Source: Candidatus Magasanikiibacteriota bacterium (GTDB lineage: Bacteria > Patescibacteriota > Patescibacteriia > Magasanikbacterales > GWA2-37-8). Taken from it: a stretch of DNA of 64,000 bases. Position numbers and translations under genes: made by a program. Where the stretch lies: assembly GCA_041666745.1 (NCBI GenBank), contig JBAYGI010000003.1, positions 12,782-76,781 on the forward strand. Reading direction: 5' to 3'. Below, piece by piece: positions 1 through 64,000 of the stretch (position 1 is the stretch's first letter; every line of letters begins with the position of its first letter). Under the pieces are notes generated by a model that searched no databases, was not told where the DNA came from, and saw only the letters and a list, made by a program, of their open reading frames with translations.

Positions 1-180
1 GCTGGTAAAAACAAGCGGCAATACTGCGTCCTCTAAAAAAGCTTTTATTCTCATATAACCAATATTATAGCAGAATGAGCGAAAAGAGCAAAAGTATGCA
101 CACTTTAACCACACGATAGCCACAAAACTGCTTGCCCAAAAAAAGGCTTTGATATAACATATACAAACCAACCAGATATT

Positions 181-1659
181 ATGAACACAGCCGAAGAATT
201 AAATCAGGTACCACCACAGAGTCTTGAAGCCGAGATGTCTCTTTTGGGGTCTCTACTTTTGGACAAAGACGCGATGTTGAAAATCGCTGATCTTATTCGT
301 TATGAGGATTTTTATAAAAATGCCCACGCGCGGATTTTTGAAACTATTACCGACCTTTATTCGCGCAATGAACCGGCGGACTTGTTGACTTTGAGTACTC
401 GTTTGGAAGAAAAGGGAGTTTTGGAAATGTGTGGCGGACGCACTTATTTGGCATCGTTGGTCAATGCGGTACCAACTGCCGCCAACGTCATCAACTACGC
501 GCAGATAGTTCACCGCAAAGCCGTACGTCGCCGACTACTTTTGGCTTCACATGAAATTTCTCGATTGGGCTATCAAGAAGAAAACGACATTGAAAAAATA
601 TTGGATGAAGCTCAACAAAGTTTGTTCGCAGTTTCTCAAATTCATTTTAAACAAACTTTTATTCCGATTCGCAATGTACTTTCGGATGCTTTTGAACGCA
701 TTGATGAGTTACACAAGCACAAAGGTCAGTTGCGTGGTTTGCCGACCGGTTTTACTCAGCTAGACAATTTATTGGCTGGTTTGCAAAAATCTGATTTGAT
801 CATTTTGGCCGCTCGCCCGAGTGTGGGTAAAACTTCTTTGGCTTTGGATATCATCCGTCATGTGGCTACCAAACAAAAATTACCGGTAGGGATGTTTTCT
901 TTGGAAATGGGTAAAGAACAACTGGTGGACAGAATGCTTTGTTCCGAAGCCGGTATAGATTTGTGGCGCATGCGTACCGGTCGATTATCCGATCGCCCTG
1001 AAGATGACGACTTTCCTCGTATCGGTCATGCGATTGGTGTGTTATCTGAAACACCGATATATATCGATGATTCCGGTAGTTTAAATATCTTACAGCTAAG
1101 AACCAAAGCTCGTCGTTTGCAAAATGAACATGGTTTGGGTTTGATTGTTATTGATTATTTACAGTTAATGGAATCAACTAGTGGCAAAACTGACAATCGT
1201 GTTCAAGAAGTTGCTGAAATAAGTCGTGGTTTAAAAGCTTTGGCGCGCGAACTAAATATTCCAATTTTAGCGCTATCCCAGTTGTCACGTACTGTAGAAC
1301 AAAGCAAACCGGCTATTCCAAAATTATCCCACTTGCGTGAATCCGGTTCTATCGAACAAGACGCGGATGTGGTATTATTTATCTATCGAAAAAGCGCTGA
1401 TCGCAATTATCGTCTTGAAGATATTTCACCGGACGAACGCAATATTGCCGAAATACATATAGCCAAACACAGAAACGGTCCGACCGGTTTGGTAAAAACT
1501 ACCTTCGTCGAACATCTGGCTTCGTTTAGAAATTTGGATACAACTTATTCTGCCCCCACCACCGCCAGTGCCCCACAAGCTCTAAAACCAAAATCCGCTT
1601 TCAATAAACCGGCTTCCGGCGGTACCGGTTTTAAACCACCCGAGCAACCTGAATTTTAA
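181..1659 (+). CDS. dnaB: Replicative DNA helicase DnaB
   Basis: 492 aa; DnaB N-terminal domain (EAEMSLLGSLLLD); Walker A ARPSVGKTSLAL; RecA-like C-terminal motifs. Confidence 0.9.
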   Translation: MNTAEELNQVPPQSLEAEMSLLGSLLLDKDAMLKIADLIRYEDFYKNAHARIFETITDLYSRNEPADLLTLSTRLEEKGVLEMCGGRTYLASLVNAVPTAANVINYAQIVHRKAVRRRLLLASHEISRLGYQEENDIEKILDEAQQSLFAVSQIHFKQTFIPIRNVLSDAFERIDELHKHKGQLRGLPTGFTQLDNLLAGLQKSDLIILAARPSVGKTSLALDIIRHVATKQKLPVGMFSLEMGKEQLVDRMLCSEAGIDLWRMRTGRLSDRPEDDDFPRIGHAIGVLSETPIYIDDSGSLNILQLRTKARRLQNEHGLGLIVIDYLQLMESTSGKTDNRVQEVAEISRGLKALARELNIPILALSQLSRTVEQSKPAIPKLSHLRESGSIEQDADVVLFIYRKSADRNYRLEDISPDERNIAEIHIAKHRNGPTGLVKTTFVEHLASFRNLDTTYSAPTTASAPQALKPKSAFNKPASGGTGFKPPEQPEF

Positions 1660-1694
1660 TCATTTTTATTTATTAATTTTTATAAACAAAAAAT

Positions 1695-2000
1695 ATGTCA
1701 ATGTTTTCCAAACTCAAACAGTTCAAAGATTTGCGCGAACAAGGTAAAAAACTACAAGATTTAATTGGTGATGAAACTGTCACGGTGGATAAAGCCGGCA
1801 ATAAGGTAGTACTCACCATGAATGGCAACTTGGAGATAACCGGTTTGGCTATCGACAACAGCATGCTGTCTCCGGATAAAAAAACAGACTTAGAAAAAGC
1901 CATCAAAGAGGCTCACAGTGATGCACTCAAAAAAATGCAACGCACTATCGCTATGAAAATGCAACAATCCGGCGATTTTAATATCCCAGGTTTGAAATAA
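1695..2000 (+). CDS. ybaB: YbaB/EbfC family nucleoid-associated protein
   Basis: 101 aa; typical YbaB length and motifs; located between dnaB and recR (dnaX-ybaB-recR is the usual neighbourhood). Confidence 0.75.
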   Translation: MSMFSKLKQFKDLREQGKKLQDLIGDETVTVDKAGNKVVLTMNGNLEITGLAIDNSMLSPDKKTDLEKAIKEAHSDALKKMQRTIAMKMQQSGDFNIPGLK

Positions 2001-2002
2001 AA

Positions 2003-2605
2003 ATGTATTCACCAACCATAAACAAATTAATCGGTATCTTAAAAAAACTTCCATCAGTTGGACAACATACCGCTGAACGGTATGTTTTTCATTGGTTGAA
2101 ATCCGGAAAAATCGAAGTGAACGAACTTCGAAATGCTTTGGATGATTTATTAAAAAATACCAAAAGTTGTGAAATTTGTTGGAATTTTTCCGACTTTAAT
2201 CCTTGTGAAATTTGTATCAATAAAAACCGCGACCAAAATCAAATTTGCGTGGTGGACGAAGCTCAAGCCGTAGCCGCTTTGGAAAAAACCAACGCTTATA
2301 CTGGAACTTATCATGTCCTGCGTGGCACTATCGATGTTAGCGATGAAGCGGGATTGGAAAATTTAAAAATTCGCGCACTGTTGCAACGAGTTAAAAATAC
2401 CGAACATATTCAAGAAATAATCTTAGCTCTCAATCCGGATATGTCTGGTGAAACCACAATGTTATATTTGGAAAAACAAATAAAACAAATACAGCCTCAG
2501 ATAAAAATCACCAGATTGGCCAGAGGTTTGCCGATGGGATCGGACTTGCAATATAGCGACGAGATCACCTTGGGTAGCGCGCTGAAAAATCGACTTTCAA
2601 ATTAA
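2003..2605 (+). CDS. recR: Recombination protein RecR
   Basis: 200 aa; HhH N-terminus, C4 zinc finger CEICWNFSDFNPCEIC, Toprim region. Confidence 0.85.
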   Translation: MYSPTINKLIGILKKLPSVGQHTAERYVFHWLKSGKIEVNELRNALDDLLKNTKSCEICWNFSDFNPCEICINKNRDQNQICVVDEAQAVAALEKTNAYTGTYHVLRGTIDVSDEAGLENLKIRALLQRVKNTEHIQEIILALNPDMSGETTMLYLEKQIKQIQPQIKITRLARGLPMGSDLQYSDEITLGSALKNRLSN

Positions 2606-2614
2606 AAACTGATA

Positions 2615-2650
2615 CAAAAAAACCATCGATAATTCGATGGTTTTTATTTT
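2615..2650. terminator. Bidirectional rho-independent terminator between recR and rplU
   Basis: Hairpin ccatcga-taat-tcgatgg flanked by an A-run on the left and a T-run on the right. Confidence 0.6.
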
Positions 2651-2658
2651 TGGTTATT

Positions 2659-2979
2659 TTAGATAATTTCCACTTCAGTAAATCTTTGTCTTTGTCCGTG
2701 TACTTTGTGAAAACGTACTTTACTTTTGAATCGTTCCACACGCACTGTGCGATGCTTGCCTTGTTTTAATACTTTGGCATTGACCACCTCACCGGCTAAA
2801 TATGGTTTTCCGATTTCTATCTTACTGCCATCTTCTTCAGCTTTCAATAATACTTTATCAAAAGCGAAGTTGGTGTCGGCCAAAACATCGATACCGTTTA
2901 CTTTTAATTTTTCGAATTTGAATTTTTCACCGGCTTTAACAATATATTGTTTACCGCCAGTTGCAATTATAGAGATCAT
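2659..2979 (-). CDS. rplU: 50S ribosomal protein bL21
   Basis: 106 aa; N-terminus MISIIATGGKQYIVKAGE matches the L21 signature. Confidence 0.85.
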   Translation of the reverse strand: MISIIATGGKQYIVKAGEKFKFEKLKVNGIDVLADTNFAFDKVLLKAEEDGSKIEIGKPYLAGEVVNAKVLKQGKHRTVRVERFKSKVRFHKVHGQRQRFTEVEII

Positions 2980-3108
2980 AATTTGTTTGATATACCCGTT
3001 TTCTAGTCCATCGAAGTTGTCCTAGTTGGGCTTATTTTAGATATAAAACGTGTTAATTATAACAAAAACAAAGAAAATGTCAAGGGACCACAGGCTATTT
3101 TGCTGAAA

Positions 3109-3606
3109 CTACCTCAAAACCTCCAGTTTATCCCCTATTTTGTAATTAAACTTTTGGGCGTATCCAGCCGGCAATTCCAATACTCGGTCTGATTCATCCC
3201 TAGCTGGGTACAAAGTCAACTGCTCTTCAGTTCGACCCGGTTCAAGCGGTAAATTTGGCGCTATGTCCACTATCACACCTTTTTTAAACCAAACAATATC
3301 GATTGAAAAATTCATATCACGCATCACAAACACATGTTGCTTTACTTCCGGAAACACAAACAACATACCATCATACTTGCCCAGATCTTTAAATTTACCC
3401 AATCCATTTTGCCAATGTTTGATATTGTTGGCTACCAACACATTTAGAACTTGATTGTTTATTTTTATGGTCGCTTTTGGCCAATAAAAATTATAATATA
3501 ATTTTAAACCAATAGTAAAAATGATTATCAGCCCCAAAACACACAACTGCCATTTTTTAATTTCAGATTTTTTGTTCTCTGACATATTTTTGACGTTTTG
3601 AAACAT
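3109..3606 (-). CDS. DUF192 (COG1430) domain protein with N-terminal membrane anchor
   Basis: 165 aa; DUF192-like core MLFVFPEVKQHVFVMRDMNFSIDIVW. Confidence 0.55.
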   Translation of the reverse strand: MFQNVKNMSENKKSEIKKWQLCVLGLIIIFTIGLKLYYNFYWPKATIKINNQVLNVLVANNIKHWQNGLGKFKDLGKYDGMLFVFPEVKQHVFVMRDMNFSIDIVWFKKGVIVDIAPNLPLEPGRTEEQLTLYPARDESDRVLELPAGYAQKFNYKIGDKLEVLR

Positions 3607-4669
3607 AAATCTCTATCGCAATAATAGCCACCACCAAAAGTAATAAAGAAATAATTTTAAATATACTATTCATATATAATGCCGAAAAACCAAACAACGC
3701 CGAAAAACCATAAAAAATCAATACCGCCTGCCATTGTTTGAGACCGATATCCACCAATCTAAAATGCAGATGACGGCGATCACCTTTGGCAACCGACTGA
3801 CCGTGAAACATTCGAGAAATAATTACCCAAACCAAATCCACTATCGGAACAGCCATAACCAGTAGCGCGGTCGCAATTTTACTACCGGCCACAATCGCAA
3901 GCACACCAATCATCAAACCCAAAAATTGACCACCACCTTCACCCAAAAATATTTTGGCCGGATAAAAATTTAATACCAAAAATCCTAGACAGGTCATAGC
4001 CAAAATTATCGCGATCATAGCTACATCCAATTGGTGGAATTTGGTGGCCCCACCAGCCAACGCGGCTATCGAGAATGCGCCAATCGCGACCACACCAGTC
4101 GACAAACCATCCAATCCATCCAATATTTTTACGGTATACATCATGCCCATCAACCACAAAAAAGCCAAAATATCCACTCCCACCAAAATAGTACCGAAAT
4201 ATTGAGTATGTATCTTCCAAAAATCCAAACCGATTGTTCCACCAAAGGGATTGGTGATGCCATCAAAATTTAATCCACCAGCCAATACCAACAACACCGC
4301 CACCACCGAAGCCAACAATCGCCACTGGTATTTCAAACGCACCGCATCATCAACATATCCGACAATCATCAAAATTAACCCGGCAAAAAAAATTAACCAC
4401 AATTGAGTTAATTTTAAATGGGTAAAATTATTTATTAAATTACAATACAAAACCATCATCAACCAAAAACTTACAAAAATTCCCAAACCACCAAGCAGTG
4501 GAATGGGATTTTGATGAAGCTTGCGATCTTTGTCCGGATAATCAAAAATTTTTAATTTGATCGCTAGTTTTTTAACTAAAAAAGTAACAAAAACCGACAA
4601 CCCAAACGGTAAAATAAAAACCAAAAATATAATATACAGCTGTGTCGGTAGCCAACTTGCACTTATCAT
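3563..4669 (-). CDS. Glycosyltransferase family 4, MraY/WecA-type polyprenyl-phosphate sugar-1-phosphate transferase
   Basis: 368 aa polytopic; DDxxR, VKILDGLDGL, FLGEGG and HLHF motifs paralleling MraY/WecA; position within dcw remnant favours MraY. Confidence 0.7.
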   Translation of the reverse strand: MISASWLPTQLYIIFLVFILPFGLSVFVTFLVKKLAIKLKIFDYPDKDRKLHQNPIPLLGGLGIFVSFWLMMVLYCNLINNFTHLKLTQLWLIFFAGLILMIVGYVDDAVRLKYQWRLLASVVAVLLVLAGGLNFDGITNPFGGTIGLDFWKIHTQYFGTILVGVDILAFLWLMGMMYTVKILDGLDGLSTGVVAIGAFSIAALAGGATKFHQLDVAMIAIILAMTCLGFLVLNFYPAKIFLGEGGGQFLGLMIGVLAIVAGSKIATALLVMAVPIVDLVWVIISRMFHGQSVAKGDRRHLHFRLVDIGLKQWQAVLIFYGFSALFGFSALYMNSIFKIISLLLLVVAIIAIEIYVSKRQKYVREQKI

Positions 4670-7464
4670 ACAACTTTAATTTCTCCCCCTTGACCTATTA
4701 CCACCGTATCTCTACGTTTCAGCTTACCAGATAACAACAACTCCGCCAACTGATTTTCTACTTTTTCTTGTAAAGCGCGACGCATCGGGCGGGCGCCAAA
4801 CTCCGGATCAAAGCCAACATCAGCCAAAAACTCCATCGCCGCCGGCTCTATTTTTAATTCAATACCCTTGGCTTCCAAATCTTTGGAAACACGCTTCAAC
4901 ATCAAGCCGGCAATCTTGATAATATCCTCGCGGTTCAAAGCTTTGAACAACACAATACCATCAAAACGATTTAAAAATTCAGGACGGAAATATTCTTTTA
5001 GTTCGCCGTGCAACAATTTTTCTTTGATAACATCCGATGAAACATTGGCGCGTAATTGCTCTTGAACATAAGACGTGCCGGCGTTGGAAGTGGCAATCAA
5101 AATAACATTGGTAAAATCTACCACCCGACCAACGCTATCAGACAAACGACCGTCATCCATCACCTGTAAAAATAAATTTAAAATATCTTTGTCGGCTTTT
5201 TCCATTTCATCAAGTAACAACAAAGAAAATGGATTGCGACGAATAGCTTCTGTCAACATTCCACTACCCTTTTCACCAGCCGTACCGATCAAACGAGAAA
5301 TACTGCTTTTATCTTGGTATTCACTCATATCCAAACGCACCATACGCTCTTCACCACCAAAATATACCTCCGCGATAGTCTTGGCTAATTCGGTTTTACC
5401 AACACCGGTCGGACCCAAAAACAAAAAGTTGGCAATCGGGCGCTTGGAGGATCGAATCTCCGCTCGCGCGCGACGCAGAGCATTGGCCACCAAATCTACC
5501 GCTTCGACTTGACCGATCACTCGCTTGTGCATTTCTTCTTCGAGGTGCATCAATTTGGTACTCTCATCAGCTGAAACAGTTGTGACCGGTACACCGGTTT
5601 TTTGCGCCACTACCGCGCCCACTTCTTCACCGGTAACAAAACTATTGATACCTTTTTTACTACGAGAAAAAGAAGCCGCTTCCGTCATCAGCTCTTGCGC
5701 GCTACCTGGTAAATATGACTCATGCAAAAATCGTGCCGCCAACTGAACCGACTTGGCTACCGCGTCATAAGAAAAAAATACATTTTGTTTATACTCGACT
5801 GTCCCCACTTTGGATTCCAAAACTTGAATTGCCTGATTTTCGTCCATTTCTTTTATTTCCACTTTGGCAAATAAATTTCCAAGTGGCGAACTGACAATAT
5901 GACGAGAATATTCATCCGGAGTAGTTGTGGCAAAAGTCAAAAACCGTCCACTACCAAGATATTCATTGAGAGTGCCGGCTACATCCAAACTTCCTGTTTC
6001 TCCACCAGCTGACACACCGGTTAATTCATGAATATTGTTGATAAATAAAATAACATTACCGGACCGACCAACATCTTGCATAATACCGATCAAACGCTCC
6101 ACCGCCCCAGCCGGAGTAGTCCCTGCCAATAATTTCGGCACACTCAAACGCACCAAACGTTTGTCTCGCAAACGAACCGGCACATCATCTTCTACCATTT
6201 TTTGCGCCAAACCTTCGATGATGCTGGTTTTTCCTACACCATTATCTCCAACTAAAATAACATTTTGTCCGCCCCCTTCTACAATTCTAAAAACTTCTTC
6301 GATTTCTTTTTCACGCGCGATACAACTATCCAGATGACCAAACTGCGCCGAGATTGTCAGGTCGTCACTAAAATTATTTAAAAACGGAGTCTGTACCGCT
6401 GTCATCGCTTTGTCCATACCGATTTTTGAACGTCCAACGGCGGCTTTGCGAAATTTCATATATTGACGATACAATCTCTCTCGTATTCTCGCCCACTCCA
6501 CCACGTTTAATAATTTTTGTTTGTCAACCGCTAAATCAAATAAAATTTCTTGTAATTTTTCTGACTGTTTAATAGTAGACAACAACAATTCAGTAACACT
6601 AACATATTCTTGATGGGCGCTATACGCTTCTTCGTAGGCATTGAATAATACTTGCTGAAATTCAGGTGAAATCAATGGCATTGTAAATTTATCACGTTTC
6701 TTGTCAAAAGATGGCTCAGCCCCCAAAACATTGGCCAAAGTTTTTTGCAATGAACTGGCCGGCAGAGCTAAACGAGTAAAAATATTGGAAATGCGATTGG
6801 AAGAAAGCAATGCATAAAAAAGGTGTTCAGGCGTAGCACTACCATGACCACTTTTATCTGCCACAAAATAAGCCTCGCCCAAAACCGACAACGCCTCATC
6901 GGTAAAAGTATCAGAAATATTTATTTTTTTCTTTGATTTTATTTTTTTGGCCTGTTGCCAATCCACTACATCGATTTTTTCTTCAGCACTTTCTTTATTT
7001 CCATACTGATTGTAATGATAACGTTCGACATTGTCTTTTTTGATTCTTTCGACTATCGCCCGATACCACAAATACAACAGGATTACCGCCCCAACACAAA
7101 ACAAAACACCTTCTGTGTCTTTTAAATTGTTTATCAACAAAGCGGGGTTAAAAACAATTCCTTTGCGTAAAGTAAAATAAATCCCCCACCCCCAAGCATT
7201 GAGCCATAAAAGTATGAGGGTAAAAAAACGAACTTTATTAAAAATACGATGTGCTTTGGCCAAATTCAAATGGTAACGAGTAAGTGGATAAAACCAAAAC
7301 AACCAATGCCCACGCACAAAATGACCGGCAGACATACCGCGACATTCTTTACATTTGGAAAAACCAACAAAACCGGTCGCTTTACAAACCGGACAAGATA
7401 ACAGAGATACGGATTCGGATTTCTCAAATAACATACTATTTTGAAAACGACATAATAAAACCAC
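4666..7464 (-). CDS. ClpB/ClpC-like double AAA+ ATPase with N-terminal zinc ribbon and transmembrane segment
   Basis: 932 aa; C-x2-C-x12-C-x2-C ribbon then hydrophobic helices; Clp_N-like repeat; D1 Walker A GDNGVGKTS and D2 GPTGVGKTELAK; no IGF/L ClpP loop recognised; no obvious M-domain. Confidence 0.8.
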   Translation of the reverse strand: MVLLCRFQNSMLFEKSESVSLLSCPVCKATGFVGFSKCKECRGMSAGHFVRGHWLFWFYPLTRYHLNLAKAHRIFNKVRFFTLILLWLNAWGWGIYFTLRKGIVFNPALLINNLKDTEGVLFCVGAVILLYLWYRAIVERIKKDNVERYHYNQYGNKESAEEKIDVVDWQQAKKIKSKKKINISDTFTDEALSVLGEAYFVADKSGHGSATPEHLFYALLSSNRISNIFTRLALPASSLQKTLANVLGAEPSFDKKRDKFTMPLISPEFQQVLFNAYEEAYSAHQEYVSVTELLLSTIKQSEKLQEILFDLAVDKQKLLNVVEWARIRERLYRQYMKFRKAAVGRSKIGMDKAMTAVQTPFLNNFSDDLTISAQFGHLDSCIAREKEIEEVFRIVEGGGQNVILVGDNGVGKTSIIEGLAQKMVEDDVPVRLRDKRLVRLSVPKLLAGTTPAGAVERLIGIMQDVGRSGNVILFINNIHELTGVSAGGETGSLDVAGTLNEYLGSGRFLTFATTTPDEYSRHIVSSPLGNLFAKVEIKEMDENQAIQVLESKVGTVEYKQNVFFSYDAVAKSVQLAARFLHESYLPGSAQELMTEAASFSRSKKGINSFVTGEEVGAVVAQKTGVPVTTVSADESTKLMHLEEEMHKRVIGQVEAVDLVANALRRARAEIRSSKRPIANFLFLGPTGVGKTELAKTIAEVYFGGEERMVRLDMSEYQDKSSISRLIGTAGEKGSGMLTEAIRRNPFSLLLLDEMEKADKDILNLFLQVMDDGRLSDSVGRVVDFTNVILIATSNAGTSYVQEQLRANVSSDVIKEKLLHGELKEYFRPEFLNRFDGIVLFKALNREDIIKIAGLMLKRVSKDLEAKGIELKIEPAAMEFLADVGFDPEFGARPMRRALQEKVENQLAELLLSGKLKRRDTVVIGQGGEIKVV

Positions 7465-7846
7465 CCACCACTATAATTGGCAACAATAACCAAACAATAA
7501 ATAACACCACACACACCACCAGCCAAATCAACAATCCGATGGATCGCGCGCAAAACTGCACAAATCGCATCAAAACACTGATGATTCGTCCTTGCCAATC
7601 ATATTGTCCATACATCGGTACAAATAAATTTTTCAACCACAACCCGGGGGATAAATTTTGATTGCCTTCCAAAAAGAAAGTAGTGCACCATTTTAGAGAA
7701 TGCAAAACTCCGCCGGTATACCACCAAAGCGGAAAATAAAAGATATCCACGATCGCATCAAATAAAATACGTTGAAAAACCAATAACCACATAAATATTT
7801 TATATGAGATTATTATACCACAAAATATTAAAAATAAAAAATCCAC
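7436..7846 (-). CDS. Small polytopic membrane protein (hypothetical)
   Basis: 136 aa, strongly hydrophobic; overlaps start of the AAA+ gene. Confidence 0.3.
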   Translation of the reverse strand: MDFLFLIFCGIIISYKIFMWLLVFQRILFDAIVDIFYFPLWWYTGGVLHSLKWCTTFFLEGNQNLSPGLWLKNLFVPMYGQYDWQGRIISVLMRFVQFCARSIGLLIWLVVCVVLFIVWLLLPIIVVGGFIMSFSK

Positions 7847-7876
7847 CTATCGGCGGATTTTAAACTATACAGAAAA

Positions 7877-8260
7877 CTATTTTGCCATGGCCACTGCCCC
7901 ATTGGTAGGATTGTAACGTTGAAAATCTTCAACGGCCACCAAATTCATACCTTGTAAACGTTTTTCAATATTATTCATTGAACCGGCATCAGCGATTTTG
8001 ATCTGCAAACCCTGCAAATCCGCGTTCATTTCACTAATCTGGTTTTCCAATGCATGAGCTTCATAACCACAAGTAGCCGCTGAATTTACTCGAACCATAT
8101 AGGCCACCGACATGATTACCACCACTCCTAGCAAACTAGCACGCATGGCTTTGCCACTAACCCACTCCGGCACAGTAATAGTACACAAGGCAGAAATAAA
8201 ATTGTGATAGTGGGCCTGAAATTGACGTTTATATGACATATAAAATTTAAAGTTTTTCAA
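7877..8260 (-). CDS. FtsL-like bitopic cell division protein
   Basis: 127 aa; single TM (LLGVVVIMSVAYMV) then coiled-coil; directly downstream of rsmH as in dcw clusters. Confidence 0.45.
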   Translation of the reverse strand: MKNFKFYMSYKRQFQAHYHNFISALCTITVPEWVSGKAMRASLLGVVVIMSVAYMVRVNSAATCGYEAHALENQISEMNADLQGLQIKIADAGSMNNIEKRLQGMNLVAVEDFQRYNPTNGAVAMAK

Positions 8261-9152
8261 TTATTCTTAATTTGGCACTACGACTGCTAGGATTGTTTTC
8301 GACTTCTTCCTCGCTAGCTATAATGGGTTTTTTGTTAATAATTTTTAATGTTTTATTTTGATTTTTTACAAAAAATTGTTTTACTATTCTATCTTCCAAA
8401 GAATGAAAGGTGATCACTGCCAAACGTCCGCCAACAGATAAACTTTCGATTGCTTGCGGTAAAACCTGTCGTATCACTTCCAATTCTGAATTGACCGCGA
8501 TGCGTAACGCTTGAAACACTTTGGTCGCCGGATGAATACCACCAACCCAAGGAATTTCTTTTTCAGTTTTTAATTTACGACGATAAACTCCCAAAATAAT
8601 TTCTACCAATGGCGCGGTATGTTCAATTTTATTTACCGCTCGTGATCCAACAATTTCTTTGGCAATTTCTCGACTTAATTTTTCCTCCCCATAAAAACGC
8701 AATATTTTTTCTAATTCGGCTTCACTGTATTGGTTGATAACATCCGCCGCACTCTCACCCGACACACCGTTGTAGCGCATATCTAGCGGTTCATCGCCTT
8801 CAAAACTGAATCCCCGACTACGTTCTTTGAACTGTGGTGTTGACCATCCCAAATCTATCAAAATTGCATCGGCATTTTCAAAATTATTTGCTTTGATTAT
8901 TTCTTTTAAATTTACAAAGTTGTCTCGAACAAAAATTACCTGACTACCAAAATTATATAAATTTCTTTTGGCTCTAAATAGTGATTCCGGATCAGCATCA
9001 ATGCCCAGTAATTTTCCTTTTGGACCGATTTTTTCCAAAATCACTTCGCTGTGCCCTGCATCACCCAAAGTACAATCGATCACTTTCGCGCCTGCTTTTA
9101 GTTGTAAAGAATCCACTACCTCCCTTAACAAAACCGGTACATGCCTAGACAT
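8247..9152 (-). CDS. rsmH: 16S rRNA (cytosine1402-N4)-methyltransferase RsmH
   Basis: 301 aa; MSRHVPVLLREVVD N-terminus and SAM-binding motifs of RsmH/MraW. Confidence 0.9.
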   Translation of the reverse strand: MSRHVPVLLREVVDSLQLKAGAKVIDCTLGDAGHSEVILEKIGPKGKLLGIDADPESLFRAKRNLYNFGSQVIFVRDNFVNLKEIIKANNFENADAILIDLGWSTPQFKERSRGFSFEGDEPLDMRYNGVSGESAADVINQYSEAELEKILRFYGEEKLSREIAKEIVGSRAVNKIEHTAPLVEIILGVYRRKLKTEKEIPWVGGIHPATKVFQALRIAVNSELEVIRQVLPQAIESLSVGGRLAVITFHSLEDRIVKQFFVKNQNKTLKIINKKPIIASEEEVENNPSSRSAKLRIIEKL

Positions 9153-9169
9153 ATTATTTTTTTAATTTC

Positions 9170-9619
9170 TTAAACTCCCAGCTCGGCCATCTTTTCAGCG
9201 ATTTCATTACTGTTGGTTTCAGTGGTTGTCTTGTAAGCTTTCCATTTGGCTTCATCCCAAATTTCCGCGCGATTATACAAACCAGCCAAAACAACATTTT
9301 TCTTTAAACCGGCAAACTCTCGTAAATATTCCGGTAAAACTACGCGTCCTTGCTTGTCGATTTCCACTTCCATCGCACCAGCCAACATCAAACGAGAAAA
9401 AGCACGACTGTTGGATTGACTAAACGGTAGAGTGGCCAATTTTTCGGCCAATTTTTCCCATTCGGTTTTGGTGTAGAGGAATAAACAGTTGTCTAATCCG
9501 CGTGTGACTACCGCACCCTTGGACAAATCACGACGAAACTTGACTGGAATAGCCAAACGTCCCTTATCGTCTAAGTTGTGCGCGTATTCACCGATAAACA
9601 TAATTTGTAAATTCACCAC
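9170..9619 (-). CDS. mraZ: Transcriptional regulator MraZ
   Basis: 149 aa; duplicated DxxxR-containing MraZ motif (MFIGEYAHNLDDKGRLAIP). Confidence 0.9.
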   Translation of the reverse strand: MVNLQIMFIGEYAHNLDDKGRLAIPVKFRRDLSKGAVVTRGLDNCLFLYTKTEWEKLAEKLATLPFSQSNSRAFSRLMLAGAMEVEIDKQGRVVLPEYLREFAGLKKNVVLAGLYNRAEIWDEAKWKAYKTTTETNSNEIAEKMAELGV

Positions 9620-9745
9620 TTTCCTCCACTACATTCCATTTTATACCACTTTGAAACATTGGTCAACACTTTATACCATTTTAATCTTGGCTAAGACACA
9701 ACAAAAAAACCACATAAAAAAATATGTGTGGATAACTATTTTGTA

Positions 9746-9775
9746 TTGACTTTAAAACACAGAACAAGGTAAAAT
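9746..9775 (+). promoter_or_regulatory. Candidate sigma70-type promoter (TTGACT-N18-TAAAAT) upstream of high-GC island 1
   Basis: Hexamers read directly; imperfect inverted repeat agaacaag/cactgttct overlaps the -10; region is also divergent promoter space for mraZ. Confidence 0.4.
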
Positions 9776-9824
9776 CATTTCACTGTTCTTTCGGCGATTT
9801 TTCTCGCCAACGGAGGGACACTAG

Positions 9825-10055
9825 ATGACCAACGCGCGCTTCTTTGCTAGACCAATCGAAGACATGGCCATTCATGTCGTAGCAGTGGCTGCCACCACGG
9901 TGGTCGCTCCGATTGTCGCGGCCGGCGTCTTTAGCCTAGGCGTCCAGGACGCGGCGAAGGCGATCAGCGACAAAGCCACGAAGCTCTGCCGAAAGGCGAG
10001 CGGGATGGTCATTGACATGATCCCTGATCTGCCCTACGACGACTATTGTGATTAG
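9825..10055 (+). other. High-GC (~58%) island containing a 76-codon Ala/Val-rich ORF; either a foreign small membrane peptide gene or a structured non-coding RNA
   Basis: GC composition and codon usage (gcg/gcc/ggc) unlike flanking ~33% GC DNA; GGAGGG SD 8 nt upstream of ATG; hydrophobic segment IHVVAVAATTVVAPIVAAGVF. Confidence 0.3.
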
Positions 10056-10104
10056 GTGCGATGACGACGCATTGATTGGCGTCGCCGCGCCCTCCCGCCT
10101 ATAT

Positions 10105-10150
10105 GCGCGCCGGATCCTTCAAGGACCGGCGCGCTTCCATTTTTGGTTGA
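10105..10150 (+). terminator. Strong GC hairpin plus T-run (rho-independent terminator) closing island 1
   Basis: gcgcgccgg-a-tcctt-c-aagga-c-cggcgcgc followed by ttccatttttggttgattttt. Confidence 0.55.
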
Positions 10151-10305
10151 TTTTTGTTTGGGTAGTGTGTATAATAGACGGTAATCATAACCACCTTGTG
10201 AATAAAAATTATTGAAACTATTTTGTTTTGTTTTAGTCAAATTTTTAGCAAGTTGGTTTATCAGTAGTTAGGCGACATACGATTTTTATTAAAAAACTGG
10301 AAACA

Positions 10306-10314
10306 CCCCCCCCC
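10306..10314 (+). repeat. Homopolymeric poly-C(9) tract 16 bp upstream of the 10330 start codon
   Basis: Nine consecutive C in a 33% GC genome; candidate slipped-strand phase-variation site. Confidence 0.8.
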
Positions 10315-10329
10315 TTAACCACTAGCGTT

Positions 10330-10971
10330 ATGGAAAACGAAATCCAAATCGGCCATGAGCCAAAACAAAATTGGTTATTGAAGCGAGTAAAAAAATATCA
10401 AGTTATTACTTTCACGTTTGGCTTCCTGCTCCTCAATCAACTTACAATGATTTTTGTATCTTATTTTGCCGATAAAAATTTATTTGTAAAAAATTTTGCC
10501 CTGAATATTTGGTTTTGGGCAATCGGCATACCGATAATTTACTTTCTACAATGGTTATTAGTTATTTGGGTAGCATCAAAGTTCTCGAAGGAAACATTAA
10601 AACAAAAATTTTCAAGACACCCCATAGCCACAATTATTCTTTTTATTTTGTATGTGACTAACTTACCATATAGATTATCTGAGTACGGTGGTGGCATCGT
10701 CGCTATTTTCGAAACAATAATATATTACGCATTTGTATCTTTTCTCTGGTGGCTATTGATTTGTTGGATTAGTAGTAAAATTTTTAAAAAACAGCGATTT
10801 GACTGGAGTTGGTATAAAAAAATAATTGAAAAAATTTTTGTTTTAATGCCGATTATCTACAAAATTATCCTTGGCTTAATAGTGGCGTTGGCATTATTCT
10901 TTGTCTTATTTATTTTAATAACAGTAGTTTTCAAATATTCAGGCCAAGATTTAAAAATGCTGTTTTCTTAA
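10330..10971 (+). CDS. Polytopic membrane protein (hypothetical), cassette A gene 1
   Basis: 213 aa, 5-6 predicted TM helices; no recognisable family. Confidence 0.45.
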   Translation: MENEIQIGHEPKQNWLLKRVKKYQVITFTFGFLLLNQLTMIFVSYFADKNLFVKNFALNIWFWAIGIPIIYFLQWLLVIWVASKFSKETLKQKFSRHPIATIILFILYVTNLPYRLSEYGGGIVAIFETIIYYAFVSFLWWLLICWISSKIFKKQRFDWSWYKKIIEKIFVLMPIIYKIILGLIVALALFFVLFILITVVFKYSGQDLKMLFS

Positions 10972-10988
10972 TCATTGACAAAATCACT

Positions 10989-11249
10989 ATGAGAACAATC
11001 GGCAAAATAATCGGCTACCTAATGTGGATCGGAGCAGGAATCCTAATGTTTATTTTTTGGCTCCTGGCCATGAGTAAATGGTTGGGTTTACTCGGTACAA
11101 TACTCGCTTTCGTTTTAAGTCCTGGCTTAGTTATATTTCCGATAGTATTTTGGATTGTCGAGGGGGTGTTCCCAGCTTTCTATTTCATAATTTGGGGCTT
11201 TGGTATAGTTGGGTTGATAATCGGCGGCATTTCGAGTCGCAACGATTAA
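10989..11249 (+). CDS. Small membrane protein (hypothetical), cassette A gene 2
   Basis: 86 aa, three hydrophobic helices. Confidence 0.4.
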   Translation: MRTIGKIIGYLMWIGAGILMFIFWLLAMSKWLGLLGTILAFVLSPGLVIFPIVFWIVEGVFPAFYFIIWGFGIVGLIIGGISSRND

Positions 11250-11254
11250 TAAAA

Positions 11255-11424
11255 ATCGTACATCGCCTAACAGCGTGTATCTGGTTCAACAGATTTGGCT
11301 CATTAAATTTTAAAGGGATGCCAAATCTGCCTCACTCAAATTTCGCACACACTTATTGAAAAATTTAAGGATGTGTGCGAAACTTCAGATACACGCGAAC
11401 GTTGTGCGAAATTGTGAGGCAACC
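11255..11424 (+). repeat. attC-like composite palindrome (junction cassette A/B)
   Basis: GCCTAAC-agcgtgtatctg ... cagatacacgcg-aacGTTgtgcg; nested palindromes cagatttggc/gccaaatctg and tttcgcacac/gtgtgcgaaa. Confidence 0.55.
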
Positions 11425-11452
11425 TAATAAATTTTAATTCCGCTTTTTTCTT

Positions 11453-11758
11453 ATGAAGTTCGATAAACTAGTTCGGGATAATATCCCCGATATTATAAAA
11501 AAAGATGGTAAGGAGCCGTTTACTCGTATTGCCGAAGATAAAGAGTTCGAGGAAGCTTTGACGCGCAAATTGCACGAAGAGGCCGGCGAATTTTTAGAAA
11601 ATCCAAGTGTAGAAGAGGCCGCCGATATTTTAGAGGTCTTGCATGCAATTTGCGCTCTGAAAGGTGTGGACTTACAAACTTTAGAGGAAGTTCGCCAGAA
11701 AAAAGCGGAAGAACGTGGAGGTTTCACGCAAAGGATTATTTTGGATAGAACAGAGTAA
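11453..11758 (+). CDS. MazG-like (all-alpha NTP pyrophosphohydrolase / HisE-like) nucleotide pyrophosphohydrolase, cassette B
   Basis: 101 aa; KLVRDNIPDII ... EExxEExxE ... DILEVL pattern of MazG/PRA-PH superfamily; GC ~42%, higher than flanks. Confidence 0.65.
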   Translation: MKFDKLVRDNIPDIIKKDGKEPFTRIAEDKEFEEALTRKLHEEAGEFLENPSVEEAADILEVLHAICALKGVDLQTLEEVRQKKAEERGGFTQRIILDRTE

Positions 11759-11760
11759 TA

Positions 11761-11890
11761 CCGGGGCGGTTGCCTCACAACTTCGTACAACAGCGCATAT
11801 GCGGTTACGCTACGCTCCACCCAAATTCTGATTCGCTTCGCTCAACAGAACTTCGCATGATGCGCATACGTTAGGCAACATACTGGAAAC
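11761..11890 (+). repeat. attC-like palindromic junction cassette B/C
   Basis: ggttgcctcacaacttCGTACAAC-agcgcatatgcg ... gatgcgcatac-GTTAGGCaacatactggaaacc. Confidence 0.5.
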
Positions 11891-11947
11891 CTCTCGAATA
11901 AGACTTAAAATAATTATCGTAATTTATTTATTCAACTAACTTAAAAT

Positions 11948-12202
11948 ATGGAACGAAAAGATTATCCAACACCGTTTTCAGAAGCCGAAACAAGAAGTTT
12001 TTGGAACGGGCTTAGTAAAGAACAAAGGATAGATTTTTTAAAAAAAGCTAACCATTCACTCGGCGCTTCTGAAACCGATCTTATGCCTTGCGCTGATTAT
12101 GATTGGGATTCTATGTCTGAAAATGGACTAACTACGCAACTTAAGGAACATTTACCTAAAATCGGTAGATTTTTTGAAGCCGAGCTTAAGGCGGGACAAT
12201 AA
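11948..12202 (+). CDS. Hypothetical 84-aa protein, cassette C
   Basis: ORF bracketed by ~50-bp imperfect inverted repeats (11869-11920 vs 12207-12248); no family recognised. Confidence 0.4.
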   Translation: MERKDYPTPFSEAETRSFWNGLSKEQRIDFLKKANHSLGASETDLMPCADYDWDSMSENGLTTQLKEHLPKIGRFFEAELKAGQ

Positions 12203-12206
12203 ATTA

Positions 12207-12262
12207 CGAGAATTATTTTAAGAGTCGGTTTCCAGTACATTGCCTAACAGCGTGTATACAGC
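12207..12262 (+). repeat. Right terminal inverted repeat of cassette C plus conserved GCCTAACagcgtgtat motif
   Basis: Reverse complement matches 11869-11920; 16-mer gcctaacagcgtgtat also present at 11265-11280. Confidence 0.55.
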
Positions 12263-12312
12263 ATTAAAACGATGCATACCCGCGGCGCATTCGGCGAAAT
12301 AACAATAAATTT

Positions 12313-12549
12313 ATGTCTAAACATTTATTATTCATGGAAATAAAAGACAAGGTTCTGTTAAAAAATAATGGATGTTGCCCACTTCACTACTTGCCTCATA
12401 AATTACCTATTGGCGAACCTATAATAAATGAACCTTGTCATACACACACAATATACTGGAGAAGATGGCACCATAACTTTTTTTGTCAAATGCTTAATTG
12501 CCCAAATTATCCAGCTATGAGGAAGAGCAAAACTCTAGAGACACACTGA
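12313..12549 (+). CDS. Cys/His-rich 78-aa hypothetical protein (possible zinc binding); coding status uncertain
   Basis: CCPLH...CHTHT...HHNFFC...CPNYP; no SD inspected. Confidence 0.25.
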   Translation: MSKHLLFMEIKDKVLLKNNGCCPLHYLPHKLPIGEPIINEPCHTHTIYWRRWHHNFFCQMLNCPNYPAMRKSKTLETH

Positions 12550-12590
12550 ATAAAATCCAGAATCTATTTTAAACAGACTCAAATCCCCCT

Positions 12591-13148
12591 ATGAAAAAAT
12601 ATCAAAATGTTTGGGAGTCAGCCCTACCATATTTAAAGAAAGGCATTAACAAAAACTTTATCATTCATACTAAGGGGGTTGTTAAAGCTATGGAAATGAT
12701 TCTCAAGAAGGAAAAAAGCGATCCGGATATCTTGATACCGGCTGCCATACTCCATGATGTAGGCTGGGCAAATGTTCCAAAAAAATATCAATGCACCACA
12801 AACAAAGCTGATAAGCTTCATGGCATGAAACTTCATATTGAATTGGCTCCAGAAATTATCAAGGAAGTTCTTTGGTCGGTAAATTATAAAATTTCTCAAA
12901 TCAATGAAATAATCGAAATTGTTCAAGCGCATAAATTTAGTAAGCCAAGAAAATTAAGTAAGCAAATATTGATTGATGCCGACCAACTTTCCGATGCTTT
13001 CAAAGAACAATTTTATAGTGACGTAAAAGCCTACAATTCTACACCTGAAAAGCTTTATAATTTTAGAATGAGTGATAATATTTTCTATACGAAAGTGGCA
13101 AAAGATATTTTTTTGAAACAAATGAAACAGAGAAAAAGTGAGTTTTAA
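12591..13148 (+). CDS. HD-domain phosphohydrolase
   Basis: 185 aa; H...HD motif (HTKG ... ILHDVGW) and downstream D. Confidence 0.6.
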   Translation: MKKYQNVWESALPYLKKGINKNFIIHTKGVVKAMEMILKKEKSDPDILIPAAILHDVGWANVPKKYQCTTNKADKLHGMKLHIELAPEIIKEVLWSVNYKISQINEIIEIVQAHKFSKPRKLSKQILIDADQLSDAFKEQFYSDVKAYNSTPEKLYNFRMSDNIFYTKVAKDIFLKQMKQRKSEF

Positions 13149-13194
13149 AATATGAAGTTTAAAAAAGATAAACATAAATCTGATAAAAATTAAA

Positions 13195-13230
13195 AACAAA
13201 AAAACCACACTAACTAAGTGTGGTTTTTGA
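13195..13230. terminator. Bidirectional rho-independent terminator between convergent genes
   Basis: A-run, hairpin ccacac-taactaa-gtgtgg, then T-run. Confidence 0.6.
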
Positions 13231-13238
13231 TATGGCAA

Positions 13239-13655
13239 TTAACTCAAACCTAAAATTGGTCTTATTTGTATGAAATCATTTTCTAACACTACGACTCTAT
13301 CGTCAAGTTTTCTTACATTGTGAGCATTGACCAGTGTTTCTTCATCTTTTTTCTTATACATACCAACAAACGCATCCAAAGTATTCATGATTTTTGAGAT
13401 ATCTTCCTTGTTAACCATAATGTCCATCATTTTTGAAATATCATCTTTGGTAGCCATAATATCTATGATTTTTGAGACATCTTCCTTGGTGACATCCAAA
13501 CTTTCTTTAATTCTATCCAGATGCTCGGTATGATCAGCCACTGTACGAGCTATAAGACCCAGCTGATCTTCTTGATCATCAAAACGTTTGTTGACTTCCA
13601 CAAAACTAACGTCGTGTTCTTTGAGTTTTTTGATAACTTCCTCCATATAAATCAA
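13239..13655 (-). CDS. Hypothetical protein with three tandem 12-aa repeats (KEDxSKIxDIMxx)
   Basis: 138 aa; 36-bp DNA tandem repeats at ~13370-13480. Confidence 0.45.
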   Translation of the reverse strand: MIYMEEVIKKLKEHDVSFVEVNKRFDDQEDQLGLIARTVADHTEHLDRIKESLDVTKEDVSKIIDIMATKDDISKMMDIMVNKEDISKIMNTLDAFVGMYKKKDEETLVNAHNVRKLDDRVVVLENDFIQIRPILGLS

Positions 13656-13660
13656 TATTG

Positions 13661-13999
13661 TTATTTATGTTCATGCCCGCACCCACAAGAATCTTCCACT
13701 TTGTCCTCGCACTTCCCTTCTTCACAACATTTTTCCTCACATTTTTTGTCACCTTTACAACTGCAGACACATTCGCCACCGCAACAACTTTTTTTGCTGA
13801 AAATATAAATATATAATATTTCCAAAATACCAACTGTGTTTACCAATAATAAAACCACAAACCAAGCCACATTTCCCTTTCTGGCCGCCAACCACAAGGC
13901 TCTGCCTTTCCAATAAAATAGCCAAACAAAAAACGCGACAAAAAATATACCAAAGAAACCAAAAAAACTACCGACTCCGTAACCCATAAAATTTTGCAT
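13661..13999 (-). CDS. Small membrane protein with C-terminal cysteine-rich (metallothionein-like) tail
   Basis: 112 aa; two to three TM helices then SCCGGECVCSCKGDKKCEEKCCEEGKCEDKVEDSCGCGHEHK. Confidence 0.5.
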   Translation of the reverse strand: MQNFMGYGVGSFFGFFGIFFVAFFVWLFYWKGRALWLAARKGNVAWFVVLLLVNTVGILEILYIYIFSKKSCCGGECVCSCKGDKKCEEKCCEEGKCEDKVEDSCGCGHEHK

Positions 14000-14027
14000 A
14001 TAGATTTTAAATTAATGAATAAAATTT

Positions 14028-15389
14028 TTAAATTATTACTTCGTTATTTATTTTTGCAGTATCCACATCCAGTCCATATACATCTTTTAGGTGTTTGACC
14101 AAACTGCCAGATGCTTCCGGTTCACCATGGTTTAAAATAATTTTCTTTGGCCTTTTGGCCGAACTGCCAAGCCAAACAGTGAGTTTATCTCTATCTCCAT
14201 GCGCGGAAAATGCTCCAATCGCTTTTACTTTGCAATGTACAGCCACACTCTCTCCCATCACATCTACCGGACTATGCCCGTCCAAAATTTTTCTTCCCAA
14301 TGTCCCCTGCGCCTGATAACCAATGATCAACAGTGTACTTTTGTCATCGGACAAATAACGTAATGCGTGGTGCAAAATTCTTCCACCATTCATCATCCCC
14401 GCTCCGGCAATAATTATTTTTGGGGGGCGAGTATTGTTGATTTTCATGGATTCGGCTTTGTTTTCAGTTTCGGTCAAACCGGCAAAGGTAAAAAGATCGT
14501 CTCCGGATTTCAGCCATTTATATGCTTCTTCATCGTAATATTTGGTAAATTTACGATAAACTTTGGTAGCACCAATCGCCAGAGGGCTATCCAAAAAAAT
14601 CGGCACGCGGGGTAATTTGTGTTTATGATCTATTAAATCATTCAAATCATAAAGTAACTCCTGTGTACGTTCCAAAGAAAATGACGGGATCATCATCACC
14701 CCACCACGTTGCATCGCTTGCAAAACCATTTCTTCCAAAATTTCACGTCTCGCTTGATCCGATTCGTGACGCCTATCGCCATAGGTAGATTCACATACTA
14801 CCAAATCTACATCTTCGGGAAGTTTGTCGGTATCACGCAAAATCGGCACATTGATATTACCAATATCTCCGGAAAAAATAACTTTTTTATTTTCCGCCTG
14901 CAATTCCACAAATACCGATCCAAAGATGTGCCCGGCTTCGTAAAATTTTATTTTAACAGTTTTGTCCTGAAACAAATCCAATTCGTCATAATAATCCAAC
15001 GATTTGAACTGGCTCATCACTCCGGCAATATCTTGTTCTTCATATAAAATCGGACTGCCGAATTTTCGGTGGTTATATTCCATGATCGAATGGGCGTCAC
15101 GCAAAATAAGCTCAGTCAATTCAATAGTGGCCGGAGTGGCGTAAAAAAATCCGGAGTAACCATTTTTGATCAACACAGGCAAACGGCCGGTGTGATCCAA
15201 ATGGGCGTGAGTCACTAATACCGCAGACAGCTCTTTGGCATCAAAAGCCAACGGATCATGATTTTTACCCTCATTAAAATCACTACCCTGAAACATGCCA
15301 CAATCCACTAAGATTTTTTTATTCCCACTTTCAACTAGACTGCAAGAACCTGTAACCTCGCCTGCCGCGCCAAAAAAACGGATTTTCAT
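14028..15389 (-). CDS. MBL-fold beta-CASP family hydrolase (RNase J / CPSF-like ribonuclease)
   Basis: 453 aa; HxHxDH motif (THAHLDHTG); beta-CASP-type spacing of D/H motifs. Confidence 0.75.
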   Translation of the reverse strand: MKIRFFGAAGEVTGSCSLVESGNKKILVDCGMFQGSDFNEGKNHDPLAFDAKELSAVLVTHAHLDHTGRLPVLIKNGYSGFFYATPATIELTELILRDAHSIMEYNHRKFGSPILYEEQDIAGVMSQFKSLDYYDELDLFQDKTVKIKFYEAGHIFGSVFVELQAENKKVIFSGDIGNINVPILRDTDKLPEDVDLVVCESTYGDRRHESDQARREILEEMVLQAMQRGGVMMIPSFSLERTQELLYDLNDLIDHKHKLPRVPIFLDSPLAIGATKVYRKFTKYYDEEAYKWLKSGDDLFTFAGLTETENKAESMKINNTRPPKIIIAGAGMMNGGRILHHALRYLSDDKSTLLIIGYQAQGTLGRKILDGHSPVDVMGESVAVHCKVKAIGAFSAHGDRDKLTVWLGSSAKRPKKIILNHGEPEASGSLVKHLKDVYGLDVDTAKINNEVII

Positions 15390-15524
15390 AAAAATAACTA
15401 AGTTTTAGATAGTATTATTTTACCCCATTACAAAACTATATACAAGCTTATGATTTTGTGATAAAATATTTTCAAGTATCGGATTGAAAAAATGGCTAAA
15501 AAACCACTTTAAAAACCAGCAATT

Positions 15525-16166
15525 ATGCGCCGTAATTTGGAAAATATTGAGATAGTAGAACCACCAATCGAAGAACTAACCAAAAAAAGATCATGGAAAG
15601 GAGCCTGTTTTACCAGTTGCTTGTTTTTGGTAATTCTGGCAGTAGCGGCAATTATCGGTATTCGTTTTTATGTTGGCCCCGGTCCAAAAAACAGCAATGC
15701 TATTCCAAACAATTTTCCGGCAGATATTCCAGTTTACGATAAAGATAATATCGAAAATATCACAGTCATTTCAGCTCGTTACAAAGAACGCGGTTTGAGC
15801 ATAGCCACCATCTTACCGAAATTGGTACTCTCACCGGTGTTTTACAATTCCGACAATTCCACCAATGGCGGTTCTCTACAAAATATTTGGAAAACTATTT
15901 CTACACCAAACAACAACTACCGCGATAGCATCCAAATTGAATGGCAAAATATAAACGCTGATCCGAGTTTTGTTATCGCTTATTATAAAAAAGAATTAAA
16001 AAAGAAGAATTTTAAAATTGATATCGAGTCTGAAGGGAAAACAATTCAACAATTTTCATTTAGTCGTGAAGACGGTTTGGACGGATCGGTGCTTGCCCAA
16101 GTCAATGATGAAAAAAAATCCGGTACTGATTATATGATTTTGACCATAAATTTACCCAAACAATAA
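15525..16166 (+). CDS. Membrane-anchored hypothetical protein
   Basis: 213 aa; single N-terminal TM; no family recognised. Confidence 0.4.
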   Translation: MRRNLENIEIVEPPIEELTKKRSWKGACFTSCLFLVILAVAAIIGIRFYVGPGPKNSNAIPNNFPADIPVYDKDNIENITVISARYKERGLSIATILPKLVLSPVFYNSDNSTNGGSLQNIWKTISTPNNNYRDSIQIEWQNINADPSFVIAYYKKELKKKNFKIDIESEGKTIQQFSFSREDGLDGSVLAQVNDEKKSGTDYMILTINLPKQ

Positions 16167-17782
16167 TGTTAAAAATTTTAAACTCTCAATCCAAAACCAT
16201 CACCGGAGCGGCCATTATTTTATCTGGCGCTACTTTGTTGTCTCGTTTGGTCGGAATCATTCGTGATCGAGTTTTGGCTCACTACTATGGTGCCGGTCCA
16301 GTGATGGATACTTATTACGCCGCTTTTAAAATTCCTGATCTGATTTATAGCCTATTGATTGTAGGCGCACTCACCGCCGGCTTCATCCCCACCTTCACCA
16401 GACTTCTCAGTGAAAAAGATAACAACAAACGCGCTTGGCACCTCACCAACAATCTTCTAAATATTTTGGGGTTATCCTTGATAGTATTATGTTCACTCGG
16501 TGTTATTTTTGCCCCGGTTTTAAACAAAATTATTGCCCCCGGATTTCATGGTGAAAATTTGACGCGCGTCATTTCTTTTACTCGCATCATGTTTTTATCG
16601 CCAATTTTTTTGGGTATTTCCATGATTATGGGTGGGGTGTTGCAATCACTGCGTCGTTTTGTCTTGTATGCTATTGCTCCAATTTTTTATAATTTCGGAA
16701 TTATCTTTGGAGCGACAGTATTGGTAAGACTTTTGGGAGAAAATGGTTTGGCTTGGGGAGTGGTGTTGGGAGCTGTCGTGCATTGTATTATACAAATATA
16801 CGGAACTTGGCATGTCGGCTGGCGTTTTCATTTTAGTTTTGACACCAAAGATAAAGATACCGGCACAGTTGTCAAATTGATGATACCTCGCACTTTGGGA
16901 TTGGCGATTACCCAACTGAATCAGGTCGTAGTTACCATGCTGGCCTCTTTTTTACCGGTAGGCAGTATTGCTGTTTACAACTATGCTAACAATTTACAAG
17001 CTGTACCGGTTGGAGTTTTGGCTATCCCGTTTGCACTAGCAATTTTTCCATTGCTATCTTCAGCGGCCGCCGAAAACGATATGCAACAATTCACCAATCA
17101 CCTATCCGGTGTTATTCGACAAATATTATTTTTAATTGTGCCGGCAGCCGTACTGATTTTATTACTACGAGCACAAATTGTCCGAGTAATTTTGGGTAGT
17201 GGTCAGTTTGATTGGAACGCAACTATCAACACCGCTGATGCTCTGGCTTTTTTTTCATTAGGTCTAGTCGCTCAGGCTTTGATCCCGGTATTATCACGAG
17301 CCTTTTTCGCGCTTTCCAATACCAAAACCCCATTTGTAATTGGAATAATTTCAGAATTAATTAGTATTATCGCCGCTTTGATTTTAATGAAACCGTTGGG
17401 GGCGGCCGGTTTGGCATTGGCGTGTTCAATTGGAGTTACAATCAATTTGATTTTATTATGGATAAGTTTGAGGTCAGAAACAAAAACTTTGAACGAATCG
17501 GAAATTCTATCTTTGATTTACAAAATAGCATTGGCGAGTATTGTGATGGGAATAATAGTTCAAGCTCTAAAATATCCATTAGCCAAATTATTAAACCAAC
17601 AATTTTTCTGGGGAATTTTCGGACAGGGCGCTATTGCCGGTGTAACCGGTATTGTTGTTTATTTTTCCTTGTGCTATATATTAAGGGTACCGGAATTCAT
17701 GCAACTCAAAGACAGTTTTGCCAAACGCTGGCTCAAATTACGCAATATTAATGCCACTGAAATAATTGAAAATAAGGATTAA
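16166..17782 (+). CDS. murJ: Lipid II flippase MurJ (MviN)
   Basis: 538 aa, 14 TM helices; conserved MurJ N-terminal region (GAAIILSGATLLSRLVGIIRDRVLAHYYGAG). Confidence 0.85.
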   Translation: MLKILNSQSKTITGAAIILSGATLLSRLVGIIRDRVLAHYYGAGPVMDTYYAAFKIPDLIYSLLIVGALTAGFIPTFTRLLSEKDNNKRAWHLTNNLLNILGLSLIVLCSLGVIFAPVLNKIIAPGFHGENLTRVISFTRIMFLSPIFLGISMIMGGVLQSLRRFVLYAIAPIFYNFGIIFGATVLVRLLGENGLAWGVVLGAVVHCIIQIYGTWHVGWRFHFSFDTKDKDTGTVVKLMIPRTLGLAITQLNQVVVTMLASFLPVGSIAVYNYANNLQAVPVGVLAIPFALAIFPLLSSAAAENDMQQFTNHLSGVIRQILFLIVPAAVLILLLRAQIVRVILGSGQFDWNATINTADALAFFSLGLVAQALIPVLSRAFFALSNTKTPFVIGIISELISIIAALILMKPLGAAGLALACSIGVTINLILLWISLRSETKTLNESEILSLIYKIALASIVMGIIVQALKYPLAKLLNQQFFWGIFGQGAIAGVTGIVVYFSLCYILRVPEFMQLKDSFAKRWLKLRNINATEIIENKD

Positions 17783-17789
17783 GTTTATA

Positions 17790-17890
17790 CGAGTAGCCCG
17801 CTTTATTGATTTGAGCGGGTTATGAGCCGAGGCTCATCCTTTCAGCCTCGCGGCTGAAAAAAGCGAAAACAATATAGCGGGCTACGATAA
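17790..17890. other. Structured intergenic element: 10-bp inverted repeat (gtagcccgct/agcgggctac) enclosing three hairpins
   Basis: Hairpins cccgct...agcggg, atgagc-cgag-gctcat, tcagcc-tcgc-ggctga; not followed by a T-run on either strand. Confidence 0.4.
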
Positions 17891-17899
17891 TTTTAATAT

Positions 17900-19696
17900 A
17901 TGAATGACCACTTGCGAAATTTCTGCATTATTGCTCATATTGATCACGGTAAATCCACTCTGGCGGATCGTTTTTTGGAATTCACCGGCACAGTATCCAA
18001 ACGTGACATGAAAAATCAATTGCTGGATTCTATGGACTTGGAACGTGAACGTGGCATCACCATCAAACTGACGCCAGTGCGAATGAATTACAAAGAATAT
18101 ATTTTAAATTTAATCGACACTCCCGGACACGTGGATTTCAACTATGAAGTTTCCCGATCACTAGCGGCCGTTGAAGGCGCGATATTGCTGGTGGATGCCA
18201 CTCAAGGGGTGCAGGCGCAAACTATCGGCAACCTATATTTGGCAATTGAACAAAATTTGCAAATTATTCCAGTTATAAACAAAATAGATTCTCCGGCCGC
18301 CAATATTGAAAAAACTACTGCGGAAATTATTCATCTTTTGGGTTGTGAATCGGAAGATATTATTTTGGCTTCTGGAAAAACCGGACAAGGGGTAGAAGAT
18401 ATTTTGGAAACGATCGTAAAAAAAATACCCCCACCGACTGATTTAAACAACAAACCACCCCGTGCTTTAATTTTTGATTCTTCCTACAATGAATTCAAAG
18501 GAGTAGTTGCTTCGGTTCGAATTGTTGATGGGGAGATTAAAAAAAGTGACAAAATATATTTAGTAACTACTCAAACTCCGGCCGAAGTATTGGAGTTGGG
18601 ATATTACACCCCGAAATTTCAGCCTGATGTAATTTTGAAAAATGGTGAGATCGGATATATTGTGACCGGTCTAAAAGAAGTACGTGACTGCCGAGTTGGT
18701 GATACTATTACTACACTCAATTCTGAAAAAACCGGTGTCGCCAAAGATCCATTGCCGGGTTACAAAGAAGTAAAACCGATGGTTTATGCTGGAATTTTTC
18801 CAAGCGAGGGTGATGGATATGAAGAACTGCGCGACGCTATCGATAGATTAAAATTGAGCGACTCAGCTTTGATTTATGAGCCGGAACATTCTCAAGCTTT
18901 GGGTTTTGGTTTTCGTTGCGGATTTTTGGGATTATTACATTTAGATATTTTTCAAGAACGACTCAAACGTGAATTTAATTTGGAAGTGGTGATTACTGTC
19001 CCGAGTGTAGCCTACAAAATAGAAAAAACCAACGGCGTTGCTCTGACCATTCACAGCCCTCAAGAAATGCCTGATCCAAATCATCTGACCTCTATTATGG
19101 AACCATGGATGACACTCGACATTATTACTCCAAAAGAATATGTCGGCAATGTGATGTCTTTGATATCTGAACGCCGTGGACGATATATCAACACCGAATA
19201 TCTTTCTACCGGTGCCGATCAGCGCGCGCTTTTGCATTACCAAATTCCACTCGCCGCGCTTATCACCGATTTTTATGATAAATTAAAAACAGTCACTTCC
19301 GGATATGGTTCGATGAATTATGAATTGATTGGCTACGAAAAAACCGACGTTGTCAAAATAGATATTTTGGTAGCCGAAGAACCGGTCGAAGCGCTGGCTA
19401 CTTTGGTCTGGCGTGATGATGCTTTTCATATTGGTAAAAAAATCTGCGAATCATTAAAAGATTCACTCCCCCGCCAACAATTTGAATTAAAAATTCAAGC
19501 CGCCATTGGTGGAAAAATAATCGCCTCAGAAAGACTAGGGGCGTTGCGCAAAGATGTAATCGCCAAACTCTACGGTGGTGATGTGACGCGCAAAATGAAA
19601 CTTTTGGAAAAACAGAAAAAAGGCAAGAAACGCATGATGGCGCATAGTAAAGTAAATATACCGTCGGAGGCTTATTTGGCGGTGTTGAAAAGATAA
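17900..19696 (+). CDS. lepA: Elongation factor 4 (LepA)
   Basis: 598 aa; G-domain motifs (AHIDHGKST, DTPGH, NKID) and LepA-specific C-terminal domain. Confidence 0.92.
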   Translation: MNDHLRNFCIIAHIDHGKSTLADRFLEFTGTVSKRDMKNQLLDSMDLERERGITIKLTPVRMNYKEYILNLIDTPGHVDFNYEVSRSLAAVEGAILLVDATQGVQAQTIGNLYLAIEQNLQIIPVINKIDSPAANIEKTTAEIIHLLGCESEDIILASGKTGQGVEDILETIVKKIPPPTDLNNKPPRALIFDSSYNEFKGVVASVRIVDGEIKKSDKIYLVTTQTPAEVLELGYYTPKFQPDVILKNGEIGYIVTGLKEVRDCRVGDTITTLNSEKTGVAKDPLPGYKEVKPMVYAGIFPSEGDGYEELRDAIDRLKLSDSALIYEPEHSQALGFGFRCGFLGLLHLDIFQERLKREFNLEVVITVPSVAYKIEKTNGVALTIHSPQEMPDPNHLTSIMEPWMTLDIITPKEYVGNVMSLISERRGRYINTEYLSTGADQRALLHYQIPLAALITDFYDKLKTVTSGYGSMNYELIGYEKTDVVKIDILVAEEPVEALATLVWRDDAFHIGKKICESLKDSLPRQQFELKIQAAIGGKIIASERLGALRKDVIAKLYGGDVTRKMKLLEKQKKGKKRMMAHSKVNIPSEAYLAVLKR

Positions 19697-19824
19697 TTTA
19701 ATAAACGACACAAAAATATATGAAACACAAAACTTTTAAACAACTTTGGACGGTGATTGCGATCGTCGGAATTATCGCGATGGTATTTTTCACCATCATG
19801 CCTATTTTCCAATAATTTAATCTC

Positions 19825-20214
19825 ATGAGAATTTTACGTAAATATCAACTGGATATTATTTTTCTTTTTTTTGCTTTGATCCTGATTATGTGGTCTTATT
19901 TTTATGGTTTACAATATTTCGGTGTTGACCCTCATCGATACGAATGGTTTGTGGCCGGCCCGTTGTTATTTTTTTATATTATATATGTCTTTAAAATTCG
20001 CAATCAAATAACTATCGCTGACCGCCGCAGTCTTACCACCAAATCTTTGGTGTATTGGATATTGCTTGGCATTTCTTTATTTGCTACATACAACACGCCG
20101 ATTCCTGCCAAAGATTACTGGTCGCTCAATGCCCTATTCTTTGCTTTTACACTTTTTTTGGCTGACTCGTATTGGGATTTCGCCGGTATTACTTTAAAAA
20201 ATTTCAAAAAATAA
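19825..20214 (+). CDS. Polytopic membrane protein (hypothetical)
   Basis: 129 aa, four hydrophobic segments; preceded by unannotated 31-codon hydrophobic mini-ORF at 19720-19815. Confidence 0.4.
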   Translation: MRILRKYQLDIIFLFFALILIMWSYFYGLQYFGVDPHRYEWFVAGPLLFFYIIYVFKIRNQITIADRRSLTTKSLVYWILLGISLFATYNTPIPAKDYWSLNALFFAFTLFLADSYWDFAGITLKNFKK

Positions 20215-20215
20215 T

Positions 20216-22003
20216 ATGCCAAAAAAGTGGATTATCTCCCCTGCTGTACCAAATGAATTTCTCAATTCTCATCCCGAGCTACCACCAATAGTAGCGCGCT
20301 TGTTGTATAATCGAAATATCAAAACTCAAGAAAAAATCGACGAATTTTTAAATCCGGATTATTCTGAGGATATTCATGATCCGTTTTTGTTTGATGATAT
20401 GGAAAAAGCGGTAGAGATTATTTTGTCACATGTCAAACAACAAAAAAATATTGTCGTACATGGTGATTATGATGCGGACGGTGTGTGTGCGGCCGCGATT
20501 ATTGTCAGTTGTCTACAAAAAATCGGCGCGCAACATGTTTCAGTATTTTTGCCACATCGAGAAACCGATGGCTACGGGTTAAATTTTAATACTGTCAAAG
20601 ATTTAAAGAAAAAAAATACCGATCTGATAATCACCTGTGATTGTGGTGTGAGCAATACTCCGGAAGTCCAAATGGTCAAAGAACTTGGTATGATGATAAT
20701 CATCACTGACCACCATTCTGTGCCCGCCAATATTCCTCCGGCCGATGCTATCATTCATCCCAAGATGCCCAACGAAACATATCCCGACAAAGGTTTGTGT
20801 GGCGGAGCAGTAGCTTTTAAACTGGTACAAGCATTATTAAAAAAACATCAAGCAACAAACTCCACCTTGCTTGACGGTCAATCACATGAAGCGTTTGAAA
20901 AATGGTTGCTGGATTTGGTAGCCATCGCTTCCATCGGTGACATGGTTCCATTGATTGGCGAATCACGCACACTGACTCGCTATGGATTGACAGTGTTAAA
21001 CAAAACTCACAATTTGGGATTAAAAAAATTAATGTTTGTGGCTGGTATAATGGATGAAAACGATCAGCCAAAACGAGGGGTGATCGAGGCACACACAGTT
21101 GGATACCAGATCGTCCCCCGCCTCAACGCCGCCGGACGCATGGATCACGCCAATAGCGCTTATGCATTACTGATGGCAACAGATGAGCGTGAAGCGGAAA
21201 ATTTGGCTGAACAATTAAACCAAAACAATCTTGATCGCCAAAAATTGACCGAGGGATTAGTAAATCAAGCCATCCAACAAATCAAAGAAACTGAACAAGA
21301 AAAAAATTCGGCTCTTTTTGCTTTTAGCGAAGATTGGCCGACTGGAGTATTGGGTTTGGTATCGGGTCGCCTCAAAGATATATTTTATAAACCCGCGCTT
21401 GCGATGGGTAAAAGCAGTGATGGAGAAATAGTCGGTTCCGGCCGAAGTATTTCCGAATTTAATCTCATCGCCGCCATGCAAGAACGACCGGAATTTTTTG
21501 ATAAATTTGGAGGTCATCCACAAGCCTGTGGTTTCACTTTAAAATCCAAGTCGGCGCTGGAAGAATTTAAAAAATTCTTAAACGAAAAAGTAGTCGCAGA
21601 AACCAAAGGGGTTGAACTGGTTCCGCAGGTAAATATTGATTCCGAAGTTGACCTTGATGAAATCGACTGGGATATGTATGATCTGCTACAAAAATTTGAA
21701 CCGTTTGGCATGAACAATGAAGAACCGATTTATGCCGCCTATGGTTTGACAATAATAAATATTGATCCGGTAGGACAAGATGGAAAACATTTGCGTATGA
21801 AACTCAAACACAATTCTCAAGTCATAAGAAAAACCATTGGTTTTGGATTGGGCGACACAACCAAACATCCGGATGATTGGAAAAACAATCTTCATCCGGG
21901 AGAAAAAATAGATATTGCGTTTTGCGTGGAAGTAAACAAATGGAATGGCAACCGCGAACTACAAATGACAATTCACGACATCAAAAAAAGCGTTCTGAAT
22001 TAA
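20216..22003 (+). CDS. recJ: Single-stranded-DNA-specific exonuclease RecJ
   Basis: 595 aa; DHH motifs (HGDYDADGV, DHH), DHHA1 domain and OB-like C-terminus. Confidence 0.85.
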   Translation: MPKKWIISPAVPNEFLNSHPELPPIVARLLYNRNIKTQEKIDEFLNPDYSEDIHDPFLFDDMEKAVEIILSHVKQQKNIVVHGDYDADGVCAAAIIVSCLQKIGAQHVSVFLPHRETDGYGLNFNTVKDLKKKNTDLIITCDCGVSNTPEVQMVKELGMMIIITDHHSVPANIPPADAIIHPKMPNETYPDKGLCGGAVAFKLVQALLKKHQATNSTLLDGQSHEAFEKWLLDLVAIASIGDMVPLIGESRTLTRYGLTVLNKTHNLGLKKLMFVAGIMDENDQPKRGVIEAHTVGYQIVPRLNAAGRMDHANSAYALLMATDEREAENLAEQLNQNNLDRQKLTEGLVNQAIQQIKETEQEKNSALFAFSEDWPTGVLGLVSGRLKDIFYKPALAMGKSSDGEIVGSGRSISEFNLIAAMQERPEFFDKFGGHPQACGFTLKSKSALEEFKKFLNEKVVAETKGVELVPQVNIDSEVDLDEIDWDMYDLLQKFEPFGMNNEEPIYAAYGLTIINIDPVGQDGKHLRMKLKHNSQVIRKTIGFGLGDTTKHPDDWKNNLHPGEKIDIAFCVEVNKWNGNRELQMTIHDIKKSVLN

Positions 22004-22020
22004 TCAGAACGCTTTTTTAT
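21984..22020. terminator. Bidirectional rho-independent terminator overlapping recJ stop
   Basis: aaaaaagcgttctga-attaa-tcagaacgctttttt. Confidence 0.6.
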
Positions 22021-22022
22021 TT

Positions 22023-22334
22023 TTATGATTTTTTTAATTCCTTTGCCAATTCTATCCATTTCTTTTTTAGCTGTTTGATAAGATTGTTTTTGACATCTTC
22101 AGCTAATTCTTTTTTGTTGGTATATTCCTCTACCGCTCGTTCCACCAACGCATCCCACATTTCCTGAGTTGGACCTTCCAGTTGTTTTATGCTGGCTTTT
22201 AATTCATTATATAAAGGATCCAAATGCTGTAAAATTTTAGTACGCATTTCCTTGCCTTGTGGAGTAACGTTGAGCCATGTTAAAAATGCGCCCAATGCTC
22301 CTCCCAAAATAAGTCCTCTTTTAAAATTACCCAT
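22023..22334 (-). CDS. YtxH-like small membrane-anchored protein
   Basis: 103 aa; N-terminal GLILGGALGAFL helix then charged coiled-coil typical of YtxH/DUF948. Confidence 0.45.
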   Translation of the reverse strand: MGNFKRGLILGGALGAFLTWLNVTPQGKEMRTKILQHLDPLYNELKASIKQLEGPTQEMWDALVERAVEEYTNKKELAEDVKNNLIKQLKKKWIELAKELKKS

Positions 22335-22381
22335 AAAATAACAATTAATGTAAAACAGGTATATTATACCACATTTCTACC

Positions 22382-23221
22382 CTAGTTACCACAAGCGGCC
22401 GCGGCTGATGGGTCTCCACTGGCGTCATAACCGAATCCTGCTCCATAAGCCGCACTCGCCAAAGTTGTACCACATTCAGCTGGAGGGTTATTAAATGCCG
22501 CACAAATTGCTTGTTTCACTGCATCGGCCGTACGACCCACACCTTCTGCCAGGGCGCCGTTTATAACCAATGACGGTGAACCTTGCACGTCATATTTGGT
22601 ATTTAGATCTTCTTGCACCGGATAAACAGGATAGCGACCGGACAACCATGTGGTTTGGTCTTTAAATTTATCCAGTGTCTTATACTTAGCATTGGTGGCA
22701 TTAATACAAGAACTCAAACTACCTTCAGAAATTCCAGCCTGAGACAAACAACTCTTGTAGTCATCTTTACCGGTAAAACATTGGAGGTAAGTAATGATTT
22801 TGGCCGGTTGATTTTGTTGAATACAATATTGTCTGGTATTTTCTTCCAACTCTTTCAAACCATGCATAGCGTATGAAACAAATTTGATATCCATGTCGGC
22901 CTTATTTTTAAGCAAATTCCAAGCTGGTAAATAAGCTTTTTCCATCTGCAAACCATAAGGACAATAGGCCATAACAAACAACTCTACTTTTGGACGATCG
23001 GATTTGGTGACTGCTACCGGTGCTGTTGCCTGATCCCCTTGATTGACATTCGCAACTGGAGTAACTTTGTCGGAAGTATCAGATTTGTTGCCTCCTTTTA
23101 AATATAGACCCAACATTACCAAAAAACCAATGGTACAGAGAACTAAGATGCCGGTAACCAAACCGACTATCAAAGCGCTCTTTGAATCCAAACTGGCAAA
23201 AAAAGATTTCTTTTGTTCCAT
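22382..23221 (-). CDS. Membrane-anchored thioredoxin-fold (DsbA-like) protein with atypical CPYG active site
   Basis: 279 aa; N-terminal TM; FVMAYCPYGLQ in thioredoxin-like context. Confidence 0.45.
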   Translation of the reverse strand: MEQKKSFFASLDSKSALIVGLVTGILVLCTIGFLVMLGLYLKGGNKSDTSDKVTPVANVNQGDQATAPVAVTKSDRPKVELFVMAYCPYGLQMEKAYLPAWNLLKNKADMDIKFVSYAMHGLKELEENTRQYCIQQNQPAKIITYLQCFTGKDDYKSCLSQAGISEGSLSSCINATNAKYKTLDKFKDQTTWLSGRYPVYPVQEDLNTKYDVQGSPSLVINGALAEGVGRTADAVKQAICAAFNNPPAECGTTLASAAYGAGFGYDASGDPSAAAACGN

Positions 23222-23249
23222 ATAAAAGTGAATTAGTGATTAATTAACA

Positions 23250-23840
23250 TTATTTTACTGCTAAACTATTATAAACCATAACTAAGTCTTCGACAATACT
23301 AACCTTGTGAATATCTTCACCCTCATGTGGCATTCCCAAAACTATCGCTTTTTTGTTGTTCTTGAGCATTTTTATACCAATTCGCGATTGATCATGCCGA
23401 TCAGCAAAAAAAGTAACGAATTGCGCTACATTAAATAATTTTGGCAGATAATAATAATTATACAATTTTATTAGATATCCAAAAAAATCCGGGCTGTAAA
23501 AATCGTGGTGATAAGTAATTATTAAAAATTTTTCCGGATGATTTTTTAACCACTGCAAAATTCTTCCAACTTCACCAAAAAAAGGGCAGTGCAAATTTAT
23601 TATATCGTAATAATCCCAAGTTGAGATATTTTCTTCAAAAGATTCTTGGCCGGAATATTTTTTGGAAGGGGCGATTTTTTTTACTTCAAAGATGTCTTTT
23701 TTGGTAACACCGCCATATTCGATGGTAATCGCGTCTGCTTCTACCCCAAAATCTCCTTCGGCTTCTAGAATTTTAAAAGCCTCGGAATGGATATCTTCAA
23801 AATAATCAAACGCGCTAGGAATGACGTGGAGTACTTTCAT
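23250..23840 (-). CDS. Hypothetical protein at edge of glycan locus
   Basis: 196 aa; no confident family. Confidence 0.35.
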   Translation of the reverse strand: MKVLHVIPSAFDYFEDIHSEAFKILEAEGDFGVEADAITIEYGGVTKKDIFEVKKIAPSKKYSGQESFEENISTWDYYDIINLHCPFFGEVGRILQWLKNHPEKFLIITYHHDFYSPDFFGYLIKLYNYYYLPKLFNVAQFVTFFADRHDQSRIGIKMLKNNKKAIVLGMPHEGEDIHKVSIVEDLVMVYNSLAVK

Positions 23841-24168
23841 ATTTTTTTGCTTGATTAAGAGTGTCCTGCCTGACTATTTTGGTTATTTGGTGGTCAATTT
23901 TTTCCAAACGTATAAAAATTTTAAATATTAAGAAAAACAACAAAGCAATCGCCAAATATATTACGGCGTCAACTCCCCTACCAACCCCCAAAAGTTTCGC
24001 CAAAACAGTGGTAGAGTTGGGGCTAATTACTACCACAATGGCCAAAATCCAAAAAATTATCCAACCGATTGTTTCTTTGCCCTTCAACTCTCCGGATCGA
24101 AATCTACCCAAAACTTTGAATAAAACAAAGAGAAAAAATACCACTAAAATAATTTGAATAATCATCAT
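23815..24168 (-). CDS. DUF2304-like small membrane protein (commonly paired with GT2 transferases)
   Basis: 117 aa, 3-4 TM; immediately downstream of a DPM1-like GT2. Confidence 0.4.
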   Translation of the reverse strand: MMIIQIILVVFFLFVLFKVLGRFRSGELKGKETIGWIIFWILAIVVVISPNSTTVLAKLLGVGRGVDAVIYLAIALLFFLIFKIFIRLEKIDHQITKIVRQDTLNQAKKYESTPRHS

Positions 24169-24169
24169 A

Positions 24170-24838
24170 TTATTTATTAATTTTAGCTAAAAATAAATCC
24201 CACAAAATCTTAAAACCACCCGACATACCCTGCCCACTTTCAAAATAAAAAACCTCTACCGGTAATTCACCATATTTTAGATGGTGTTCTTGCACTAATC
24301 GTGGAATTTCAGAATTATGAGCCATTTGATCCTGATTGATATTTATTTTTTCCGCCGCTCGTTTGTGCATTATTCTAAAACCGTTGTGCACATCGGATAA
24401 TTTTAATTTTGTTATCCGGTTATTTATAATTCTGCTTAATGGTAAAATAAAATATTTTTTAAAAAATGGGATCTTCGATCTGGAATCCAAAAAACGAGAA
24501 CCAAAAACTATATCCAGATTTTCTTCCGTCAACTTTTGAATACCAGTATGAATATCGTTGGCATTAAACTGACCGTCCGCATCAAAATGGACTATGATTT
24601 CCGCTCCATTTTGCAACACAAATTCATTGCCGGTTTGTAGTGCCGCACCCTGTCCACGATTGATTGTATGACTCAAAACAACCGCTCCGGCCGATGTGGC
24701 TTCACTGGCAGTATTATCAATAGAACCATCGTCCACAACTACCACATTATTAAAACCATGTTGAAAAAGGTCGCGAATTACGCGACCGATTTTTTGCTCT
24801 TCATTGTAAGCTGGTAAAACTATAAATATCATATTCAA
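24170..24838 (-). CDS. GT2 glycosyltransferase (polyprenyl-phosphate sugar synthase, DPM1-like)
   Basis: 222 aa; LPAYNEE ... VVDDGSIDNT GT-A motifs. Confidence 0.8.
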   Translation of the reverse strand: MNMIFIVLPAYNEEQKIGRVIRDLFQHGFNNVVVVDDGSIDNTASEATSAGAVVLSHTINRGQGAALQTGNEFVLQNGAEIIVHFDADGQFNANDIHTGIQKLTEENLDIVFGSRFLDSRSKIPFFKKYFILPLSRIINNRITKLKLSDVHNGFRIMHKRAAEKININQDQMAHNSEIPRLVQEHHLKYGELPVEVFYFESGQGMSGGFKILWDLFLAKINK

Positions 24839-24865
24839 TCTTGAACGATCACGATATTGTAATGA

Positions 24866-25894
24866 TTATTTACTATGAAATAACAACGCCTCTTTGTTGG
24901 CTACAGTATAATCCACTGCTTTTTGCAAACCATCTTGCAGACGAATCAGCGGCATCCAACCCAAAACTTCCTTGGCATAAGTTAAATCCGGCAAACCTTT
25001 TTTGGTCAAAAATACCAACGGTTTTTCAAAAACTATTTTGGAGGAAGATCCGGTGAGCTCAACAATCTTTTTGGCTACTTCCATATAGCTAACTACTTGA
25101 TCACCACCTAAATTGACTATTTTTACTTCCGGAACGGCGGACATCAGACGCACAAAACCATCTACCATATCACTGACATACAACAAAGAAGTAGAAATAG
25201 TTTCATCTCCATAAATAACCAAATCTTTTCCGTCCAAGGCATTGATGATAAAATCCGGAATAAGCTGTCCTTCAAACAATTTCATGCGTGGCCCATAAGT
25301 AGTAAAGACACGACCGATTTTTGCGTCAATACCATAAAATTGGCGATAAGTTTCCACACAGGTTTCGGCGAACCTTTTGCCTTCGTCGTAGCACGCACGT
25401 GGTGTCAGGTGATTTACTATACCTTGATGGGATTCCAAAAATTTGGCACCGTCTTGGGGATCACCATAAACTACCGAACTGGAAGCAAAGACATATTTCG
25501 CGCGATATTTCACTGCCAAATCCAAAGTGTTGATCATAGCCGAAGAGTTGGATAGCAATGATTTCATTTTTAATTTTTCAAAATCTTTCGGACTGGTCGG
25601 ACAAGCCAAATGATAAATTTCTTGAATACCCTGAAATTTGACTTTGAATTTGTCCAATTCATCAAATTTACTCAGGTCAAGTGGGTTGTCCACATCATAA
25701 TTGATAAATTCAAAATCCGGATATTGCAAAAGATGTTCGATGTTTTTGGGTGATGAATTCGAAAAATCATCAACACAAATTACGTTGGCTTCTTTGAGCA
25801 AACGCTCACATAAATGTGAACCGATAAAGCCGGCTCCACCGGTAACTAATATATTTTTTTTCTCAAATACAGGATTTTCCATAAGGAAAAACAT
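24866..25894 (-). CDS. NAD-dependent epimerase/dehydratase (UDP-glucuronate decarboxylase-like SDR)
   Basis: 342 aa; TGGAGFIGSHL Rossmann motif; YxxxK. Confidence 0.65.
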   Translation of the reverse strand: MFFLMENPVFEKKNILVTGGAGFIGSHLCERLLKEANVICVDDFSNSSPKNIEHLLQYPDFEFINYDVDNPLDLSKFDELDKFKVKFQGIQEIYHLACPTSPKDFEKLKMKSLLSNSSAMINTLDLAVKYRAKYVFASSSVVYGDPQDGAKFLESHQGIVNHLTPRACYDEGKRFAETCVETYRQFYGIDAKIGRVFTTYGPRMKLFEGQLIPDFIINALDGKDLVIYGDETISTSLLYVSDMVDGFVRLMSAVPEVKIVNLGGDQVVSYMEVAKKIVELTGSSSKIVFEKPLVFLTKKGLPDLTYAKEVLGWMPLIRLQDGLQKAVDYTVANKEALLFHSK

Positions 25895-26020
25895 TAATTT
25901 TTAGCCCTTATATTATAACATTTCCTCAAAAAAATGGCAACTGCAAAAAACGCCCAAAACCACCACTGGGGTTGATTTTTTAGCCAAATTATAATATACT
26001 TCAAAAATAAGATTAACTCT

Positions 26021-27373
26021 ATGTATCGTCTCAAACAACTAACTATTCTTATTGGTGACCTGATAACCCTGTATTTAGGCCTTTATTTGGCTGTATTTTT
26101 ACGTTATCTGGATGTTCCAAGCAAAGCAAATATAAACAATTTGATAGGGCATTTTTCTTGGTTGTTTTTTGTAGCCATTGTTATCGCTTTTATCAGCGGA
26201 ATCTACGACCTAGGCAAGGCCAAAAACAATTTTGCTTTATACCAAAAAATATTTTTTGCCGCGATAATTTGGACTTTGATGGGGGTTTTGTATTTCTATA
26301 TTACACCAAAAAATAATATAAACCCTAAAACTATACTGGCTTTGACTGCTTTGTGTGGATTTGGTTTGTTGTCTTTGTGGCGTTTTCTGTACAACCGTTT
26401 TGTGGCCGCTACTATTTTAAAAACCAAGGTTATCTTTGTTGGATTTTCAAATGAAGTACAAAAAATTGCTGAAATAATAATAAAGTCACCGCAAATTGGT
26501 TATGAAGTGGTCGGAGTAATAAGTTCGGAAAATTGCCCAACCAATATCCCCTGCGTGCAAAATTTAGCAGAGTTAAAAACCGTTCCCGATTTAATTGTGC
26601 TTGATTTTAATTATGAAAAAAATGAAACCGTTGTAAAAGAATTGTATCAAAAAGTTTTTCAACAGGTTAGCATTATTGATCTGGCGGATTTTTATGAAAC
26701 CATTTATCGCCGATTACCACCTTTTACTTTTTCAGAAAGTTGGTTTTTGACAAAATTCCAAGAACAATCCAAAAAAATATACGACCGTTTCCGCTTACTG
26801 ACAGATTTTATCGCGGCGGTATTGATGGCAATATTTTTTGCAATTACCTTTCCATTTATTGCTATAGCTATAAAATTAAATTCTAAAGGACCGGTTTTAT
26901 TCAAACAAGCTCGTGTTGGTCGGGGTGGTCAAATATTTTTTATTTATAAATACCGCACCATGAAAGTTTTGAACGCAGATGGTAGTGCTGAGACTAGTGG
27001 TCCACAATATGCCTCTGAAAAAGACAATCGTATTACCCTGGTCGGGAGATTTTTACGCGCTACACGTTTGGATGAAATTCCTCAATTTATCAACATCTTC
27101 AAAAACGAAATGGGGCTAATCGGACCACGACCGGAACGTCCGGAATTTGTGGATCAACTCACCAAATTGATGCCATTTTATGCATTGCGCCATTTGATAA
27201 AACCCGGATTGACCGGCTGGGCACAACTACAGCGTGGTTATTATGGTACACTGGATGAAAACTTGGGGAAACTGGAATATGATTTGTATTATATAAAAAA
27301 TCGCGGTCCATTGTTGGATATTGCGATTATTTTGAAAACTGTTAGTGTTGTTTTAGGTATGATTGGTAGATAA
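26021..27373 (+). CDS. Polyprenyl glycosylphosphotransferase (WbaP/EPS initiating sugar transferase)
   Basis: 450 aa; N-terminal TM region; C-terminal bacterial sugar transferase domain (PGLTGWAQ). Confidence 0.8.
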   Translation: MYRLKQLTILIGDLITLYLGLYLAVFLRYLDVPSKANINNLIGHFSWLFFVAIVIAFISGIYDLGKAKNNFALYQKIFFAAIIWTLMGVLYFYITPKNNINPKTILALTALCGFGLLSLWRFLYNRFVAATILKTKVIFVGFSNEVQKIAEIIIKSPQIGYEVVGVISSENCPTNIPCVQNLAELKTVPDLIVLDFNYEKNETVVKELYQKVFQQVSIIDLADFYETIYRRLPPFTFSESWFLTKFQEQSKKIYDRFRLLTDFIAAVLMAIFFAITFPFIAIAIKLNSKGPVLFKQARVGRGGQIFFIYKYRTMKVLNADGSAETSGPQYASEKDNRITLVGRFLRATRLDEIPQFINIFKNEMGLIGPRPERPEFVDQLTKLMPFYALRHLIKPGLTGWAQLQRGYYGTLDENLGKLEYDLYYIKNRGPLLDIAIILKTVSVVLGMIGR

Positions 27374-27386
27374 CAAAAACAACCAA

Positions 27387-28475
27387 CTACAACTCTATGA
27401 TGGTTTGCTCACCTACTATCAGCCGATGAAATCCGTCAGTATTTTTTTTCTTTATTTGGACATTTCCACCTACTATACTGTCTTTTATTTTCAAGTCACA
27501 GACCATGTGGCAGTTGGAAAGAATAATGGAATTCGCAATTTCTACTCCTTCAATAATACTACCGCTACCAATAGTAACATTGGGTGAAATAATACAATTT
27601 TTTAATGTACAATTTTCACCGACAATTACCGGACCGGTGATTTTTACGTTTTGATCAATTGTGGTTCCTACTCCTATTTTTACTTTACCACTAATTTGCG
27701 CGCCATCAACTACTTGTCCTAAATTTTTAAATTCACCATCCAACATTTCATCAAGCAATAGTTGGTTCGCGATAATCAAATCCTTTGGCGCGCCGGTATC
27801 TTTCCACCAGCCGGTGATTTCTTTGTGACCGACTTTGAAATTATTTTTTAGCAAATAGGAATGAATATCAGAAATTTCATATTCACCACGCGCGCTTTTA
27901 TTTATTTTAGAGAATACATCAAAAAATATTTTGGAGCCATAGAGATAAATACCGGTCTGAGCAAAATTATTTGGCGGGTTCGATGGTTTTTCCACCACAT
28001 CTATCAGATTGTCGCTTTCATCAAAAATTGGCACTCCAAAACGTTCCGGATCGGGTACTTTGGCAAAGGCCAACATACAATCATAATTATTCTGGTAAAA
28101 TTCTTCAAAAATCGGTTTTAGACTACCCAAGGTAATATTGTCGGATAGATAAAAAAGAAAAGGATCGTCACCAATAAAATCCTGAGCTTCTTTTACTACA
28201 TGAGCGATTCCTTGTGGACCACCGGTTTGTTCAAAAAATTTTATTTTAATTCCCCAATGCCCACCATCACCAATGTGTTTTTGTAAATCTGTTTCACCTG
28301 GATTGGTATTGATAAAAATTTCTTCTATACCGGCCTCTACCGCCTTGGCGATAGCGTGAAAAATCATCGGCTTGTTGGCCAGTGGTATCAGATGTTTGTT
28401 CATTGTTGAGGTTACCGGGCGCAATCTGGTTGCCCGTCCCCCTCCGGTCAAAATCGCTTTTCTGATTTTTTGCAT
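27387..28475 (-). CDS. Sugar-1-phosphate nucleotidyltransferase, long form with C-terminal left-handed beta-helix (RmlA/GlmU-like)
   Basis: Start chosen at MQKIRKAILTGGGRATRLRP (alternative upstream ATG at 28514); GGxGxRL motif; hexapeptide repeats at C-terminus. Confidence 0.7.
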   Translation of the reverse strand: MQKIRKAILTGGGRATRLRPVTSTMNKHLIPLANKPMIFHAIAKAVEAGIEEIFINTNPGETDLQKHIGDGGHWGIKIKFFEQTGGPQGIAHVVKEAQDFIGDDPFLFYLSDNITLGSLKPIFEEFYQNNYDCMLAFAKVPDPERFGVPIFDESDNLIDVVEKPSNPPNNFAQTGIYLYGSKIFFDVFSKINKSARGEYEISDIHSYLLKNNFKVGHKEITGWWKDTGAPKDLIIANQLLLDEMLDGEFKNLGQVVDGAQISGKVKIGVGTTIDQNVKITGPVIVGENCTLKNCIISPNVTIGSGSIIEGVEIANSIILSNCHMVCDLKIKDSIVGGNVQIKKKNTDGFHRLIVGEQTIIEL

Positions 28476-28480
28476 ATCAA

Positions 28481-29575
28481 TTACCAAAAAATAATATTCT
28501 TTACGATCAACCAATAAAAATTCATTAATGGGTTGGCGATATTGTCTAAAATAGGATTTTTTATACTGGCTTCATTGAATTCTACTTTTCCTACAAATGT
28601 TTTGATCATTTCTTTGTCAGTTACTTTACGAATACTTTGGACATAAGCGCGTTTTTTTAACCACAATTTCCAACTGGATAATTTCAGCCAATATGCATAA
28701 GATCTGAGTTTTTCTTTCCACCAACCTTGTTTGGCGGCGAATAATAACAGACCCAATTCCAACACCAATCCCATTGGTAAAAATAACAACAAAGTCGGCC
28801 ATTTAAAAAACATCAACATTACACCTAGACGATTGCGTTCAATATAATAAAACTTTTCTTGATTGCGACCAAAAGAATACTTATGATAAAAAATCGAATC
28901 ACTGGCAACCATTATTTTATAACCGGCAATTTTTAGACGGAAACAATATTCAATGTCTTCATGATACAGAAAAAAATCATTATCCCACAAACCATATTGA
29001 CGCAATAAATCCGCACGCATCAATACCGCCGCCCCACTGGCATAAGATGTTTCAAAAACTTTTTCCAAATTCAAACTATCTCTTTTTACACGCAAATTAT
29101 TACAAAAACCCAGACCCAAATAGTGAAAAGAATTTCCGGAACTATTCAATAAATCAGTTTCCGGATAAAGCATCAAAAGCGATTGCGCCGCGCCCACAGT
29201 TTTGTCCTTTTCCATTACCTCCAAAAGTGGTTCCAAAAAACTAGCCGCCACAAAACCATCGTTATTATGAAAATATACATAATCAAAACCATTATCCAGC
29301 GCCCACTGTATACCAACATTGTTGCCACCGGCAAAACCTAAATTTTGACTTTGAGCCAGCAAAGTGATATGTGGCAATTCATTTCCCGACAATTGCATGA
29401 CCCTATCTTCCAAGAATCGAACCGATGATCCATGTTGAGGATGAGGATTATCCACAATCACCAACTCCACTTTGTCTTTTGGATAAGTCATCTTTTTCAA
29501 CGCTGAAACCACATCGTCGATATATGGTTCACAATGAAAAGATAAATAAACTATTGCTACTTTTGGTTGAGACAT
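28481..29575 (-). CDS. GT2 glycosyltransferase
   Basis: 364 aa; VIVDN ... DxD-type GT-A motifs. Confidence 0.75.
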   Translation of the reverse strand: MSQPKVAIVYLSFHCEPYIDDVVSALKKMTYPKDKVELVIVDNPHPQHGSSVRFLEDRVMQLSGNELPHITLLAQSQNLGFAGGNNVGIQWALDNGFDYVYFHNNDGFVAASFLEPLLEVMEKDKTVGAAQSLLMLYPETDLLNSSGNSFHYLGLGFCNNLRVKRDSLNLEKVFETSYASGAAVLMRADLLRQYGLWDNDFFLYHEDIEYCFRLKIAGYKIMVASDSIFYHKYSFGRNQEKFYYIERNRLGVMLMFFKWPTLLLFLPMGLVLELGLLLFAAKQGWWKEKLRSYAYWLKLSSWKLWLKKRAYVQSIRKVTDKEMIKTFVGKVEFNEASIKNPILDNIANPLMNFYWLIVKNIIFW

Positions 29576-29576
29576 A

Positions 29577-30413
29577 TTAAACAGAATAATATTTATTATT
29601 ACCTTTCCACTTCCACATATATTTCAGCCAACTAATAAAGTGAATGCGGGCTAATTTATTTTTAAAAATCGCTTTGATCCCCGGCACCTTGGCGGATTCG
29701 CGCGCGTGAGCATGATAAATTTTCACGTCAGCCAAATAATAAACCGGCCAGCCTTTTTCCCACATCCGACGACACCAATCTGAATCTTCCATATACATAA
29801 AATAACGGTCGTCAAAAAACCCAACTTGATCAGTGGCGGTTTTTCGCGCCATCATGACCGAACCCATCACCCAATCTACCGGGCGAGTTTCATTGTGATC
29901 AAAATCTTTCATCAGTAATCTATCGGAATATTTTTTAACCCAAGCGTATTTTTTATCAAAATTTATTTGTTTCAGAGGTTTGATGGCAATGGATGGGAAA
30001 TCAAAACGATAACAAGAATATTGCAAAGTGTCATCCATGTTTAAAATTTTTGGACCAATCATTCCGATCTTTGGATGCTCGTCCATATACTTGACCATCC
30101 GTTCGATAGTGTGCGAATTTCCCGGGATAACCGTATCAGGATTGAGTGTCATGTAGTAGCGTGCTTCCATTTGCGCAAACGCCATATTCAAACCCCGACC
30201 AAATCCAACATTGTCACCACAACTAAAATATTGAATGTCGGGAAACTTTTCCGCCAACGCTTCTTTTAGTCCATCTTTATTTAGCGAATTATCCGCAACA
30301 ATTATTTTAATATCATAAGGACAACCGGCGATATCTTTGATAACCGAATCAAGCGCGCATAAAATATCGTCTTTTGATAAAAAATTTAGAAATACCAAAT
30401 TGACATCTTTCAT
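29577..30413 (-). CDS. GT2 glycosyltransferase
   Basis: 278 aa; GT-A fold motifs. Confidence 0.7.
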   Translation of the reverse strand: MKDVNLVFLNFLSKDDILCALDSVIKDIAGCPYDIKIIVADNSLNKDGLKEALAEKFPDIQYFSCGDNVGFGRGLNMAFAQMEARYYMTLNPDTVIPGNSHTIERMVKYMDEHPKIGMIGPKILNMDDTLQYSCYRFDFPSIAIKPLKQINFDKKYAWVKKYSDRLLMKDFDHNETRPVDWVMGSVMMARKTATDQVGFFDDRYFMYMEDSDWCRRMWEKGWPVYYLADVKIYHAHARESAKVPGIKAIFKNKLARIHFISWLKYMWKWKGNNKYYSV

Positions 30414-30417
30414 AAAA

Positions 30418-31485
30418 TTATTTCCACCATTTTCTTAAATCTTTATAACTGACTTTTTTCATTTTATTTATCTGTTCACGCTTGTTTTTCAAATCCACTC
30501 TCCCCTGCCAAATCTCTTTTAGTCCCTTTAAAACCGCTCGATCAAACAATAAAAAGAAAACAAACTTCTTTAATTCATACCACAAAACCCAAGGAAAATC
30601 AAGTATCAGGTTCTGCCAGTATTCATTCTTGTAAAGTGTGCTCAAATGGTTTTTGTAACTATGATATTGCACCCATGGCGATTGTTGTTTTTTGTTAACC
30701 GAAGCTACAAAATCATTCAACTCTTTTGGACCGGCGCCAGCCCGATCGTGATAAGCGACTGTGTCTAATAAAATATAAGATTGAAAACCAGCCTCCTGTA
30801 AACGATAAGACAAATCCACATCTTCTTTGTAAGCATGGTAAGATTCATCCAAAAACTGACCACCGGAAAAAGCCACCTGCTCTATGATATTTCGACGCAT
30901 CATCGGAAATGCTCCGGAAGCGCCAAATACTTCCAAGGCTTTCATAGTGCTGTCATCCCCGTGAAAACGGGGATCTTTTTTCACTTCTTCCCAATTTTGT
31001 TGCGTAAATTGTTCAATCACTCGGCGATTACGAAATATTTTTAAACCCAACGCATCAATACTGTCAGTCATCCCAAATTCCGCCAAAGAATCTTTTTCCA
31101 CCGCTTTAAAATCCCAACGCATTAAACGTGGCGAAACTGCGGCCACTTTTTTATTCTCATCCAAAAATTTAACCATTTTTTCTAAACAGTCCGGTTGTAA
31201 ATACATGTCTTGATTGAGCAGTAAAAAATATTCACTGTCAGTATCACGATAAGCTTGATTGTGTCCGCCGGCAAAACCATTGTTGGAGGGATTGATTACC
31301 ATTTTGTAGGGCACCGAAAAATTGGCCAACTCTTTTTTGATCAATTCTGCGGTATTATCTTTGGAGTCATTGTCAATAATATACAAAAACCAATCCTTGA
31401 AAGTTTGCTTACGCAAAGATTCAAATAAATACGGAATATACTTTCCACCATTCCAAGCCACTAAGTGAACGGATAATTTTTGCAT
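30418..31485 (-). CDS. GT2 glycosyltransferase
   Basis: 355 aa; GT-A fold motifs (IIDNDSKDNT). Confidence 0.7.
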   Translation of the reverse strand: MQKLSVHLVAWNGGKYIPYLFESLRKQTFKDWFLYIIDNDSKDNTAELIKKELANFSVPYKMVINPSNNGFAGGHNQAYRDTDSEYFLLLNQDMYLQPDCLEKMVKFLDENKKVAAVSPRLMRWDFKAVEKDSLAEFGMTDSIDALGLKIFRNRRVIEQFTQQNWEEVKKDPRFHGDDSTMKALEVFGASGAFPMMRRNIIEQVAFSGGQFLDESYHAYKEDVDLSYRLQEAGFQSYILLDTVAYHDRAGAGPKELNDFVASVNKKQQSPWVQYHSYKNHLSTLYKNEYWQNLILDFPWVLWYELKKFVFFLLFDRAVLKGLKEIWQGRVDLKNKREQINKMKKVSYKDLRKWWK

Positions 31486-31486
31486 A

Positions 31487-32449
31487 TTATTTACTCAACT
31501 TATCATTTATCCAAGCCAGCGCAATACCGACAGGTCTAAAAATTGCAATCCACATCCATTTATACCACGGTTCCCATTTCTGAAAATACTGCAACATGCT
31601 TTTGGTAAAATTTTTCTGTTTCCACAGAGTAGTGCGTTGTTTAAAACTTTGTCCAATATAATCAACACACGAAATTATTGGCGTATGAACTACTTTATAG
31701 CCCAATTTTTTTACTTCACGACAAGTATCTACATCTTCAAACCAGATAAAATATCTAGAATCAAAAGCGAAGCCCAATTTTTCAAAAACTTCACGGCGCA
31801 TTATCATAAACGAACCACGCACTGAATCCACTTCTTGTTCTTTGTCCGCATCAAAATCCGTAAACATATATTTATCCAAAATTGATGGAAGAAGATGCGG
31901 TAATTTTAAAATTATTGCGAGTTGGTCAAACACCTTGGGAAAACGACGTGGCTGAGCATCGGCATTTAGTTGACCGTTTTCATCTACCAATTTACAACTG
32001 GCCAAACCGACATCACTGTGGGTTCGCATCCACTCTACTATTTTATCCAAACTTCCCGCTTCTACACGCATGTCCGGATTTAAAAATAACAAAAATTCAC
32101 CACTGCTCATTTTGGCGGCAGTATTGTTGGGCGCGCCAAAACCCAAATTTTTTTCATTTCTTATCAATCTAACCTCGGGATATTTTTGGGCTACCAAATC
32201 AGCGGTGCCATCGGTCGAACCATTGTCCACGACTAATTCTTCAAACGAAATATTTTGACAGCCGGTTTTGACGGAGTCGATTTGTTCGGTGATTAGTTTT
32301 GCGGAATTCCAGGTGACAGTGATGATTGAGAGATTCATAATTTTTTCTTGTTTTTTACGCCAAATATATATTGTTTTTCTTGCGCTCAGACTTGTAGCGT
32401 ATTGGGGGTTTGGCAGACAGCTTGGATTGGCTCTCGCTACTTCGGACAA
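31487..32449 (-). CDS. GT2 glycosyltransferase
   Basis: 320 aa; LSIITVTWNS ... VVDNGSTDGT. Confidence 0.75.
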   Translation of the reverse strand: MSEVARANPSCLPNPQYATSLSARKTIYIWRKKQEKIMNLSIITVTWNSAKLITEQIDSVKTGCQNISFEELVVDNGSTDGTADLVAQKYPEVRLIRNEKNLGFGAPNNTAAKMSSGEFLLFLNPDMRVEAGSLDKIVEWMRTHSDVGLASCKLVDENGQLNADAQPRRFPKVFDQLAIILKLPHLLPSILDKYMFTDFDADKEQEVDSVRGSFMIMRREVFEKLGFAFDSRYFIWFEDVDTCREVKKLGYKVVHTPIISCVDYIGQSFKQRTTLWKQKNFTKSMLQYFQKWEPWYKWMWIAIFRPVGIALAWINDKLSK

Positions 32450-32494
32450 TTCGCGCGGCGAAAAATAATATATATTTGGCTAAAATACTTATAA

Positions 32495-33568
32495 CTACTT
32501 TTTTAATTGTTGTTTGAAATAATCTACGAACGGTATTGCTGTCGGATCGAGGCCTTGCAGGAGGGCAGAGTAATAACTTATATAACTACTTAATACTAGA
32601 ATTTCGCATGTTTGGGCTAGTGGATTTTGGGCGGTGGCGGTGTATGACAAATATTCTATTTTATTTTTGTCCAGAATGTTTTTGGTTACTGTAAAACGTT
32701 TTTGGATTTTTTCACTGTACAATTTTGATTCCAACAAGACAAATGTCAGATCTTTTTGGTTGCTTTTTGGATACATCATTCCCTCCATCAAATGATGATT
32801 CAGTTCCGGGATAATAAAATATCCGGCAAAACGTTTGGCGTTTTCATTCATCTGGTTGGCGGCGATATGCGTGTTGCCGTTTAAATGTTGCGCGCCGGCA
32901 TACCATACGCTTTTATTTTGTAAAGCTTGGGCGATTTTTTTAGCGGCATTTTCACCGCTGTTACCCACTCCAAATTCCAAATTATATTTTTCGAAATCAC
33001 CGATCACTTGTTTGATGTCTTTTTCGCCAATTTTCAAAAATCCAATTTTACTCAATAAAATTATTTGACCAATTATTAAATATCCCAAACCCATACGCGG
33101 TGAACCGCACGGATTATTTTTGGTGGTAAAAATCAAAGCCGGTATTTTGGCAGTGCGCGCGATTTCACTCAGCTCACCGCCGGAAGTGATGATCACTGTT
33201 TTGGCTTTTTTAATCCGCGCAGTTTTCATGGCATACAACACTTCTTCGGTGGTGCCTGAATAACTGGAAAAAATTACCAAACTATTTTTGTCTGTATATT
33301 CCGGCACACTATAACCATTCACTATTTCTAGCGGGATTTTTAAAGTACTAAAATATAAAGATTTAATTACGTGCGCGCCAAGCGCTGATCCGCCCATACC
33401 AACCACTACGATATTTTTTACTTTTTTATAATCTGCTGAAAATTTCAAATCCTTTGCGCATTGCCATACTTCCTCCACTTGATGTGGTAATTTTTCCAAA
33501 CTACCCAACATGTTTTTGGAATCCAATTTTTGGATGGCAGAAATATCATTTAAAATATTTTTTGACAT
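32495..33568 (-). CDS. SIS-domain bifunctional phosphoglucose/phosphomannose isomerase-like protein
   Basis: 357 aa; tandem SIS domains (VVVGMGGSALGA). Confidence 0.6.
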   Translation of the reverse strand: MSKNILNDISAIQKLDSKNMLGSLEKLPHQVEEVWQCAKDLKFSADYKKVKNIVVVGMGGSALGAHVIKSLYFSTLKIPLEIVNGYSVPEYTDKNSLVIFSSYSGTTEEVLYAMKTARIKKAKTVIITSGGELSEIARTAKIPALIFTTKNNPCGSPRMGLGYLIIGQIILLSKIGFLKIGEKDIKQVIGDFEKYNLEFGVGNSGENAAKKIAQALQNKSVWYAGAQHLNGNTHIAANQMNENAKRFAGYFIIPELNHHLMEGMMYPKSNQKDLTFVLLESKLYSEKIQKRFTVTKNILDKNKIEYLSYTATAQNPLAQTCEILVLSSYISYYSALLQGLDPTAIPFVDYFKQQLKK

Positions 33569-33577
33569 AAATAAAAA

Positions 33578-34483
33578 TTATTTTTTTGAAACTCTTTGTG
33601 ATTCAAGTTGTTGGTGAAAATGACGACCCAATGTTTCTTTGATAAAAGTATGTTTACTCTCGACTATCTTTTCACAAACCGAAACTGCATTTACTCCCTT
33701 GGCCAATAGATTTTTTTTAAATAATAACTTTTCTTCTAATAACTTTTCTTCGGTTGGTTGTTTTTTGGTTGGGAATTTTACACCAAAACCCTCCTGTAAA
33801 ATAGTTTGCACCGCCCCACCACCTTTGCCAAACACCAACATTGCCAAACCCCATTGTCCATATTTGTCATAAGAACTAAGTAAGGCTTTTGCCGCTGCTC
33901 TAGTAGAAGCCTCAAAATCATAACGCTGATCCACTTTTTCATTCACTGTTAATCCCCACGATACCGCGGTGGCTTTTTCTATTTGATAATATCCAGACGC
34001 GTAGCCAGCCCCTTTGTGCACATGCGGTATTTTCATCGCAGTCTCACCACTCAAAATTGCCGTCATCACACCTTCTAAATCTTTATTTCTTTTTCCATCC
34101 TCATCTTTACAATATTTAACAATTATCGGGAATCTATCGTGCCATTTTTCCAACATGGTAGAAAAATATTCGTTTTCCCCACTGCCTTTTAAACGCGTAT
34201 GCATTACCCTTTTTTCCGCTTTATCAAAAATATTTTTTTTACGCGCCAATAATTCTTTTCTCTTCGGCTCCGGTAATTGTGAAGCAATCCGTTCGATTTC
34301 TGCATCCAACACATTATCATGAAAATCTTCGTTTAGCGTTTCTCTACTCTCGGGATGTTTTTTGGCTGCCTCAGCCGGTCGTTCACCACCCAATCCCAAA
34401 GCGGTCGCAAACACTCCCGCCGCGCCAAGCAAGACCTCTCGCCGACTAAATTTTTGATCGCCTTTTGGTTGACCTTCTGGCAT
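33578..34483 (-). CDS. Secreted protein with twin-arginine-like signal; possible SLT-type lytic transglycosylase
   Basis: 301 aa; SRREVLLGAAGVFATALG; segment ILSGETAMKIP...GAGYASGYYQI resembles the SLT catalytic motif. Confidence 0.4.
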   Translation of the reverse strand: MPEGQPKGDQKFSRREVLLGAAGVFATALGLGGERPAEAAKKHPESRETLNEDFHDNVLDAEIERIASQLPEPKRKELLARKKNIFDKAEKRVMHTRLKGSGENEYFSTMLEKWHDRFPIIVKYCKDEDGKRNKDLEGVMTAILSGETAMKIPHVHKGAGYASGYYQIEKATAVSWGLTVNEKVDQRYDFEASTRAAAKALLSSYDKYGQWGLAMLVFGKGGGAVQTILQEGFGVKFPTKKQPTEEKLLEEKLLFKKNLLAKGVNAVSVCEKIVESKHTFIKETLGRHFHQQLESQRVSKK

Positions 34484-34484
34484 A

Positions 34485-35345
34485 TTATTTGGTTAAATAT
34501 TCTTGTAAAGCTTCTTGCCAACTACGTTGAGGTGGCAATTTTGTGTTTAATAATTCTGAATACATCGGACGTCTGGCTGGACGTGGAAATTTATCTCCAC
34601 CAACCGGTGCTACCTCTATATTTATTTTTTTAATTTCAAAAATCTTTTTTGCCCACTCATACCAACTACAAACACCGCTATTACTACCATGATAAATTCC
34701 AAACGGCCGGCCATCCTCAACAATTTTACGCGTAAGCTGTGCCAAATCCGGGGCGTAAGTAATACAACCGATTTCTTCGTCAACCAAATCCAAATGTTTT
34801 TTTCCTCCCTCGGTAGCCAAATAAATCATCGTGTCAACAAAACTTTTTTTGGCTCCTACACTCACGGCTGGTTTGCCAAATAATTTGGACAACCGAATCA
34901 AATAAAATTTGTCACCAACATCCAAAATACTTTTTTCCGCCACCGCTTTGGTTTGTCCGTATTTATTTATTGGATCGGTTTGATCATCTTCGGTATAACC
35001 ATCCTTTTTATCTCCTTTGAAAACATAATCCGAAGAATAATGGACTAATACAGAATGTATTTCTTTACAAATACCCGCCAAATTTTCTACTGCTTCGCTG
35101 TTTATTTTTTTTGCCAAGTCAAAAGCGCTTTTATCTTCTTCTATTCTGTCTACTGCGTTATAGGCCACGGCATTGATCACAACATCAGGATGTAAATCAG
35201 AAATTTTGGTAGCCGTAACAATATAATCAGTAATATCCAAATCCTCTTTGTCCCAACCAACCACCTCATAATTGTGAACAGAAAACTCGCCAACCAATTC
35301 TTGGCCAAGCATCCCTTTTGCGCCGAGTATTAAAACTTTTGGCAT
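34485..35345 (-). CDS. rmlD: dTDP-4-dehydrorhamnose reductase (RmlD)
   Basis: 286 aa; GAKGMLG Rossmann motif; RmlD length and motifs. Confidence 0.8.
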   Translation of the reverse strand: MPKVLILGAKGMLGQELVGEFSVHNYEVVGWDKEDLDITDYIVTATKISDLHPDVVINAVAYNAVDRIEEDKSAFDLAKKINSEAVENLAGICKEIHSVLVHYSSDYVFKGDKKDGYTEDDQTDPINKYGQTKAVAEKSILDVGDKFYLIRLSKLFGKPAVSVGAKKSFVDTMIYLATEGGKKHLDLVDEEIGCITYAPDLAQLTRKIVEDGRPFGIYHGSNSGVCSWYEWAKKIFEIKKINIEVAPVGGDKFPRPARRPMYSELLNTKLPPQRSWQEALQEYLTK

Positions 35346-35755
35346 ATTTTTTTATATTCCTCATAATCCGTAATATAATCATTTCTATCCGGATTATAAT
35401 TGGTCGAAGACAAAGCCAACAAAACACAGTCAGCCGAAGCGTCTTTGAATCCGTGCCAAACATAATTATCCACCAAAATCGCATCTTCCGGACCCCGCAT
35501 AGGCAAATCCTCCAAACCGTTTCCCCTATCAACAACCGCTGTCACCACACCACGCTGACAAACAAACAATTCCTTTTCCTCTTTGTGACAATGCTGTCCG
35601 GTATCTTTAATAAAATCAGTAACAAAATAAATACGCTTCACCTCCCAATCAATAAAATCCTTCAACTCCAACGGCGTCAACGAAATCCCAGTATTCGTAA
35701 AAGTTTTTATTTTAAATTGTCTAAAATTTAATTGCATGTTATTTAATATGATCAT
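35330..35755 (-). CDS. WxcM/FdtA-like cupin (dTDP-4-keto-6-deoxyhexose 3,4-ketoisomerase family)
   Basis: 141 aa; HCH ... cupin core; overlaps both neighbours, so translationally coupled with rmlB and rmlD. Confidence 0.5.
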   Translation of the reverse strand: MIILNNMQLNFRQFKIKTFTNTGISLTPLELKDFIDWEVKRIYFVTDFIKDTGQHCHKEEKELFVCQRGVVTAVVDRGNGLEDLPMRGPEDAILVDNYVWHGFKDASADCVLLALSSTNYNPDRNDYITDYEEYKKICQKF

Positions 35756-36752
35756 TAATAGAATCTTTTTTCGCCCAAATCTTCTCCACCCATTCCAAAT
35801 TCCCCAAATACCAATCCACCGTCTCCTTCAAACCCTGTTCAAACTTCTCGCGTGTATATTCCGGCACCCACCCCAAAGACAAAATTTTCGTAGCATCAAT
35901 CGCATACCGACGATCATGCCCCGGTCGATCCTGAACATGTTCAATAAAACTTTCATCTTTACCCATCATTTTCAAAATCATATGCGTAATTTCCATATTA
36001 CTACGTTCATTATCCACACCAATATTATACACCCCACCCGCCTCACCTTTTTCCAATAACAAATCCAAAGCCGAGGCGTGATCATTTACATGAATCCAAT
36101 CACGCACATACAAACCATCACCATACATTGGCACCTTTTCATTTTTCATTAATTTCATCACAAAAAATGGAATCAATTTTTCCGGATACTGATACGATCC
36201 ATAATTGTTGGAACAATGCGTCACCACCACCGGCACTTTGTGAGTAACGAAATAAGCATGACACATCATATCGCCACCCGCTTTGGCCGCGGCGTATGGC
36301 ATATTGGGATTAATAGGAGTATGTTCGGAAAATTTGTCCGGACTATCCAAACGCAAAGCTCCATATACTTCATCCGTAGAAACATTGACCATTTTTTCCA
36401 AATTGTTTATTCGCACCGCATCGAGCAACATCTGCACGCCCAAAGTATTGGTCAAAACAAAATCTTTACAACCACCGTGGATAGATTTGTCCACATGTGT
36501 TTCCGCGGCAAAATTTATCAGATGGGTGATGTGGTGTTTTTGGATTGTTTCATTTACTTTTTCCAAATCAATAATATCCCCCCGCACAAAACTATAATTT
36601 GGATTATTTTCTAAATCTTTTAAATTATCCAAATTCCCAGCGTAAGTTAATTTATCCAAATTCACTATCTCGCGATCCGGATATTTTGTTAAATAATAAT
36701 GAATAAAATTTGAACCAATAAATCCCGCTCCTCCACAAACAAGTAATTTCAT
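35739..36752 (-). CDS. rmlB: dTDP-glucose 4,6-dehydratase (RmlB)
   Basis: 337 aa; GGAGFIGSNF, YxxxK, extended SDR. Confidence 0.9.
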   Translation of the reverse strand: MKLLVCGGAGFIGSNFIHYYLTKYPDREIVNLDKLTYAGNLDNLKDLENNPNYSFVRGDIIDLEKVNETIQKHHITHLINFAAETHVDKSIHGGCKDFVLTNTLGVQMLLDAVRINNLEKMVNVSTDEVYGALRLDSPDKFSEHTPINPNMPYAAAKAGGDMMCHAYFVTHKVPVVVTHCSNNYGSYQYPEKLIPFFVMKLMKNEKVPMYGDGLYVRDWIHVNDHASALDLLLEKGEAGGVYNIGVDNERSNMEITHMILKMMGKDESFIEHVQDRPGHDRRYAIDATKILSLGWVPEYTREKFEQGLKETVDWYLGNLEWVEKIWAKKDSINDHIK

Positions 36753-36933
36753 ATTGATACATTATGCAATGAATTATTAACAAAATTTAATCATTGAAAA
36801 TATGAGGAAATAATTTATAGACAAATGAAACGTGGCTGGCTCTGCTGTTTGAGCCCATAGGCGAGTTCAGAGCCAGAGTGAAATGAGTCATAAATTATCC
36901 GAATATTTTCACAGATTAAATTTTATTAATAAT

Positions 36934-38031
36934 TCATATTTGTTTACTAATATTTAAAACCAAAGCCACTGCCGCCAACTCCGCCATCAAAGCCGAACCA
37001 CCATGCGACACAAACGGCAAAGGCACACCGGTAAGTGGCAACACCCCGACCATCGCCCCAATGTTTAAAAATGATTGCCAAACCAACCAAACCACAATCC
37101 CGACTACAATCAAGCGACCAAATTCGCTATTGGTATTTTTGGCAATTTTCAGGCCACGCAAACCAATCAATAAAATCAAAATCACCACACAAGAAGAAAT
37201 CAGAAAACCGGTTTCTTCGGCAATCACCGCAAAAATCGAATCAGCGTTTACCTCCGGCAAATATTGAAATTTTTGACGCGACTGCCCTATTCCCAAACCC
37301 CAAAAACCACCCGACCCAACCGCCAAAAATGCTTGGTTGATCTGGTAACCAACCCCTTGAGGATCCAATTCCGGATGCATAAAAATAGTAATGCGTTCCA
37401 AACGATATGGTTTTAAAAACACTAAAAATACAAAAGCACCCGCAGCGAACAAACCCAAAACCACCAAATATTTTTTGGGCACATGCGCCTCAAGCAACAT
37501 GGCAAATAAAATCACCAGCAAAATAGACAGCGTGCCGATATCCGGTTGAAATAAAACCAAAAGTATCACCGGCGCCAACAAAGTTAAAATCGGCAATAAA
37601 CCCATTTGCCAATCTTGCAAATTACGTTTACGATCAGACAATAAATAAGCGGCAAAAATGATCATGACCAACTTCGCTACCTCTGATGGTTGAAAACCGA
37701 AACCAAAAATATTTATCCAACTACGCGCTCCGTTGATCGATTGTCCAATACCCGGAATTAAAACTAAAACTAATAAAATTACTGTTAAAAAATACGGCAA
37801 CCAACTTAACTTGCGCCATTTTTCATAATTTAATTTTATTAAAAAACAACCCAGCACTAAGCCCGGTAATAATCCAAAAATAATTTGGCGTTTTATATAA
37901 AAAAAAGAATCATGAAATTTGCCATAAGCCAACGGACCACTGGCGGACATGAGAGCGGCTAGACCAAAAACTAGGAGTATACCAACATAAAGCAAAAATA
38001 CTTTGTCAATTGTACTTTCGGTACGTGCCAT
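36934..38031 (-). CDS. SEDS-family peptidoglycan polymerase (FtsW/RodA)
   Basis: 365 aa, 10 TM; FtsW/RodA/SpoVE conserved C-terminal region. Confidence 0.8.
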   Translation of the reverse strand: MARTESTIDKVFLLYVGILLVFGLAALMSASGPLAYGKFHDSFFYIKRQIIFGLLPGLVLGCFLIKLNYEKWRKLSWLPYFLTVILLVLVLIPGIGQSINGARSWINIFGFGFQPSEVAKLVMIIFAAYLLSDRKRNLQDWQMGLLPILTLLAPVILLVLFQPDIGTLSILLVILFAMLLEAHVPKKYLVVLGLFAAGAFVFLVFLKPYRLERITIFMHPELDPQGVGYQINQAFLAVGSGGFWGLGIGQSRQKFQYLPEVNADSIFAVIAEETGFLISSCVVILILLIGLRGLKIAKNTNSEFGRLIVVGIVVWLVWQSFLNIGAMVGVLPLTGVPLPFVSHGGSALMAELAAVALVLNISKQI

Positions 38032-38033
38032 AA

Positions 38034-38456
38034 TTAAATATTTAATCCAACTACCAAATAAAAAGCTATCGCCAAAAACAAATTAAAAAGAGCGGATACA
38101 AAAGTAAGAAAACGCGCCAAGATTTTGTCCTCGCTATAACGATACCAAGACAAAGAAAAATTTATCAAAAATATCAGAAAGCCACCAAATGGAACCGCGA
38201 GTATCTTCCACCACTCCCCGATTAGGTCCACTCCAAAAACTACATTGTAATGCAAGAAAACTTGGTCGGCGGTGGGACGGACATAAACAGCCGCATAAAC
38301 CCACATAAACAGCTGAAATAACAGCAAAAAAACTGCCGGTATCCACACCCAGCGATCCTTCCAATAAACTTTGGGAAAGTTAAACATAAACACAGTTATT
38401 TTAGCATGTCTGGGCGCCCTTGACAAGTTAGCCAAATTGGAATATAATAAAGCCAC
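38034..38456 (-). CDS. Polytopic membrane protein (hypothetical)
   Basis: 140 aa; four hydrophobic helices. Confidence 0.35.
38419..38447 (+). promoter_or_regulatory. Consensus sigma70 promoter TTGACA-N17-TATAAT for rpmA
   Basis: Perfect hexamers with 17-nt spacer ~35 nt upstream of rpmA ATG. Confidence 0.55.
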
Positions 38457-38481
38457 TTTTTACCATTTAAATACTCAAAAT

Positions 38482-38757
38482 ATGTCACATAAAAAAGCAG
38501 GTGGTTCTACCCACCTAGGCCGAGATTCCGTCGCAAAACGCCTAGGAGTAAAAAAACATGACGGAGAGGTTATCAAAGCTGGCATGATCATTGTCAAGCA
38601 ACGTGGTACCAAAATCAACGCTGGCAAAAATGTTTTGCGCGGTGGTGACGATACTTTGTTTGCACATGTTGCCGGTAAAGTAAAATTTTCTAGCCACAAA
38701 CGCCGTCGTTTTGATGGAGCTTTGAAGAGCGCACAGTTTGTAAGTGTGGTAGAATAA
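38482..38757 (+). CDS. rpmA: 50S ribosomal protein bL27
   Basis: 92 aa from [16 protein letters not shown]; L27 signature; the longer upstream ORF frame is ignored. Confidence 0.85.
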
Positions 38758-38771
38758 AAAATAGCAACTAA

Positions 38772-38810
38772 AAAAACAATCACCAAATTTGGTGATTGTT
38801 TTTATTTTTA
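38772..38810. terminator. Rho-independent terminator of rpmA (bidirectional)
   Basis: aaaaaacaatcaccaaatttggtgattgtttttattttt. Confidence 0.65.
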
Positions 38811-38814
38811 AATC

Positions 38815-38870
38815 TGACTACTCGTTAGTCCTCAATGGTTTGAGAATTAACGAGTAGGTAGTCAGATGGT
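38815..38870. repeat. Long imperfect hairpin (16-bp stem with 3-nt bulge) at left edge of high-GC island 2
   Basis: atctgactactcgtta ... taacgagtaggtagtcagat. Confidence 0.6.
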
Positions 38871-38927
38871 AAGTCCAACCCCTTGCTCGCCTCTTGGGAG
38901 AGGGGTTAGTGTGGGCCGTTGAGCGAC

Positions 38928-39509
38928 CTACAGATTGTGGCGAGCGCGGAACTTCGTGACGGCCAGAGGGATGATCCGTTCGACGTGCGCCGGAACCGTG
39001 GGATCTGGCAGGTCATCGACTGGGAACCACCCGCGCGTGTCGCTGACTTCTGGAGCGCGTTCCAAGTCGGTGAGAAACACGAAGGAGATCCCCGCGCCTC
39101 TGCCTTCGTCGCCGATCTTGTACCAGCCGAAGCCGGCGTCGCCGACGCGAACGATACTGACAGGCACCCCATATTCCCTGGAGAGTCGGAATTTTGGAGT
39201 GTTCTCATCGTCGCTTGGACGAAGAGCGGTGCCTGGCACATGCCAGTAACCGGACCAGTCGGGATCGCTATCGTCCCGCTTGATCATGAAGACCTCGACC
39301 TTCCCCGAGTCATCATTGAATCGTAGCGACACGCTTTCCCAGTACACGTTCCACGAGGACCGTGCTACCGCCTTGTACAGTTCTGTCCCCAGTGGCCTTG
39401 TCGGATCAACGCGTCGGAGCACTTCTGCCACGAACTCCCTATATTCTGCGCTTTCTGGATCGAAGTCCTTGAGCACTTCAAGGACATCGTTCAAAATTTC
39501 AGTCATCAC
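38928..39509 (-). CDS. High-GC (~58%) foreign ORF encoding a degenerate Nudix-fold-like hypothetical protein
   Basis: 193 aa; WHVPGTALRPSDDENTPKFRLSREYGV resembles a Nudix box lacking the catalytic glutamates; AGGAGTGG SD; composition unlike host. Confidence 0.5.
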   Translation of the reverse strand: MMTEILNDVLEVLKDFDPESAEYREFVAEVLRRVDPTRPLGTELYKAVARSSWNVYWESVSLRFNDDSGKVEVFMIKRDDSDPDWSGYWHVPGTALRPSDDENTPKFRLSREYGVPVSIVRVGDAGFGWYKIGDEGRGAGISFVFLTDLERAPEVSDTRGWFPVDDLPDPTVPAHVERIIPLAVTKFRARHNL

Positions 39510-39569
39510 TCCACTCCTGACGGGATTTAACCCGAGTAGTTGCCGAACCTCTGTTGATCAAAAAAGCTT

Positions 39570-39605
39570 ATAACTATAACACAAAACAGACATTCTGTCA
39601 AATTG
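39570..39605 (-). promoter_or_regulatory. Near-consensus sigma70 promoter (TTGACA-N17-TATAGT) on minus strand driving the high-GC ORF
   Basis: Reverse complement of 39570-39605 reads aatTTGACAgaatgtctgttttgtgtTATAGTtat; lies immediately 3' of the giant surface protein gene. Confidence 0.45.
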
Positions 39606-42600
39606 GCCATTGAAACCAAAGTGTCGGATCCCAAAATGTTTTAACATTCATAAAATTTCTTGAGTCCATATTATTGAGATGTAGGATTGGTAACGGATCC
39701 ACACTACCCGACAAAATACCGGTATCCAAATTCATCAAATTGGTATTATCCAGTGTCAGCTCCCCACTAAATATTTTTATTCCATTGGTGTTGGCCACAT
39801 TTGGTTTTGATCCGATATAACCAATCGAACTATTGTTTATTACTACAGTTGAATTATTTATTTCCAAAGTATTTCCAGACGGTTTACTATCCAACAACTG
39901 ACAATTTTGCATATCCAGTTTGCCGTTTTTTACTGTCACCATCCCCTGATAGGTATCGTTCCAAATCGTACCACGCCCGCCGGAGATGTTGGCGTTTTTA
40001 AAACCACCTTTACCACCATCAAAAATAATTCTACCCCAATAATTAATTATTAATGGTTGAATCGCCGAGATATTTATTGGATCATTTTCTGTTCCATTTA
40101 AATTTAAAATACCTTTTACCAAAATATTTGAATACTCCGGCATTTTAATATTGGTTCCGGCGGAGACATTTAGAGTTATGTTTGGTTCAACGGTGATATT
40201 TTGCCAAGTCATCGGAATATCTTTTTCAACAGTGAGATCAGTAGAAATCACCGCTTGGTCTATAGCGACATTATTTGCAATATTATTACTAAAATTTATT
40301 TGTGACATTTTTGGCCAAATATTTTTTACATAAACCGGACCATTGATATTTGTAAAATTATTTAAGCCAATATTTTCCAATTCCAAACTGCCGTCATAAT
40401 TTTCTATTGCCAACACACCATTTTTAAAATCCGTATTTTTAACAGTCGAAGTTGTTTTGGATAAATAAATATTTGTGTCCCCGCTATCACTGAAAATAGA
40501 ATTATTAATATTTAATCCCGCACTGACAGCCCGCACTGCTTGAGAAACAAATGGGTCATAAGTATTGGCACCCGGAGCTTTGAAAGCCTTACCGGCATAG
40601 CGCATATCCAAACCGGACAAATTGGCGGTTGAACTGGCATACAACAATAGCCCCTGCCAATCTTTGGCCAAAGCACTTCCCGATCGAGTACCGATAATAG
40701 TTTTGTACCCTTCCGATTCAAAATTTACATCTCTGCCGGATGTCATAATCACTCGACTGTCGCTGGTGCCATTTATATTCAAATTCCCTTTGATATCAAT
40801 TTTGGAATCCGCATAATAAGTTTTTATTACCACTCCCGAATCAATGTTGAAAGTTTTACCAACCGGAATTTCATAATAAGTTAAAATATACGGATAAATA
40901 CTTTTTTTCAAAGTGCGATCGGTTTCAACCTGACGACTCTTGAGAACTATCGATCCAAAATTTGATTGCTTTGGTGAACCGTTGAGTGGAAGATCATCAC
41001 CACCGCCATCTACTTTGCCTGTGAATCTCGGACCTTGGTTTGTTTGCCAATTGGTTGAATTATTTCCGGGTAAACGTGAATTTATTTTTTCCATCGAAGA
41101 ATAAGTAACGTCGGAACCGGCAAACCAAGTACTACTACAATCCACTTCATCCACGAGCTGATTGTTTCCGTCCAACAAACGCAGGCGCTCACCACTATTT
41201 TTTAATGCACCGGAATAAATAATGTCTGCCGGAATTTCATTGACTGTGCGATCGTCGGTGCGTTCAAATAAATAATAACCATTTTTGGGAATGATACGAT
41301 TGACGATTTTTCCAATACTAATTTCTTTATCTCCGATCATAAGTTTCCACCACTTGGAGGTGTTGGTGGCGGAAAATAAATTTATATCTTGATCGGTGTT
41401 GTTGTATAACTCGATAAACTCATCTTGGTCGGTGACCGAGGACGTGCCTGCCCAGGCGATTTCGTTTATTACTACGTCGGGGGCGGGTGGAACTGGATCT
41501 GGGATTTCGGGAGTGGATGTGGGGGTGGTGGAGGTTGGGGTGGTGGAGGTTGGGATTGTGGAAGTTGGGGTTGTATCTGGGATGGTTGAGGTGGGAATTT
41601 CGATAGGTGTGGTTGTGGGGGTGATTGGGGTGGTGGTGGGTATTTCTATGGTGGTAGTTGGAATGTCGATTGTGGAGGTGGGAGTTTCGATTGTGGAAGT
41701 AGCAACAGGTACGGTTGTTGTAGGAACAGGTGTTTGAATAACTACGACTGGATCAGCAACTGGGATTATGGTCGGATTGGATCCGCCACCGCCTCCACCT
41801 CCACCGGTGGAATGTTCTGGTGGTTGAATTGGAGTTGGATTATTTATTGGTGGGTTTGGTGTTGGTTGGGGTGGTGATATGACTGGTTGTGTAGTTGGAG
41901 GTGTGTTTGGTGCTGGATTTTGGTTTACTGGAGGTGTATTGTTTGGGGTATTGTCGGACACGGGATTGTTGGTATTTTCTCCGGATGTAATTTGATCATT
42001 TGGTGTTTGAGAATTGGCAGAATCATAAATATTTTCCGCTACTGAAATTATGTCTCCAACTCCAGTGTCTATCAAGCCACCTAAGCCAATTCTAAAAAAT
42101 GGCAGTTTTTCGGTTTCATTTTTTTGTACATCGGAGAGGAATAATTTTATGGTGTTGGCGCTGTAACTGACGGCTTTGGGGAGGAGGTGGGAGGCGTAGT
42201 CTTGGAGGATCACACTGTTGTTTACCATGTTTTTATCTTCTTTCCAATCAGTACCACCTATCAAATGACTTTTTATTAAATTACTATCACTATCTTTAGT
42301 CGAAGCAACATATAGATCAACTGCATTATTAAAATTATACGGATCCAATTTAGAAATTTTATGTACACTATACTTACTATTTTCAATCGTCTTGTCACTA
42401 TAAAAATTACTATTTGAATATTTAGCCGCATCATTAAAAATATCTTCTAGACTATTTTTATCAGCTACCTCACTTTTAATATTTTTACTTATTGTACTCC
42501 AATTATTTTTTACATAACTTTCATACGAGTCCGGTGGAATAGCATGAATACTGTCACGTGTATGAGCTGGCACCAACATATCAGATACCAGGTGAATATT

Positions 42601-43023
42601 GTGACCTAATTCTTTAAAAGCCAACTCTTTGTTGCCTTTACGAAAATCATTTATTGCTCTTTGCCAACTATTATCACCCAACGAAAAAGCGGTTTGTTTG
42701 TCATAATCTTTTGCCCAAACTTTGGCGGAATCATTTTGTTTTCCAAAAAATAATCCGCGATTGTATATCGGATCATAAAAATGATTTAACCATCTGGTCG
42801 GTTGATCCTCCTCTACTGTGCCGGTTTTGATCCAACCAAGTTGTTCAACTGAAATTTTTTGACTGTTGTTTTGATTGTATTGTTTCACGGCCAAATCGGC
42901 AATTCCGGGATGGGCAACGTTGGAATCATAACAAAAAACTTGGCGCACGAACGCCAAGTTTAAAAAAATAACAAAAATAATAAAAACAAATAATTGAAAA
43001 CACTTATCCCCTCCCTTTTTCAT
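39598..43023 (-). CDS. Giant secreted multidomain protein: zinc-dependent phospholipase C / P1-nuclease-like domain, Pro/Thr-rich linker, Gly9 run, lamin-tail domain, right-handed beta-helix repeats
   Basis: 1141 aa; signal peptide; HFYDP and HNIHLVSDMLVPAH (zinc PLC/S1-P1 motifs); VVINEIAWAGTS...DEFIELYN (LTD); NxxG-type beta-helix repeats C-terminally. Confidence 0.75.
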   Translation of the reverse strand: MKKGGDKCFQLFVFIIFVIFLNLAFVRQVFCYDSNVAHPGIADLAVKQYNQNNSQKISVEQLGWIKTGTVEEDQPTRWLNHFYDPIYNRGLFFGKQNDSAKVWAKDYDKQTAFSLGDNSWQRAINDFRKGNKELAFKELGHNIHLVSDMLVPAHTRDSIHAIPPDSYESYVKNNWSTISKNIKSEVADKNSLEDIFNDAAKYSNSNFYSDKTIENSKYSVHKISKLDPYNFNNAVDLYVASTKDSDSNLIKSHLIGGTDWKEDKNMVNNSVILQDYASHLLPKAVSYSANTIKLFLSDVQKNETEKLPFFRIGLGGLIDTGVGDIISVAENIYDSANSQTPNDQITSGENTNNPVSDNTPNNTPPVNQNPAPNTPPTTQPVISPPQPTPNPPINNPTPIQPPEHSTGGGGGGGGSNPTIIPVADPVVVIQTPVPTTTVPVATSTIETPTSTIDIPTTTIEIPTTTPITPTTTPIEIPTSTIPDTTPTSTIPTSTTPTSTTPTSTPEIPDPVPPAPDVVINEIAWAGTSSVTDQDEFIELYNNTDQDINLFSATNTSKWWKLMIGDKEISIGKIVNRIIPKNGYYLFERTDDRTVNEIPADIIYSGALKNSGERLRLLDGNNQLVDEVDCSSTWFAGSDVTYSSMEKINSRLPGNNSTNWQTNQGPRFTGKVDGGGDDLPLNGSPKQSNFGSIVLKSRQVETDRTLKKSIYPYILTYYEIPVGKTFNIDSGVVIKTYYADSKIDIKGNLNINGTSDSRVIMTSGRDVNFESEGYKTIIGTRSGSALAKDWQGLLLYASSTANLSGLDMRYAGKAFKAPGANTYDPFVSQAVRAVSAGLNINNSIFSDSGDTNIYLSKTTSTVKNTDFKNGVLAIENYDGSLELENIGLNNFTNINGPVYVKNIWPKMSQINFSNNIANNVAIDQAVISTDLTVEKDIPMTWQNITVEPNITLNVSAGTNIKMPEYSNILVKGILNLNGTENDPINISAIQPLIINYWGRIIFDGGKGGFKNANISGGRGTIWNDTYQGMVTVKNGKLDMQNCQLLDSKPSGNTLEINNSTVVINNSSIGYIGSKPNVANTNGIKIFSGELTLDNTNLMNLDTGILSGSVDPLPILHLNNMDSRNFMNVKTFWDPTLWFQWPI
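41400..41960. repeat. Coding low-complexity tandem repeats (Pro/Thr/Ile-rich linker)
   Basis: Repeated gtggaggttgggg-type units on the + strand (complement encodes PTTT/IPTST repeats). Confidence 0.7.
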
Positions 43024-43066
43024 ATATTATATTGTTTATCGTAAAAATTAAGTTATAAAAAAATAA

Positions 43067-43570
43067 TTATAAAGATTTAATATACCAAATACCAGACGTG
43101 GTTTTTATAAATTCCATTATGTTTCCAACTTTTTTACCTTTAGAAGTACCCGCATAAACATATGTCGCCTCCCAACTATTTTCAGTATCCTTGTGAATTT
43201 CTTTTATATCATTCATCATCACCGGTAATAATCCCTTGTTTTTAACTCCAATTAAAAATTCTTTCATCCCCACCTTATCCCCCTCCCGAAAACAACAATC
43301 CACCGCCTCATCAAAATCCTCTTTTTTCAATGCCGCCAAAAATTTCTGATGAGTTTCTTCCGGTGTCTGGATGGTAGGCGCTAAATTTTCCGGATTTTGG
43401 GAATACAACGCCTCCAACTGCGCCGGACTATAATCTGAAAACGGAAAATCCGGCCTTGCGGTACCGGATAAAACTCTGGCTTGTTTTTTTAAAAACCAAC
43501 CATAGGCGCTAAAAATGGCCATTAAAACTAAAATTACAACCACCAAACACACTACAATTTTCTTGCGCAT
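43067..43570 (-). CDS. Secreted or membrane-anchored hypothetical protein
   Basis: 167 aa; N-terminal hydrophobic signal/anchor. Confidence 0.4.
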   Translation of the reverse strand: MRKKIVVCLVVVILVLMAIFSAYGWFLKKQARVLSGTARPDFPFSDYSPAQLEALYSQNPENLAPTIQTPEETHQKFLAALKKEDFDEAVDCCFREGDKVGMKEFLIGVKNKGLLPVMMNDIKEIHKDTENSWEATYVYAGTSKGKKVGNIMEFIKTTSGIWYIKSL

Positions 43571-43597
43571 AGTTTTTGTGAGTTAAAAAATAAAAAA

Positions 43598-43642
43598 TTT
43601 TTAAAAAAAATCTCGGTGGTAAATTTTCCAATCCGAGATTTC
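43598..43642 (-). terminator. Rho-independent terminator ending the minus-strand glycan operon
   Basis: On minus strand: gaaatctcgg-loop-ccgagattt followed by a T-run. Confidence 0.55.
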
Positions 43643-43726
43643 ATTCCCCCTCTTTTACTCATTACTGAAACTATTATAACACAGTTTTATTTTACACTCG
43701 AATATGTTCTGTGGATAACTTTTTAT

Positions 43727-44632
43727 TTACTCTACATTCCACACTTTTTTCAATTCTTTTATTCCATTTTCCAAATCAATTGTCGGTTCCCATTTCAATA
43801 ATTCTTTGGCACGCGAGATGTCGGCCTGAATATTTTTCATTTCTCCTTTGCGTTCCGGAATTTGTTTTCTGTCACCATCGATGAGGCTGGCTATTTCATT
43901 TACACTGCTTTGTTTGCCGGAACCGACATTAATACTCAACCCACCACCAACAGACGACTCCCACGCCAAAATATTGGCTTGTACCACATCCTGAACGTGC
44001 ACGTAATCGCGCGTAGCCGTACCATCACCGACAATCGTGAGAGGCAGGTTATTTTTCTTCTGATCCAAAAATACTGGGATAACCATCGGGTATGAGCCAT
44101 TTGCCAATTTACGCGGACCAAACACATTGAAATAACGCAGACAAACTGTTGGTAAATCAAACAAACTGGAATACAAACGACAATATTGTTCCCCCATCAA
44201 TTTATGCAAACCATACGGACTCAGCGGATTTGTGCCCTCACTCTCATTTATTGGTAAAGTTTTTACATCACCATACACCGCGCAAGAGGAAGAAAAAATT
44301 ACTTTTTTGACACCATTTTGTCGCGCCGCTTCCAACACATTTATCGTGCCGGTAACATTTATTTCATGAGTAGTGATCGGATCCTCTATGGAAACCGGCA
44401 ATCTAGGATCAGCTGCCAGATGAAACACGGCGTCTGCTCCTTTAAAATATTTAACTATTTTTTTATAATCGCGAATATCTTCTTTGACAAAATCGGCCTT
44501 TTTGTTAACAAATTCTTTTTTGCCCAGCATTAAATTGTCTATCACTATTACTTCATGACCTAGCTCGATCAATTTGTCCGCCAGATGTGAACCGATAAAC
44601 CCCGCTCCGCCTGTGACTATTAATTTTGACAT
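43727..44632 (-). CDS. NAD-dependent epimerase/dehydratase (UDP-hexose 4-epimerase-like)
   Basis: 301 aa; TGGAGFIGSHL; YxxxK. Confidence 0.7.
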   Translation of the reverse strand: MSKLIVTGGAGFIGSHLADKLIELGHEVIVIDNLMLGKKEFVNKKADFVKEDIRDYKKIVKYFKGADAVFHLAADPRLPVSIEDPITTHEINVTGTINVLEAARQNGVKKVIFSSSCAVYGDVKTLPINESEGTNPLSPYGLHKLMGEQYCRLYSSLFDLPTVCLRYFNVFGPRKLANGSYPMVIPVFLDQKKNNLPLTIVGDGTATRDYVHVQDVVQANILAWESSVGGGLSINVGSGKQSSVNEIASLIDGDRKQIPERKGEMKNIQADISRAKELLKWEPTIDLENGIKELKKVWNVE

Positions 44633-44633
44633 A

Positions 44634-46043
44634 TTATTTTCCTTTTAAAAATGGACTCCCGACCGCTATGATATCATAGCCTAAATTTTGTAATTCATCA
44701 AATTGGGTAGCCAACATACGACGACCATCCATTATTAAATATGGAGGTGGACAAACTTGTTTGATCGTATCCCCTGCTTCGCGAAACTTTGACCAATCGG
44801 TCAAAATCATACAAACATCAGTACCAACCAAGGCTTCTTTTTCGGAATTAAAATAACTAATTATTTTATAACGTGAATCTTTTTCGGCATTAAATAAATT
44901 TTTAAACATCGGCGTGGCGGCCGGATCATAAATTTTAATTTCTTTCGCGCCATCGTCAATGAGGTGGTAAACAATATCTATCGCGCCGGAGTTGCGAATG
45001 TCGTTGGTGTTTTGTTTGAACGCGACACCCAAAATGGCGACAGTTTTATCCTGATAATCAAAACCGGCTTGTACTTGAGCGCGTTTGTAAAAATTATCTC
45101 GCTGTTTATTATTAATTAATAATGACTGTTTGATATAAGAAACGTCGGCGCCTTTTTTCTCCAACTGATAAGTCAGTGAAGCGGTGTCTTTGATAAAACA
45201 ACTGCCACCGGCAAAAAAACTACTGTAAAGCCCCCAATCATTTGCTCCGATGCGCGGATCGGTGCCAATAATCTTTTTCAGATTTTCAAAATTCAAATTA
45301 TCAAAACTTTCACTGGTTCTACCCATGACTTCAAAACAGTTGGCCAATTTACTCATCAAATAATAGTTGGCCAACAATTTTCCGGCCGCCGCTTCTTTGG
45401 GGTTGACCTCGATATATTTTATATTTTGTATTCTAATAAATTTTTCATAAATACTACGAATAATTTCAAAATCTTGTACCTGCCAAGCGCCCACAACAAT
45501 TCTATCCGGATATAGAGAATCGTGAATGGCCTTACCTTCAACCAAAAATTCCGGATTGGAAGCGACGCCAAAATTGACCACGCCGCTATCGCGCATCATT
45601 TTTTCCGTATCATCCACCATGTCGATTGGCACGGTGCTTTTATTTATTATCAAAACATATTTTGTTTGCGCGCCACCATTTCTACTTGCCAAACTTTGAG
45701 CTAGTTGTTGGGCCGCTATATTGTAATATGTCAGATCCGATTCACCTGATGACTCGGTTTTTTCCGGAGTGGGCAGACACATGAAAATCGCGTCCACGAT
45801 ATCCAGTTCGTCTTTCACCTGATTGTAATCGGCGGTAAATTTTATTTTTTCTTGGTTTTTTATCAACATGTCCGCCAGCCCTTCTTCAAACAAACAAGAT
45901 TCGATTGTTGAGACATCGTTTGATCCGAGTTTGCTGATTTTGGTCTGATCGATGTCATACAACAAAACATCGTGACCGGAATCGGCCATCACTGCGGCGG
46001 AACATGTGCCGACAAAACCGGCGCCGATGTAGAGGATTTTCAT
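44634..46043 (-). CDS. Nucleotide-sugar dehydrogenase (UDP-glucose 6-dehydrogenase / UDP-ManNAc dehydrogenase family)
   Basis: 469 aa; N-terminal GAGFVG NAD-binding domain; catalytic Cys region GGSCF. Confidence 0.8.
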   Translation of the reverse strand: MKILYIGAGFVGTCSAAVMADSGHDVLLYDIDQTKISKLGSNDVSTIESCLFEEGLADMLIKNQEKIKFTADYNQVKDELDIVDAIFMCLPTPEKTESSGESDLTYYNIAAQQLAQSLASRNGGAQTKYVLIINKSTVPIDMVDDTEKMMRDSGVVNFGVASNPEFLVEGKAIHDSLYPDRIVVGAWQVQDFEIIRSIYEKFIRIQNIKYIEVNPKEAAAGKLLANYYLMSKLANCFEVMGRTSESFDNLNFENLKKIIGTDPRIGANDWGLYSSFFAGGSCFIKDTASLTYQLEKKGADVSYIKQSLLINNKQRDNFYKRAQVQAGFDYQDKTVAILGVAFKQNTNDIRNSGAIDIVYHLIDDGAKEIKIYDPAATPMFKNLFNAEKDSRYKIISYFNSEKEALVGTDVCMILTDWSKFREAGDTIKQVCPPPYLIMDGRRMLATQFDELQNLGYDIIAVGSPFLKGK

Positions 46044-46045
46044 AT

Positions 46046-47137
46046 TTATTTTTTCGTTACTTCGTTATAAATTTTTTGTGTTTCGGATAACATTTTATCA
46101 ACTGAATAATTTTCTATTATTGATAAACGAGCAGAATCTCCAATTTGTTTTCTTAAATCTTTGTTTTTAATTAAATCTTCTAATACAACAGGTAACCGTT
46201 CTGAATTTTTAATTAAGAATCCATTTTTACTATTTATTATTTCATTCAAACCACCGACATCTGAAGCGATCACCGGCAAACCAACACTCATCGCTTCTAA
46301 CACTGACAACGGCAATCCTTCCCATTGGGATAATAAAACAAAAATATCGGATTGACACAATACTCTCAAAACATTTTCTCGTGTTAAACTACCCAACATT
46401 TTCACTTCATTCATCTGATTGTTTTTTATAAAATTTTCCAATTCAGTTTTTAACGGACCGGTGCCAACAATCGAAACTTCTAAATTTATTTTTAAATTAT
46501 CCGGTAAATTTTTTATCGTCTGCAATAACATTAACGGTTGTTTTGGTAACGCTAATCTGCCAACAAAAACTATTTTAATTTTATCGTCAGTCTTATTTAC
46601 TAATTGACAATCGGTTTCTACTCCGTTATAAACCACGTCAAATTTATCTTCTTTGGCAATATGGTATTTTAACGCCAAATCTTTAACAAATTTAGAAACA
46701 CAAATTATTTTAATACAATATTTTGCCGCTAATTTTTCTCCGATAATCGCTAGTTGTTTTTGGATAAAAGGCACGCCAATATTAAAACCCCAACCATGGG
46801 CGGTATAAAGCGTTGGAACTCTATTCTGAACCGCCAATCTACCAAGAAACCCCGCCATCGAGCTGTGACAATGCACAACGTCCGGTTTAAAATCAGATAC
46901 TACAGTTTGTATTTTTTTGATTGAATTTAAAAGATTAAACGGATTAAAACTATTGGAAAAATAATTATTAGCAAAAAATTTTCCACCAATCTTTTTTATT
47001 TCATTTTCCAACCAGCCACTAGGATATGACATCACCACCACTTCGTGGCCTTGAGATATAAAATACCGGCTCAACTGTAAAACATGAGTTTGCGCGCCAC
47101 CTTCTTCGGATTTTGTGATTAGGTATAGGATTTTCAT
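46046..47137 (-). CDS. GT4 (GT-B fold, group 1) glycosyltransferase
   Basis: 363 aa; EGLPLSVLEAMSVGLPVIASDVGG motif. Confidence 0.75.
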   Translation of the reverse strand: MKILYLITKSEEGGAQTHVLQLSRYFISQGHEVVVMSYPSGWLENEIKKIGGKFFANNYFSNSFNPFNLLNSIKKIQTVVSDFKPDVVHCHSSMAGFLGRLAVQNRVPTLYTAHGWGFNIGVPFIQKQLAIIGEKLAAKYCIKIICVSKFVKDLALKYHIAKEDKFDVVYNGVETDCQLVNKTDDKIKIVFVGRLALPKQPLMLLQTIKNLPDNLKINLEVSIVGTGPLKTELENFIKNNQMNEVKMLGSLTRENVLRVLCQSDIFVLLSQWEGLPLSVLEAMSVGLPVIASDVGGLNEIINSKNGFLIKNSERLPVVLEDLIKNKDLRKQIGDSARLSIIENYSVDKMLSETQKIYNEVTKK

Positions 47138-47916
47138 GTTTTTTTGAGAAAAATTTTTACAAAAAACAACCGCACTGATCTGCGCAATAACGCAAAAAAA
47201 TAATTGGGGTAATCATTTTTATACCTGTTTATTATAACTAAATTATCTTCTAACGCATTCACAATTTTGATTCTACTAACATTCTGACCATGCTGGCAAT
47301 AATTTACAAAAATACTTGGAATATTTATCAATCTCCCTAATCGTCCTAATCTTAAAAACAAATCATAATCTTCCCCAACCTGCAAAGACTCGTCATACCC
47401 GCCTGATTTTACAGCTAAATCTTTTTTAAACATTACACTAGAATTTACAAATGGGTTTTTAAATAAAAATTTACTACGAATTTGGCCGTCTGTTGTAGGG
47501 TTCAAAAAACTATTCTTTTTGTTTCCTAATCGATCTACAACCTGATAACCACCACCAACTAAAACAAATTCGCCGCTTTCTAATAAATCAAATTGTTTTT
47601 GTAATTTATTTTTATCCGACCAATAGTCGTCGCTATCTAAAACCGCAATATATTTACCAGATGATAACTGCAGTGCTAAATTACGAGACTTTCCTATTCC
47701 CAAATTAGTGTCATTTTTAAAATATTTAATTCGAGAATCTTTTTGTATGTATTCCGAAACCAAAACTGCGGTATTGTCGATAGAACAATCATCCACAATA
47801 ATTAGCTCCCAATCTTTAAAAGATTGCACCAAAACACTGTCTATTGCTTTAGATAAGAAATCTTCTCGATTATATGTGATAATATTAACACTTACTTTTG
47901 TCATATTGTAGTCCAT
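47134..47916 (-). CDS. GT2 glycosyltransferase
   Basis: 260 aa; VNIITYNRE ... IIVDDCSIDNT. Confidence 0.75.
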   Translation of the reverse strand: MDYNMTKVSVNIITYNREDFLSKAIDSVLVQSFKDWELIIVDDCSIDNTAVLVSEYIQKDSRIKYFKNDTNLGIGKSRNLALQLSSGKYIAVLDSDDYWSDKNKLQKQFDLLESGEFVLVGGGYQVVDRLGNKKNSFLNPTTDGQIRSKFLFKNPFVNSSVMFKKDLAVKSGGYDESLQVGEDYDLFLRLGRLGRLINIPSIFVNYCQHGQNVSRIKIVNALEDNLVIINRYKNDYPNYFFALLRRSVRLFFVKIFLKKT

Positions 47917-48752
47917 TCAGAAGGCAACAGCTCGCTCGTGTCAATATTGGATACCAACAACCAACGAGACGGCGCTACCACGATCTTCTGTGGATTCTGA
48001 TTTAACCATGCCCCCCACCAACTAAAAGTGCTGTTAGCAATAATCTGATGCTTACACAAACTCATCAACAGTAGTTCTTCGGCGTTGCTCAAAGTCGGCC
48101 TAGAAACAAAAACCATCGGACTGTCAAATTTGAGGTTTTCTCGCGCCCAAGCGATATCGTCGGAAAAAATAAACAACTTAACACTGGAATATTTTTTCTT
48201 AATTTGATCTAAGCCCTGTTGGTAATATTTAATATCACAAAGACCATTCCAATTTTTACAAGAAGAAGAGTAGTCACCTCGCCTAACATGAACAGCAACA
48301 GATTCACCTGACAACTCAATATCGTTTTTTGTCTTTTGCGCATCCTGAGAATAACCATTCTTTAAAACAAAATCATCCAACAACGTCTTCCTAATGGAAT
48401 CGGGGTATTTATAACTTTGAAAATACCCATCGAGATAAACATTGTTTTTCTTTTTTAATAACCCGGAATGAAAATGATAAAAATAGTTTCGATCTAGACG
48501 AGCACGGATCTTGTTAATTATTTTTGAGAAAAAACAAGGCATGACCTGCTCTCTCTCTTGATCCGTCACTTCAACTAAATTTATTTTAAATTTATCAATA
48601 TCCAAAGTTCTTGGAGTTTCACTATTTTTAATATTTTGAAACCATGACAAATCAAATTTTAATTCATCGTTCCAATCCAAAGACAACCGCCGACCAAGGG
48701 CGTATTGAAACATCTGATTGCCTAAGCCAGCTTTAATTTTTACGACAATCAT
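47901..48752 (-). CDS. GT11 alpha-1,2-fucosyltransferase-like glycosyltransferase
   Basis: 283 aa; GLGNQMFQYA family-11 signature. Confidence 0.75.
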   Translation of the reverse strand: MIVVKIKAGLGNQMFQYALGRRLSLDWNDELKFDLSWFQNIKNSETPRTLDIDKFKINLVEVTDQEREQVMPCFFSKIINKIRARLDRNYFYHFHSGLLKKKNNVYLDGYFQSYKYPDSIRKTLLDDFVLKNGYSQDAQKTKNDIELSGESVAVHVRRGDYSSSCKNWNGLCDIKYYQQGLDQIKKKYSSVKLFIFSDDIAWARENLKFDSPMVFVSRPTLSNAEELLLMSLCKHQIIANSTFSWWGAWLNQNPQKIVVAPSRWLLVSNIDTSELLPSEWTTI

Positions 48753-48776
48753 AAATTATCTGATACAATATTTAAT

Positions 48777-49766
48777 TTATGAATTATCTTTTTTGTTTTC
48801 TTTTACTTGTTGATCTATCCATCTATATAATTTTTCCATACCAACTTTTAAAGGTTGAGATGGCGCCCAATCAAGCTTTTCCCTAATTAAATTATTGTCA
48901 GAATTTCGGCCACGTACTCCCGTAAATCCTTCAACATGATTAATATTTAATTTTTTACCAGCAATATCCATCACCATATCCGCCAAATCATTTACTGAAA
49001 TCATTTCTTCGGAACCAATATTCATCGGACCAACAAATTCTGAATCCATGAAACGACGAATAGCTTCAAGACATTCATCGATATACAAAAATGAACGGGT
49101 TTGCAGGCCATCACCCCAAACTTCAATAGTACCACCGTCAATGGCTTCAGCAACTTTACGAGAAATGGCCGCGGGAAATTTTTCTTTACCATTATTCCAA
49201 GTACCTTCTGGCCCGAAGATATTATGAAAACGAGCAATCCTGACATTCAGGCCGTAATTACGCGCATACGACAAATACATACGTTCACTAAACAATTTTT
49301 CCCAACCATATTCACTGTCAGGGGCAGCCGGATAAGCAGAAGCTTCAGAACATTTTGGATTATTTGGATCCATTTGATTATACTCAGGATAAATACAAGC
49401 AGAGGATGAATAAAATATCTTCTTGACCCCTACTTTATGGGCTCGATCAACTATATTTAAATTGATGGTGGCGGAGTTATGCATAACATCGGCATCATGT
49501 AATCCAGAAAATATATAACCAGCGCCGCCCATATCAGCGGCTAGCTGATAAACTTCGTCAAATGGCAAATCTAATATTTTTTCAACTACGAGTTGATTCC
49601 TCAAATCCCCAATGACAAATTCGTCAGCGACAGTCGGTGAAAATTCTGGTTTTTTTAAATCTACTCCCCTTACCCAAAAACCCTCTTTCTTTAACTTTTC
49701 TACCAAGTGACTGCCGATAAAACCACCGGCACCACAAACCAAGGCTTTTTTATCCATATGATACAA
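48777..49766 (-). CDS. GDP-mannose 3,5-epimerase-like SDR
   Basis: 329 aa; GAGGFIGSHL...VRGVDLKKPEF...EFVIGDLR parallels the GME N-terminal pattern. Confidence 0.55.
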   Translation of the reverse strand: MYHMDKKALVCGAGGFIGSHLVEKLKKEGFWVRGVDLKKPEFSPTVADEFVIGDLRNQLVVEKILDLPFDEVYQLAADMGGAGYIFSGLHDADVMHNSATINLNIVDRAHKVGVKKIFYSSSACIYPEYNQMDPNNPKCSEASAYPAAPDSEYGWEKLFSERMYLSYARNYGLNVRIARFHNIFGPEGTWNNGKEKFPAAISRKVAEAIDGGTIEVWGDGLQTRSFLYIDECLEAIRRFMDSEFVGPMNIGSEEMISVNDLADMVMDIAGKKLNINHVEGFTGVRGRNSDNNLIREKLDWAPSQPLKVGMEKLYRWIDQQVKENKKDNS

Positions 49767-49843
49767 AATAACACTTAATTAGATATATAGATTAACATAT
49801 GCTGACAATGTTGGCAATGAATAATTTGGAGATTAAAAGCACG

Positions 49844-50572
49844 TCAGACGGCAGTCTTAACGAACCAAAAACAACCGCAACCATAGTGTTCTTTATCGGC
49901 CTGTTCCTTGGAGGCTTGACTAATCATAATACCATTATTTTCTGGAATAAGTGTGAATTCTTTTAAGGAAAGTTTTGAAAAATAACCAACTATTTGCTCA
50001 TAAGAATAAATACGGTGGGCGTTGTATTCTATTCTCGGTTGGCCAACAGGAACGACAAAAAATATATTTCCACCCGTGGCCAAAACTCGGCATAACTCAC
50101 CGATAGCTTTCAAGTCAGCTTCCGAGTCTATCTCTTCTCCATAACGACCAAGCCCAACATGCTCTACCACATGCATACAGGACAGACTATTAATACTAGC
50201 GTCTTTAAACGGCAAGTTCAATAAATCTGCTCGCTCGCTAGTCAAATTGGAAAGCGATAACTCTGCCGGACGATAATCATAAAATTTTACCGGAACGAAT
50301 GCGGAAACAATTCCCGAAAAATACAAACTAGAAGAGATGTCAGTGTGAAATGCCGGCTTAGTCTCCGCCAATTTTCTTGCCGCCCATGCTGTGTGATATA
50401 CATAATGTCTATCAAATCCAGTTTTAATAGTTTTGTCAGTAACACAAGGATAAGAATCTTTAAGCGACAACTTAAATCTGGATTTTTTGATTAAAATTTT
50501 AAAACGCCAATAATCACCTAATATAAATGGCGTTAAAATATATCGTGTAGCCTTTTTAATAAGTTTTCTCAT
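49844..50572 (-). CDS. Putative class I SAM-dependent methyltransferase (DUF268-like)
   Basis: 242 aa; LATGGNIFFVVPVG motif; weak. Confidence 0.35.
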   Translation of the reverse strand: MRKLIKKATRYILTPFILGDYWRFKILIKKSRFKLSLKDSYPCVTDKTIKTGFDRHYVYHTAWAARKLAETKPAFHTDISSSLYFSGIVSAFVPVKFYDYRPAELSLSNLTSERADLLNLPFKDASINSLSCMHVVEHVGLGRYGEEIDSEADLKAIGELCRVLATGGNIFFVVPVGQPRIEYNAHRIYSYEQIVGYFSKLSLKEFTLIPENNGIMISQASKEQADKEHYGCGCFWFVKTAV

Positions 50573-50595
50573 AAATTATAGTAAATGAAAAGTTT

Positions 50596-51642
50596 TTACT
50601 TAAACTTGCGATGTAGAAGTGGAAAATTTTTAATCTTTTTTACAACACTTTTAAACCAAACAAACAGCCGATACCACCACAAATTATTTCGCCACTGTCC
50701 TTTTTTTATTTTTTTTTCATCATATCCAGCCTCCAAGCTAAGACTAAAATATTTTTCATAAATCAACAGTAAATCTTTCGCTTGTTTTTCTAAACTTAAA
50801 TTCTCTACAATATATTGACGGGGAGAAAATCGATTCCAAGTAGTTTCCATAACATCGACGGCAACGCCTAACTGGCCAACCTCTTTTATTTTTACACCGC
50901 ATCGACTATCAAAATATGGAGCACTGGAGGTATTTACAAAATCATTCTCTTCTTTATTAAAAATAGCCATTTCCTTTTTGCTTGCCAACCAATGACCAAT
51001 ATTTTTTATATCCCACACCAACATCGGTATATTACTAGACAATGCTTCTTGTAAGGCTATCCCCTGACTTTCCTGTCGTCCAATCCAAACAATATACTTG
51101 GCCTCTTCCAATAGTTGTTTATAATCAGACTCTATATAATGGTTATAAACAATTTTTTTATATAAAATTTTTCTCTTAGTCAATTCCTGTTCTACGATTT
51201 GTAATTCTTCTGGAAAGCGCTGTTTAAAATAAATTAGCACAATCTTCTTCTCTTTAGCTGACGGAACAAACCCTGAAGTATCAATACCGACAGGCCACAC
51301 CGCAATCGGGCAACGGTTGAAACCAGTTTTTATCCAAAAATCTTTTGCCCAATCAGACGGATGTAGCCAAATTACACGAGATAAATCAACGGTCCGTGGA
51401 ACATGCCTTGGTAAAATAAATAAATTTGGACCGGCCACCACCTTTATCTCTGAAGGAAGATCCTTAACCTTAGTTAAGGCGTAAACATCGTCATGAATCC
51501 ACAAACGCTGACAAGCATCCAATCTTTGATTAATAACATAAGGATACTTTAAAATATCCAAACCCTTAATTAAATTTCTCACCACTTTTTGCGGACCACT
51601 CACACTACTAGATAAATATGATTTAGAAATGATGTTTATCAT
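50596..51642 (-). CDS. Hypothetical protein, possibly GT-B fold glycosyltransferase
   Basis: 348 aa; weak E-x7-E-like C-terminal region (QEALSSNIPMLVWD). Confidence 0.3.
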   Translation of the reverse strand: MINIISKSYLSSSVSGPQKVVRNLIKGLDILKYPYVINQRLDACQRLWIHDDVYALTKVKDLPSEIKVVAGPNLFILPRHVPRTVDLSRVIWLHPSDWAKDFWIKTGFNRCPIAVWPVGIDTSGFVPSAKEKKIVLIYFKQRFPEELQIVEQELTKRKILYKKIVYNHYIESDYKQLLEEAKYIVWIGRQESQGIALQEALSSNIPMLVWDIKNIGHWLASKKEMAIFNKEENDFVNTSSAPYFDSRCGVKIKEVGQLGVAVDVMETTWNRFSPRQYIVENLSLEKQAKDLLLIYEKYFSLSLEAGYDEKKIKKGQWRNNLWWYRLFVWFKSVVKKIKNFPLLHRKFK

Positions 51643-51659
51643 AACTCCTCATTATATAT

Positions 51660-52460
51660 TTAACCATTATTTATAGACACATATTTTCCTTTGTGAAAAA
51701 CAGATTGTATCTGATACTTTTCTTCAAGTTTTGCATCAACCAACACTATTTTATCCAAAACATTGTGCCTCCTATATACAATATTATTTTCCGCCACATG
51801 TATTGGTTTTCCACCAGAGCTTAGCCCGTTCCCATCTACCCTGAAAATACCAGCACTATTCTTGGCTAACACAAATTTATCGGAAACTTTTGCAGCACGC
51901 ACGCACCAATCAAAATCACCGACTATTTTGAGTTGTTCATCAAATGGACCGACTCGGTTGTATAAATCTTTAGTGAACATAAAAAATGGACCACAGCGCA
52001 TAGATCTGGTAAATTCACGTTTATCATATTTAACCGATCGATCAAACCTAAATTTTACTGGCAATGACCAATTTTTAATATTCAAATACCAGATTATCAA
52101 AAAAGGGAAATAAACTAAATCTACCCCTTGTTTGAAAAGCTCAGCCGCCTCTACAATTGCTTTTGGGTTACGCCTATCATCCACATTCCAGAATCCTACA
52201 GCCTCGCCTTTGGCCAATTCAACCCCTCTATTCCAAGTAGCATAAAGTGTCTCACGAGGAACACTCACAAAATTAAACCATTTTTCTTGTTTAAACAGTT
52301 CACCGAAAGTTTTTTCCGCTTCGGTAGGATCGTTGGCGATAGCGATCAACTCAAAATCAACATTGTGATCAATTAAATATTTTGCTACCTTTACTAATCT
52401 TTTACTAAATTTATCCAAGTAACGATCTGTTCTATATAGTGATGTAACTATGCTAATCAT
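51660..52460 (-). CDS. GT-A fold glycosyltransferase-like protein
   Basis: 266 aa; N-terminal ISIVTSLYRTDRYL and downstream acidic motifs. Confidence 0.45.
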   Translation of the reverse strand: MISIVTSLYRTDRYLDKFSKRLVKVAKYLIDHNVDFELIAIANDPTEAEKTFGELFKQEKWFNFVSVPRETLYATWNRGVELAKGEAVGFWNVDDRRNPKAIVEAAELFKQGVDLVYFPFLIIWYLNIKNWSLPVKFRFDRSVKYDKREFTRSMRCGPFFMFTKDLYNRVGPFDEQLKIVGDFDWCVRAAKVSDKFVLAKNSAGIFRVDGNGLSSGGKPIHVAENNIVYRRHNVLDKIVLVDAKLEEKYQIQSVFHKGKYVSINNG

Positions 52461-52465
52461 AATTA

Positions 52466-53302
52466 TTATTTTAATTCACTTAATAATTTTATTTTCTCTT
52501 TTTGATAATTTTTTTCGATACTCTCTAGAGTGATATCATTCTCTAGTTCAAATAATTTAACATATACCATAAACCTAAAAAAGGCATACTCAAGAGCAAC
52601 GATTAGTCCTCTCATACCACATTTATAACTGTATTTATAATACACTACAAAATATCTAAGCATTGCACCTAACATATAGGACAAACTAAATTTATCTCCT
52701 GCTTCAAATTTTTGATGTGCTTCAATTTGTGCATAGCGCCAGTGATTTCCTAAAAATTTATCTAAATTATAAAGACTAAAATGACGAATAGCATTCTCTT
52801 GCTTATCATCCAAATAAACAATCTCAGTTTGTTTGCCCAAATATTTACCCATACCGTGAATGCGGTTATTAGAAAAATCTACCACTTCTTTTCTAAAAAA
52901 ATTAGGATAAAAACATTTGTTCATCAACTTATTTGTAACACCCAAAAGATACGTATAGATTGGAATAAATACATATTTTTTATTATCCTGAAATGATATT
53001 TCTACCATTTTTTCTAATAGCTGCTTGGGAAATATATAATCAGCAAAACCCCAAAGAATCCAATCGTTTGCAGCAATTGATTTAATAAAATCAAAAGTCT
53101 CTTGATTTTCTACATCTAATTTCCCAGTTTTTGGTCTGACAAAATATTTTGCTCCTGATTCTTCTGATATCTTTTTGGTATTATCAGTACTACCATCATC
53201 CAATATTAAAACCTCGCCATAATTTAATAAATTTTCAATTACATATTTTATCCTTTTTTCCTCATTGTAAGTAAAAATGATAAAAGATATTTTTCCTTTC
53301 AT
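52466..53302 (-). CDS. GT2 glycosyltransferase
   Basis: 278 aa; SFIIFTYNEE ... LILDDGSTDNT. Confidence 0.75.
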   Translation of the reverse strand: MKGKISFIIFTYNEEKRIKYVIENLLNYGEVLILDDGSTDNTKKISEESGAKYFVRPKTGKLDVENQETFDFIKSIAANDWILWGFADYIFPKQLLEKMVEISFQDNKKYVFIPIYTYLLGVTNKLMNKCFYPNFFRKEVVDFSNNRIHGMGKYLGKQTEIVYLDDKQENAIRHFSLYNLDKFLGNHWRYAQIEAHQKFEAGDKFSLSYMLGAMLRYFVVYYKYSYKCGMRGLIVALEYAFFRFMVYVKLFELENDITLESIEKNYQKEKIKLLSELK

Positions 53303-53314
53303 AAAGTTAAAAAA

Positions 53315-55978
53315 TTATTTTATAAATAGCATTATACTTGCGTCGCCGATAACTTTTTGAAATTTGGAATTCAAAATTTTTAGCACCTGAACATTATCAT
53401 AGTCTTGAATAACAAAAACTTTTATCTGTTGGTCGCTATTAATATAATCTAACAGCCGATTAAATTGATATATAAAAAACAGATCAATTGCTGATGGTAA
53501 ATCAATTGCACACACGGTATTTGTTTCGTCGTAATACATTCCATCATATGCACCTGCCAAAATTAAAATACGTTCTCCAGGAATTGTATGTTGTTTGATA
53601 AAATTAATATTTTTTACAACATCTAAATTGTCCGGTAAAGTAAGATCCTGAAATGTTCTGTGCGTATTGTAGATAAAAAATTTTGTATTATAAGCCATAT
53701 CAAATACTGGTAGAACCAAAACATAGGCTAGCGCAATAATAACAAAATATAGGCCAACATTTATTTTAGTTCCAAGAGCGGTATAATTTCGAAGTGCGAT
53801 AACAAGATCATCAAGAAACATTGGTAGAATTAAAAATACAACAAATGATGGAGCAACTAATGTCAAACTGTGCGAACGACCTTCAAAATAAGCAAACAAT
53901 CCAGTGCCTATTATCGATAAAATAAAATATAGCGGCCCTTTTATATTTTCTGATTTCTGTACCAAACATATTATCGAAAATAAAAGAGAGATAAGATAGA
54001 CTAAAACGACCAGATACCATATGTGGGGGAAAATTGGCAATGGAATTAAGAAATAACCCGCATAAAACATTTTTGAATATTGAAAAAATAAATTAATATT
54101 AGGTATACTGCCAGAATAAAATATGTAATAAAAAGAAAATAAGGACAAACCCAACAACAAAGAAGCAACACCGATTAAAATGTGTTTGCAAATTGATTTA
54201 TATATATCTGCTAATTTTTTGCTTTCCCTTTTCCAAACTTCTAGATAAAGTAAAAATAGATTCCACGAAATAAAAACGACTATGCCGGAATCAAAGTTCC
54301 AAAATATTGCTAGAGTGGCTATAAAATGACCCAATGCGTATAAATATCGGTTGGGCTTTTTTAAATATTTAACTGAAATAAATAATATAGCGGATGGAAA
54401 TAACATTCGTATAGGCAAATACTGAAGATACTGATTGTAGATTCCATCTTTGAACATGTGTGAAAAGTTTGAATAGCCCAAAACACTTATAATTCCTAAC
54501 AAAGAAAAAATTTTTCTTTTGATACTACTATTCAAAAAATAAAATAAGCACAAATAACAAATCAATACTAAAATACACATCACAAACGTAAATTTAGTTA
54601 CTCCAACACCTATTAAATTAAAGACTGGTTTTAAAATAAGTGGAAATAAGCCATATAGACTTGGTACTTGTTGAATCAATATTTTACCATGGGCAATTTG
54701 AGTTTGAGGAAAATAGACTGGATCAAAATGATAATAATCTAAATTTCCTGCTAATGATGAAATATTAAAAAAAACTGTAAACACTAAAAGTATCACAAAT
54801 TCGATAGTTAACACTAAGGAAAGTATTTTTTGATATCTATCTTTAACCATCAAATGGACAACTAAAGGAAAAACTATGAAAGAATATGCTACAAATCCAA
54901 AAATAGAACTCGTGAGTGAAAACTTCGTATAAAAAAAGTCGCTCATTGACAAGCCGAGATAAATGAGTGAAGGCAGTCCTAAGATGGTAACTAAGGCTAA
55001 AAAAGAATTGACTTTACCAATTATTTTTTTTGATAAATTTTTTAATAATTTATTGGATAAATAATAATTAATTATTAAAAAAAACGGAGAAGCCAAGACA
55101 CACAATAAATATTGAAACTGCTCTATCGGCTTAGGAATAAAAGCAATGATGATAGAATCTAAATATATTTTTTTAGCTTGACTGATAATATTCGAAATGT
55201 CAGGATGAAAAAAAGTATTGATTAAATACGCCAAAAAAAATTCCGAAGTAATTGTAAAAAATATTGTAAGATATACTGCTTGATAATTATGCTGTTTTTC
55301 GTTCTTTTCTAAACCTTCTTCAGTAAACGTACCAATTCTAATATAGAATAAATAATATAAATATATTAAAAATAACCAAATAGAAATAGCCAACGACGGC
55401 CAAATTGCTTGCCCTAAAGTATTGCTGGTCAAATAACTGTCCCCTTTCCAATTTATTAATGATTTAAAAAAAACGTTTTTTACTGGAATTTTACTTCTTT
55501 CCAGAGACAATATGAAAGGTGAGGCTAAAATTATATTATTTTCTCCAATTCCTACATATCCAAAAGTAGACGACGTAACGTCTATCCACTTTTCCAACAA
55601 ATCACTTCGTGTATATTGAAAATCTTTTTCCCCTATAGATACAAGGACATCCTTAATTTTAGACAGATGAGAAGCATCAATTACCAATGCTACTCTTTCA
55701 ACAAAAACACCGCCGATCTCCCATGTGCTTGTACTAACAAAATTCATTCCTGTGTTATTGTGAGCTCTTGCCAATTTAGCTACAGGATTAAAATATCCTT
55801 TATTCTCACCGCTTGCATTTATAGTTACTTTAATATTTGCCAATGGTTCACGACTACTTACCGTCATAATACCTTTACCAGCGGTGATAATTACTAAAAA
55901 GAAAAAAATTAATAATGGAAAAAAAATAATATTTTTTTTGAAAATTTCAAACAAATTATTCATTTTAAAATCTTTCAT
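53315..55978 (-). CDS. Large polytopic membrane protein, paralog A (candidate GT-C-type glycan polymerase/transferase)
   Basis: 887 aa; N-terminal anchor plus ~150-aa extracytoplasmic domain, more than 14 TM helices, C-terminal soluble domain; motif FPQTQIAHGK..QQVPSLYGLFPLILKPVF shared with paralog B. Confidence 0.6.
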   Translation of the reverse strand: MKDFKMNNLFEIFKKNIIFFPLLIFFFLVIITAGKGIMTVSSREPLANIKVTINASGENKGYFNPVAKLARAHNNTGMNFVSTSTWEIGGVFVERVALVIDASHLSKIKDVLVSIGEKDFQYTRSDLLEKWIDVTSSTFGYVGIGENNIILASPFILSLERSKIPVKNVFFKSLINWKGDSYLTSNTLGQAIWPSLAISIWLFLIYLYYLFYIRIGTFTEEGLEKNEKQHNYQAVYLTIFFTITSEFFLAYLINTFFHPDISNIISQAKKIYLDSIIIAFIPKPIEQFQYLLCVLASPFFLIINYYLSNKLLKNLSKKIIGKVNSFLALVTILGLPSLIYLGLSMSDFFYTKFSLTSSIFGFVAYSFIVFPLVVHLMVKDRYQKILSLVLTIEFVILLVFTVFFNISSLAGNLDYYHFDPVYFPQTQIAHGKILIQQVPSLYGLFPLILKPVFNLIGVGVTKFTFVMCILVLICYLCLFYFLNSSIKRKIFSLLGIISVLGYSNFSHMFKDGIYNQYLQYLPIRMLFPSAILFISVKYLKKPNRYLYALGHFIATLAIFWNFDSGIVVFISWNLFLLYLEVWKRESKKLADIYKSICKHILIGVASLLLGLSLFSFYYIFYSGSIPNINLFFQYSKMFYAGYFLIPLPIFPHIWYLVVLVYLISLLFSIICLVQKSENIKGPLYFILSIIGTGLFAYFEGRSHSLTLVAPSFVVFLILPMFLDDLVIALRNYTALGTKINVGLYFVIIALAYVLVLPVFDMAYNTKFFIYNTHRTFQDLTLPDNLDVVKNINFIKQHTIPGERILILAGAYDGMYYDETNTVCAIDLPSAIDLFFIYQFNRLLDYINSDQQIKVFVIQDYDNVQVLKILNSKFQKVIGDASIMLFIK

Positions 55979-56011
55979 AATATTATTAAAAATATTTTTA
56001 CTATTTAAAAA

Positions 56012-58681
56012 TTAGTTTTCAAATAATATCATACCCGTACCGGTGACTTCTTTTTTAAATTTGGTATTTAAAATTTTTAAAATTTTTTCGTCGTTGTAAT
56101 CAGAATTAACGAAAATCTTTGATTTATTACCAGCGTCGAGATAATTCAATAGCAAATTATACTGATATTTAAAATTCCAATCCACTACAGATGGAAAATC
56201 AATTGCGCAGACTGTGTTTGTTTCACCATAATAAGTAGCGTCATAAGCGGCTTCTGGGGTAGCTAGTATTAAAATTCGCTCACCCGCTATTGTGTGATGT
56301 TTAATAAAATTAATATTTTTATTGATATTCTGATTAACTGGGTAATACAATTCCTTGTATGATTGGATGGAATTACTAATAAAATATTTAATATTTACTA
56401 TAATATTTACTGACGGTAATAACAAGAAAAATAATAGGATGGAGGTTATAAAACACGAATATACCACAATGTACTTATCAGTTTTTTTAAGAGAATACAC
56501 AATTGGTAAGTAATCATCCAACAAAAGAGCTAGTATTAAAATTGAAACAAAAGAAGAATCAAACAAAATAGCATTGAGTGCTCTACCTTGAAAATAAATA
56601 AATGAACCAAATCCTACAATAGACAGGATAAAATATAGTGGCGCTTTACTGTCATCCTTGTTTTTAATGACACAGATAAGAGACATCAACAACGACAACG
56701 TATAGATAAAAATTATTAAATGCCACATGTTTGGAAAAATCGGCAATGGATTCATACTAAAACCATTGTAAAACTCTTTTGAATATTGAAAAAACAAACT
56801 AATATCCGGCAAACCACCAAAGTGATATATATAATAAAATGACAACAACACCAAACCAGTCAACAAGAAACCGATACCACGTAACACGTGCTTACAAACG
56901 GACTTTATTACATCTAAAGACTTTTTATCTCCCCTTTTCAGTATTTCTAAATAAAGCAAAAATAAATTCCACGATATAAAAACGACTAAACCGGAATCAA
57001 AATTCCAAAATATTGCCACTGTTGCAACAAAATGACCTATACCATACAAACTCCTATTGGGATTTTTTAAATATTTAGCAGAAATAAACAATATTAGACT
57101 AGGAAATATTATGCGAATAGGCAGATGCTGGTAATTGATCTTATAGTTGAGACCAGCGGCCATTTGAGGAAGATGAAAATAATTTATAATATTTAACACG
57201 CCTAATAGTGGAATAATTTTATTATTAGTGGAAATTTTTAAAAATAATAAAATGAGAAAATAACAGCTGAAGATTATCACACCCATGACAATAGTAAATT
57301 TAAAAATTCCTAAACCTATAATGTCAAAAACAGGTTTTAAAATAAGCGGAAACAAACCATACAAACTAGGTACTTGCTGAATTATAGTTTTACCTTGAGC
57401 AATTTGTGTCTGGGGAAAATAGACAGCATCAAGATGGTGGGCATCATAACTTCCAACTGGTGACGATATAGCAAAAATAACAACAGAAAACAAAACAAAG
57501 GCCAATAAAACAGACAGAGTATTATAAACCCATCCCTGATATTTATTTTTTATAAGAAAATAAGAAAAAATAGGAAAAATTAAAAAAGCATAAACAGAAA
57601 ATCCAAAAACAGAATTTAATAAAGGAGGTACATAAAGAAAATTCCACATCGATAAAGATAAATAAATATAGGATGGCAAACCAATAAAAGTGCCAACTAC
57701 TAATAAAATATTTATTATATGCAATTTGTTGAGTAAAAATCGATTAACTATTTTTACGGATAAATAATAATTCACTAATAAAAGAAATGGTAAAAACATG
57801 ACACCTAGGATATATTGCAGGTTCTCTGTTGGTTTAGGAGTAAAACTTAAAACTATCTTATCTAGATATATTTCTTTGGCTTGATTAATTATATTTAAAA
57901 TGTTTGGATGATAAGAAAGTTTAATTAAACACATCAATAAATATTCGCTAATAAACGTAAAAAATAGAACGACATAGAATACAGTAAAATCAAATTGTAT
58001 TTGTTTAATATTTCGCCCTTCACTGGTCGGCGATAATGTTTCTGTATATACCAAAACAATAATATAAAAAAGGTACAGGAAAAAAGAGATAATAATAGAT
58101 GGCAACACCGCTTGTAGAACAGTGTTGTATGTTAAATATTTATCACCACGCCAGTTAATTATGGAACTAAAAAAATCTTTCTTTACAGGGATTTTGCTAC
58201 GTTCTAAAGCAAGAGCATATGGTGATGCTAAAGTGATTGCACTGTTGTCCATAGCAACTGAACCAAATGATTCAGAAGTGACTCTTTCCCATTGAGAGAG
58301 CAACTCATCTTGACTATAAATAAAATTTTTATCATCAATAGCGACAGTAACTTCCTTTATTTCTGATAATTGAGACCGGCTGAACGCTAAGGCGATTCGT
58401 TTTACAAAAACTGCGTTGACTTGCCAAGTGTTGACACCAGTTTTAATCAATTTAATGTTATTACCGGCCCTAACTAGTTTTGCCGCCACATCAAAATCAA
58501 CTGGTTTATTATCGTTAGTATTAATAATTACCTGTACATTTGCTAACGGCTCACGACTGCTGACTATTTTTAAACATTTACCGACAGAAACTACCGACCA
58601 GAAAAAAATAAATAACAGAAAAAACAATTTTAAATTTTTTTTAAAATATAATATTATTTTCTGTAAAATATTTCTATCCAT
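56012..58681 (-). CDS. Large polytopic membrane protein, paralog B (tandem duplicate of 53315-55978)
   Basis: 889 aa; same architecture and multiple conserved blocks (SSREPLAN, SLERSKIPVK, HxDxVYFPQTQIA). Confidence 0.6.
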   Translation of the reverse strand: MDRNILQKIILYFKKNLKLFFLLFIFFWSVVSVGKCLKIVSSREPLANVQVIINTNDNKPVDFDVAAKLVRAGNNIKLIKTGVNTWQVNAVFVKRIALAFSRSQLSEIKEVTVAIDDKNFIYSQDELLSQWERVTSESFGSVAMDNSAITLASPYALALERSKIPVKKDFFSSIINWRGDKYLTYNTVLQAVLPSIIISFFLYLFYIIVLVYTETLSPTSEGRNIKQIQFDFTVFYVVLFFTFISEYLLMCLIKLSYHPNILNIINQAKEIYLDKIVLSFTPKPTENLQYILGVMFLPFLLLVNYYLSVKIVNRFLLNKLHIINILLVVGTFIGLPSYIYLSLSMWNFLYVPPLLNSVFGFSVYAFLIFPIFSYFLIKNKYQGWVYNTLSVLLAFVLFSVVIFAISSPVGSYDAHHLDAVYFPQTQIAQGKTIIQQVPSLYGLFPLILKPVFDIIGLGIFKFTIVMGVIIFSCYFLILLFLKISTNNKIIPLLGVLNIINYFHLPQMAAGLNYKINYQHLPIRIIFPSLILFISAKYLKNPNRSLYGIGHFVATVAIFWNFDSGLVVFISWNLFLLYLEILKRGDKKSLDVIKSVCKHVLRGIGFLLTGLVLLSFYYIYHFGGLPDISLFFQYSKEFYNGFSMNPLPIFPNMWHLIIFIYTLSLLMSLICVIKNKDDSKAPLYFILSIVGFGSFIYFQGRALNAILFDSSFVSILILALLLDDYLPIVYSLKKTDKYIVVYSCFITSILLFFLLLPSVNIIVNIKYFISNSIQSYKELYYPVNQNINKNINFIKHHTIAGERILILATPEAAYDATYYGETNTVCAIDFPSVVDWNFKYQYNLLLNYLDAGNKSKIFVNSDYNDEKILKILNTKFKKEVTGTGMILFEN

Positions 58682-58693
58682 ACCTATGGCTTT

Positions 58694-59392
58694 TTATTTA
58701 CTAAAACGCAATTTAATTATTGTATAAATATAAGATAAAATGAAAACAAATAAATTTCTTTTGGTTTTACCAAAAATTCTCTGCTTAAAACAATACGGCA
58801 ACTCTAATATCTTTAAGTCACTTTTATTTCTTTTTAATTTTAAAAATATTTCTTCTACAATATCAAAATTATTACATTTCAAAACTATTTTTTTTAATTG
58901 ATCAGTGTGATACAGTTTAAAGCTGTTTGAAACGTCTTTGCACTTTAAATTTAAGACTACGGAATATATAACGTTTAGTATCAAACTCATTATTATTAAA
59001 ACCTTGTTGTTTTCAGTTTTTCCTCCAGTCACATAACGTGAAGCAACTACGACATCGTAATTAGACCGACTGGCAAATAAATCTACAATAAATTCTGGGG
59101 TATGAGAACCATCTGCGTCCATAAATATAATATTTTTACCGAGCGCCAATTTAATACCAGTTCTTACAGCATCACCATAATTATTGCCTCCCTCTCTATT
59201 GATATATTTAACCACATTCTCTTCACAAACACTCTCAGTCTTATCCATAGGTCGCTGAGTATCTACGACAATAATTTCGTAAGGTACTAACAATTTTTCT
59301 ACTGCAAGATGAATACGTGGTAATAATAGTTTTAAATTGTCTTCTTCTTGATAGGCAGGAAGAATAATACTTAATATAATATTTTGGGTCAT
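58694..59392 (-). CDS. GT2 polyprenyl-phosphate glycosyltransferase (GtrB/ArnC-like)
   Basis: 232 aa; ILPAYQEEDN ... IVVDT ... DADGSH. Confidence 0.75.
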   Translation of the reverse strand: MTQNIILSIILPAYQEEDNLKLLLPRIHLAVEKLLVPYEIIVVDTQRPMDKTESVCEENVVKYINREGGNNYGDAVRTGIKLALGKNIIFMDADGSHTPEFIVDLFASRSNYDVVVASRYVTGGKTENNKVLIIMSLILNVIYSVVLNLKCKDVSNSFKLYHTDQLKKIVLKCNNFDIVEEIFLKLKRNKSDLKILELPYCFKQRIFGKTKRNLFVFILSYIYTIIKLRFSK

Positions 59393-59393
59393 A

Positions 59394-60422
59394 TCATTTC
59401 ATTATTTCACCAGACCAATTTAACATTTTTTTAATACCGGTAACTTTGTCAATCTTTGGAAACCAAGCAATGTCATTTTGAATTTTAGTTAGATCAGCAA
59501 TGAATATTTTTTGATCACTTATTCGTACTGGTAATTCAATGTATTTTATTTTAACTTTTAACTCTTTTTCTAATAAACCAAATAATTCTAAAATAGACAA
59601 ACTATTTTCCATGCCACCGCCAATATTATAGCATTGTCCAGCTGTTTTATCAATGTTGAGAACAGCCGCAAAATACAACCGAACCATATCATCAGCGAAC
59701 AAAATATCTCTTACTTGTTTACCATTCCCGGAAATCGTAAGTCCTGAATAATTTGGATCTTTTACAAATTTTAACGCTTCCTGACAAAACCAACCAACCC
59801 ACCCCTGATCAGCGGTAGAGAACTGACGACCACCAAACATTGAAGAATGTCTAAACACAACGGTTCGTATACCAAAAACTTTATAATAATCAATCATATA
59901 TTGATCGGCACACCCCTTCGAACAACCATAAGGAGAAGAAAAACTTAAAGGAGTATTTTCAGACAACCCATTGGGAAAATCAGTGCTAATATAACGAGTG
60001 CTGTTTTCCTTGTAATGAACCCATTCTAAATCTCCATATACTTTATTAGTAGAAGAATATATTACAATTGATTGAGGGCTAAAACGACGAATGTTTTCTA
60101 ATAAATTTATGGTTCCCTGGGCATTAACCGAAAAATCATACAACGGGTCTTGCAAAGATGTGGTCATGGCAACCTGACCAGCGAGATGAAATACCACGTC
60201 TGGCATTTCTTCCTTTATTATTTTTTCTAACTGTTCATAATTTCTAATATCACATTCATAAAAATTAAAATGTCCATTTTCCTTTAACCAATCGAGGTTA
60301 GCACGAGATCCCATTCTAGATAAATTATCAACTACCACCAACTGATCTTTAGTGGTTGCAATTATGTGGCTAGCTATGTTTGAACCCAAAAAACCACACC
60401 CGCCGGTTATCAAATATTTCAT
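59394..60422 (-). CDS. NAD-dependent epimerase, CDP-paratose 2-epimerase (tyvelose epimerase)-like
   Basis: 342 aa; TGGCGFLGSN; HLAGQVAMTTS motif resembling the tyvelose epimerase signature. Confidence 0.55.
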   Translation of the reverse strand: MKYLITGGCGFLGSNIASHIIATTKDQLVVVDNLSRMGSRANLDWLKENGHFNFYECDIRNYEQLEKIIKEEMPDVVFHLAGQVAMTTSLQDPLYDFSVNAQGTINLLENIRRFSPQSIVIYSSTNKVYGDLEWVHYKENSTRYISTDFPNGLSENTPLSFSSPYGCSKGCADQYMIDYYKVFGIRTVVFRHSSMFGGRQFSTADQGWVGWFCQEALKFVKDPNYSGLTISGNGKQVRDILFADDMVRLYFAAVLNIDKTAGQCYNIGGGMENSLSILELFGLLEKELKVKIKYIELPVRISDQKIFIADLTKIQNDIAWFPKIDKVTGIKKMLNWSGEIMK

Positions 60423-61321
60423 ATTATTTTTTTATTTCTCTCAATTAATAACATTTTCTCTAAACCCCGCTTAATATCATAATTTGGTACCCAGCCCAAG
60501 TGCTTAATAGCAATAGTATCTGATACAGATTGCATCACTTCATTCTCACGGTAAGGCAAGGCTCCAAAATTGAGTTCGGTTACATGGTTATTAGACAATT
60601 CTTTAATAGTTTCTACCAACCATCTAATGGAAATTAATTTGTTTGTACCAATTTCATAATGAAAAAAACCATCTGCATTGTTGGTAAGATTTTTTATTAC
60701 TAACATAAATGCATCAACCACATCATCAATATAGACAAAATCTCTCTGTTGTTCACCCTTAGTCAAATTTATGCTCTTTACTTTATTTAACAAAGAATCA
60801 AAAATATTAGAAACAAATTTGGTTTTATCATCACCAGGACCGTAAAAATGCTCCAAAGCCATATTTACGCAGACAATGTCATCTTGGTAGGTTTTAAGCC
60901 AATCGATAAACTGTGCTTTAGACAAAGAATAATGACTTACTCTTTTGTCTAAAATTGTATCTGTATTAATAAAACACTTCACTTTGTTTTCTTTGCCTAA
61001 TTCCAATAATTTTAATGGTAAAATTAAATTAGCTTCAATAACTTGTAATGGTAACGATTGTTTACGCCCATAGTCAGTGGCACAATGCAAAACAACATCT
61101 ATAGGCTGATCTTTAAACACCACGGACAAATCCACTTGGTCGATGTTATAATATTTCACATTAGATAATACATCATCGATACGATGAGTGTTAGAGTAAG
61201 ATCTTTTTAATAAAATAACTTTATATTTATTTAAAATCAGACGACGCAACAGATTGCTACCTAAAAACCCCGTACCGCCTGTTATAAGTATTGTCTTGGC
61301 TATAATTAGTTTTTCATCCAT
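60419..61321 (-). CDS. SDR-family NDP-sugar reductase (CDP-abequose/paratose synthase-like)
   Basis: 300 aa; TGGTGFLGSNL; context next to RfbH and the epimerase. Confidence 0.5.
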   Translation of the reverse strand: MDEKLIIAKTILITGGTGFLGSNLLRRLILNKYKVILLKRSYSNTHRIDDVLSNVKYYNIDQVDLSVVFKDQPIDVVLHCATDYGRKQSLPLQVIEANLILPLKLLELGKENKVKCFINTDTILDKRVSHYSLSKAQFIDWLKTYQDDIVCVNMALEHFYGPGDDKTKFVSNIFDSLLNKVKSINLTKGEQQRDFVYIDDVVDAFMLVIKNLTNNADGFFHYEIGTNKLISIRWLVETIKELSNNHVTELNFGALPYRENEVMQSVSDTIAIKHLGWVPNYDIKRGLEKMLLIERNKKII

Positions 61322-61325
61322 AAAA

Positions 61326-63302
61326 TTACCAATTAATATTTTTAAATAGAGCGTTCCCCATCAATTCTTTTCCTACCAAATCATCTTCCACAAGTTCAAA
61401 ACCAAAATTACTTAAATATTTTTTAAGACAATCATAATCTTCAGCACCATCGTAAAACTCTTTTTTGGACACCTCTGTATAAATGAAATGTATGCTTTTT
61501 ATTTTATCTCCTAAGGATTTAAAGATACGGTATTCCATTCCCTGAGCGTCAATCCAAAGCAAATCTATTTTATCCACACAATTGGACGTCAACCAGACAT
61601 CCAACAAAACTGCCGACACAAATACACTTCCTTGAAATTCTACTCCAGGAAAATATTTTAAATGTTCTTTTGGTCTCAATAGCGAACTTGAACACCCACT
61701 ATTATCGCTAACAAACATCTCAACTTGATCAACATTTTTATCGTCAGTAACAGCATTTTGGATTATTTCAATATTTTTAAAATCTTTAGTTTTAAATTTT
61801 AATCGCGCAAAAGTATTTGGTAATGGTTCAAATGCATAAATTTTGCCGTTTGGCCATAATGTAGCCATCTCTACAGTATCACTACCAACATGAGCACCTA
61901 TTTCTATAACCACAGGATTAGTGCCTATATAACGTGAAATTTTTTTCTTGGAAATAAGGGAGTTTCGATTCAGAAACAATCTAATTTTAAGATATAATTT
62001 ATATAGTTGGTAGTTGTTAATAGTGTAATTCTTTAAGTTAAATTCTGGCTTTAAATTTATATTATTTGCAATATAAAAATACCACATTAATACAACGACC
62101 GTCAGCATATAGACGGGTCGAAGAGCAAAAACAGTCATAAATGGTTGCTGATCAAACACTGGAAACAACAACGGTTGAGACAATGACAAAAATAGCAATA
62201 ATTGGATAAATAAGTCACAATAAAAACCAATTTTTGGTCTCAGATTCCAATAAACAGTAAAAATAAATAAATAATATAGACTATTATGCAACCACGACAC
62301 TGTCGGTAAGAATGAGACCAAAAACATCAAAGTTCCAAATTCAAGCAACATCAAATCTTTATTTTGTTTTTCTATTTTATTTACTTTATAAAATAGTCCA
62401 AAAAAGAAACCAGATATAATTAAACCAACGATTGCAGTTAACAATTGTGCCTGTTGAAGATTTAGAATATTATAAGTAAAACGATTGTATATTATACCTC
62501 CCAAACCAGTACTCAAACCACCGGCAACTATACCACTGGTAGCAAAACTAGATACAACACCCCAGAAATCAACAAATGAATTCATGCCAAATATTAAGAC
62601 AAAAAATAATAAAGAAATAATAGTATAAATAAATACTTTTTTATTTTTAATAAAAAAGTATGGAAGAAAAACTATCGGCATCAATTTTAATACAATCGAC
62701 GATGCTAATAAAAAACTAGAGATCTTGTATTTCCCTTGCAAATAAAACAAAAGGCACAAAGACACTAATAATAGTATCTCTATATTTGTTTGCCCTCGAT
62801 CTAGATGGAGCAAGAAAGCCGGAGAGAATAAAAATACCAAAAAAGTAATAATAAAATATGGCCATTTTTGCTGAACAAGTTTACTTAAAAAATACACCGA
62901 AAGAAGCAGTAAAAGAATCGAGACTAAATTATACACAAAAAAAGACACATCGAGCGGTAGCATGCTAAACGGAATGAAAAAATAAGCCATCAACGGAGGA
63001 TAATTAAATCTGGCGTATTCAAAAGGATAGCTGGTTTCACCAGGGTAACGATCGTTGAGTGGAAAATAAAAATTTTTCCCCTGAGATGCCCGCATTCCAG
63101 CAAAATAAAAATAATTATAATCTATACCAGTACTATAATTAATTGTAGGCTTAAGAAATTTGGAATTATTTGCAAATGGTTGATAGTTAAAATCAAAAAT
63201 CAACACAGACAATGCCAAAATACCGAACAAATAAATACCGACAAATAAATATCTACTAAGAAATAATTTAAATTTTTCTTTTGTTTCGTTTTTTAAAAAC
63301 AT
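61326..63302 (-). CDS. Fusion protein: N-terminal DUF2029/GT87-like polytopic glycosyltransferase plus C-terminal FkbM-family SAM methyltransferase
   Basis: 658 aa; RFNYPPLMAYFFIPF loop motif with ~11 TM; C-terminal VVIEIGAHVGSDTVEMA ... FEPLP FkbM signature. Confidence 0.65.
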   Translation of the reverse strand: MFLKNETKEKFKLFLSRYLFVGIYLFGILALSVLIFDFNYQPFANNSKFLKPTINYSTGIDYNYFYFAGMRASQGKNFYFPLNDRYPGETSYPFEYARFNYPPLMAYFFIPFSMLPLDVSFFVYNLVSILLLLLSVYFLSKLVQQKWPYFIITFLVFLFSPAFLLHLDRGQTNIEILLLVSLCLLFYLQGKYKISSFLLASSIVLKLMPIVFLPYFFIKNKKVFIYTIISLLFFVLIFGMNSFVDFWGVVSSFATSGIVAGGLSTGLGGIIYNRFTYNILNLQQAQLLTAIVGLIISGFFFGLFYKVNKIEKQNKDLMLLEFGTLMFLVSFLPTVSWLHNSLYYLFIFTVYWNLRPKIGFYCDLFIQLLLFLSLSQPLLFPVFDQQPFMTVFALRPVYMLTVVVLMWYFYIANNINLKPEFNLKNYTINNYQLYKLYLKIRLFLNRNSLISKKKISRYIGTNPVVIEIGAHVGSDTVEMATLWPNGKIYAFEPLPNTFARLKFKTKDFKNIEIIQNAVTDDKNVDQVEMFVSDNSGCSSSLLRPKEHLKYFPGVEFQGSVFVSAVLLDVWLTSNCVDKIDLLWIDAQGMEYRIFKSLGDKIKSIHFIYTEVSKKEFYDGAEDYDCLKKYLSNFGFELVEDDLVGKELMGNALFKNINW

Positions 63303-63303
63303 A

Positions 63304-64000
63304 CTATTTTTTAGTAATAAAATTAATTTCTAAAAAATCTTCAAAACAATCCACTATATAATCCAACATAGGTAGACTAATACCAGGAAAAACACCTATC
63401 CAAAAAGTATTATTCATAATTGAATCAGTATTATTCAATTCTCCAACAACCCGATATTCAATTTTATTATTAATAAAATATGGCTGTTTGGTAATGTTGC
63501 CGGCGAATAATAACCTAGTTCCAATTTTTTTGCCATCAAAATACTTTATTAGCGCCGTTCTGTCGATCCCTGAATTTTCTTTTATAGTTAATAAAAAACC
63601 AAACCAGCTAGGGTCAGCTTCAGGCAAATATTGTGGCAAGATAAAATATTTATCAAATTTTTTGAATTTTTCTAACAAATATTTAAAATTTTCTTTTCTT
63701 CTAACAACAAAGTTTGGTAATTTTTCAAACTGTGCCAATCCTAGCGCTGCCTGAATATCAGTCATCTTTAAATTATAACCCAGTTCACTATAAATATATT
63801 TATGATCATACCCTTGTGGTAAACATCCCAATTTCCAACCAAAGCGGTTGTGACAAGTATCGTCTTTACCAGTTGGACACCAACAATCCCTTCCCCAATC
63901 TCTAAGTGAACGGATAATTTTTGTTAAGAACAAGTCATTTGACAAAACAGCACCTCCCTCAGCCGTAGTCATGTGGTGGGCAGGATAAAAGCTTAATGTA
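63304..64000 (-). CDS. DegT/AHBA-synthase-family PMP-dependent CDP-6-deoxy-D-xylo-4-hexulose-3-dehydrase (RfbH/DdhC, E1), C-terminal part; gene continues past window end
   Basis: Open frame to the window edge; SFYPAHHMTTAEGG has His replacing the family Lys as in E1 dehydrases; RDWGRDCWC motif. Confidence 0.7.
   Translation of the reverse strand, partial: TLSFYPAHHMTTAEGGAVLSNDLFLTKIIRSLRDWGRDCWCPTGKDDTCHNRFGWKLGCLPQGYDHKYIYSELGYNLKMTDIQAALGLAQFEKLPNFVVRRKENFKYLLEKFKKFDKYFILPQYLPEADPSWFGFLLTIKENSGIDRTALIKYFDGKKIGTRLLFAGNITKQPYFINNKIEYRVVGELNNTDSIMNNTFWIGVFPGISLPMLDYIVDCFEDFLEINFITKK

What the first reader, a model, noticed from the sequence alone, without database searches (positions are those of the whole stretch)
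4666..7846. Membrane-anchored zinc-ribbon ClpB-like double AAA+ ATPase embedded in the dcw remnant
In the order mraZ-rsmH-ftsL-(136-aa membrane protein)-AAA+-MraY-like, the positions normally held by ftsI and the mur genes are occupied by a 932-aa Clp/Hsp100-type ATPase. Its N-terminus has a C-x2-C-x12-C-x2-C zinc ribbon and transmembrane helices before the Clp_N repeat. It has no ClpP-docking IGF/L loop and no clear M-domain. A membrane-tethered unfoldase co-transcribed with the division and wall genes would be an unusual arrangement and could act on the envelope or divisome.
Basis: partly seen in the sequence, partly recalled or inferred. Interest (0 to 1): 0.6.

Follow-up and report, generated by a model that had tools for sequence, protein, structure and literature searches.

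The report
Membrane-anchored, pore-loop-less ClpC-like ATPase
This Candidatus Magasanikbacteria gene encodes a membrane-tethered relative of the ClpC/ClpB protein-unfolding machines that has lost the parts needed for unfolding and protease docking but keeps one working ATPase ring and a dedicated small membrane partner. It represents a widespread, undescribed protein family in the candidate phyla radiation (CPR, Patescibacteria).

Summary
The ATPase is 922 aa, starting at ATG 7434. The zinc motif is CxxC-x10-CxxC. The upstream membrane gene is 118 aa. The downstream GT4 is WecA-like, not a true MraY.

The protein reads: DnaJ-type zinc knuckle, two-helix membrane hairpin, Clp_N, D1, D2, D2-small. 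It has no M-domain and no ClpP loop.

The main new result comes from 38 relatives at 37-89% identity.
- D1 is catalytically dead: no Walker B DE in any, and no arginine fingers in 37 of 38.
- D2 keeps every catalytic motif.
- Both axial pore loops lack the aromatic residue in all 38.

A canonical threading unfoldase is therefore unlikely.

The gene is translationally coupled to a conserved 118-aa membrane protein (about 2,960 clusters, no Pfam) and to the GT4 and DUF192 genes. Relatives that lost D2 also lack the partner.

Linkage to mraZ-rsmH-ftsL is lineage-specific. A conserved terminator-like hairpin and an invariant extended -10 separate ftsL from this operon.

Best reading: a Patescibacteria-specific, D2-driven membrane remodelling or switch ATPase that works with its partner in an envelope operon, functionally closest to Torsin. 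Databases label it ClpC/ClpA, and I found no paper describing it. The function is inferred, not shown.

The parts
4666..7434 (-). 922-aa membrane-anchored ClpC-like double AAA+ protein. The mechanical ORF extends to GTG 7464.
   Evidence: Pfam Clp_N, AAA_lid_9, AAA_2 and ClpB_D2-small. Best PDB sequence match is ClpC, 4.4e-132. A 100% identical 922-aa protein is P0241. AlphaFold2 mean pLDDT is 83.5. Top Foldseek hits are ClpC, ClpC1 and ClpB.
7342..7395 (-). Zinc knuckle, residues 14-31: CPVCKATGFVGFSKCKEC, i.e. CxxC-x10-CxxC of the DnaJ CxxCxGxG type.
   Evidence: All four Cys are invariant in 59 sequences. PF00684 DnaJ_CXXCXGXG ranks first or second for 6 of 6 family N-termini, E 2.5e-4 to 1.2e-2, below the gathering score. 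AlphaFold2 predicts beta strands at 12-46.
7168..7227 (-). Predicted transmembrane helix 1, residues 70-89.
   Evidence: Hessa-scale dG +1.7 kcal/mol. A hydrophobic segment lies at this position in all 38 relatives. It falls within AlphaFold2 helix 53-90. The preceding flank has 5 Lys/Arg and no acidic residue.
7048..7110 (-). Predicted transmembrane helix 2, residues 109-129.
   Evidence: Hessa-scale dG +0.1 kcal/mol. A matching second hydrophobic segment is present in 35 of 38 relatives. It falls within AlphaFold2 helix 107-131. It is followed by a Lys-rich linker with 12 Lys/Arg in 46 residues.
6535..6909 (-). Clp_N-type N-domain, about residues 176-300.
   Evidence: PF02861, E 7.7e-7. It aligns to ClpC residues 5-140.
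5641..6381 (-). D1 AAA+ module, about residues 352-598, catalytically degenerate. Walker B ILFINNIH, pore loop GTTPAGAVE, Arg-finger site GNLF.
   Evidence: Alignment to B. subtilis ClpC. Family-wide motif table of 38 sequences.
4696..5562 (-). D2 AAA+ module plus D2-small, about residues 625-913. All catalytic motifs are intact, but the pore loop is shortened to GTAGEKGSGM with no aromatic residue. There is no ClpP-docking tripeptide.
   Evidence: PF07724, 2.3e-52, and PF10431, 5.3e-26. Residue-level alignments.
7436..7792 (-). 118-aa membrane partner gene. Its stop codon lies 1 nt before the ATPase start (TAGTATG).
   Evidence: It lies immediately upstream of the ATPase in 22 of 23 loci that carry a full-length ATPase, and in 0 of 5 D1-only loci. 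Conserved motifs are YxPxWWYxxG and WxxNxFxPM[YF]GQxDxxGR. About 2,962 clusters, all 'hypothetical', no Pfam. AlphaFold2 pLDDT 90.3: an alpha hairpin with a C-terminal TM. One strong TM at 85-103, dG -5.8.
7838..7861 (-). Terminator-like hairpin plus T-run directly after ftsL.
   Evidence: Pattern scan. RNA fold of the 88-nt intergenic stretch 7793-7880 that contains the hairpin gives -19.6 kcal/mol, z = -3.75. The hairpin is kept in 95% of cells across 6 relatives, but only one pair shows a change on both sides, so covariation is not significant.
7812..7820 (-). Extended -10 promoter-like element TGGTATAAT, about 20 nt upstream of the partner ATG.
   Evidence: Read directly from the sequence. 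Invariant in 6 aligned relatives. The consensus scan did not list it because no -35 match is present.
3563..4669 (-). GT4 polyprenyl-phosphate sugar-phosphate transferase, WecA/TagO-like. Its ATG overlaps the ATPase stop codon (ATGA).
   Evidence: PF00953, 2e-25. TIGR02380 WecA 99.8 bits, archaeal MraY-like 87 bits, MraY 53 bits, all below cut-offs. Weak PDB hits to MraY and DPAGT1. Found downstream of the ATPase in 19 of 23 full-length loci and 4 of 5 D1-only loci.
3109..3606 (-). DUF192 (COG1430) gene with an N-terminal hydrophobic segment. It is the last gene of the operon and overlaps the GT4 3' end.
   Evidence: PF02643, 3.3e-21. Conserved after GT4 in most loci. A perfect sigma-70-like promoter for rplU follows at 3083-3056.
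7877..9619 (-). Upstream mraZ (9170-9619), rsmH (8247-9152) and FtsL-like gene (7877-8260). These are neighbours but probably a separate transcription unit.
   Evidence: Pfam and NCBIfam. Upstream of the module in 15 of the 28 loci and not upstream in 5 that hold enough flanking sequence (L015, L021, L022, L023, L027).

Best explanation
The locus encodes a Patescibacteria-specific two-gene membrane module inside a four-gene envelope operon: partner, ATPase, WecA-like GT4, DUF192.

The 922-aa protein derives from ClpC-type Hsp100 ATPases. A two-helix hairpin anchors it in the cytoplasmic membrane with both ends inside. The DnaJ-type zinc knuckle, the Clp_N domain and both AAA+ rings therefore face the cytoplasm.

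D1 is a non-catalytic structural ring. D2 is the only motor.

Both axial pore loops have lost their aromatic and hydrophobic paddles. The ClpP loop and the M-domain are also absent. The protein is therefore most likely not a processive unfoldase, disaggregase or protease partner.

It more likely uses D2 ATP binding and hydrolysis as a conformational switch or local remodelling step. The target would be its 118-aa partner and/or co-expressed envelope proteins such as the GT4 enzyme, at the inner face of the membrane. This resembles how Torsin ATPases work with membrane cofactors.

Shown: the domain architecture, the motif states, family-wide conservation, the partner linkage and the operon structure. 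Inferred: hexamer formation, topology, non-threading action, partner interaction and the link to the envelope.
For: Architecture and homology.

Motif states across 38 relatives at 37-89% identity:
- D1 has no Walker B DE in 38 of 38.
- D1 lacks the ERRF arginine fingers in 37 of 38.
- The D1 Walker A Thr/Ser is variable.
- D2 Walker A, Walker B, sensor 1, Arg finger and sensor 2 are conserved in all.
- The pore-loop Tyr is absent from D1 and D2 in 38 of 38.
- The D2 loop carries a 4-6 residue deletion in 35 of 38.
- No VGF/IGF-type loop is present.

Membrane anchoring.

Partner linkage:
- Stop and start codons are 1 nt apart.
- The partner is present in 22 of 23 loci with D2 and 0 of 5 D1-only loci.
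- The partner family is large and unannotated.
- Its model is confident, pLDDT 90.3.

Operon:
- ATGA overlap with GT4, and GT4 overlaps DUF192.
- The same order and overlaps occur in the distant locus L018.
- The same genes follow in L023 with one extra ORF.
- A terminator-like hairpin plus an invariant extended -10 lie upstream.
- The rplU promoter lies downstream.

Precedent: Torsins are Clp/Hsp100-related, membrane-associated, lack aromatic pore loops and depend on membrane cofactors (PMC5441..., correctly PMC5425593). The pore-loop Tyr and the flanking hydrophobic residue are required for Hsp104 threading (PMC5741831).
Against: - No experiment exists and no direct test of interaction was possible.
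- D2 keeps its Arg finger, unlike Torsin, so the analogy is functional only.
- A hydrophobic residue (M/V/I/L/Y/F in most members; H in two, Q in one) always precedes the conserved LTE at the end of the shortened D2 loop. It could still contact a substrate in the pore.
- Retention of Clp_N and a DnaJ-like zinc module suggests polypeptide clients.
- Conserved gene order also includes clearly unrelated genes (rplU, recR, ybaB, dnaB). Part of the GT4 adjacency may therefore be inherited synteny rather than functional coupling.
- The co-loss of partner and D2 may be a single evolutionary event.
- Topology was not checked with a dedicated predictor.
Confidence: 0.5

Rival explanations
1. One reading: a genuine membrane-tethered protein unfoldase or extractase. 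It would pull divisome or envelope membrane proteins through its pore using non-canonical pore loops. Clients would be recruited by the zinc knuckle and Clp_N.
For: All D2 catalytic residues and the ring-forming D2-small domain are conserved. Two putative client-binding modules are conserved. A hydrophobic residue flanks the shortened D2 loop in most members. In ClpA, D2 is the stronger motor and can work with an impaired D1 (PMC7568338). Hsp104 work suggests that hydrophobicity, rather than tyrosine itself, is what matters (PMC5741831).
Against: No aromatic residue is found in either pore loop in 38 of 38 members. The D2 loop is Gly-rich and hydrophilic and is shortened by 4-6 residues in 35 of 38. 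In Hsp104, replacing the hydrophobic loop-3 residue with Gly abolishes disaggregation. D1-only orthologues persist in the same genomic slot without any motor.
Confidence: 0.25
2. Mainly a scaffold or regulator of the adjacent WecA-like GT4 enzyme, which initiates a lipid-linked glycan. The core function would reside in the zinc knuckle, TM hairpin, Clp_N and dead D1. D2 and the partner would be an optional ATP-dependent regulatory add-on.
For: GT4 lies directly downstream, often overlapping, in 19 of 23 full-length and 4 of 5 D1-only loci across divergent lineages. D1-only orthologues keep the N-terminal module and the GT4 adjacency but have lost D2 and the partner.
Against: GT4 is absent next to the gene in L008, L021, L022 and L024. 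The conserved neighbourhood also contains unrelated genes (rplU, recR, ybaB, dnaB), so adjacency may be inherited gene order. There is no interaction evidence.
Confidence: 0.15
3. A divisome component of these bacteria that functionally replaces genes normally found after ftsL in the dcw cluster.
For: It lies directly after mraZ-rsmH-ftsL in 15 of the 28 loci, including a distant lineage (L018), and after a Mur ligase in L021 and L022.
Against: A terminator-like hairpin and its own promoter-like element separate it from ftsL. Opposite-strand insertions occur in L013 and L014. No dcw genes lie upstream in L015, L023 or L027. FtsW/RodA and MurJ are present elsewhere in the window, so wall synthesis is not missing.
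Confidence: 0.08
4. A decaying ClpC paralogue, or an ordinary ClpC/ClpA chaperone as databases label it.
For: Automatic annotations call it 'ATP-dependent Clp protease ATP-binding subunit ClpC/ClpA'.
Against: Scores fall below every NCBIfam equivalog cut-off. It has no ClpP loop, no M-domain, a dead D1 and no pore-loop Tyr. It is an intact full-length ORF with invariant D2 motifs and a conserved N-terminal module down to about 37% identity, which indicates purifying selection.
Confidence: 0.03

Closest known systems
ClpC / ClpC1 (B. subtilis, S. aureus, M. tuberculosis)
   Same: Best sequence match (445 bits) and best structural match (Foldseek E 5e-60; D1-D2 target-normalised TM about 0.8). 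Same order of Clp_N, D1, D2 and D2-small.
   Different: No M-domain: about 56 ClpC residues have no counterpart. No VGF ClpP-docking loop. D1 Walker B and Arg fingers are lost. Both pore-loop tyrosines are lost. An N-terminal zinc knuckle and TM hairpin are added. It has a dedicated membrane partner.
ClpA
   Same: A double ring without an M-domain. The TIGR02639 model aligns in one continuous stretch, residues 193-923.
   Different: 523 bits against a cut-off of 993. No IGL loop for ClpP. Degenerate D1 and pore loops. Membrane anchor.
ClpB / Hsp104
   Same: A protease-independent Hsp100 with no ClpP loop. Strong D2 similarity.
   Different: It lacks the coiled-coil M-domain that couples to DnaK/Hsp70. 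It lacks the pore-loop tyrosines required for disaggregation (PMC5741831). 574.6 bits against a cut-off of 1232.
Torsin ATPases with LAP1/LULL1 cofactors (eukaryotic ER and nuclear envelope)
   Same: A Clp/Hsp100-related AAA+ module that is membrane-associated through an N-terminal hydrophobic region, lacks aromatic pore loops and works with membrane-anchored partner proteins (PMC5425593).
   Different: Torsins have a single AAA+ module and lack the Arg finger, which the cofactor supplies. Here the D2 Arg finger is retained, a dead D1 ring is present, and the partner is a small helical hairpin rather than a degenerate AAA+ fold. The resemblance is an analogy, not shared family membership.
ClpX and ClpE N-terminal zinc-binding domains; DnaJ cysteine-rich domain
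   Same: A Cys4 zinc module at the N-terminus of a Clp ATPase has precedent (my own knowledge of ClpX and ClpE). The motif here resembles one DnaJ CxxCxGxG zinc centre.
   Different: It falls below the Pfam threshold. It has one zinc centre only. It is followed by a TM hairpin, which ClpX and ClpE lack.
FtsH
   Same: A bacterial AAA+ protein anchored by two TM helices per subunit, with the ATPase in the cytoplasm (my own knowledge).
   Different: FtsH belongs to the classical AAA clade, has one ring, an aromatic pore loop and a fused metalloprotease. None of these applies here.

Membership tests
Clp/Hsp100 class 1 (double-ring) ATPases | Clp_N domain, two AAA+ modules and a C-terminal D2-small domain | tested here: met
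   Pfam PF02861, PF17871, PF07724 and PF10431. Alignment to ClpC. Foldseek top hits are ClpC and ClpB.
Clp/Hsp100 class 1 (double-ring) ATPases | Catalytically competent D1 (Walker B hhhhDE, Arg fingers) | tested here: not met
   ILFINNIH replaces ILFIDELH, and GNLF replaces ERRF. DE is absent in 38 of 38 relatives and the fingers are absent in 37 of 38.
Clp/Hsp100 class 1 (double-ring) ATPases | Aromatic pore loops: KYR in D1 and GYVG in D2 | tested here: not met
   D1 reads GTTPAGAVE. D2 reads GTAGEKGSGM with a 4-residue deletion. No aromatic residue is present in 38 of 38 relatives.
ClpC | Half-length M-domain (MecA and regulatory linker) between D1 and D2 | tested here: not met
   ClpC residues about 405-460 have no counterpart. 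Query residues 591-592 join the two aligned blocks.
ClpC / ClpA / ClpX (ClpP partners) | ClpP-docking hydrophobic-Gly-Phe/Leu loop in the last AAA+ module | tested here: not met
   ClpC KYVGFNV aligns to QLRANVS. No such tripeptide is present in 38 relatives.
ClpB (TIGR03346) | Equivalog score cut-off and a full M-domain | tested here: not met
   574.6 bits against a cut-off of 1232.1. The match splits into two stretches around the missing M-domain.
ClpA (TIGR02639) | Equivalog score cut-off | tested here: not met
   523.2 bits against a cut-off of 993.15.
ClpV/TssH (TIGR03345) | Equivalog score cut-off and a type VI secretion gene context | tested here: not met
   460 bits against a cut-off of 884.95. 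No T6SS genes were seen in the Pfam scans of the window.
DnaJ cysteine-rich zinc finger (PF00684) | CxxCxGxG repeats forming a zinc centre | tested here: inconclusive
   It ranks first or second for 6 of 6 family N-termini, at 16-22 bits against a gathering score of 32.7. The four Cys are invariant.
Integral membrane protein (two-TM hairpin) | Two membrane-spanning helices with positive-inside flanks | tested here: met
   Hessa-scale dG +1.7 and +0.1 kcal/mol against +9.6 for ClpC. In 35 of 38 relatives the two most hydrophobic windows fall at these positions. AlphaFold2 helices 53-90 and 107-131. No dedicated topology predictor was available.
dcw (division and cell wall) cluster | mraZ-rsmH-ftsL followed by ftsI and mur genes in one transcription unit | tested here: inconclusive
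   mraZ and rsmH are clear, and ftsL is weak. No ftsI or mur gene lies in the block. A terminator-like hairpin plus a promoter-like element follow ftsL. The upstream context varies across relatives.
MraY (TIGR00445) | Equivalog score cut-off | tested here: not met
   The downstream GT4 scores 53.3 bits against a cut-off of 192. WecA scores higher at 99.8 bits, also below its cut-off.
Torsin-like systems | AAA+ module lacking its Arg finger, which a membrane cofactor complements | tested here: not met
   The D2 Arg-finger motif RPEFLNRFD is conserved in all 38. The other Torsin traits (no aromatic pore loop, membrane association, membrane partner) are present. This supports 'works like', not 'is a'.
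Anti-phage defence systems (PADLOC) | Match of the ATPase and its neighbours to defence-system models | tested here: not met
   Only generic D2-domain hits (PDC-M37B 119 bits, DolB 101 bits). The partner, GT4 and DUF192 give no hit.

The most novel reading that the evidence does not exclude
The 118-aa helical-hairpin membrane protein and the pore-loop-less ATPase form a CPR-specific membrane-remodelling machine. A hexameric ring held by 12 or more TM helices would use D2 ATP hydrolysis to assemble, disassemble or gate an oligomer of the partner. This would be analogous to Torsin with LAP1 or to Vps4 with ESCRT-III. It would be a new bacterial mechanism for envelope growth or division in ultra-small cells. 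The partner's best fold matches, which are not significant, are PspA/Vipp1 hairpins (E 1.6). The evidence does not exclude this reading but does not support it directly.
Probability: 0.1. Interest if true: 0.85.

Novelty: new variant of a known kind. Interest (0 to 1): 0.62.

Why it matters
Hsp100/Clp ATPases are textbook threading machines. This family, found in several Patescibacteria lineages (Magasanikbacteria, Falkowbacteria, Komeilibacteria and others), keeps the scaffold and one active ring but has discarded the threading paddles, the protease dock and the Hsp70-coupling domain. It has also gained a membrane anchor, a zinc knuckle and an obligate membrane partner.

If confirmed, it would be a bacterial counterpart to the poorly understood Torsin type of AAA+ action. 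It would also be a CPR-specific envelope factor.

On the practical side, hundreds of database entries labelled 'ClpC/ClpA, ATP-dependent Clp protease subunit' are probably mis-annotated. Metabolic and proteostasis reconstructions of CPR genomes that count them as Clp chaperones would then be wrong.

Tried and rejected
- A word-indexed homologue search with the N-terminal 225 aa found only 3 proteins. The exhaustive profile search was needed to see the family: 101 representatives.
- Foldseek of the partner model against the PDB gave nothing significant, best E 1.6.
- Profile searches of the N-terminal module and of the partner against PDB sequences gave nothing, all E above 0.8.
- I checked whether the 1-1.7 kb inserts between ftsL and the partner in L013 and L014 encode FtsI. 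They do not: each holds an opposite-strand ORF of about 180 aa with no Pfam hit, and L013 also has a 249-aa same-strand ORF with none.
- I checked for an anti-phage defence origin. It is rejected.
- Six literature searches found no description of this family.
- I could not determine whether the same genome also encodes canonical ClpB, ClpC, ClpX or ClpP.
- Covariation support for the terminator hairpin is weak: 6 close sequences and one pair changed on both sides.

Full report
**What is there**

The minus strand of window 3109-9619 carries the following genes.

| Coordinates | Gene | Evidence |
|---|---|---|
| 9170-9619 | mraZ | PF02381, 1.7e-42 |
| 8247-9152 | rsmH | PF01795, 7.6e-103 |
| 7877-8260 | 127-aa bitopic FtsL-like protein | weak NF053549 hit, E 0.0017 |
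| 7436-7792 | small membrane protein | no Pfam or NCBIfam hit |
| 4666-7434 | double AAA+ protein | Clp_N, AAA_lid_9, AAA_2, ClpB_D2-small |
| 3563-4669 | GT4 transferase | PF00953 |
| 3109-3606 | DUF192 | PF02643 |

The organism is a Candidatus Magasanikbacteria bacterium, a member of the candidate phyla radiation.

Four details need correction.
- The ATPase starts at ATG 7434 and is 922 aa. A 100% identical 922-aa protein, P0241, is in public databases.
- The zinc motif is C14-x2-C17-x10-C28-x2-C31.
- The small membrane gene most likely starts at ATG 7792 and is 118 aa, like its 112-128-aa homologues.
- The GT4 gene resembles WecA (99.8 bits) more than MraY (53.3 bits against a cut-off of 192).

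**Anatomy of the ATPase**

The domain calls come from Pfam and from residue-level alignment to B. subtilis ClpC, which at 4.4e-132 is the best PDB relative.

| Residues | Feature |
|---|---|
| 14-31 | zinc knuckle |
| 70-89 and 109-129 | two hydrophobic helices |
| about 130-175 | Lys-rich linker |
| about 176-300 | Clp_N |
| about 352-598 | D1 |
| about 625-825 | D2 |
| about 833-913 | D2-small |

About 56 residues of the ClpC M-domain have no counterpart. The ClpP-docking VGF loop of ClpC aligns to LRANV. NCBIfam agrees: the ClpA model, which has no M-domain, matches in one stretch, while the ClpB models match in two. All equivalog cut-offs are missed by a wide margin.

An AlphaFold2 model built on 59 family sequences has mean pLDDT 83.5 and pTM 0.73. 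It shows short beta strands at 12-46, then helices 53-90 and 107-131, then a ClpC-like body. Foldseek returns ClpC, ClpC1 and ClpB structures, top E 5e-60.

**Membrane anchoring**

On the Hessa biological hydrophobicity scale the two segments sum to +1.7 and +0.1 kcal/mol over 19 residues. The best window anywhere in ClpC scores +9.6. In 35 of 38 relatives the two most hydrophobic windows of the whole protein fall at the same two positions; in the remaining three the second segment is weak or displaced.

The flanks are basic: 5 Lys/Arg and no acidic residue before TM1, and 12 Lys/Arg in 46 residues after TM2. The roughly 20-residue connecting loop is nearly neutral (3 Lys/Arg, 2 acidic). This fits an N-in/C-in hairpin with all soluble domains in the cytoplasm. 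The topology is an inference. No dedicated predictor was available.

**The key new finding: motif states across the family**

I aligned the window protein with three sets of sequences: 16 orthologues from genome assemblies, 21 distant full-length representatives found with an N-terminal profile, and ClpC as reference.

D1:
- The Walker B DE is absent in 38 of 38. The window protein has ILFINNIH.
- The ERRF arginine fingers are absent in 37 of 38.
- The Walker A Thr/Ser varies widely (GKT, GKN, GKG, GKK, GKR, GKM, GMS, GRT).
- The pore-loop KYR is replaced by TPA-type sequences in all.

D2:
- GPTGVGKT, LLLDExEKA, TSNAG, RPEFLNRFD and GARPxRR are essentially invariant.
- The GYVGY pore loop is replaced by a Gly-rich, hydrophilic stretch with no GYVG motif in any member. 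It is 4-6 residues shorter in 35 of 38. The window protein has GTAGEKGSGM.

The flanking residues align unambiguously, so this is not an alignment artefact.

The family therefore has a dead structural D1 ring and a catalytically intact D2 ring. It lacks the elements that Hsp100 proteins use to grip and thread polypeptides. In Hsp104 these pore-loop residues are essential for substrate binding and disaggregation, and replacing the hydrophobic neighbour of the D2 tyrosine with glycine abolishes function (PMC5741831).

**The partner protein**

The 118-aa gene ends 1 nt before the ATPase start (TAGTATG). A homologue lies immediately upstream of the ATPase in 22 of 23 loci that carry a full-length ATPase. 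These include lineages where the ATPase N-terminus is barely recognisable.

Invariant or near-invariant residues are D16, Y19, P21, W23, W24, Y25, G28, W52, N55, F57, P59, M60, G62, Q63, D65, G68, R69, S72, R76 and R83. A profile search finds about 2,962 clusters. All are 'hypothetical', none has a Pfam domain, and the named ones are from Patescibacteria.

AlphaFold2 gives a confident model, pLDDT 90.3. It is a long alpha-helical hairpin (helices 2-47 and 66-117) joined by the conserved FVPMYGQYDW loop. Only residues 85-103 form a strong TM segment, dG -5.8. There is no significant structural or sequence relative in the PDB.

**A D2-less subgroup**

A set of roughly 600-aa proteins carries the zinc knuckle, TM hairpin, Clp_N and D1, and ends naturally at '...VPYTKILK'. 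One cluster member is labelled Candidatus Falkowbacteria.

They occupy the same genomic slot...[gene]-GT4-L21...RecR-YbaB. None of the five loci has the partner gene or a D2. Partner and D2 are thus present together or absent together, 22 of 23 against 0 of 5. This may reflect a single loss event.

The subgroup suggests two things. The partner works with the D2 motor. The N-terminal half has a role that does not need ATP hydrolysis.

**Operon and neighbourhood**

- The ATPase stop overlaps the GT4 start (ATGA), and GT4 overlaps DUF192.
- The same partner-ATPase-GT4-DUF192 order, with overlaps, recurs in the distant locus L018. In L023 the same genes follow with one extra ORF between ATPase and GT4.
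- Downstream, a 12-of-12 sigma-70-like promoter (3083-3056) precedes rplU.
- Upstream, a hairpin plus T-run (7861-7838) follows ftsL directly. The 88-nt intergenic stretch containing it folds at -19.6 kcal/mol, z = -3.75. The hairpin is kept in 95% of cells in six relatives, although covariation is too sparse to be significant.
- An invariant TGGTATAAT (7820-7812) lies about 20 nt before the partner ATG.

The module is therefore probably its own transcription unit. Read-through from ftsL cannot be excluded.

Across the 28 loci, mraZ and rsmH lie upstream in 15. They are absent in L015 (TPR and NUDIX genes), L021 and L022 (Mur ligase), L023 (ATP synthase operon) and L027 (DnaJ, signal peptidase). 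L013 and L014 have an opposite-strand ORF inserted after ftsL. GT4 follows the ATPase in 19 of 23 full-length and 4 of 5 D1-only loci.

Unrelated genes (rplU, recR, ybaB, dnaB) are conserved alongside. Gene order alone is therefore weak functional evidence. The overlapping reading frames are the stronger argument for co-expression with GT4 and DUF192.

The window also holds MurJ (16166-17782), FtsW/RodA (36934-38031), an SLT transglycosylase and large glycan-synthesis clusters. Wall synthesis genes exist but are dispersed.

**The zinc module**

PF00684 (DnaJ CxxCxGxG) ranks first or second for six of six family N-termini, at E 2.5e-4 to 1.2e-2. This is below the gathering score. Many members show clean CxxCxGxG pairs, for example CPICKGTG...CKECQGIG. 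I treat it as a single DnaJ-type zinc centre, with membership inconclusive. From my own knowledge, N-terminal zinc modules have precedents in ClpX and ClpE.

**Mechanism**

Most likely, at about 0.5: a membrane-bound oligomer in which D1 provides assembly and D2 provides an ATP-driven conformational cycle. It would act on the partner and/or co-expressed envelope proteins at the cytoplasmic membrane face without processive threading.

The closest functional analogy is Torsin. Torsins are Clp/Hsp100-related, membrane-associated, lack aromatic pore loops and depend on membrane cofactors (PMC5425593). Unlike Torsin, this D2 keeps its own arginine finger.

Rivals:
- A true unfoldase with unconventional pore loops, 0.25. 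This is supported by the intact D2, by client-binding-type domains and by a hydrophobic residue next to the shortened loop in most members.
- Mainly a scaffold or regulator of the GT4 enzyme, 0.15.
- A divisome component, 0.08.
- An ordinary or decaying ClpC, 0.03.

**Novelty**

Public databases label these proteins 'ATP-dependent Clp protease ATP-binding subunit ClpC/ClpA', 'AAA family ATPase' or 'chaperone ATPase'. Six full-text searches found no paper describing the architecture, the degenerate motifs or the partner.

It is a new variant of a known kind, Hsp100/Clp. It is distinctive enough that the current labels are likely misleading.

**Limits**

- There is no experimental data.
- Topology and oligomeric state are inferred.
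- Whether canonical Clp chaperones coexist in the same genome is unknown.
- The family's full taxonomic range was sampled, not surveyed.

Noticed in passing
window 53315-58681 (-): Two adjacent large ORFs of 887 and 889 aa have no Pfam hit at E<=1e-5. They lie in a markedly AT-rich stretch (GC 28-30% against about 38% elsewhere) inside a glycan-synthesis region. They could be paralogous surface or envelope proteins, or foreign DNA.
   Followed up: no
window 24866-36752 and 43727-63972 (mostly -): Very large polysaccharide and glycan biosynthesis clusters fill most of the rest of the window. They include several GT2 and GT1/GT4 enzymes, epimerases and dehydratases, RmlD, a nucleotidyltransferase, a Bac_transf initiating transferase at 26021-27373 (+), UDP-glucose dehydrogenase, and a GT87-FkbM methyltransferase fusion at 61326-63302.
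   Followed up: partly
window 39598-43023 (-): A 1141-aa ORF whose only Pfam hit is a lamin-tail domain (LTD, 2.8e-8). Probably a large surface protein.
   Followed up: no
window 13661-13999 (-): A 112-aa ORF with two hydrophobic segments and an extremely Cys-rich acidic tail (CCGGECVCSCKGDKKCEEKCCEEGKCEDKVEDSCGCGHEH). Possibly a metal-binding membrane protein.
   Followed up: no
window 7793-7876 (-); L001, L003, L004, L005, L017 equivalents: The ftsL-partner intergenic region is strikingly conserved. A hairpin plus T-run is followed by an invariant TGTGGTATAATAAT block, which suggests a terminator and promoter pair or an attenuator between the dcw genes and the ATPase operon.
   Followed up: partly
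L019, L025, L026, L027, L028 (proteins P0042, P0051, P0059, P0075): Orthologues of about 600 aa keep the zinc knuckle, TM hairpin, Clp_N and the dead D1, but end before D2 and have no partner gene. They sit in the same genomic slot next to GT4 and rplU. In L026-L028 a signal peptidase S26 gene lies directly upstream (truncated at the locus edge in L028).
   Followed up: partly
L004, L005, L008, L010, L012, L013, L015; P0190, P0319: Several contigs that carry clearly Magasanikbacteria-type loci are deposited as 'uncultured Gammaproteobacteria bacterium' or 'Candidatus Udaeobacter sp.' MAGs. These are probably mis-binned or mislabelled.
   Followed up: no
window 3056-3083 (-): A perfect sigma-70 consensus promoter (TTGACA, 16 nt, TG-TATAAT; 12 of 12 matches) lies directly upstream of rplU.
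   Followed up: no
L024 1-1662 (+): In one distant family member (P0089) the gene upstream of the ATPase is a VirD4/TraG-like coupling protein whose end overlaps the ATPase start. There is no partner gene. This may be a mobile-element context.
   Followed up: no

Follow-up and report, generated by a model that had tools for sequence, protein, structure and literature searches.

What does a short GC-rich island represent in the AT-rich DNA upstream of mraZ in Candidatus Magasanikbacteria: a gene, a structured RNA, or DNA imported from a high-GC bacterium? This question was addressed in a stretch of DNA of 64,000 nucleotides (termed the window, at its full length), for which a preliminary description had outlined, at this place, a self-contained promoter–SD–ORF–terminator unit of foreign composition. 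The island is probably an autonomous single-gene transcription unit making a 76-residue membrane protein without known relatives.

Compositional anomaly of the GC island

The island at 9775-10171 had a mean GC content of 56% with a peak of 64% (150-bp windows); the corresponding values were 36.7% (sd 7.0%) for the whole 64-kb window and 24-30% for the direct flanks of the island. The peak stood about 3.9 sd above the window mean, the GC change was abrupt at either edge, and just one comparable GC island (38821-39489; see below) was found elsewhere in the 64 kb. The island deviated in four further respects: (i) its tetranucleotide distance from the window reached z = 4.4 (rank 29 of 2545 windows); (ii) the CAI-like codon index of its ORF was 0.489 vs. 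0.715 ± 0.025 for 43 host ORFs, i.e., 8.9 sd lower; (iii) the GC3 of this ORF was 0.71 vs. 0.29-0.44 for genes of the genome (island GC, 58%); and (iv) the 3′ UTR of the unit was likewise GC-rich (62%). The compositional anomaly is real: the GC island in AT-rich DNA stood as first described, and both measures suggested for checking it, codon usage and k-mer composition, deviated, while the background of 33% GC given earlier slightly understates that of the whole window.

Organization of the unit

A sigma-70-like promoter was located at 9746-9775 on the plus strand (TTGACT at 9746-9751, an 18-nt spacer, and TAAAAT at 9770-9775), matching 10 of 12 consensus positions. It lay within AT-rich DNA, directly past the end of the block conserved in sister genomes (~9742) and 50 nt upstream of the ORF, and transcription of the unit would start near 9782. 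The 5′ UTR contained a stem-loop at 9784-9820 (plus strand), which displayed an inner stem GGCGA/TCGCC and an outer stem formed by UGUUCUUUC paired with the SD region GGAGGGACA, three G-U pairs included; its folding energy was -16 kcal/mol (z = -2.4), and one in 200 shuffles folded equally well. The SD GGAGGG occupied 9812-9817 (plus strand), 7 nt ahead of the ATG at 9825, and was followed by an ORF of 76 codons plus TAG at 9825-10055 (plus strand), in which codon periodicity and a transmembrane segment were found (see below). A consensus scan found no minus-strand promoter in or beside the island.

The 3′ UTR was composed of three plus-strand elements: (i) hairpin 1 with the 8-nt loop ATTGATTG at 10055-10091, (ii) the C-rich spacer CCCTCCCGCCTAT at 10092-10104, and (iii) an intrinsic-terminator-like GC hairpin with its tail at 10105-10146, organized as GCGCGCCGG-A-TCCT...AGGA-CCGGCGCGC (10105-10134) and then TTCCATTTTTGG. 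The terminator-like hairpin comprised 9+4 bp with one bulge, because of which it was missed by a simple scanner, and it folded at -27.2 kcal/mol (z = -4.0); the 3′ UTR as a whole gave a folding z of -4.2. The TTGACT-N18-TAAAAT promoter, the GGAGGG SD, and the GC-rich hairpin with T-run terminator were all found where the preliminary description had placed them, and its reading of a self-contained unit of atypical composition was borne out by these signals together with the codon index and the tetranucleotides.

Protein-coding potential of the ORF

The 76-aa protein was composed of a polar stretch (residues 1-14), a hydrophobic helix (residues ~15-40), and a tail (residues 41-76) that was amphipathic and then acidic, with two Cys. 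The Kyte-Doolittle 19-residue maximum was 2.32 at residues 18-36, which is transmembrane-grade and agrees with the small protein with one hydrophobic helix that had been proposed for this ORF. AF2 without alignment placed helices at residues 8-37 and 40-63, at a low pLDDT of 62. In the NCBI annotation this gene is the hypothetical protein WCT11_01940, a 63-aa form whose start, M14, differs from that of the 76-aa model; ASGMVIDMIPDLPYDDYCD is a candidate tryptic peptide of the 76-aa product.

GC at codon positions 1, 2, and 3 of the ORF was 0.60, 0.43, and 0.71, respectively (chi-square p = 0.0015), and the share of G fell from 0.45 at the first position to 0.14 at the second. The GC-rich segment was subjected to 3000 dinucleotide-preserving shuffles, in which ATG ORFs of at least 76 codons were scored. 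Such ORFs arose in 599 of the 3000 shuffles (20%), confirming the earlier caution that an ORF in GC-rich DNA proves little by its length; among these 599, a transmembrane-grade segment was present in 1, an SD in 33, the periodicity of the real ORF in 0, and all three in 0. Rfam gave 0 matches at gathering score across the 64-kb window and only noise at E up to 10 on 9650-10350 (17-19 bits vs. gathering scores of 37-141), and ARAGORN reported no tRNA and no tmRNA. Since periodicity, SD, and transmembrane segment never occurred jointly in shuffles and no Rfam or ARAGORN match was found, the ORF would be protein-coding rather than a structured RNA, and from these signals we conclude that 9825-10055 most plausibly represents a protein-coding gene with structured untranslated ends.

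Homology searches

The only database match of the ORF was itself, namely the hypothetical protein WCT11_01940, which lies on a 145-kb contig from a Candidatus Magasanikbacteria MAG. The protein searches for the 76-aa product covered about 15 billion proteins in all: a word-indexed search of 5.8 billion clusters returned no match beyond the ORF itself, and an exhaustive HMMER search of 1.84 billion representatives returned no true relative. Three non-self HMMER matches were rejected as long repetitive proteins, matched by summed low-complexity repeats. No match was found in Pfam, PHROGs, or NCBIfam, and no relative in an exact-protein contig look-up. Scans confirmed by tblastn detected no relative among 185,579 species genomes, in IMG/VR, or in the JGI metagenomes, and blastn against plasmids (PLSDB) and phages (INPHARED) returned chance fragments only, the matches in the phage collection spanning just 7-13% of the query with E values no lower than 0.1. 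The 76-aa protein is an orphan without known relatives; a homologue in a high-GC donor lineage, for which blastn and tblastn had been suggested at the outset, was not found in these collections.

A hypervariable hot spot upstream of mraZ

The island was flanked on one side by mraZ (9170-9619, minus strand) and rsmH (8247-9152, minus strand), with further genes lying downstream of the latter. The mraZ promoter TTGACC-17-TAAAAT (9666-9638) points away from the unit; the unit is divergent from mraZ and lies on the far side of the mraZ promoter, and its earlier placement downstream of the mraZ promoter region was wrong. The neighbors of the unit included dcw genes, cassettes, an HD-domain protein, and DUF5652.

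With MraZ as anchor, 160 loci were fetched from Magasanikbacteria genomes and metagenomes. Synteny was conserved up to ~9742 on one side and resumed at ~13655 with DUF5652 and an RNase-J-like gene. The left conserved block ended in a hairpin and a perfect DnaA-box sequence TGTGGATAA; a reading of this end as oriC was rejected, one perfect DnaA box being present at 9727-9735 but no cluster and no skew switch. Between the two boundaries, L062 had 344 bp, L004 had 410 bp, and the window had 3.9 kb; the contents differed in every case, and 0 of the window's genes from this stretch were found in the other 160 loci. Rfam detected only two tRNAs in 12 sister loci and terminator-driven noise in the L065 island.

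Of 127 loci, 25 had a GC island in the 1 kb upstream of mraZ, vs. 41 of 960 control segments (Fisher p = 1e-8, about five-fold; the counts include a few contigs that are in both collections). Among these islands, many harbored GC3-rich ORFs (GC3 0.76-0.84) that were mutually unrelated and had no Pfam domain, and many of the encoded products displayed transmembrane or lipoprotein-like N-termini. The DNA upstream of mraZ thus forms a hypervariable hot spot and, in Magasanikbacteria, a reproducible site of fast-changing, mostly membrane or secreted small proteins. Genes of this kind would be expected to take part in attachment, competition, or phage defence in unculturable episymbionts.

Sister units with homologous 3′ ends and different ORFs

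Two of the fetched loci, L003 (JAVHSM010000041) and L004 (CAZXEV010000012), showed 93-94% identity to the window in MraZ and 78-80% identity in mraZ-rsmH DNA, and each had, at the corresponding position and in the orientation seen in the window, a unit of like architecture: an AT-rich promoter region, then a short 5′ hairpin and an SD, a small membrane ORF, a hairpin with an 8-nt loop, a C-rich spacer, and a GC hairpin. The promoter and 5′-hairpin layout shared by the three units, with the short hairpin directly 5′ of the SD in L003 and L004 too, was read from sequence only, and the pairing that occludes the SD was not seen in L003 or L004. In hairpin 1, the stem sequence of the window differed from those of L003 and L004 with the pairing kept; C-rich spacers stood at the same place, and the counterpart ends in both sister units read GCGCCGCCCC..GGGCGGCGC-TT(C/T)CATTT.

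Covariance model R2, for which only L003 and L004 were used, matched 10052-10148 on the plus strand of the window at 33.3 bits (E 1.7e-8, rough calibration), which was its sole match below E = 0.5 in the 64 kb on both strands and which set the extent of the homologous element. The three-sequence alignment of the 3′ UTR gave a two-hairpin consensus with compensatory changes in 6 of 19 pairs, a covariation support that is thin because the UTR scaffold occurs in only three genomes. Model R1 of the 3′ element recovered no further copies among the 160 sister loci, and scans of viral contigs with the terminator 16-mer, checked with R1, gave chance matches only. The predicted 3′ UTRs of the window, L003, and L004 are demonstrably homologous.

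The membrane ORFs of the sister units encoded 67 aa in L004 and 72 aa in L003; coding periodicity was significant in the former (p = 0.0004) and not in the latter (p = 0.07), and no homologue was found for the L004 67-aa ORF either. DNA alignment of the three ORFs showed no similarity (p = 0.3-0.6 vs. shuffles), and their transmembrane segments were at different positions. Since the ORFs were unalignable and the 3′ UTR was homologous, the coding part appears to have been replaced, rearranged, or diversified much faster than the untranslated ends; when the presence of the island in sister genomes was checked, as had been suggested earlier, the 3′ UTR turned out to be common to two sister species and the coding part did not. 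In a neighbor-joining tree of mraZ-rsmH, the three carriers of the unit did not form a clade, and the unit was absent from L083 (the sister of L004), L001, L002, L062, and L082; the unit is thus patchily distributed, through loss, replacement, or exchange.

As a side observation, the window and L004 proteins displayed a weak, order-permuted resemblance (p ~0.01, uncorrected; a hint only), which involved P10-E12-M14 at the N-terminus and an amphipathic 'DAA..K' stretch.

Proposed expression and role of the unit

From its signals, we infer that the unit would be transcribed and translated, that its product would be inserted into the membrane, that its hairpins may have a regulatory role, and that the protein may serve a cellular one. 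The sigma-70-type promoter would give rise to an mRNA of about 360 nt, in which the 5′ stem-loop, partly occluding GGAGGG, may hold translation down or shield the 5′ end. Through its single helix, the 76-aa product would be inserted in the membrane, with the amphipathic acidic tail after it, and the two 3′ stem-loops would stabilize and terminate the RNA, the second acting as an intrinsic terminator insulating the downstream cassette array (see below). Our best guess is a small protein, either membrane-active or at the surface, that may take part in competition or in interaction with a host; a toxin-like peptide or a surface/host-interaction factor would fit the small size, the membrane location, the fast turnover, and the hot spot. 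Taken singly, the gene simply adds another to the list of hypothetical small membrane proteins.

Possible recent import from a high-GC bacterium vs. persistent GC-richness

The meaning of GC-richness in this genome could be approached through the second GC island, which harbored a gene at 38928-39509 (minus strand) with a weak NUDIX match and with homologues at 53-61% identity. Four homologues were placed (L161, L164, L166, and L167), on contigs of about 40-44% GC, one of them labelled Patescibacteria, and in all four contigs the gene formed a GC island (55-64% GC, GC3 up to 0.91). As the four placed homologues were all GC islands, at least one family stays GC-rich across diverged AT-rich genomes. 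The 3′ hairpin ACTCGTTA...TAACGAGT of the second island was common to the window and L161 despite different neighbors. A 17-mer from this island was also met in 29 viral contigs and was discarded, all of them carrying one unrelated, mutually near-identical sequence.

These data bear on the possibility that the unit upstream of mraZ was acquired horizontally, and recently, from a high-GC bacterium, arriving with its own terminator and with a composition that has not yet drifted. This origin appears unlikely. It would account for the compositional profile of the island (GC, GC3, codon index, tetranucleotides, and the GC-rich 3′ UTR) and for the patchy presence among close relatives, and CPR bacteria are known to exchange genes (PMC12455944). 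However, no relative was met in the 15 billion proteins, the species genomes, the JGI metagenomes, IMG/VR, PLSDB, or INPHARED; at least part of the unit is not recent, since its 3′ UTR is homologous to those of two sister species that share only 75-80% identity with the window in core genes; and the family of the second island was found only in contigs of about 40% GC, forming a GC island in each, which argues that GC-rich genes can persist. The GC spike need not mean high-GC import, because that family is GC-rich in four other AT-rich contigs. With respect to the earlier suggestion of a recent horizontal acquisition, the atypical composition stood and no donor homologue was found in the collections searched; a high-GC donor remains unproven, and none could be named from the searches.

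Extending the persistence argument to the unit upstream of mraZ would be by analogy, supported by the shared 3′ UTR. A broader proposal, which we regard as distinctly unlikely, is that Patescibacteria carry an undescribed class of persistently GC-rich and self-contained modules of a single gene, with conserved structured ends and swapped or diversified small membrane or secreted ORFs, that collect in hot spots and have their GC kept by recombination-linked biased gene conversion or by a CPR-shared pool of GC-rich mobile genes, instead of representing fading high-GC imports. Examples of such a class would be the unit upstream of mraZ (together with its scaffold in L003 and L004) and the second GC island. 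A GC spike in a CPR genome alone proves neither a structured RNA nor a high-GC import; what deserves systematic study is the recurrence, in these genomes, of single-gene modules whose GC-richness appears to persist, and the pattern of conserved ends with swapped ORFs, if general, would represent a mode of gene exchange not yet described for these organisms.

Possible RNA product or type I toxin

The product could also be an RNA, in that either the whole 375-nt island is an ncRNA with a fortuitous ORF or its 3′ end is an sRNA or stability element. On either strand, the whole island folded more stably than its shuffles (z = -3.1 and -3.9), to which the UTR hairpins contributed most; between species, conservation was found in the 3′ UTR and not in the ORF, as expected if the RNA end is functional, and hairpin 1 showed compensatory changes; and ORFs of this length were found in one-fifth of the shuffles. 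Nevertheless, an RNA product seems quite improbable, given that periodicity, a correctly spaced SD, and a transmembrane segment occurred jointly in 0 of the 3000 shuffles, that coding periodicity was found in the different ORF of L004 and, weakly, in that of L003, that an SD would be needless for a fully non-coding RNA, and that no Rfam family at gathering score, tRNA, or tmRNA was matched. The preliminary description had held a structured ncRNA to be as plausible as a peptide and had suggested the Rfam comparison; neither the periodicity, nor the shuffles, nor that comparison upheld this view.

Likewise quite improbable is a system resembling a type I toxin-antitoxin pair, in which the ORF would encode a membrane-damaging toxin with its translation kept down by the 5′ hairpin together with an as yet unseen antisense RNA. 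Traits like those of the unit are found in hok/sok, tisB/istR, and aapA/isoA, and several features would suit such a system: a small single-pass hydrophobic protein, an SD partly within the 5′ stem, stable 3′ stem-loops, an intergenic hot spot, fast evolution, and patchy distribution. Against it, no convincing antisense or divergent antitoxin-RNA promoter was found by consensus scan and sequence reading, no toxin family was matched in Pfam, NCBIfam, or PHROGs and no antitoxin RNA in Rfam, the length of 76 aa exceeds that of most type I toxins, and the SD-occluding pairing was not seen in L003 or L004. The autonomous single-gene unit encoding an orphan membrane protein is the reading retained below.

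Adjacent integron-like cassette array

The unit lay directly upstream of a cassette array, as the preliminary description had stated, and this array was integron-like: the first core site GTTAGGC was at 10267, 117 nt downstream of the unit, and three cassettes with GCCTAAC/GTTRRRY sites followed. These sites were (i) GCCTAAC...GTTGTGC at 11265-11407, the first attC-like site, with a strong single-stranded DNA fold (z = -7.1); (ii) ...ACAAC...GTTAGGC at 11785-11876; and (iii) GCCTAAC at 12242, with a degenerate partner. Each cassette opened with 22-26 nt complementary to the R'' side of that cassette's site. A second promoter, TTGATT-17-TATAAT at 10147-10175, stood directly past the terminator of the unit and pointed into the array.

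The proximity of the core site, the three cassettes behind it, and the orientation of the second promoter would be compatible with the unit being part of the array, whether as its first cassette, with an attC that has degenerated, or as what is left of an integron platform (attI, Pc, intI), yet this is very improbable and largely refuted. No RYYYAAC...GTTRRRY pair was found around the island and the 3′ hairpins of the unit lacked these boxes, 10150-10290 did not fold like attC (z = -1.3), the unit had its own promoter, unlike integron cassettes, and L003 and L004 harbored the homologous unit without the array. No integrase fragment was encoded on either strand of the island, and neither an integrase nor a recombinase domain was found in the neighboring ORFs scanned, which were part of the window's 62. 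Judging from these predicted elements, the unit is a neighbor of the array and not a cassette in it. An assembly chimera or contaminant join, to which the abrupt compositional switches at the edges and the MAG source might point, is scarcely credible, as AT-rich Magasanikbacteria sequence with conserved synteny lay on both sides, the 3′ UTR element recurred at this locus in two MAGs assembled independently in other projects, and a 400-bp insert returning to the same genome is unlike chimeras.

Comparison with known systems

Four known systems were compared with the unit or with the spot that it occupies. Type I toxins (hok, ldr, tisB, fst, and aapA) resembled the unit in being small, hydrophobic, and single-pass, with a partly paired SD, 3′ stem-loops, fast evolution, and an intergenic location; unlike them, the unit had no antitoxin RNA found and no family match, and its product of 76 aa is longer than usual for such toxins. 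Integron cassettes shared with the unit a single small ORF of odd composition, a variable region resembling an array, a conserved structured 3′ element, and changing coding content, while the unit differed in having its own promoter, hairpins without RYYYAAC/GTTRRRY, and sister units that stand alone.

Phage morons, in the concept of Hendrix and Juhala, are autonomous promoter–gene–terminator modules of atypical composition inserted between genes. The unit matched them in containing one gene with its own promoter and strong terminator, in its atypical composition and position between unrelated genes, and in its patchy presence among relatives, and moron products are often small membrane or surface proteins. 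Unlike morons, it had no phage genes or integrase nearby and occupied a chromosomal hot spot beside the cell-division cluster, and its untranslated ends, not its ORF, were conserved between species.

Hypervariable islets between conserved core genes resembled the spot upstream of mraZ in its fixed boundaries (~9742 and ~13655), in its contents of 0.3-3.9 kb that differed per species, and in the membrane or secreted nature of many products. The spot differed from them in being enriched for single GC-rich genes in AT-rich genomes, which, to our knowledge, is not a described property of flexible-genome islets. Rather than a known RNA, an integron cassette, or an artefact, the unit is a moron-like or islet gene.

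Hot spot upstream of mraZ and its borders

The ~1 kb upstream of mraZ was a class-wide variable hot spot among the 160 Magasanikbacteria sister loci (L001 to L160) fetched with MraZ as anchor. GC islands occurred upstream of mraZ in 25 of 127 loci, compared to 41 of 960 control segments (an enrichment of ~five-fold); the GC3-rich ORFs at this hot spot were mutually unrelated and carried no Pfam domain, and many of them had membrane or lipoprotein-like N-termini. In L003, a sister-species locus with a unit of the same architecture as the first GC island, an N run (~5330-5430) was located directly 3' of the island terminator, and because it abutted the terminator, the right-hand junction of the L003 island was unreadable. 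The next gene after this island plus N run was MazG-like, as it was in sister locus L002.

Conserved synteny stopped exactly at a hairpin (CCACAT..ATGTGG; 9710-9735) located ~100 nt upstream of mraZ and overlapping a perfect DnaA-box sequence TGTGGATAA; this hairpin/DnaA box was found at the same place in L001 to L004, L062, and L081 to L090 and was kept in all close relatives. The hairpin was followed by a T-run when read on the minus strand and thus resembles a terminator that would shield the mraZ promoter. A replication origin at 9710-9735 was rejected, because neither a DnaA-box cluster nor a skew switch was found there.

On its right-hand side, the variable region was bordered by minus-strand ORF 13239..13655 (138 aa), which contained three tandem 39-nt repeats (75-83% identical; 13376-13493) and had relatives (~41% identity) in three sister loci, L038, L063, and L112.

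Second GC island and adjacent surface protein gene

The second GC island (38811-39560) harbored a minus-strand ORF (38928..39509; 193 aa, 58% GC), whose product gave a weak NUDIX match, and it was located between rpmA and the gene for a putative surface protein of 1141 aa (ORF 39598..43023, minus strand). Its homologues displayed 53-61% identity and resided in contigs of ~40-44% GC, every one of them again being a GC island, with GC3 up to 0.91; the 3' hairpin ACTCGTTA..TAACGAGT was shared with L161, a homologue-carrying contig in which the gene neighbourhood differed. The surface protein ORF contained a plus-strand G-rich run of 15-21-nt repeats (41390-41920), which encoded Pro/Thr-rich repeats of the protein and accounted for the GC peak at 41390-41658.

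Integron-type cassette array

An integron-type cassette array was present at 10267-12310, with no integrase visible for it, and it was not found in the 160 sister loci. Directly after the first island's terminator, a promoter-like TTGATT-17-TATAAT (10147-10175; 10/12 positions) pointed into the otherwise promoterless array, and this site could be a counterpart of the integron Pc promoter. A nine-C run (10306-10314), 16 nt 5' of the ATG (10330) of the first cassette ORF, may represent a tract for phase variation by strand slippage or a homopolymer of uncertain length in the assembly.

The array was composed of three cassettes, their ORFs encoding 213 and 86 aa (together in one cassette), 101 aa (MazG/PRA-PH-like), and 84 aa, and its core sites were GTTAGGC (10267), GCCTAAC...GTTGTGC (11265-11407; this pair folded with z = -7.1), ...ACAAC...GTTAGGC (11785-11876), and GCCTAAC (12242; R' degenerate). 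The initial 22-26 nt of each cassette were complementary to the sequence directly 5' of its own R'' box, this complementarity reaching ~59 nt in cassette 3, and the stem of the site was thereby lengthened. Canonical attC pairing is bounded by the R boxes, whereas the stem of the array sites ran beyond them.

Follow-up and report, generated by a model that had tools for sequence, protein, structure and literature searches.

An integron-like array of three gene cassettes in a Magasanikbacteria genome and the family of recombination sites to which it belongs

The integrase of a classical integron is a tyrosine recombinase with an IntI-specific additional domain near patch III, and the attC sites of such integrons comprise an R box, an unpaired central spacer and an L box with extrahelical bases, an arrangement that is scored by the attC covariance model. 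IntegronFinder requires the C-terminal signature of IntI, and a CALIN is a group of two or more attC sites, spaced by less than 4 kb, that has no intI in its neighborhood. In chromosome dimer resolution the substrate of Xer enzymes is a single double-stranded dif site, and a recombinase of the Xer type also moves pdif modules, whose sites are 28-bp double-stranded dif-like sequences (11-6-11) of alternating orientation, without hairpin covariation or an attI-like entry point. Much of bacterial diversity belongs to the CPR/Patescibacteria, whose genomes of ~1 Mb encode a patchy metabolism and whose mechanisms of gene exchange are poorly described. Integrons of archaea have been reported (Ghaly et al. 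2022, Sci Adv, PMC9668308) in a study that does not treat CPR bacteria; the attCs of archaea show great diversity, and eight of the nine that were put to the test were recombined by IntI1. A search of supplements to that paper found none of four archaeal contig accessions and no site motifs.

The array at positions 10267-12295 of the window (the whole 64-kb stretch of DNA analyzed here, from a CPR bacterium of the Magasanikbacteria) is real and consists of three mobile gene cassettes (Table 1). Three modules stand there in inverted-repeat brackets, separated by two complete attC-like palindromes and one decayed one. An earlier reading of the DNA from its letters alone (the sequence-only reading) had proposed the architecture of an integron or CALIN. 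That proposal stands as regards the R''-L''...L'-R' sites between cassettes, the mutual pairing of cassette ends and the occurrence of the same cassette in different arrays, but the array is non-canonical: a proxy attC model draws a blank, the sites are spaced differently from classical attC and have another asymmetry, and the linked recombinase has no IntI-specific domain.

Table 1. Features of the array and its surroundings (positions counted along the window)
Feature	Position	Strand	Description
Lineage-specific island	9736..13789	.	~3.9 kb, DUF5652 gene on one side and mraZ promoter on the other; array and neighbors inside
76-aa ORF	9825..10055	+	58% GC, within a 60% GC segment (9800-10140)
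Promoter-like site	10147..10175	+	TTGATT-17-TATAAT, directed into the array; consensus match alone
attI-like junction, array start	10248..10285	+	..GTTGGTTTATCAGTA, then GTTAGGC (R' box, 10267-10273), then GACAT
Cassette A	10268..11401	+	two membrane-protein ORFs and its own site 1
Cassette A ORFs	10330-10971; 10989-11249	+	213 aa; 86 aa (ORF calling)
Cassette A terminal inverted repeats	10267-10292 / 11246-11271		repeat search
attC-like site 1	11265..11407	+	GCCTAAC-A-GCGTGTATCTG ... CAGATACACGC-GAAC-GTTGTGC
Cassette B	11402..11870	+	MazG-like NTP pyrophosphohydrolase ORF, 11453-11758 (101 aa), and site 2
Cassette B terminal inverted repeats	11401-11424 / 11768-11791		repeat search
attC-like site 2	11785..11876	+	GTACAAC-A-GCGCATATGCG ... 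CGCATgATGCGC-ATAC-GTTAGGC; CCCAAATT motif within the loop
Cassette C	11871..12295	+	84-aa ORF, 11948-12202, no assigned function
Cassette C terminal inverted repeats	11870-11928 / 12198-12248		repeats I5 and I2
Decayed site 3	12242..12295	+	54-nt remnant, R'' GCCTAAC and L'' intact; read from sequence
78-aa Cys/His-rich ORF	12313-12549	+	inside island, array orientation
HD-domain protein	12591-13148	+	inside island, array orientation

The repeats quoted in the sequence-only reading are all present with small offsets (GTTAGGCgacatacgatt at 10267, aatcgtacatcGCCTAAC at 11254, GTTGTGCgaaattgtgaggcaacc at 11401 where 11399 had been given, ggttgcctcacaacttcGTACAAC at 11768, GTTAGGCaacatactggaaacc at 11870 and ggtttccagtacattGCCTAAC at 12227), and ORF calling returned the ORFs as it had listed them. 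A repeat search likewise recovered the inverted repeats said to bracket the modules (22-26 nt, 91-96%), namely I1 (26 nt, 92%), I4 (24 nt, 92%), I5 (22 nt, 91%) and I2 (25 nt, 96%), the last of which lengthens module C. The 16-mer described as recurring was found, with up to three mismatches, just at 11265 and 12242 (previously placed at 12240) within the 64 kb against 0.15 occurrences expected, and RYYYAACAGCGNRTAT occurs three times against 0.05 expected. The R boxes of successive sites read GCCTAAC...GTTGTGC, GTACAAC...GTTAGGC and GCCTAAC..., with R' and R'' pairing perfectly across cassettes A and C and with one mismatch across cassette B, and 378 nt lie between the two complete sites. Site 3 has lost its central hairpins, its L' matches at 8 of 10 positions and the GTT of its R' has become ATT (ATTCGGC); the usual GAAAT flank follows.

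The single-stranded folding of the junctions, which had been suggested as a check, bears out the expectation at junction 1 (z = -7.1 for the top and -7.5 for the bottom strand) and not elsewhere: junction 2 alone is unexceptional (z = -1.1 and -1.7), yet matches the family model described below at 64 bits, and site 3 has an unexceptional fold and was not detected by that model. Circularized junctions fold better than the same sequences in linear context (-55.6 vs -40.2 kcal/mol for cassette A and -35.4 vs -18.4 kcal/mol for cassette B), a gain of 15-17 kcal/mol. A terminator scan found no T-run after the site stems, apart from one weak minus-strand match at 11870-11854.

A covariance model, R1, trained on 90 sites that all come from other genomes, matched the 64 kb at 11785-11876 (64.3 bits, E 1.8e-13) and 11265-11407 (58.1 bits, E 6e-12) only. 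The pattern of the family recurs in at least 120 genome stretches, mostly of CPR/Patescibacteria with some of DPANN archaea, among which we estimate chance matches to be of the order of 10. The matches listed gave 157 unique sites, a profile search gave 288 matches in 128 loci, and CPR-type sites were also present on contigs labeled Woese-, Pace- and Altarchaeota. A generic scanner for R''/R' hairpins, which matched shuffled sequence as often as the window, had served as a lead only and was superseded by the model and the profile. The consensus of the top strand is [..ACATC][R'' NNNNAAC]-A-[L'' 11 nt, ..RTAT..GG]-hairpin-ACCCAWATTT, followed by hairpin-[CWTC L']-RAAC-[R' GTTNNNN][GAAAT..], over a length of 90-145 nt. 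AAC and GTT are invariant throughout the family, and the other four R positions often, not always, conform to RYYY/RRRY. Within an array every site lies on the same strand, and the copies are clustered and ORF-spaced.

The L stem shows strong covariation. Its cells are paired in 91.7% of cases vs 73.5% in shuffles (0 of 500 shuffles were as high), cells changed on both sides number 210 vs 79.5, and slid controls are 16-52% paired; at the R-proximal L positions ~20% of cells are unpaired. Among the non-Watson-Crick cells A.C exceeds G.T (41 vs 14, p = 3.6e-4), a bias that would favor folding of the bottom strand. Cassette ends are also matched to one another: in 56 of 121 cassettes the variable 4 nt of R'(n) could pair at every position with R''(n+1), against 5.6% when pairs were drawn at random and 8% when both R boxes came from the same site, and the flanks beyond the R boxes were complementary at 14 or more of 20 positions in 36% of cassettes vs 1% of controls. 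Cassettes have moved as units. An identical MazG protein with its downstream site occupies two different neighborhoods in one metagenome, the shared homology running from G/TTATAT to ..ATACG/TT (the slash marks the border), and the MazG cassette of the window is found in six other arrays (L006, L007, L009, L019, L066 and L076), with two mismatches in the R'/R'' pair in L006 and L007. The spacing between successive sites (cassette minus attC-like site) has a median of 688 nt, and 107 of 117 ORFs share the orientation of their array.

Among the matches listed, a tyrosine recombinase lies within 8 kb of the sites at 15-23 of 120 loci; it is seen at only ~15-20% of array loci because these loci extend to at most 8 kb and often lie at contig ends. 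The association of recombinase and array is correlative, and its geometry is regular. At 17 of 18 recombinase-bearing loci all sites are upstream of the recombinase gene and divergent from it, the first site being 450-2400 nt away in 16 of those loci and 5.2 kb away in L127, and at 14 of 17 loci the start codon of the recombinase has an attI-like junction 57-95 nt upstream of it. In an unbiased sample that started from the protein, all six site-bearing loci had the same upstream-divergent arrangement. Among low-GC relatives of the recombinase, 5 of 44 had detectable sites and most had none. The array-linked proteins (265-300 aa) carry the full R-K-H-R-H-Y catalytic set, as do XerA and other Xer proteins (NF040815; XerC/D) of the same size, and end in an IntI-like ...SPL(D) tail. 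Their closest solved structure is IntI4 (2a3v, 164.5 bits), followed by XerA (145 bits), but they lack ~42 aa corresponding to IntI4 residues 185-239, as well as the 31 + 11 aa of IntI1. Against TIGR02249 they score 196-234 bits, below the cut-off of 265, with the best match always ending at model position 176-181 (IntI1, as positive control, scores 508.6 bits); against NF040815 (XerA_Arch) they score 208-245 bits, and about half pass the cut-off. In a plain neighbor-joining tree, which carries no support values, one clade, apart from other low-GC Xer-like proteins, had 20 testable members, of which 19 were array-linked. Unlike Xer enzymes, the array-linked proteins are tied to multi-site arrays with integron geometry, cluster separately and score higher with IntI4 than with XerA. 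No IntI with the specific domain was found beside such sites among 120 + 80 loci.

With the sedentary chromosomal integrons and CALINs of Proteobacteria the CPR-type arrays share promoterless ORFs that stand in tandem, mostly singly and in one orientation, each with an imperfect palindrome (cores RYYYAAC ... GTTRRRY) behind it, a recombinase divergent from the array behind an attI-like half-site, evidence in favor of bottom-strand folding, homogeneity of sites within a lineage and frequent arrays without an integrase. The sites in the window carry the RYYYAAC/GTTRRRY cores at the ends of their palindromes, and borders at G/TT with R' matching the next R'' were found in the window, in the family and in the transplanted MazG cassette; since the crossover falls at G/TT in integrons and probably also in the CPR-type system, R' belongs to the next cassette. 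Both the sites and the recombinase are nevertheless unlike those of classical integrons. Neither the window nor the recombinases linked to the family showed an IntI with the specific domain, the latter lacking its ~42 aa and falling below the TIGR02249 cut-off. Where classical attCs have bulged bases, the L stem of CPR-type sites has none, and a single nucleotide separates it from R''; the L'-R' arm is longer by a conserved 3 nt (RAAC vs A), whereas folded class 1 sites have their bulged base on the R''-L'' arm (the arm was assigned by reading folds). CPR-type sites also have invariant ATAT/GG/CWTC and, between two inner hairpins, ACCCAWATTT, and their complementarity continues 17-50+ nt past the R boxes into the cassette. 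A proxy model of canonical attCs, R2, built from 10 class 1 attCs of four plasmids and distinct from IntegronFinder's model, detected 4 of 5 independent canonical sites and returned nothing at E<=10 in 233 kb with dozens of CPR-type sites (filters off, noise <=7.8 bits in the window). Conversely R1 found nothing in 72 kb of class 1 arrays, so neither model detects the sites of the other. The archaeal integrons (PMC9668308) resemble the CPR-type system in occurring in uncultivated, often ultra-small lineages including Nanoarchaeota/DPANN, mostly as CALINs in MAGs with diverse attCs, and both suggest flow of cassettes between domains; unlike the CPR-type system, the archaeal IntIs carry the IntI-specific domain and their attCs were called with standard tools.

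We consider it probable that the three cassettes at 10267-12295 form an array of an integron-like system of gene capture, typical of CPR/Patescibacteria and also present in DPANN archaea. A cassette of this system would consist of a promoterless ORF (two in cassette A) and then a structured recombination site of 90-145 nt, which we infer to fold as single-stranded DNA from the bottom strand. Strand exchange by a tyrosine recombinase would take place at the G/TT of R', and with exchange at that point a cassette would begin with TTNNNN and finish with the G of the next R'. The ends of an excised cassette would close into one long hairpin, made up of 17-50 bp of terminal inverted repeat together with the R box (7 bp), a bulge of 3 nt and the L stem. 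Insertion would take place at the attI-like half-site beside the recombinase gene, and the inserted cassettes would be transcribed from an upstream promoter. The predicted catalyst is the dedicated clade of 265-300-aa recombinases, kin to integron integrases and XerA without the IntI-specific domain; in classical attC it is this domain that reads the extrahelical bases, and its absence fits with sites that have no such bases and whose asymmetry is a bulge on the opposite arm.

A different account would make the array an ordinary integron CALIN, with standard attCs usable by any classical integrase and with the short recombinase a housekeeping Xer that happens to lie nearby. Its R boxes do fit RYYYAAC/GTTRRRY, GCCTAAC/GTTAGGC being class 1 cores, and the G/TT crossover, co-oriented ORFs and attI-like junction are integron traits; CALINs are frequent, arrays are lacking beside most relatives of the short recombinase, and the great diversity of archaeal attCs did not prevent IntI1 from recombining most of those tested (8 of 9; PMC9668308). 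We regard this account as improbable, given that R2 is blind to CPR-type sites and R1 to class 1 arrays, that the L stem follows 1 nt after R'' with extra bases on the L'-R' arm, opposite to class 1, and that no domain-bearing IntI accompanies the sites at any of the 120 + 80 loci. The fixed geometry at 17 of 18 loci and the clade structure argue against chance adjacency of the recombinase.

The likeness to the pdif modules of Acinetobacter plasmids, which are small gene modules between inverted recombination sites, raises the question of whether the array consists of Xer/dif-type modules moved by a housekeeping Xer at inverted double-stranded 28-bp XerC/D-like sites. Inverted repeats bracket each module and the linked recombinase is XerA-like by its NF040815 score (208-245 bits), but the sites are structures of 90-145 nt, not 11-6-11, and the L'' and L' of a single site covary, although a protein that binds double-stranded DNA would not require this. 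The A.C excess suggests that a single strand folds, the sites of an array have one orientation where pdif sites alternate, and the array-linked recombinases form a clade apart from other low-GC Xer-like proteins; a pdif origin is thus very unlikely. Scarcely credible is an intergenic repeat of REP/MITE or terminator type that spreads on its own and brackets genes incidentally. The sites are indeed repeated palindromes between genes, the hairpin of site 1 is very stable and the window has no recombinase. Against this, the sites occur just twice in 64 kb, both times within the array, keep one strand per array, have an R' that pairs with the R'' of the next site and not their own, have stems without a T-run and are tied to one recombinase clade, and an identical ORF-plus-site unit has moved with exact borders. 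A dispersed repeat family, which the sequence-only reading had named as a possible refutation, is rejected, there being no copies in the 64 kb beyond the two of the array.

Returning to the integron-like gene-capture system, we lean on balance toward a broader reading, in which CPR bacteria, DPANN archaea and other ultra-small lineages carry an unrecognized class of integron whose integrase, a sister of IntI or an ancestral form of it, would either have lost the specific domain or never have gained it. With its differently built folded site it would be a main route of gene swapping, also across domains, and would reveal the form of integrons that preceded the reading head for extrahelical bases. 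The distinguishing parts of the site, so read, are the bulge between R and L boxes, the extended pairing of cassette ends and the ACCCAWATTT loop motif. The genes swapped would be metabolic and accessory genes of reduced genomes. We found no description of such a system in the searchable literature, as the sequence-only reading had suspected for genomes of this type. A dedicated means of cassette capture with diverse enzymatic cargo would explain some of the metabolic patchiness of CPR and, if true, would be a route of gene flow between CPR bacteria and the DPANN archaea that share their habitats. A working integrase without the IntI-specific domain, acting on sites without extrahelical bases, would challenge both as defining features of the mechanism, and the origin of integrons from Xer-like recombinases would become directly testable. 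Because IntegronFinder asks for the IntI signature, CPR-type elements would be called CALINs at best, and counts of integrons in environmental genomes may fall systematically short.

The array in the window begins at an attI-like junction. Contrary to the earlier statement that no attI is present, its first junction (Table 1) resembles the '..TTCGCATATAAACGA-GTTRRRY-GAAAT' of recombinase loci (L097 matches at 10 of 15 positions by manual count), and the promoter-like site ahead of it is, by its consensus match, a possible equivalent of Pc. The side of the junction on which the 76-aa ORF stands is where complete elements carry the recombinase gene; family searches with this ORF gave no match, and tblastn revealed no remnant of a recombinase. 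The absence of an integrase from the window, as first noted, holds. Pfam domain maps from -10 kb to 64 kb (74 kb) contained no recombinase and tblastn with 13 recombinases as queries had a best E of 0.012, and an integrase hidden in the window or just outside it is therefore rejected. With an attI-like start and no recombinase gene, the window is in a CALIN-like state. Since that gene is absent and the last site has decayed, the array is either mobilized in trans or a fossil: mobilization by a recombinase encoded elsewhere in the genome has a chance a little short of even, and a fossil is what we would, by a small preference, expect.

The syntenic relative L218 has 166 nt in place of 4,055 nt of the window, with flanks 69-73% identical; the nearest relative is ~70% identical at the protein level, and the empty-site comparison covers the island as a whole. 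L217 is rearranged here and uninformative for this comparison. From the empty site, the 78-aa and HD genes are plausibly part of the same accessory island as the array. No recognizable site bounds or follows them, and they may be old cassettes or other cargo.

Two further claims concerning the cargo were not supported. The cassettes are not distinguished by a higher GC content (37.3% for the array vs 36.7% for the window, and 30% for the gene of 213 aa). The hint of a defense or nucleotide-pool function found no backing in PADLOC, which returned a generic match to HD/Cas3 and a weak one to AbiEii, or in NCBIfam, which gave nothing useful. The cargo of the family is very diverse, with 94 Pfam families among 118 ORFs, and includes SDRs, radical SAM enzymes, methyltransferases, NUDIX/MazG/HD hydrolases and DNA methylases.

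The reading of modules A, B and C as an integron-type cassette array proved real and right in kind, and the window array belongs to a widespread variant of the integron, distinct both in the build of its sites and in its integrase clade. Inverted repeats bracket the three modules, as both sequence reading and a repeat search showed, with the coordinates first quoted for them 1 to 2 nt off in four places. The recurring 16-mer GCCTAACAGCGTGTAT was likewise recovered, at 11265 and 12242 only (64 kb searched with up to 3 mismatches; 0.15 expected), and a degenerate R''-L'' pattern (terminal 7-mer plus inner stem arm) has 3 occurrences against 0.05 expected. The ORFs are present as the sequence-only reading listed them. 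Its assignment of a 101-aa protein as MazG-like agrees with the names of the homologues in their source records (MazG-family NTP pyrophosphohydrolases), the only Pfam match being a weak one to PRA-PH, and the HD domain is present in the 185-aa protein.

Junctions and inverted repeats of the window array, and cassettes of other loci that share terminal repeats
Feature	Coordinates	Sequence or state	Length, identity	Source
Site 1	11265-11407	GCCTAAC-A-GCGTGTATCTG ... CAGATACACGC-GAAC-GTTGTGC		
Site 2	11785-11876	GTACAAC-A-GCGCATATGCG ... CGCATgATGCGC-ATAC-GTTAGGC		
Site 3	12242-12295	R'' and L'' retained, centre gone, R' = ATTCGGC		
Module A inverted repeats	10267-10292 / 11246-11271		26 nt, 92%	repeat search
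Module B inverted repeats	11401-11424 / 11768-11791		24 nt, 92%	repeat search
Module C inverted repeats	11870-11891 / 12227-12248		22 nt, 91%	repeat search
Module C repeat extension	11904-11928 / 12198-12222		25 nt, 96%	repeat search
Common-repeat cassette, L006	2270-2400 / 3290-3350			
Common-repeat cassette, L007	1280-1380 / 3490-3550			
Common-repeat cassette, L009	8290-8400 / 9060-9120			

The junction after module A folds as single-stranded DNA with a z score of about -7 on both strands, and the one after module C is a remnant. No window site has an R'' that complements the R' across its own junction; instead, each module closes with an R'' complementary to the R' with which it opens, the pair being GCCTAAC / GTTAGGC in modules A and C and GTACAAC / GTTGTGC (one mismatch) in module B. 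In integrons, recombination at G|TT of R' yields such pairing between the ends of one cassette, so the arrangement in the window is the product expected of this reaction. When the ends of cassettes A and B were joined in silico, the bottom strand folded at -55.6 and -35.4 kcal/mol, compared with -40.2 and -18.4 kcal/mol in the linear context. Folded, the circular junction forms one long interrupted hairpin in which the terminal inverted repeat is followed by the 7-bp R box, then a 3-nt bulge, the L stem and finally a branched loop. If cassette B were excised, its circular junction would read ...GCGCATACG|TTGTGCGAAATTG.

Many CPR lineages encode homologues of the MazG cassette protein at 70-91% identity, on contigs that carry runs of sites of the same design. 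A pattern derived from these sites and scanned over one genome per species returned at least 120 genome stretches, of which we estimate, from the information content of the pattern, that about 10 are chance matches. Among the matches listed, 80 titles (labels as given) comprise 49 from CPR groups, 14 named only 'bacterium', 8 'uncultured Gammaproteobacteria', 4 archaea (Woesearchaeota, Pacearchaeota, Altarchaeum and Methanobacteriota), 2 Omnitrophota and 3 other bacteria. The consensus of 157 unique sites (alignment A1) is [NNNNAAC]A[NNNN-RTAT-NN]GG-hairpin-ACCCAWATTT-hairpin-AAA-CWTC[L']RAAC[GTTNNNN]. R1, a covariance model built from 90 family sites that exclude those of the window, matched both complete window sites, at 64.3 and 58.1 bits, and gave no further match across the 64 kb. 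The eight gammaproteobacterial titles are TPA MAG contigs (L018, L030, L035, L036, L045, L047, L062 and L074), one of them with a site near-identical to one in L006; the occurrence of CPR-type sites under this label points to mis-binning, mislabelling or transfer.

The L stem is paired in 91.7% of alignment cells versus 73.5% in shuffles, a value reached by 0 of 500 shuffles, and 210 cells are changed on both sides compared with 79.5 in shuffles; slid controls were just 16-52% paired. The ATAT and G of the stem were set by the search pattern, whereas the covarying positions were not. In 135 non-redundant sites, A.C cells outnumber G.T cells (41 to 14, p = 3.6e-4), as expected if the bottom strand folds. 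Some sites of A1 look chimeric, with mismatched L'' and L' (L020:4989-5086, L042:7164-7263), and family-wide about 20% of the cells at L positions close to the R box lack a partner; both features may be a trace of within-site recombination.

The system is not a canonical integron. R2, a proxy model that captures the R-box and L-box pairs of ten attCs from four class 1 arrays fetched via attI1, detected four of five independent canonical attCs (26.7-66 bits) and scored none of the window sites. Over the window and 19 CPR loci (233 kb) it gave no match at E<=10, a result specific to a class 1 proxy and from which IntegronFinder or HattCI may differ, and with filters off only noise (<=7.8 bits) was seen around the array. 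Conversely, class 1 arrays totalling 72 kb gave no match to R1. In the class 1 attCs that were folded, a spacer of 5-6 nt follows the R box and the bulged base is on the top-strand R''-L'' arm, whereas CPR-type sites have an uninterrupted 11-13-bp L stem that starts 1 nt after R'', and a conserved 3-nt excess (RAAC versus A) on the L'-R' arm.

The cassette logic seen in the window extends to the family. In 56 of 121 adjacent site pairs, R'(n) and R''(n+1) show full complementarity at their four variable bases, compared with 5.6% of random pairs and 8% of comparisons between the two ends of one site, and the 20 nt outside the R boxes are complementary at 14 or more positions in 36% of cassettes versus 1% of controls. 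The flanks have the consensus ..ACATC|R'' and R'|GAAAT... Successive sites are 688 nt apart and ORFs 181 aa long (medians), and 107 of 117 ORFs are co-oriented with the array. An identical MazG protein, P0007, occurs together with its downstream site in two different neighbourhoods of one metagenome: in L006 its neighbours are an acetyltransferase cassette and one of 241 aa, in L007 a 95-aa and a ribonucleotide-reductase/NUDIX cassette. The DNA shared by the two loci runs from G|TTATAT to ...GAATACG|TT and, judged from this sequence comparison, shows a direct case of cassette mobility. Further MazG cassettes lie in arrays L009, L019, L066 and L076. The cargo is highly varied (118 ORFs, 94 Pfam families), and the defence function proposed for the window genes was not supported, nor was the argument from the GC content of the cassettes.

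With the tyrosine recombinase adjacent to the L009 array as query, phmmer found a homologue in 15-17 of the 120 pattern-derived loci; fragments recovered by tblastn raise the number to up to 23, the loci being no longer than 8 kb and often truncated at contig ends. Complete elements include L009 (GCA_013336225.1, JAAXUC010000006.1), L061, L109, L012 and L057. The sites of 17 of 18 loci are all located upstream of the recombinase 5' end, their top strand directed away from it, and the first site is 450-2400 nt from the recombinase in 16 of 17 (5.2 kb in L127). The lone exception is L090 (Altarchaeum sp. CG2_30_32_3053, MNZY01000068.1), where the recombinase gene shares its strand with the sites, which are downstream of it; the encoded protein is extended by ~70 aa at its N terminus and is not part of the array-linked clade. 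A conserved half-site, '..TTCGCATATAAACGA|GTTRRRY|GAAAT', is located 57-95 nt from the recombinase start codon in 14 of 17 loci and looks like the partnerless L'-R' half of a site, as an attI would be.

The array-linked proteins are 265-300 aa long and contain the complete R-K-H-R-H-Y set. Of the relatives with a solved structure, the Vibrio integron integrase IntI4 (2a3v, 164.5 bits, E 4e-47) matches best, with XerA (4a8e, 145 bits) next. The alignment has a gap at IntI4 residues 185-239, corresponding to ~42 aa that are absent from the array-linked recombinases, and in alignment A4 IntI1 has 31- and 11-aa insertions in this region. Ten array-linked proteins scored 196-234 bits against TIGR02249 'integron integrase' (cut-off 265), with the best match always ending at model position 176-181 of 315, and 208-245 bits against NF040815 'XerA/integron integrase' (cut-off 220); the IntI1 control matched the full TIGR02249 model at 508.6 bits. 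In the VchIntIA-VCR structure, the extrahelical bases are contacted by the IntI-specific domain. The absence of this domain from the recombinases and of extrahelical bases from the sites would thus be mutually consistent. Ghaly et al. (PMC9668308) described archaeal integrons whose IntIs carry the specific domain.

Sampling by protein rather than by site, we found sites near just 6 of 80 metagenomic relatives of the recombinase (34-50% identity); all 6 are upstream and divergent, and no sites in other positions were seen within these loci. A neighbour-joining tree, calculated without support values, groups 19 array-linked proteins with 1 array-less and 1 not testable in a clade of 21, and only 3 array-linked proteins are found among the ~60 elsewhere. 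The other low-GC relatives are probably ordinary Xer proteins. A full-text literature search of incomplete coverage found no description of integrons or attC arrays in CPR/Patescibacteria, and as far as can be told the variant defined by CPR-type sites is so far undescribed.

In the window itself, the left end of the array (10248-10285) resembles the attI-like junction, contrary to the earlier statement that no attI is present, and a promoter-like TTGATT-17-TATAAT match lies 92 nt upstream. On the junction side that houses the recombinase gene of complete elements, AT-rich DNA and a 60% GC segment are found instead; tblastn revealed no recombinase remnant in the window, and the claim that it holds no integrase stands, with no tyrosine recombinase from -10 kb to +64 kb. 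The element thus lacks an integrase and its last site is decayed, and its present-day activity is uncertain. A syntenic relative with ~70% protein identity (L218) has recJ, lepA, murJ, a beta-CASP gene and a DUF5652 gene, then mraZ, rsmH and clpB. From the DUF5652 gene to the mraZ promoter it has 166 nt (9610-9776), compared with 4,055 nt in the window (9735-13790). Judged by this empty site, the array, the GC island, a 138-aa ORF and the 78-aa and HD genes belong to a single accessory island. The last two genes follow the decayed site 3, without a site of their own; they may be older cassettes, as had been proposed.

The 60% GC island (9800-10140, in a 37% GC genome) contains a 76-aa ORF (9825-10055) with a GC-rich hairpin and T-run behind it; Pfam, NCBIfam and PADLOC gave this ORF no family match. 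The 138-aa ORF (13239-13655, minus strand) includes three tandem 39-nt repeats (13376-13493, minus strand; 75-83% identical to the reference copy) that encode a repeated ..DISKI(M/I).. peptide. At 52000-64000, GC falls to 27-31% versus ~38% elsewhere in the window, across a glycosyltransferase and sugar-modification gene cluster that includes two proteins of ~890 aa without a family. The L009 array shows three oddities at 9313-9956 and 11020-11979: a 'cassette' of ~90 nt without an ORF, a site with a 545-nt loop whose opposite strand carries a small membrane ORF, and a cassette into which an rve-family IS has inserted. Cassettes with unrelated ORFs in L006, L007 and L009 have common terminal inverted repeats of ~100 nt, 'aaagagggg..aagg.gtttt' / 'ggagtttt..aaattcac.c.agcccctcttt', which look like reusable cassette 'shells'.
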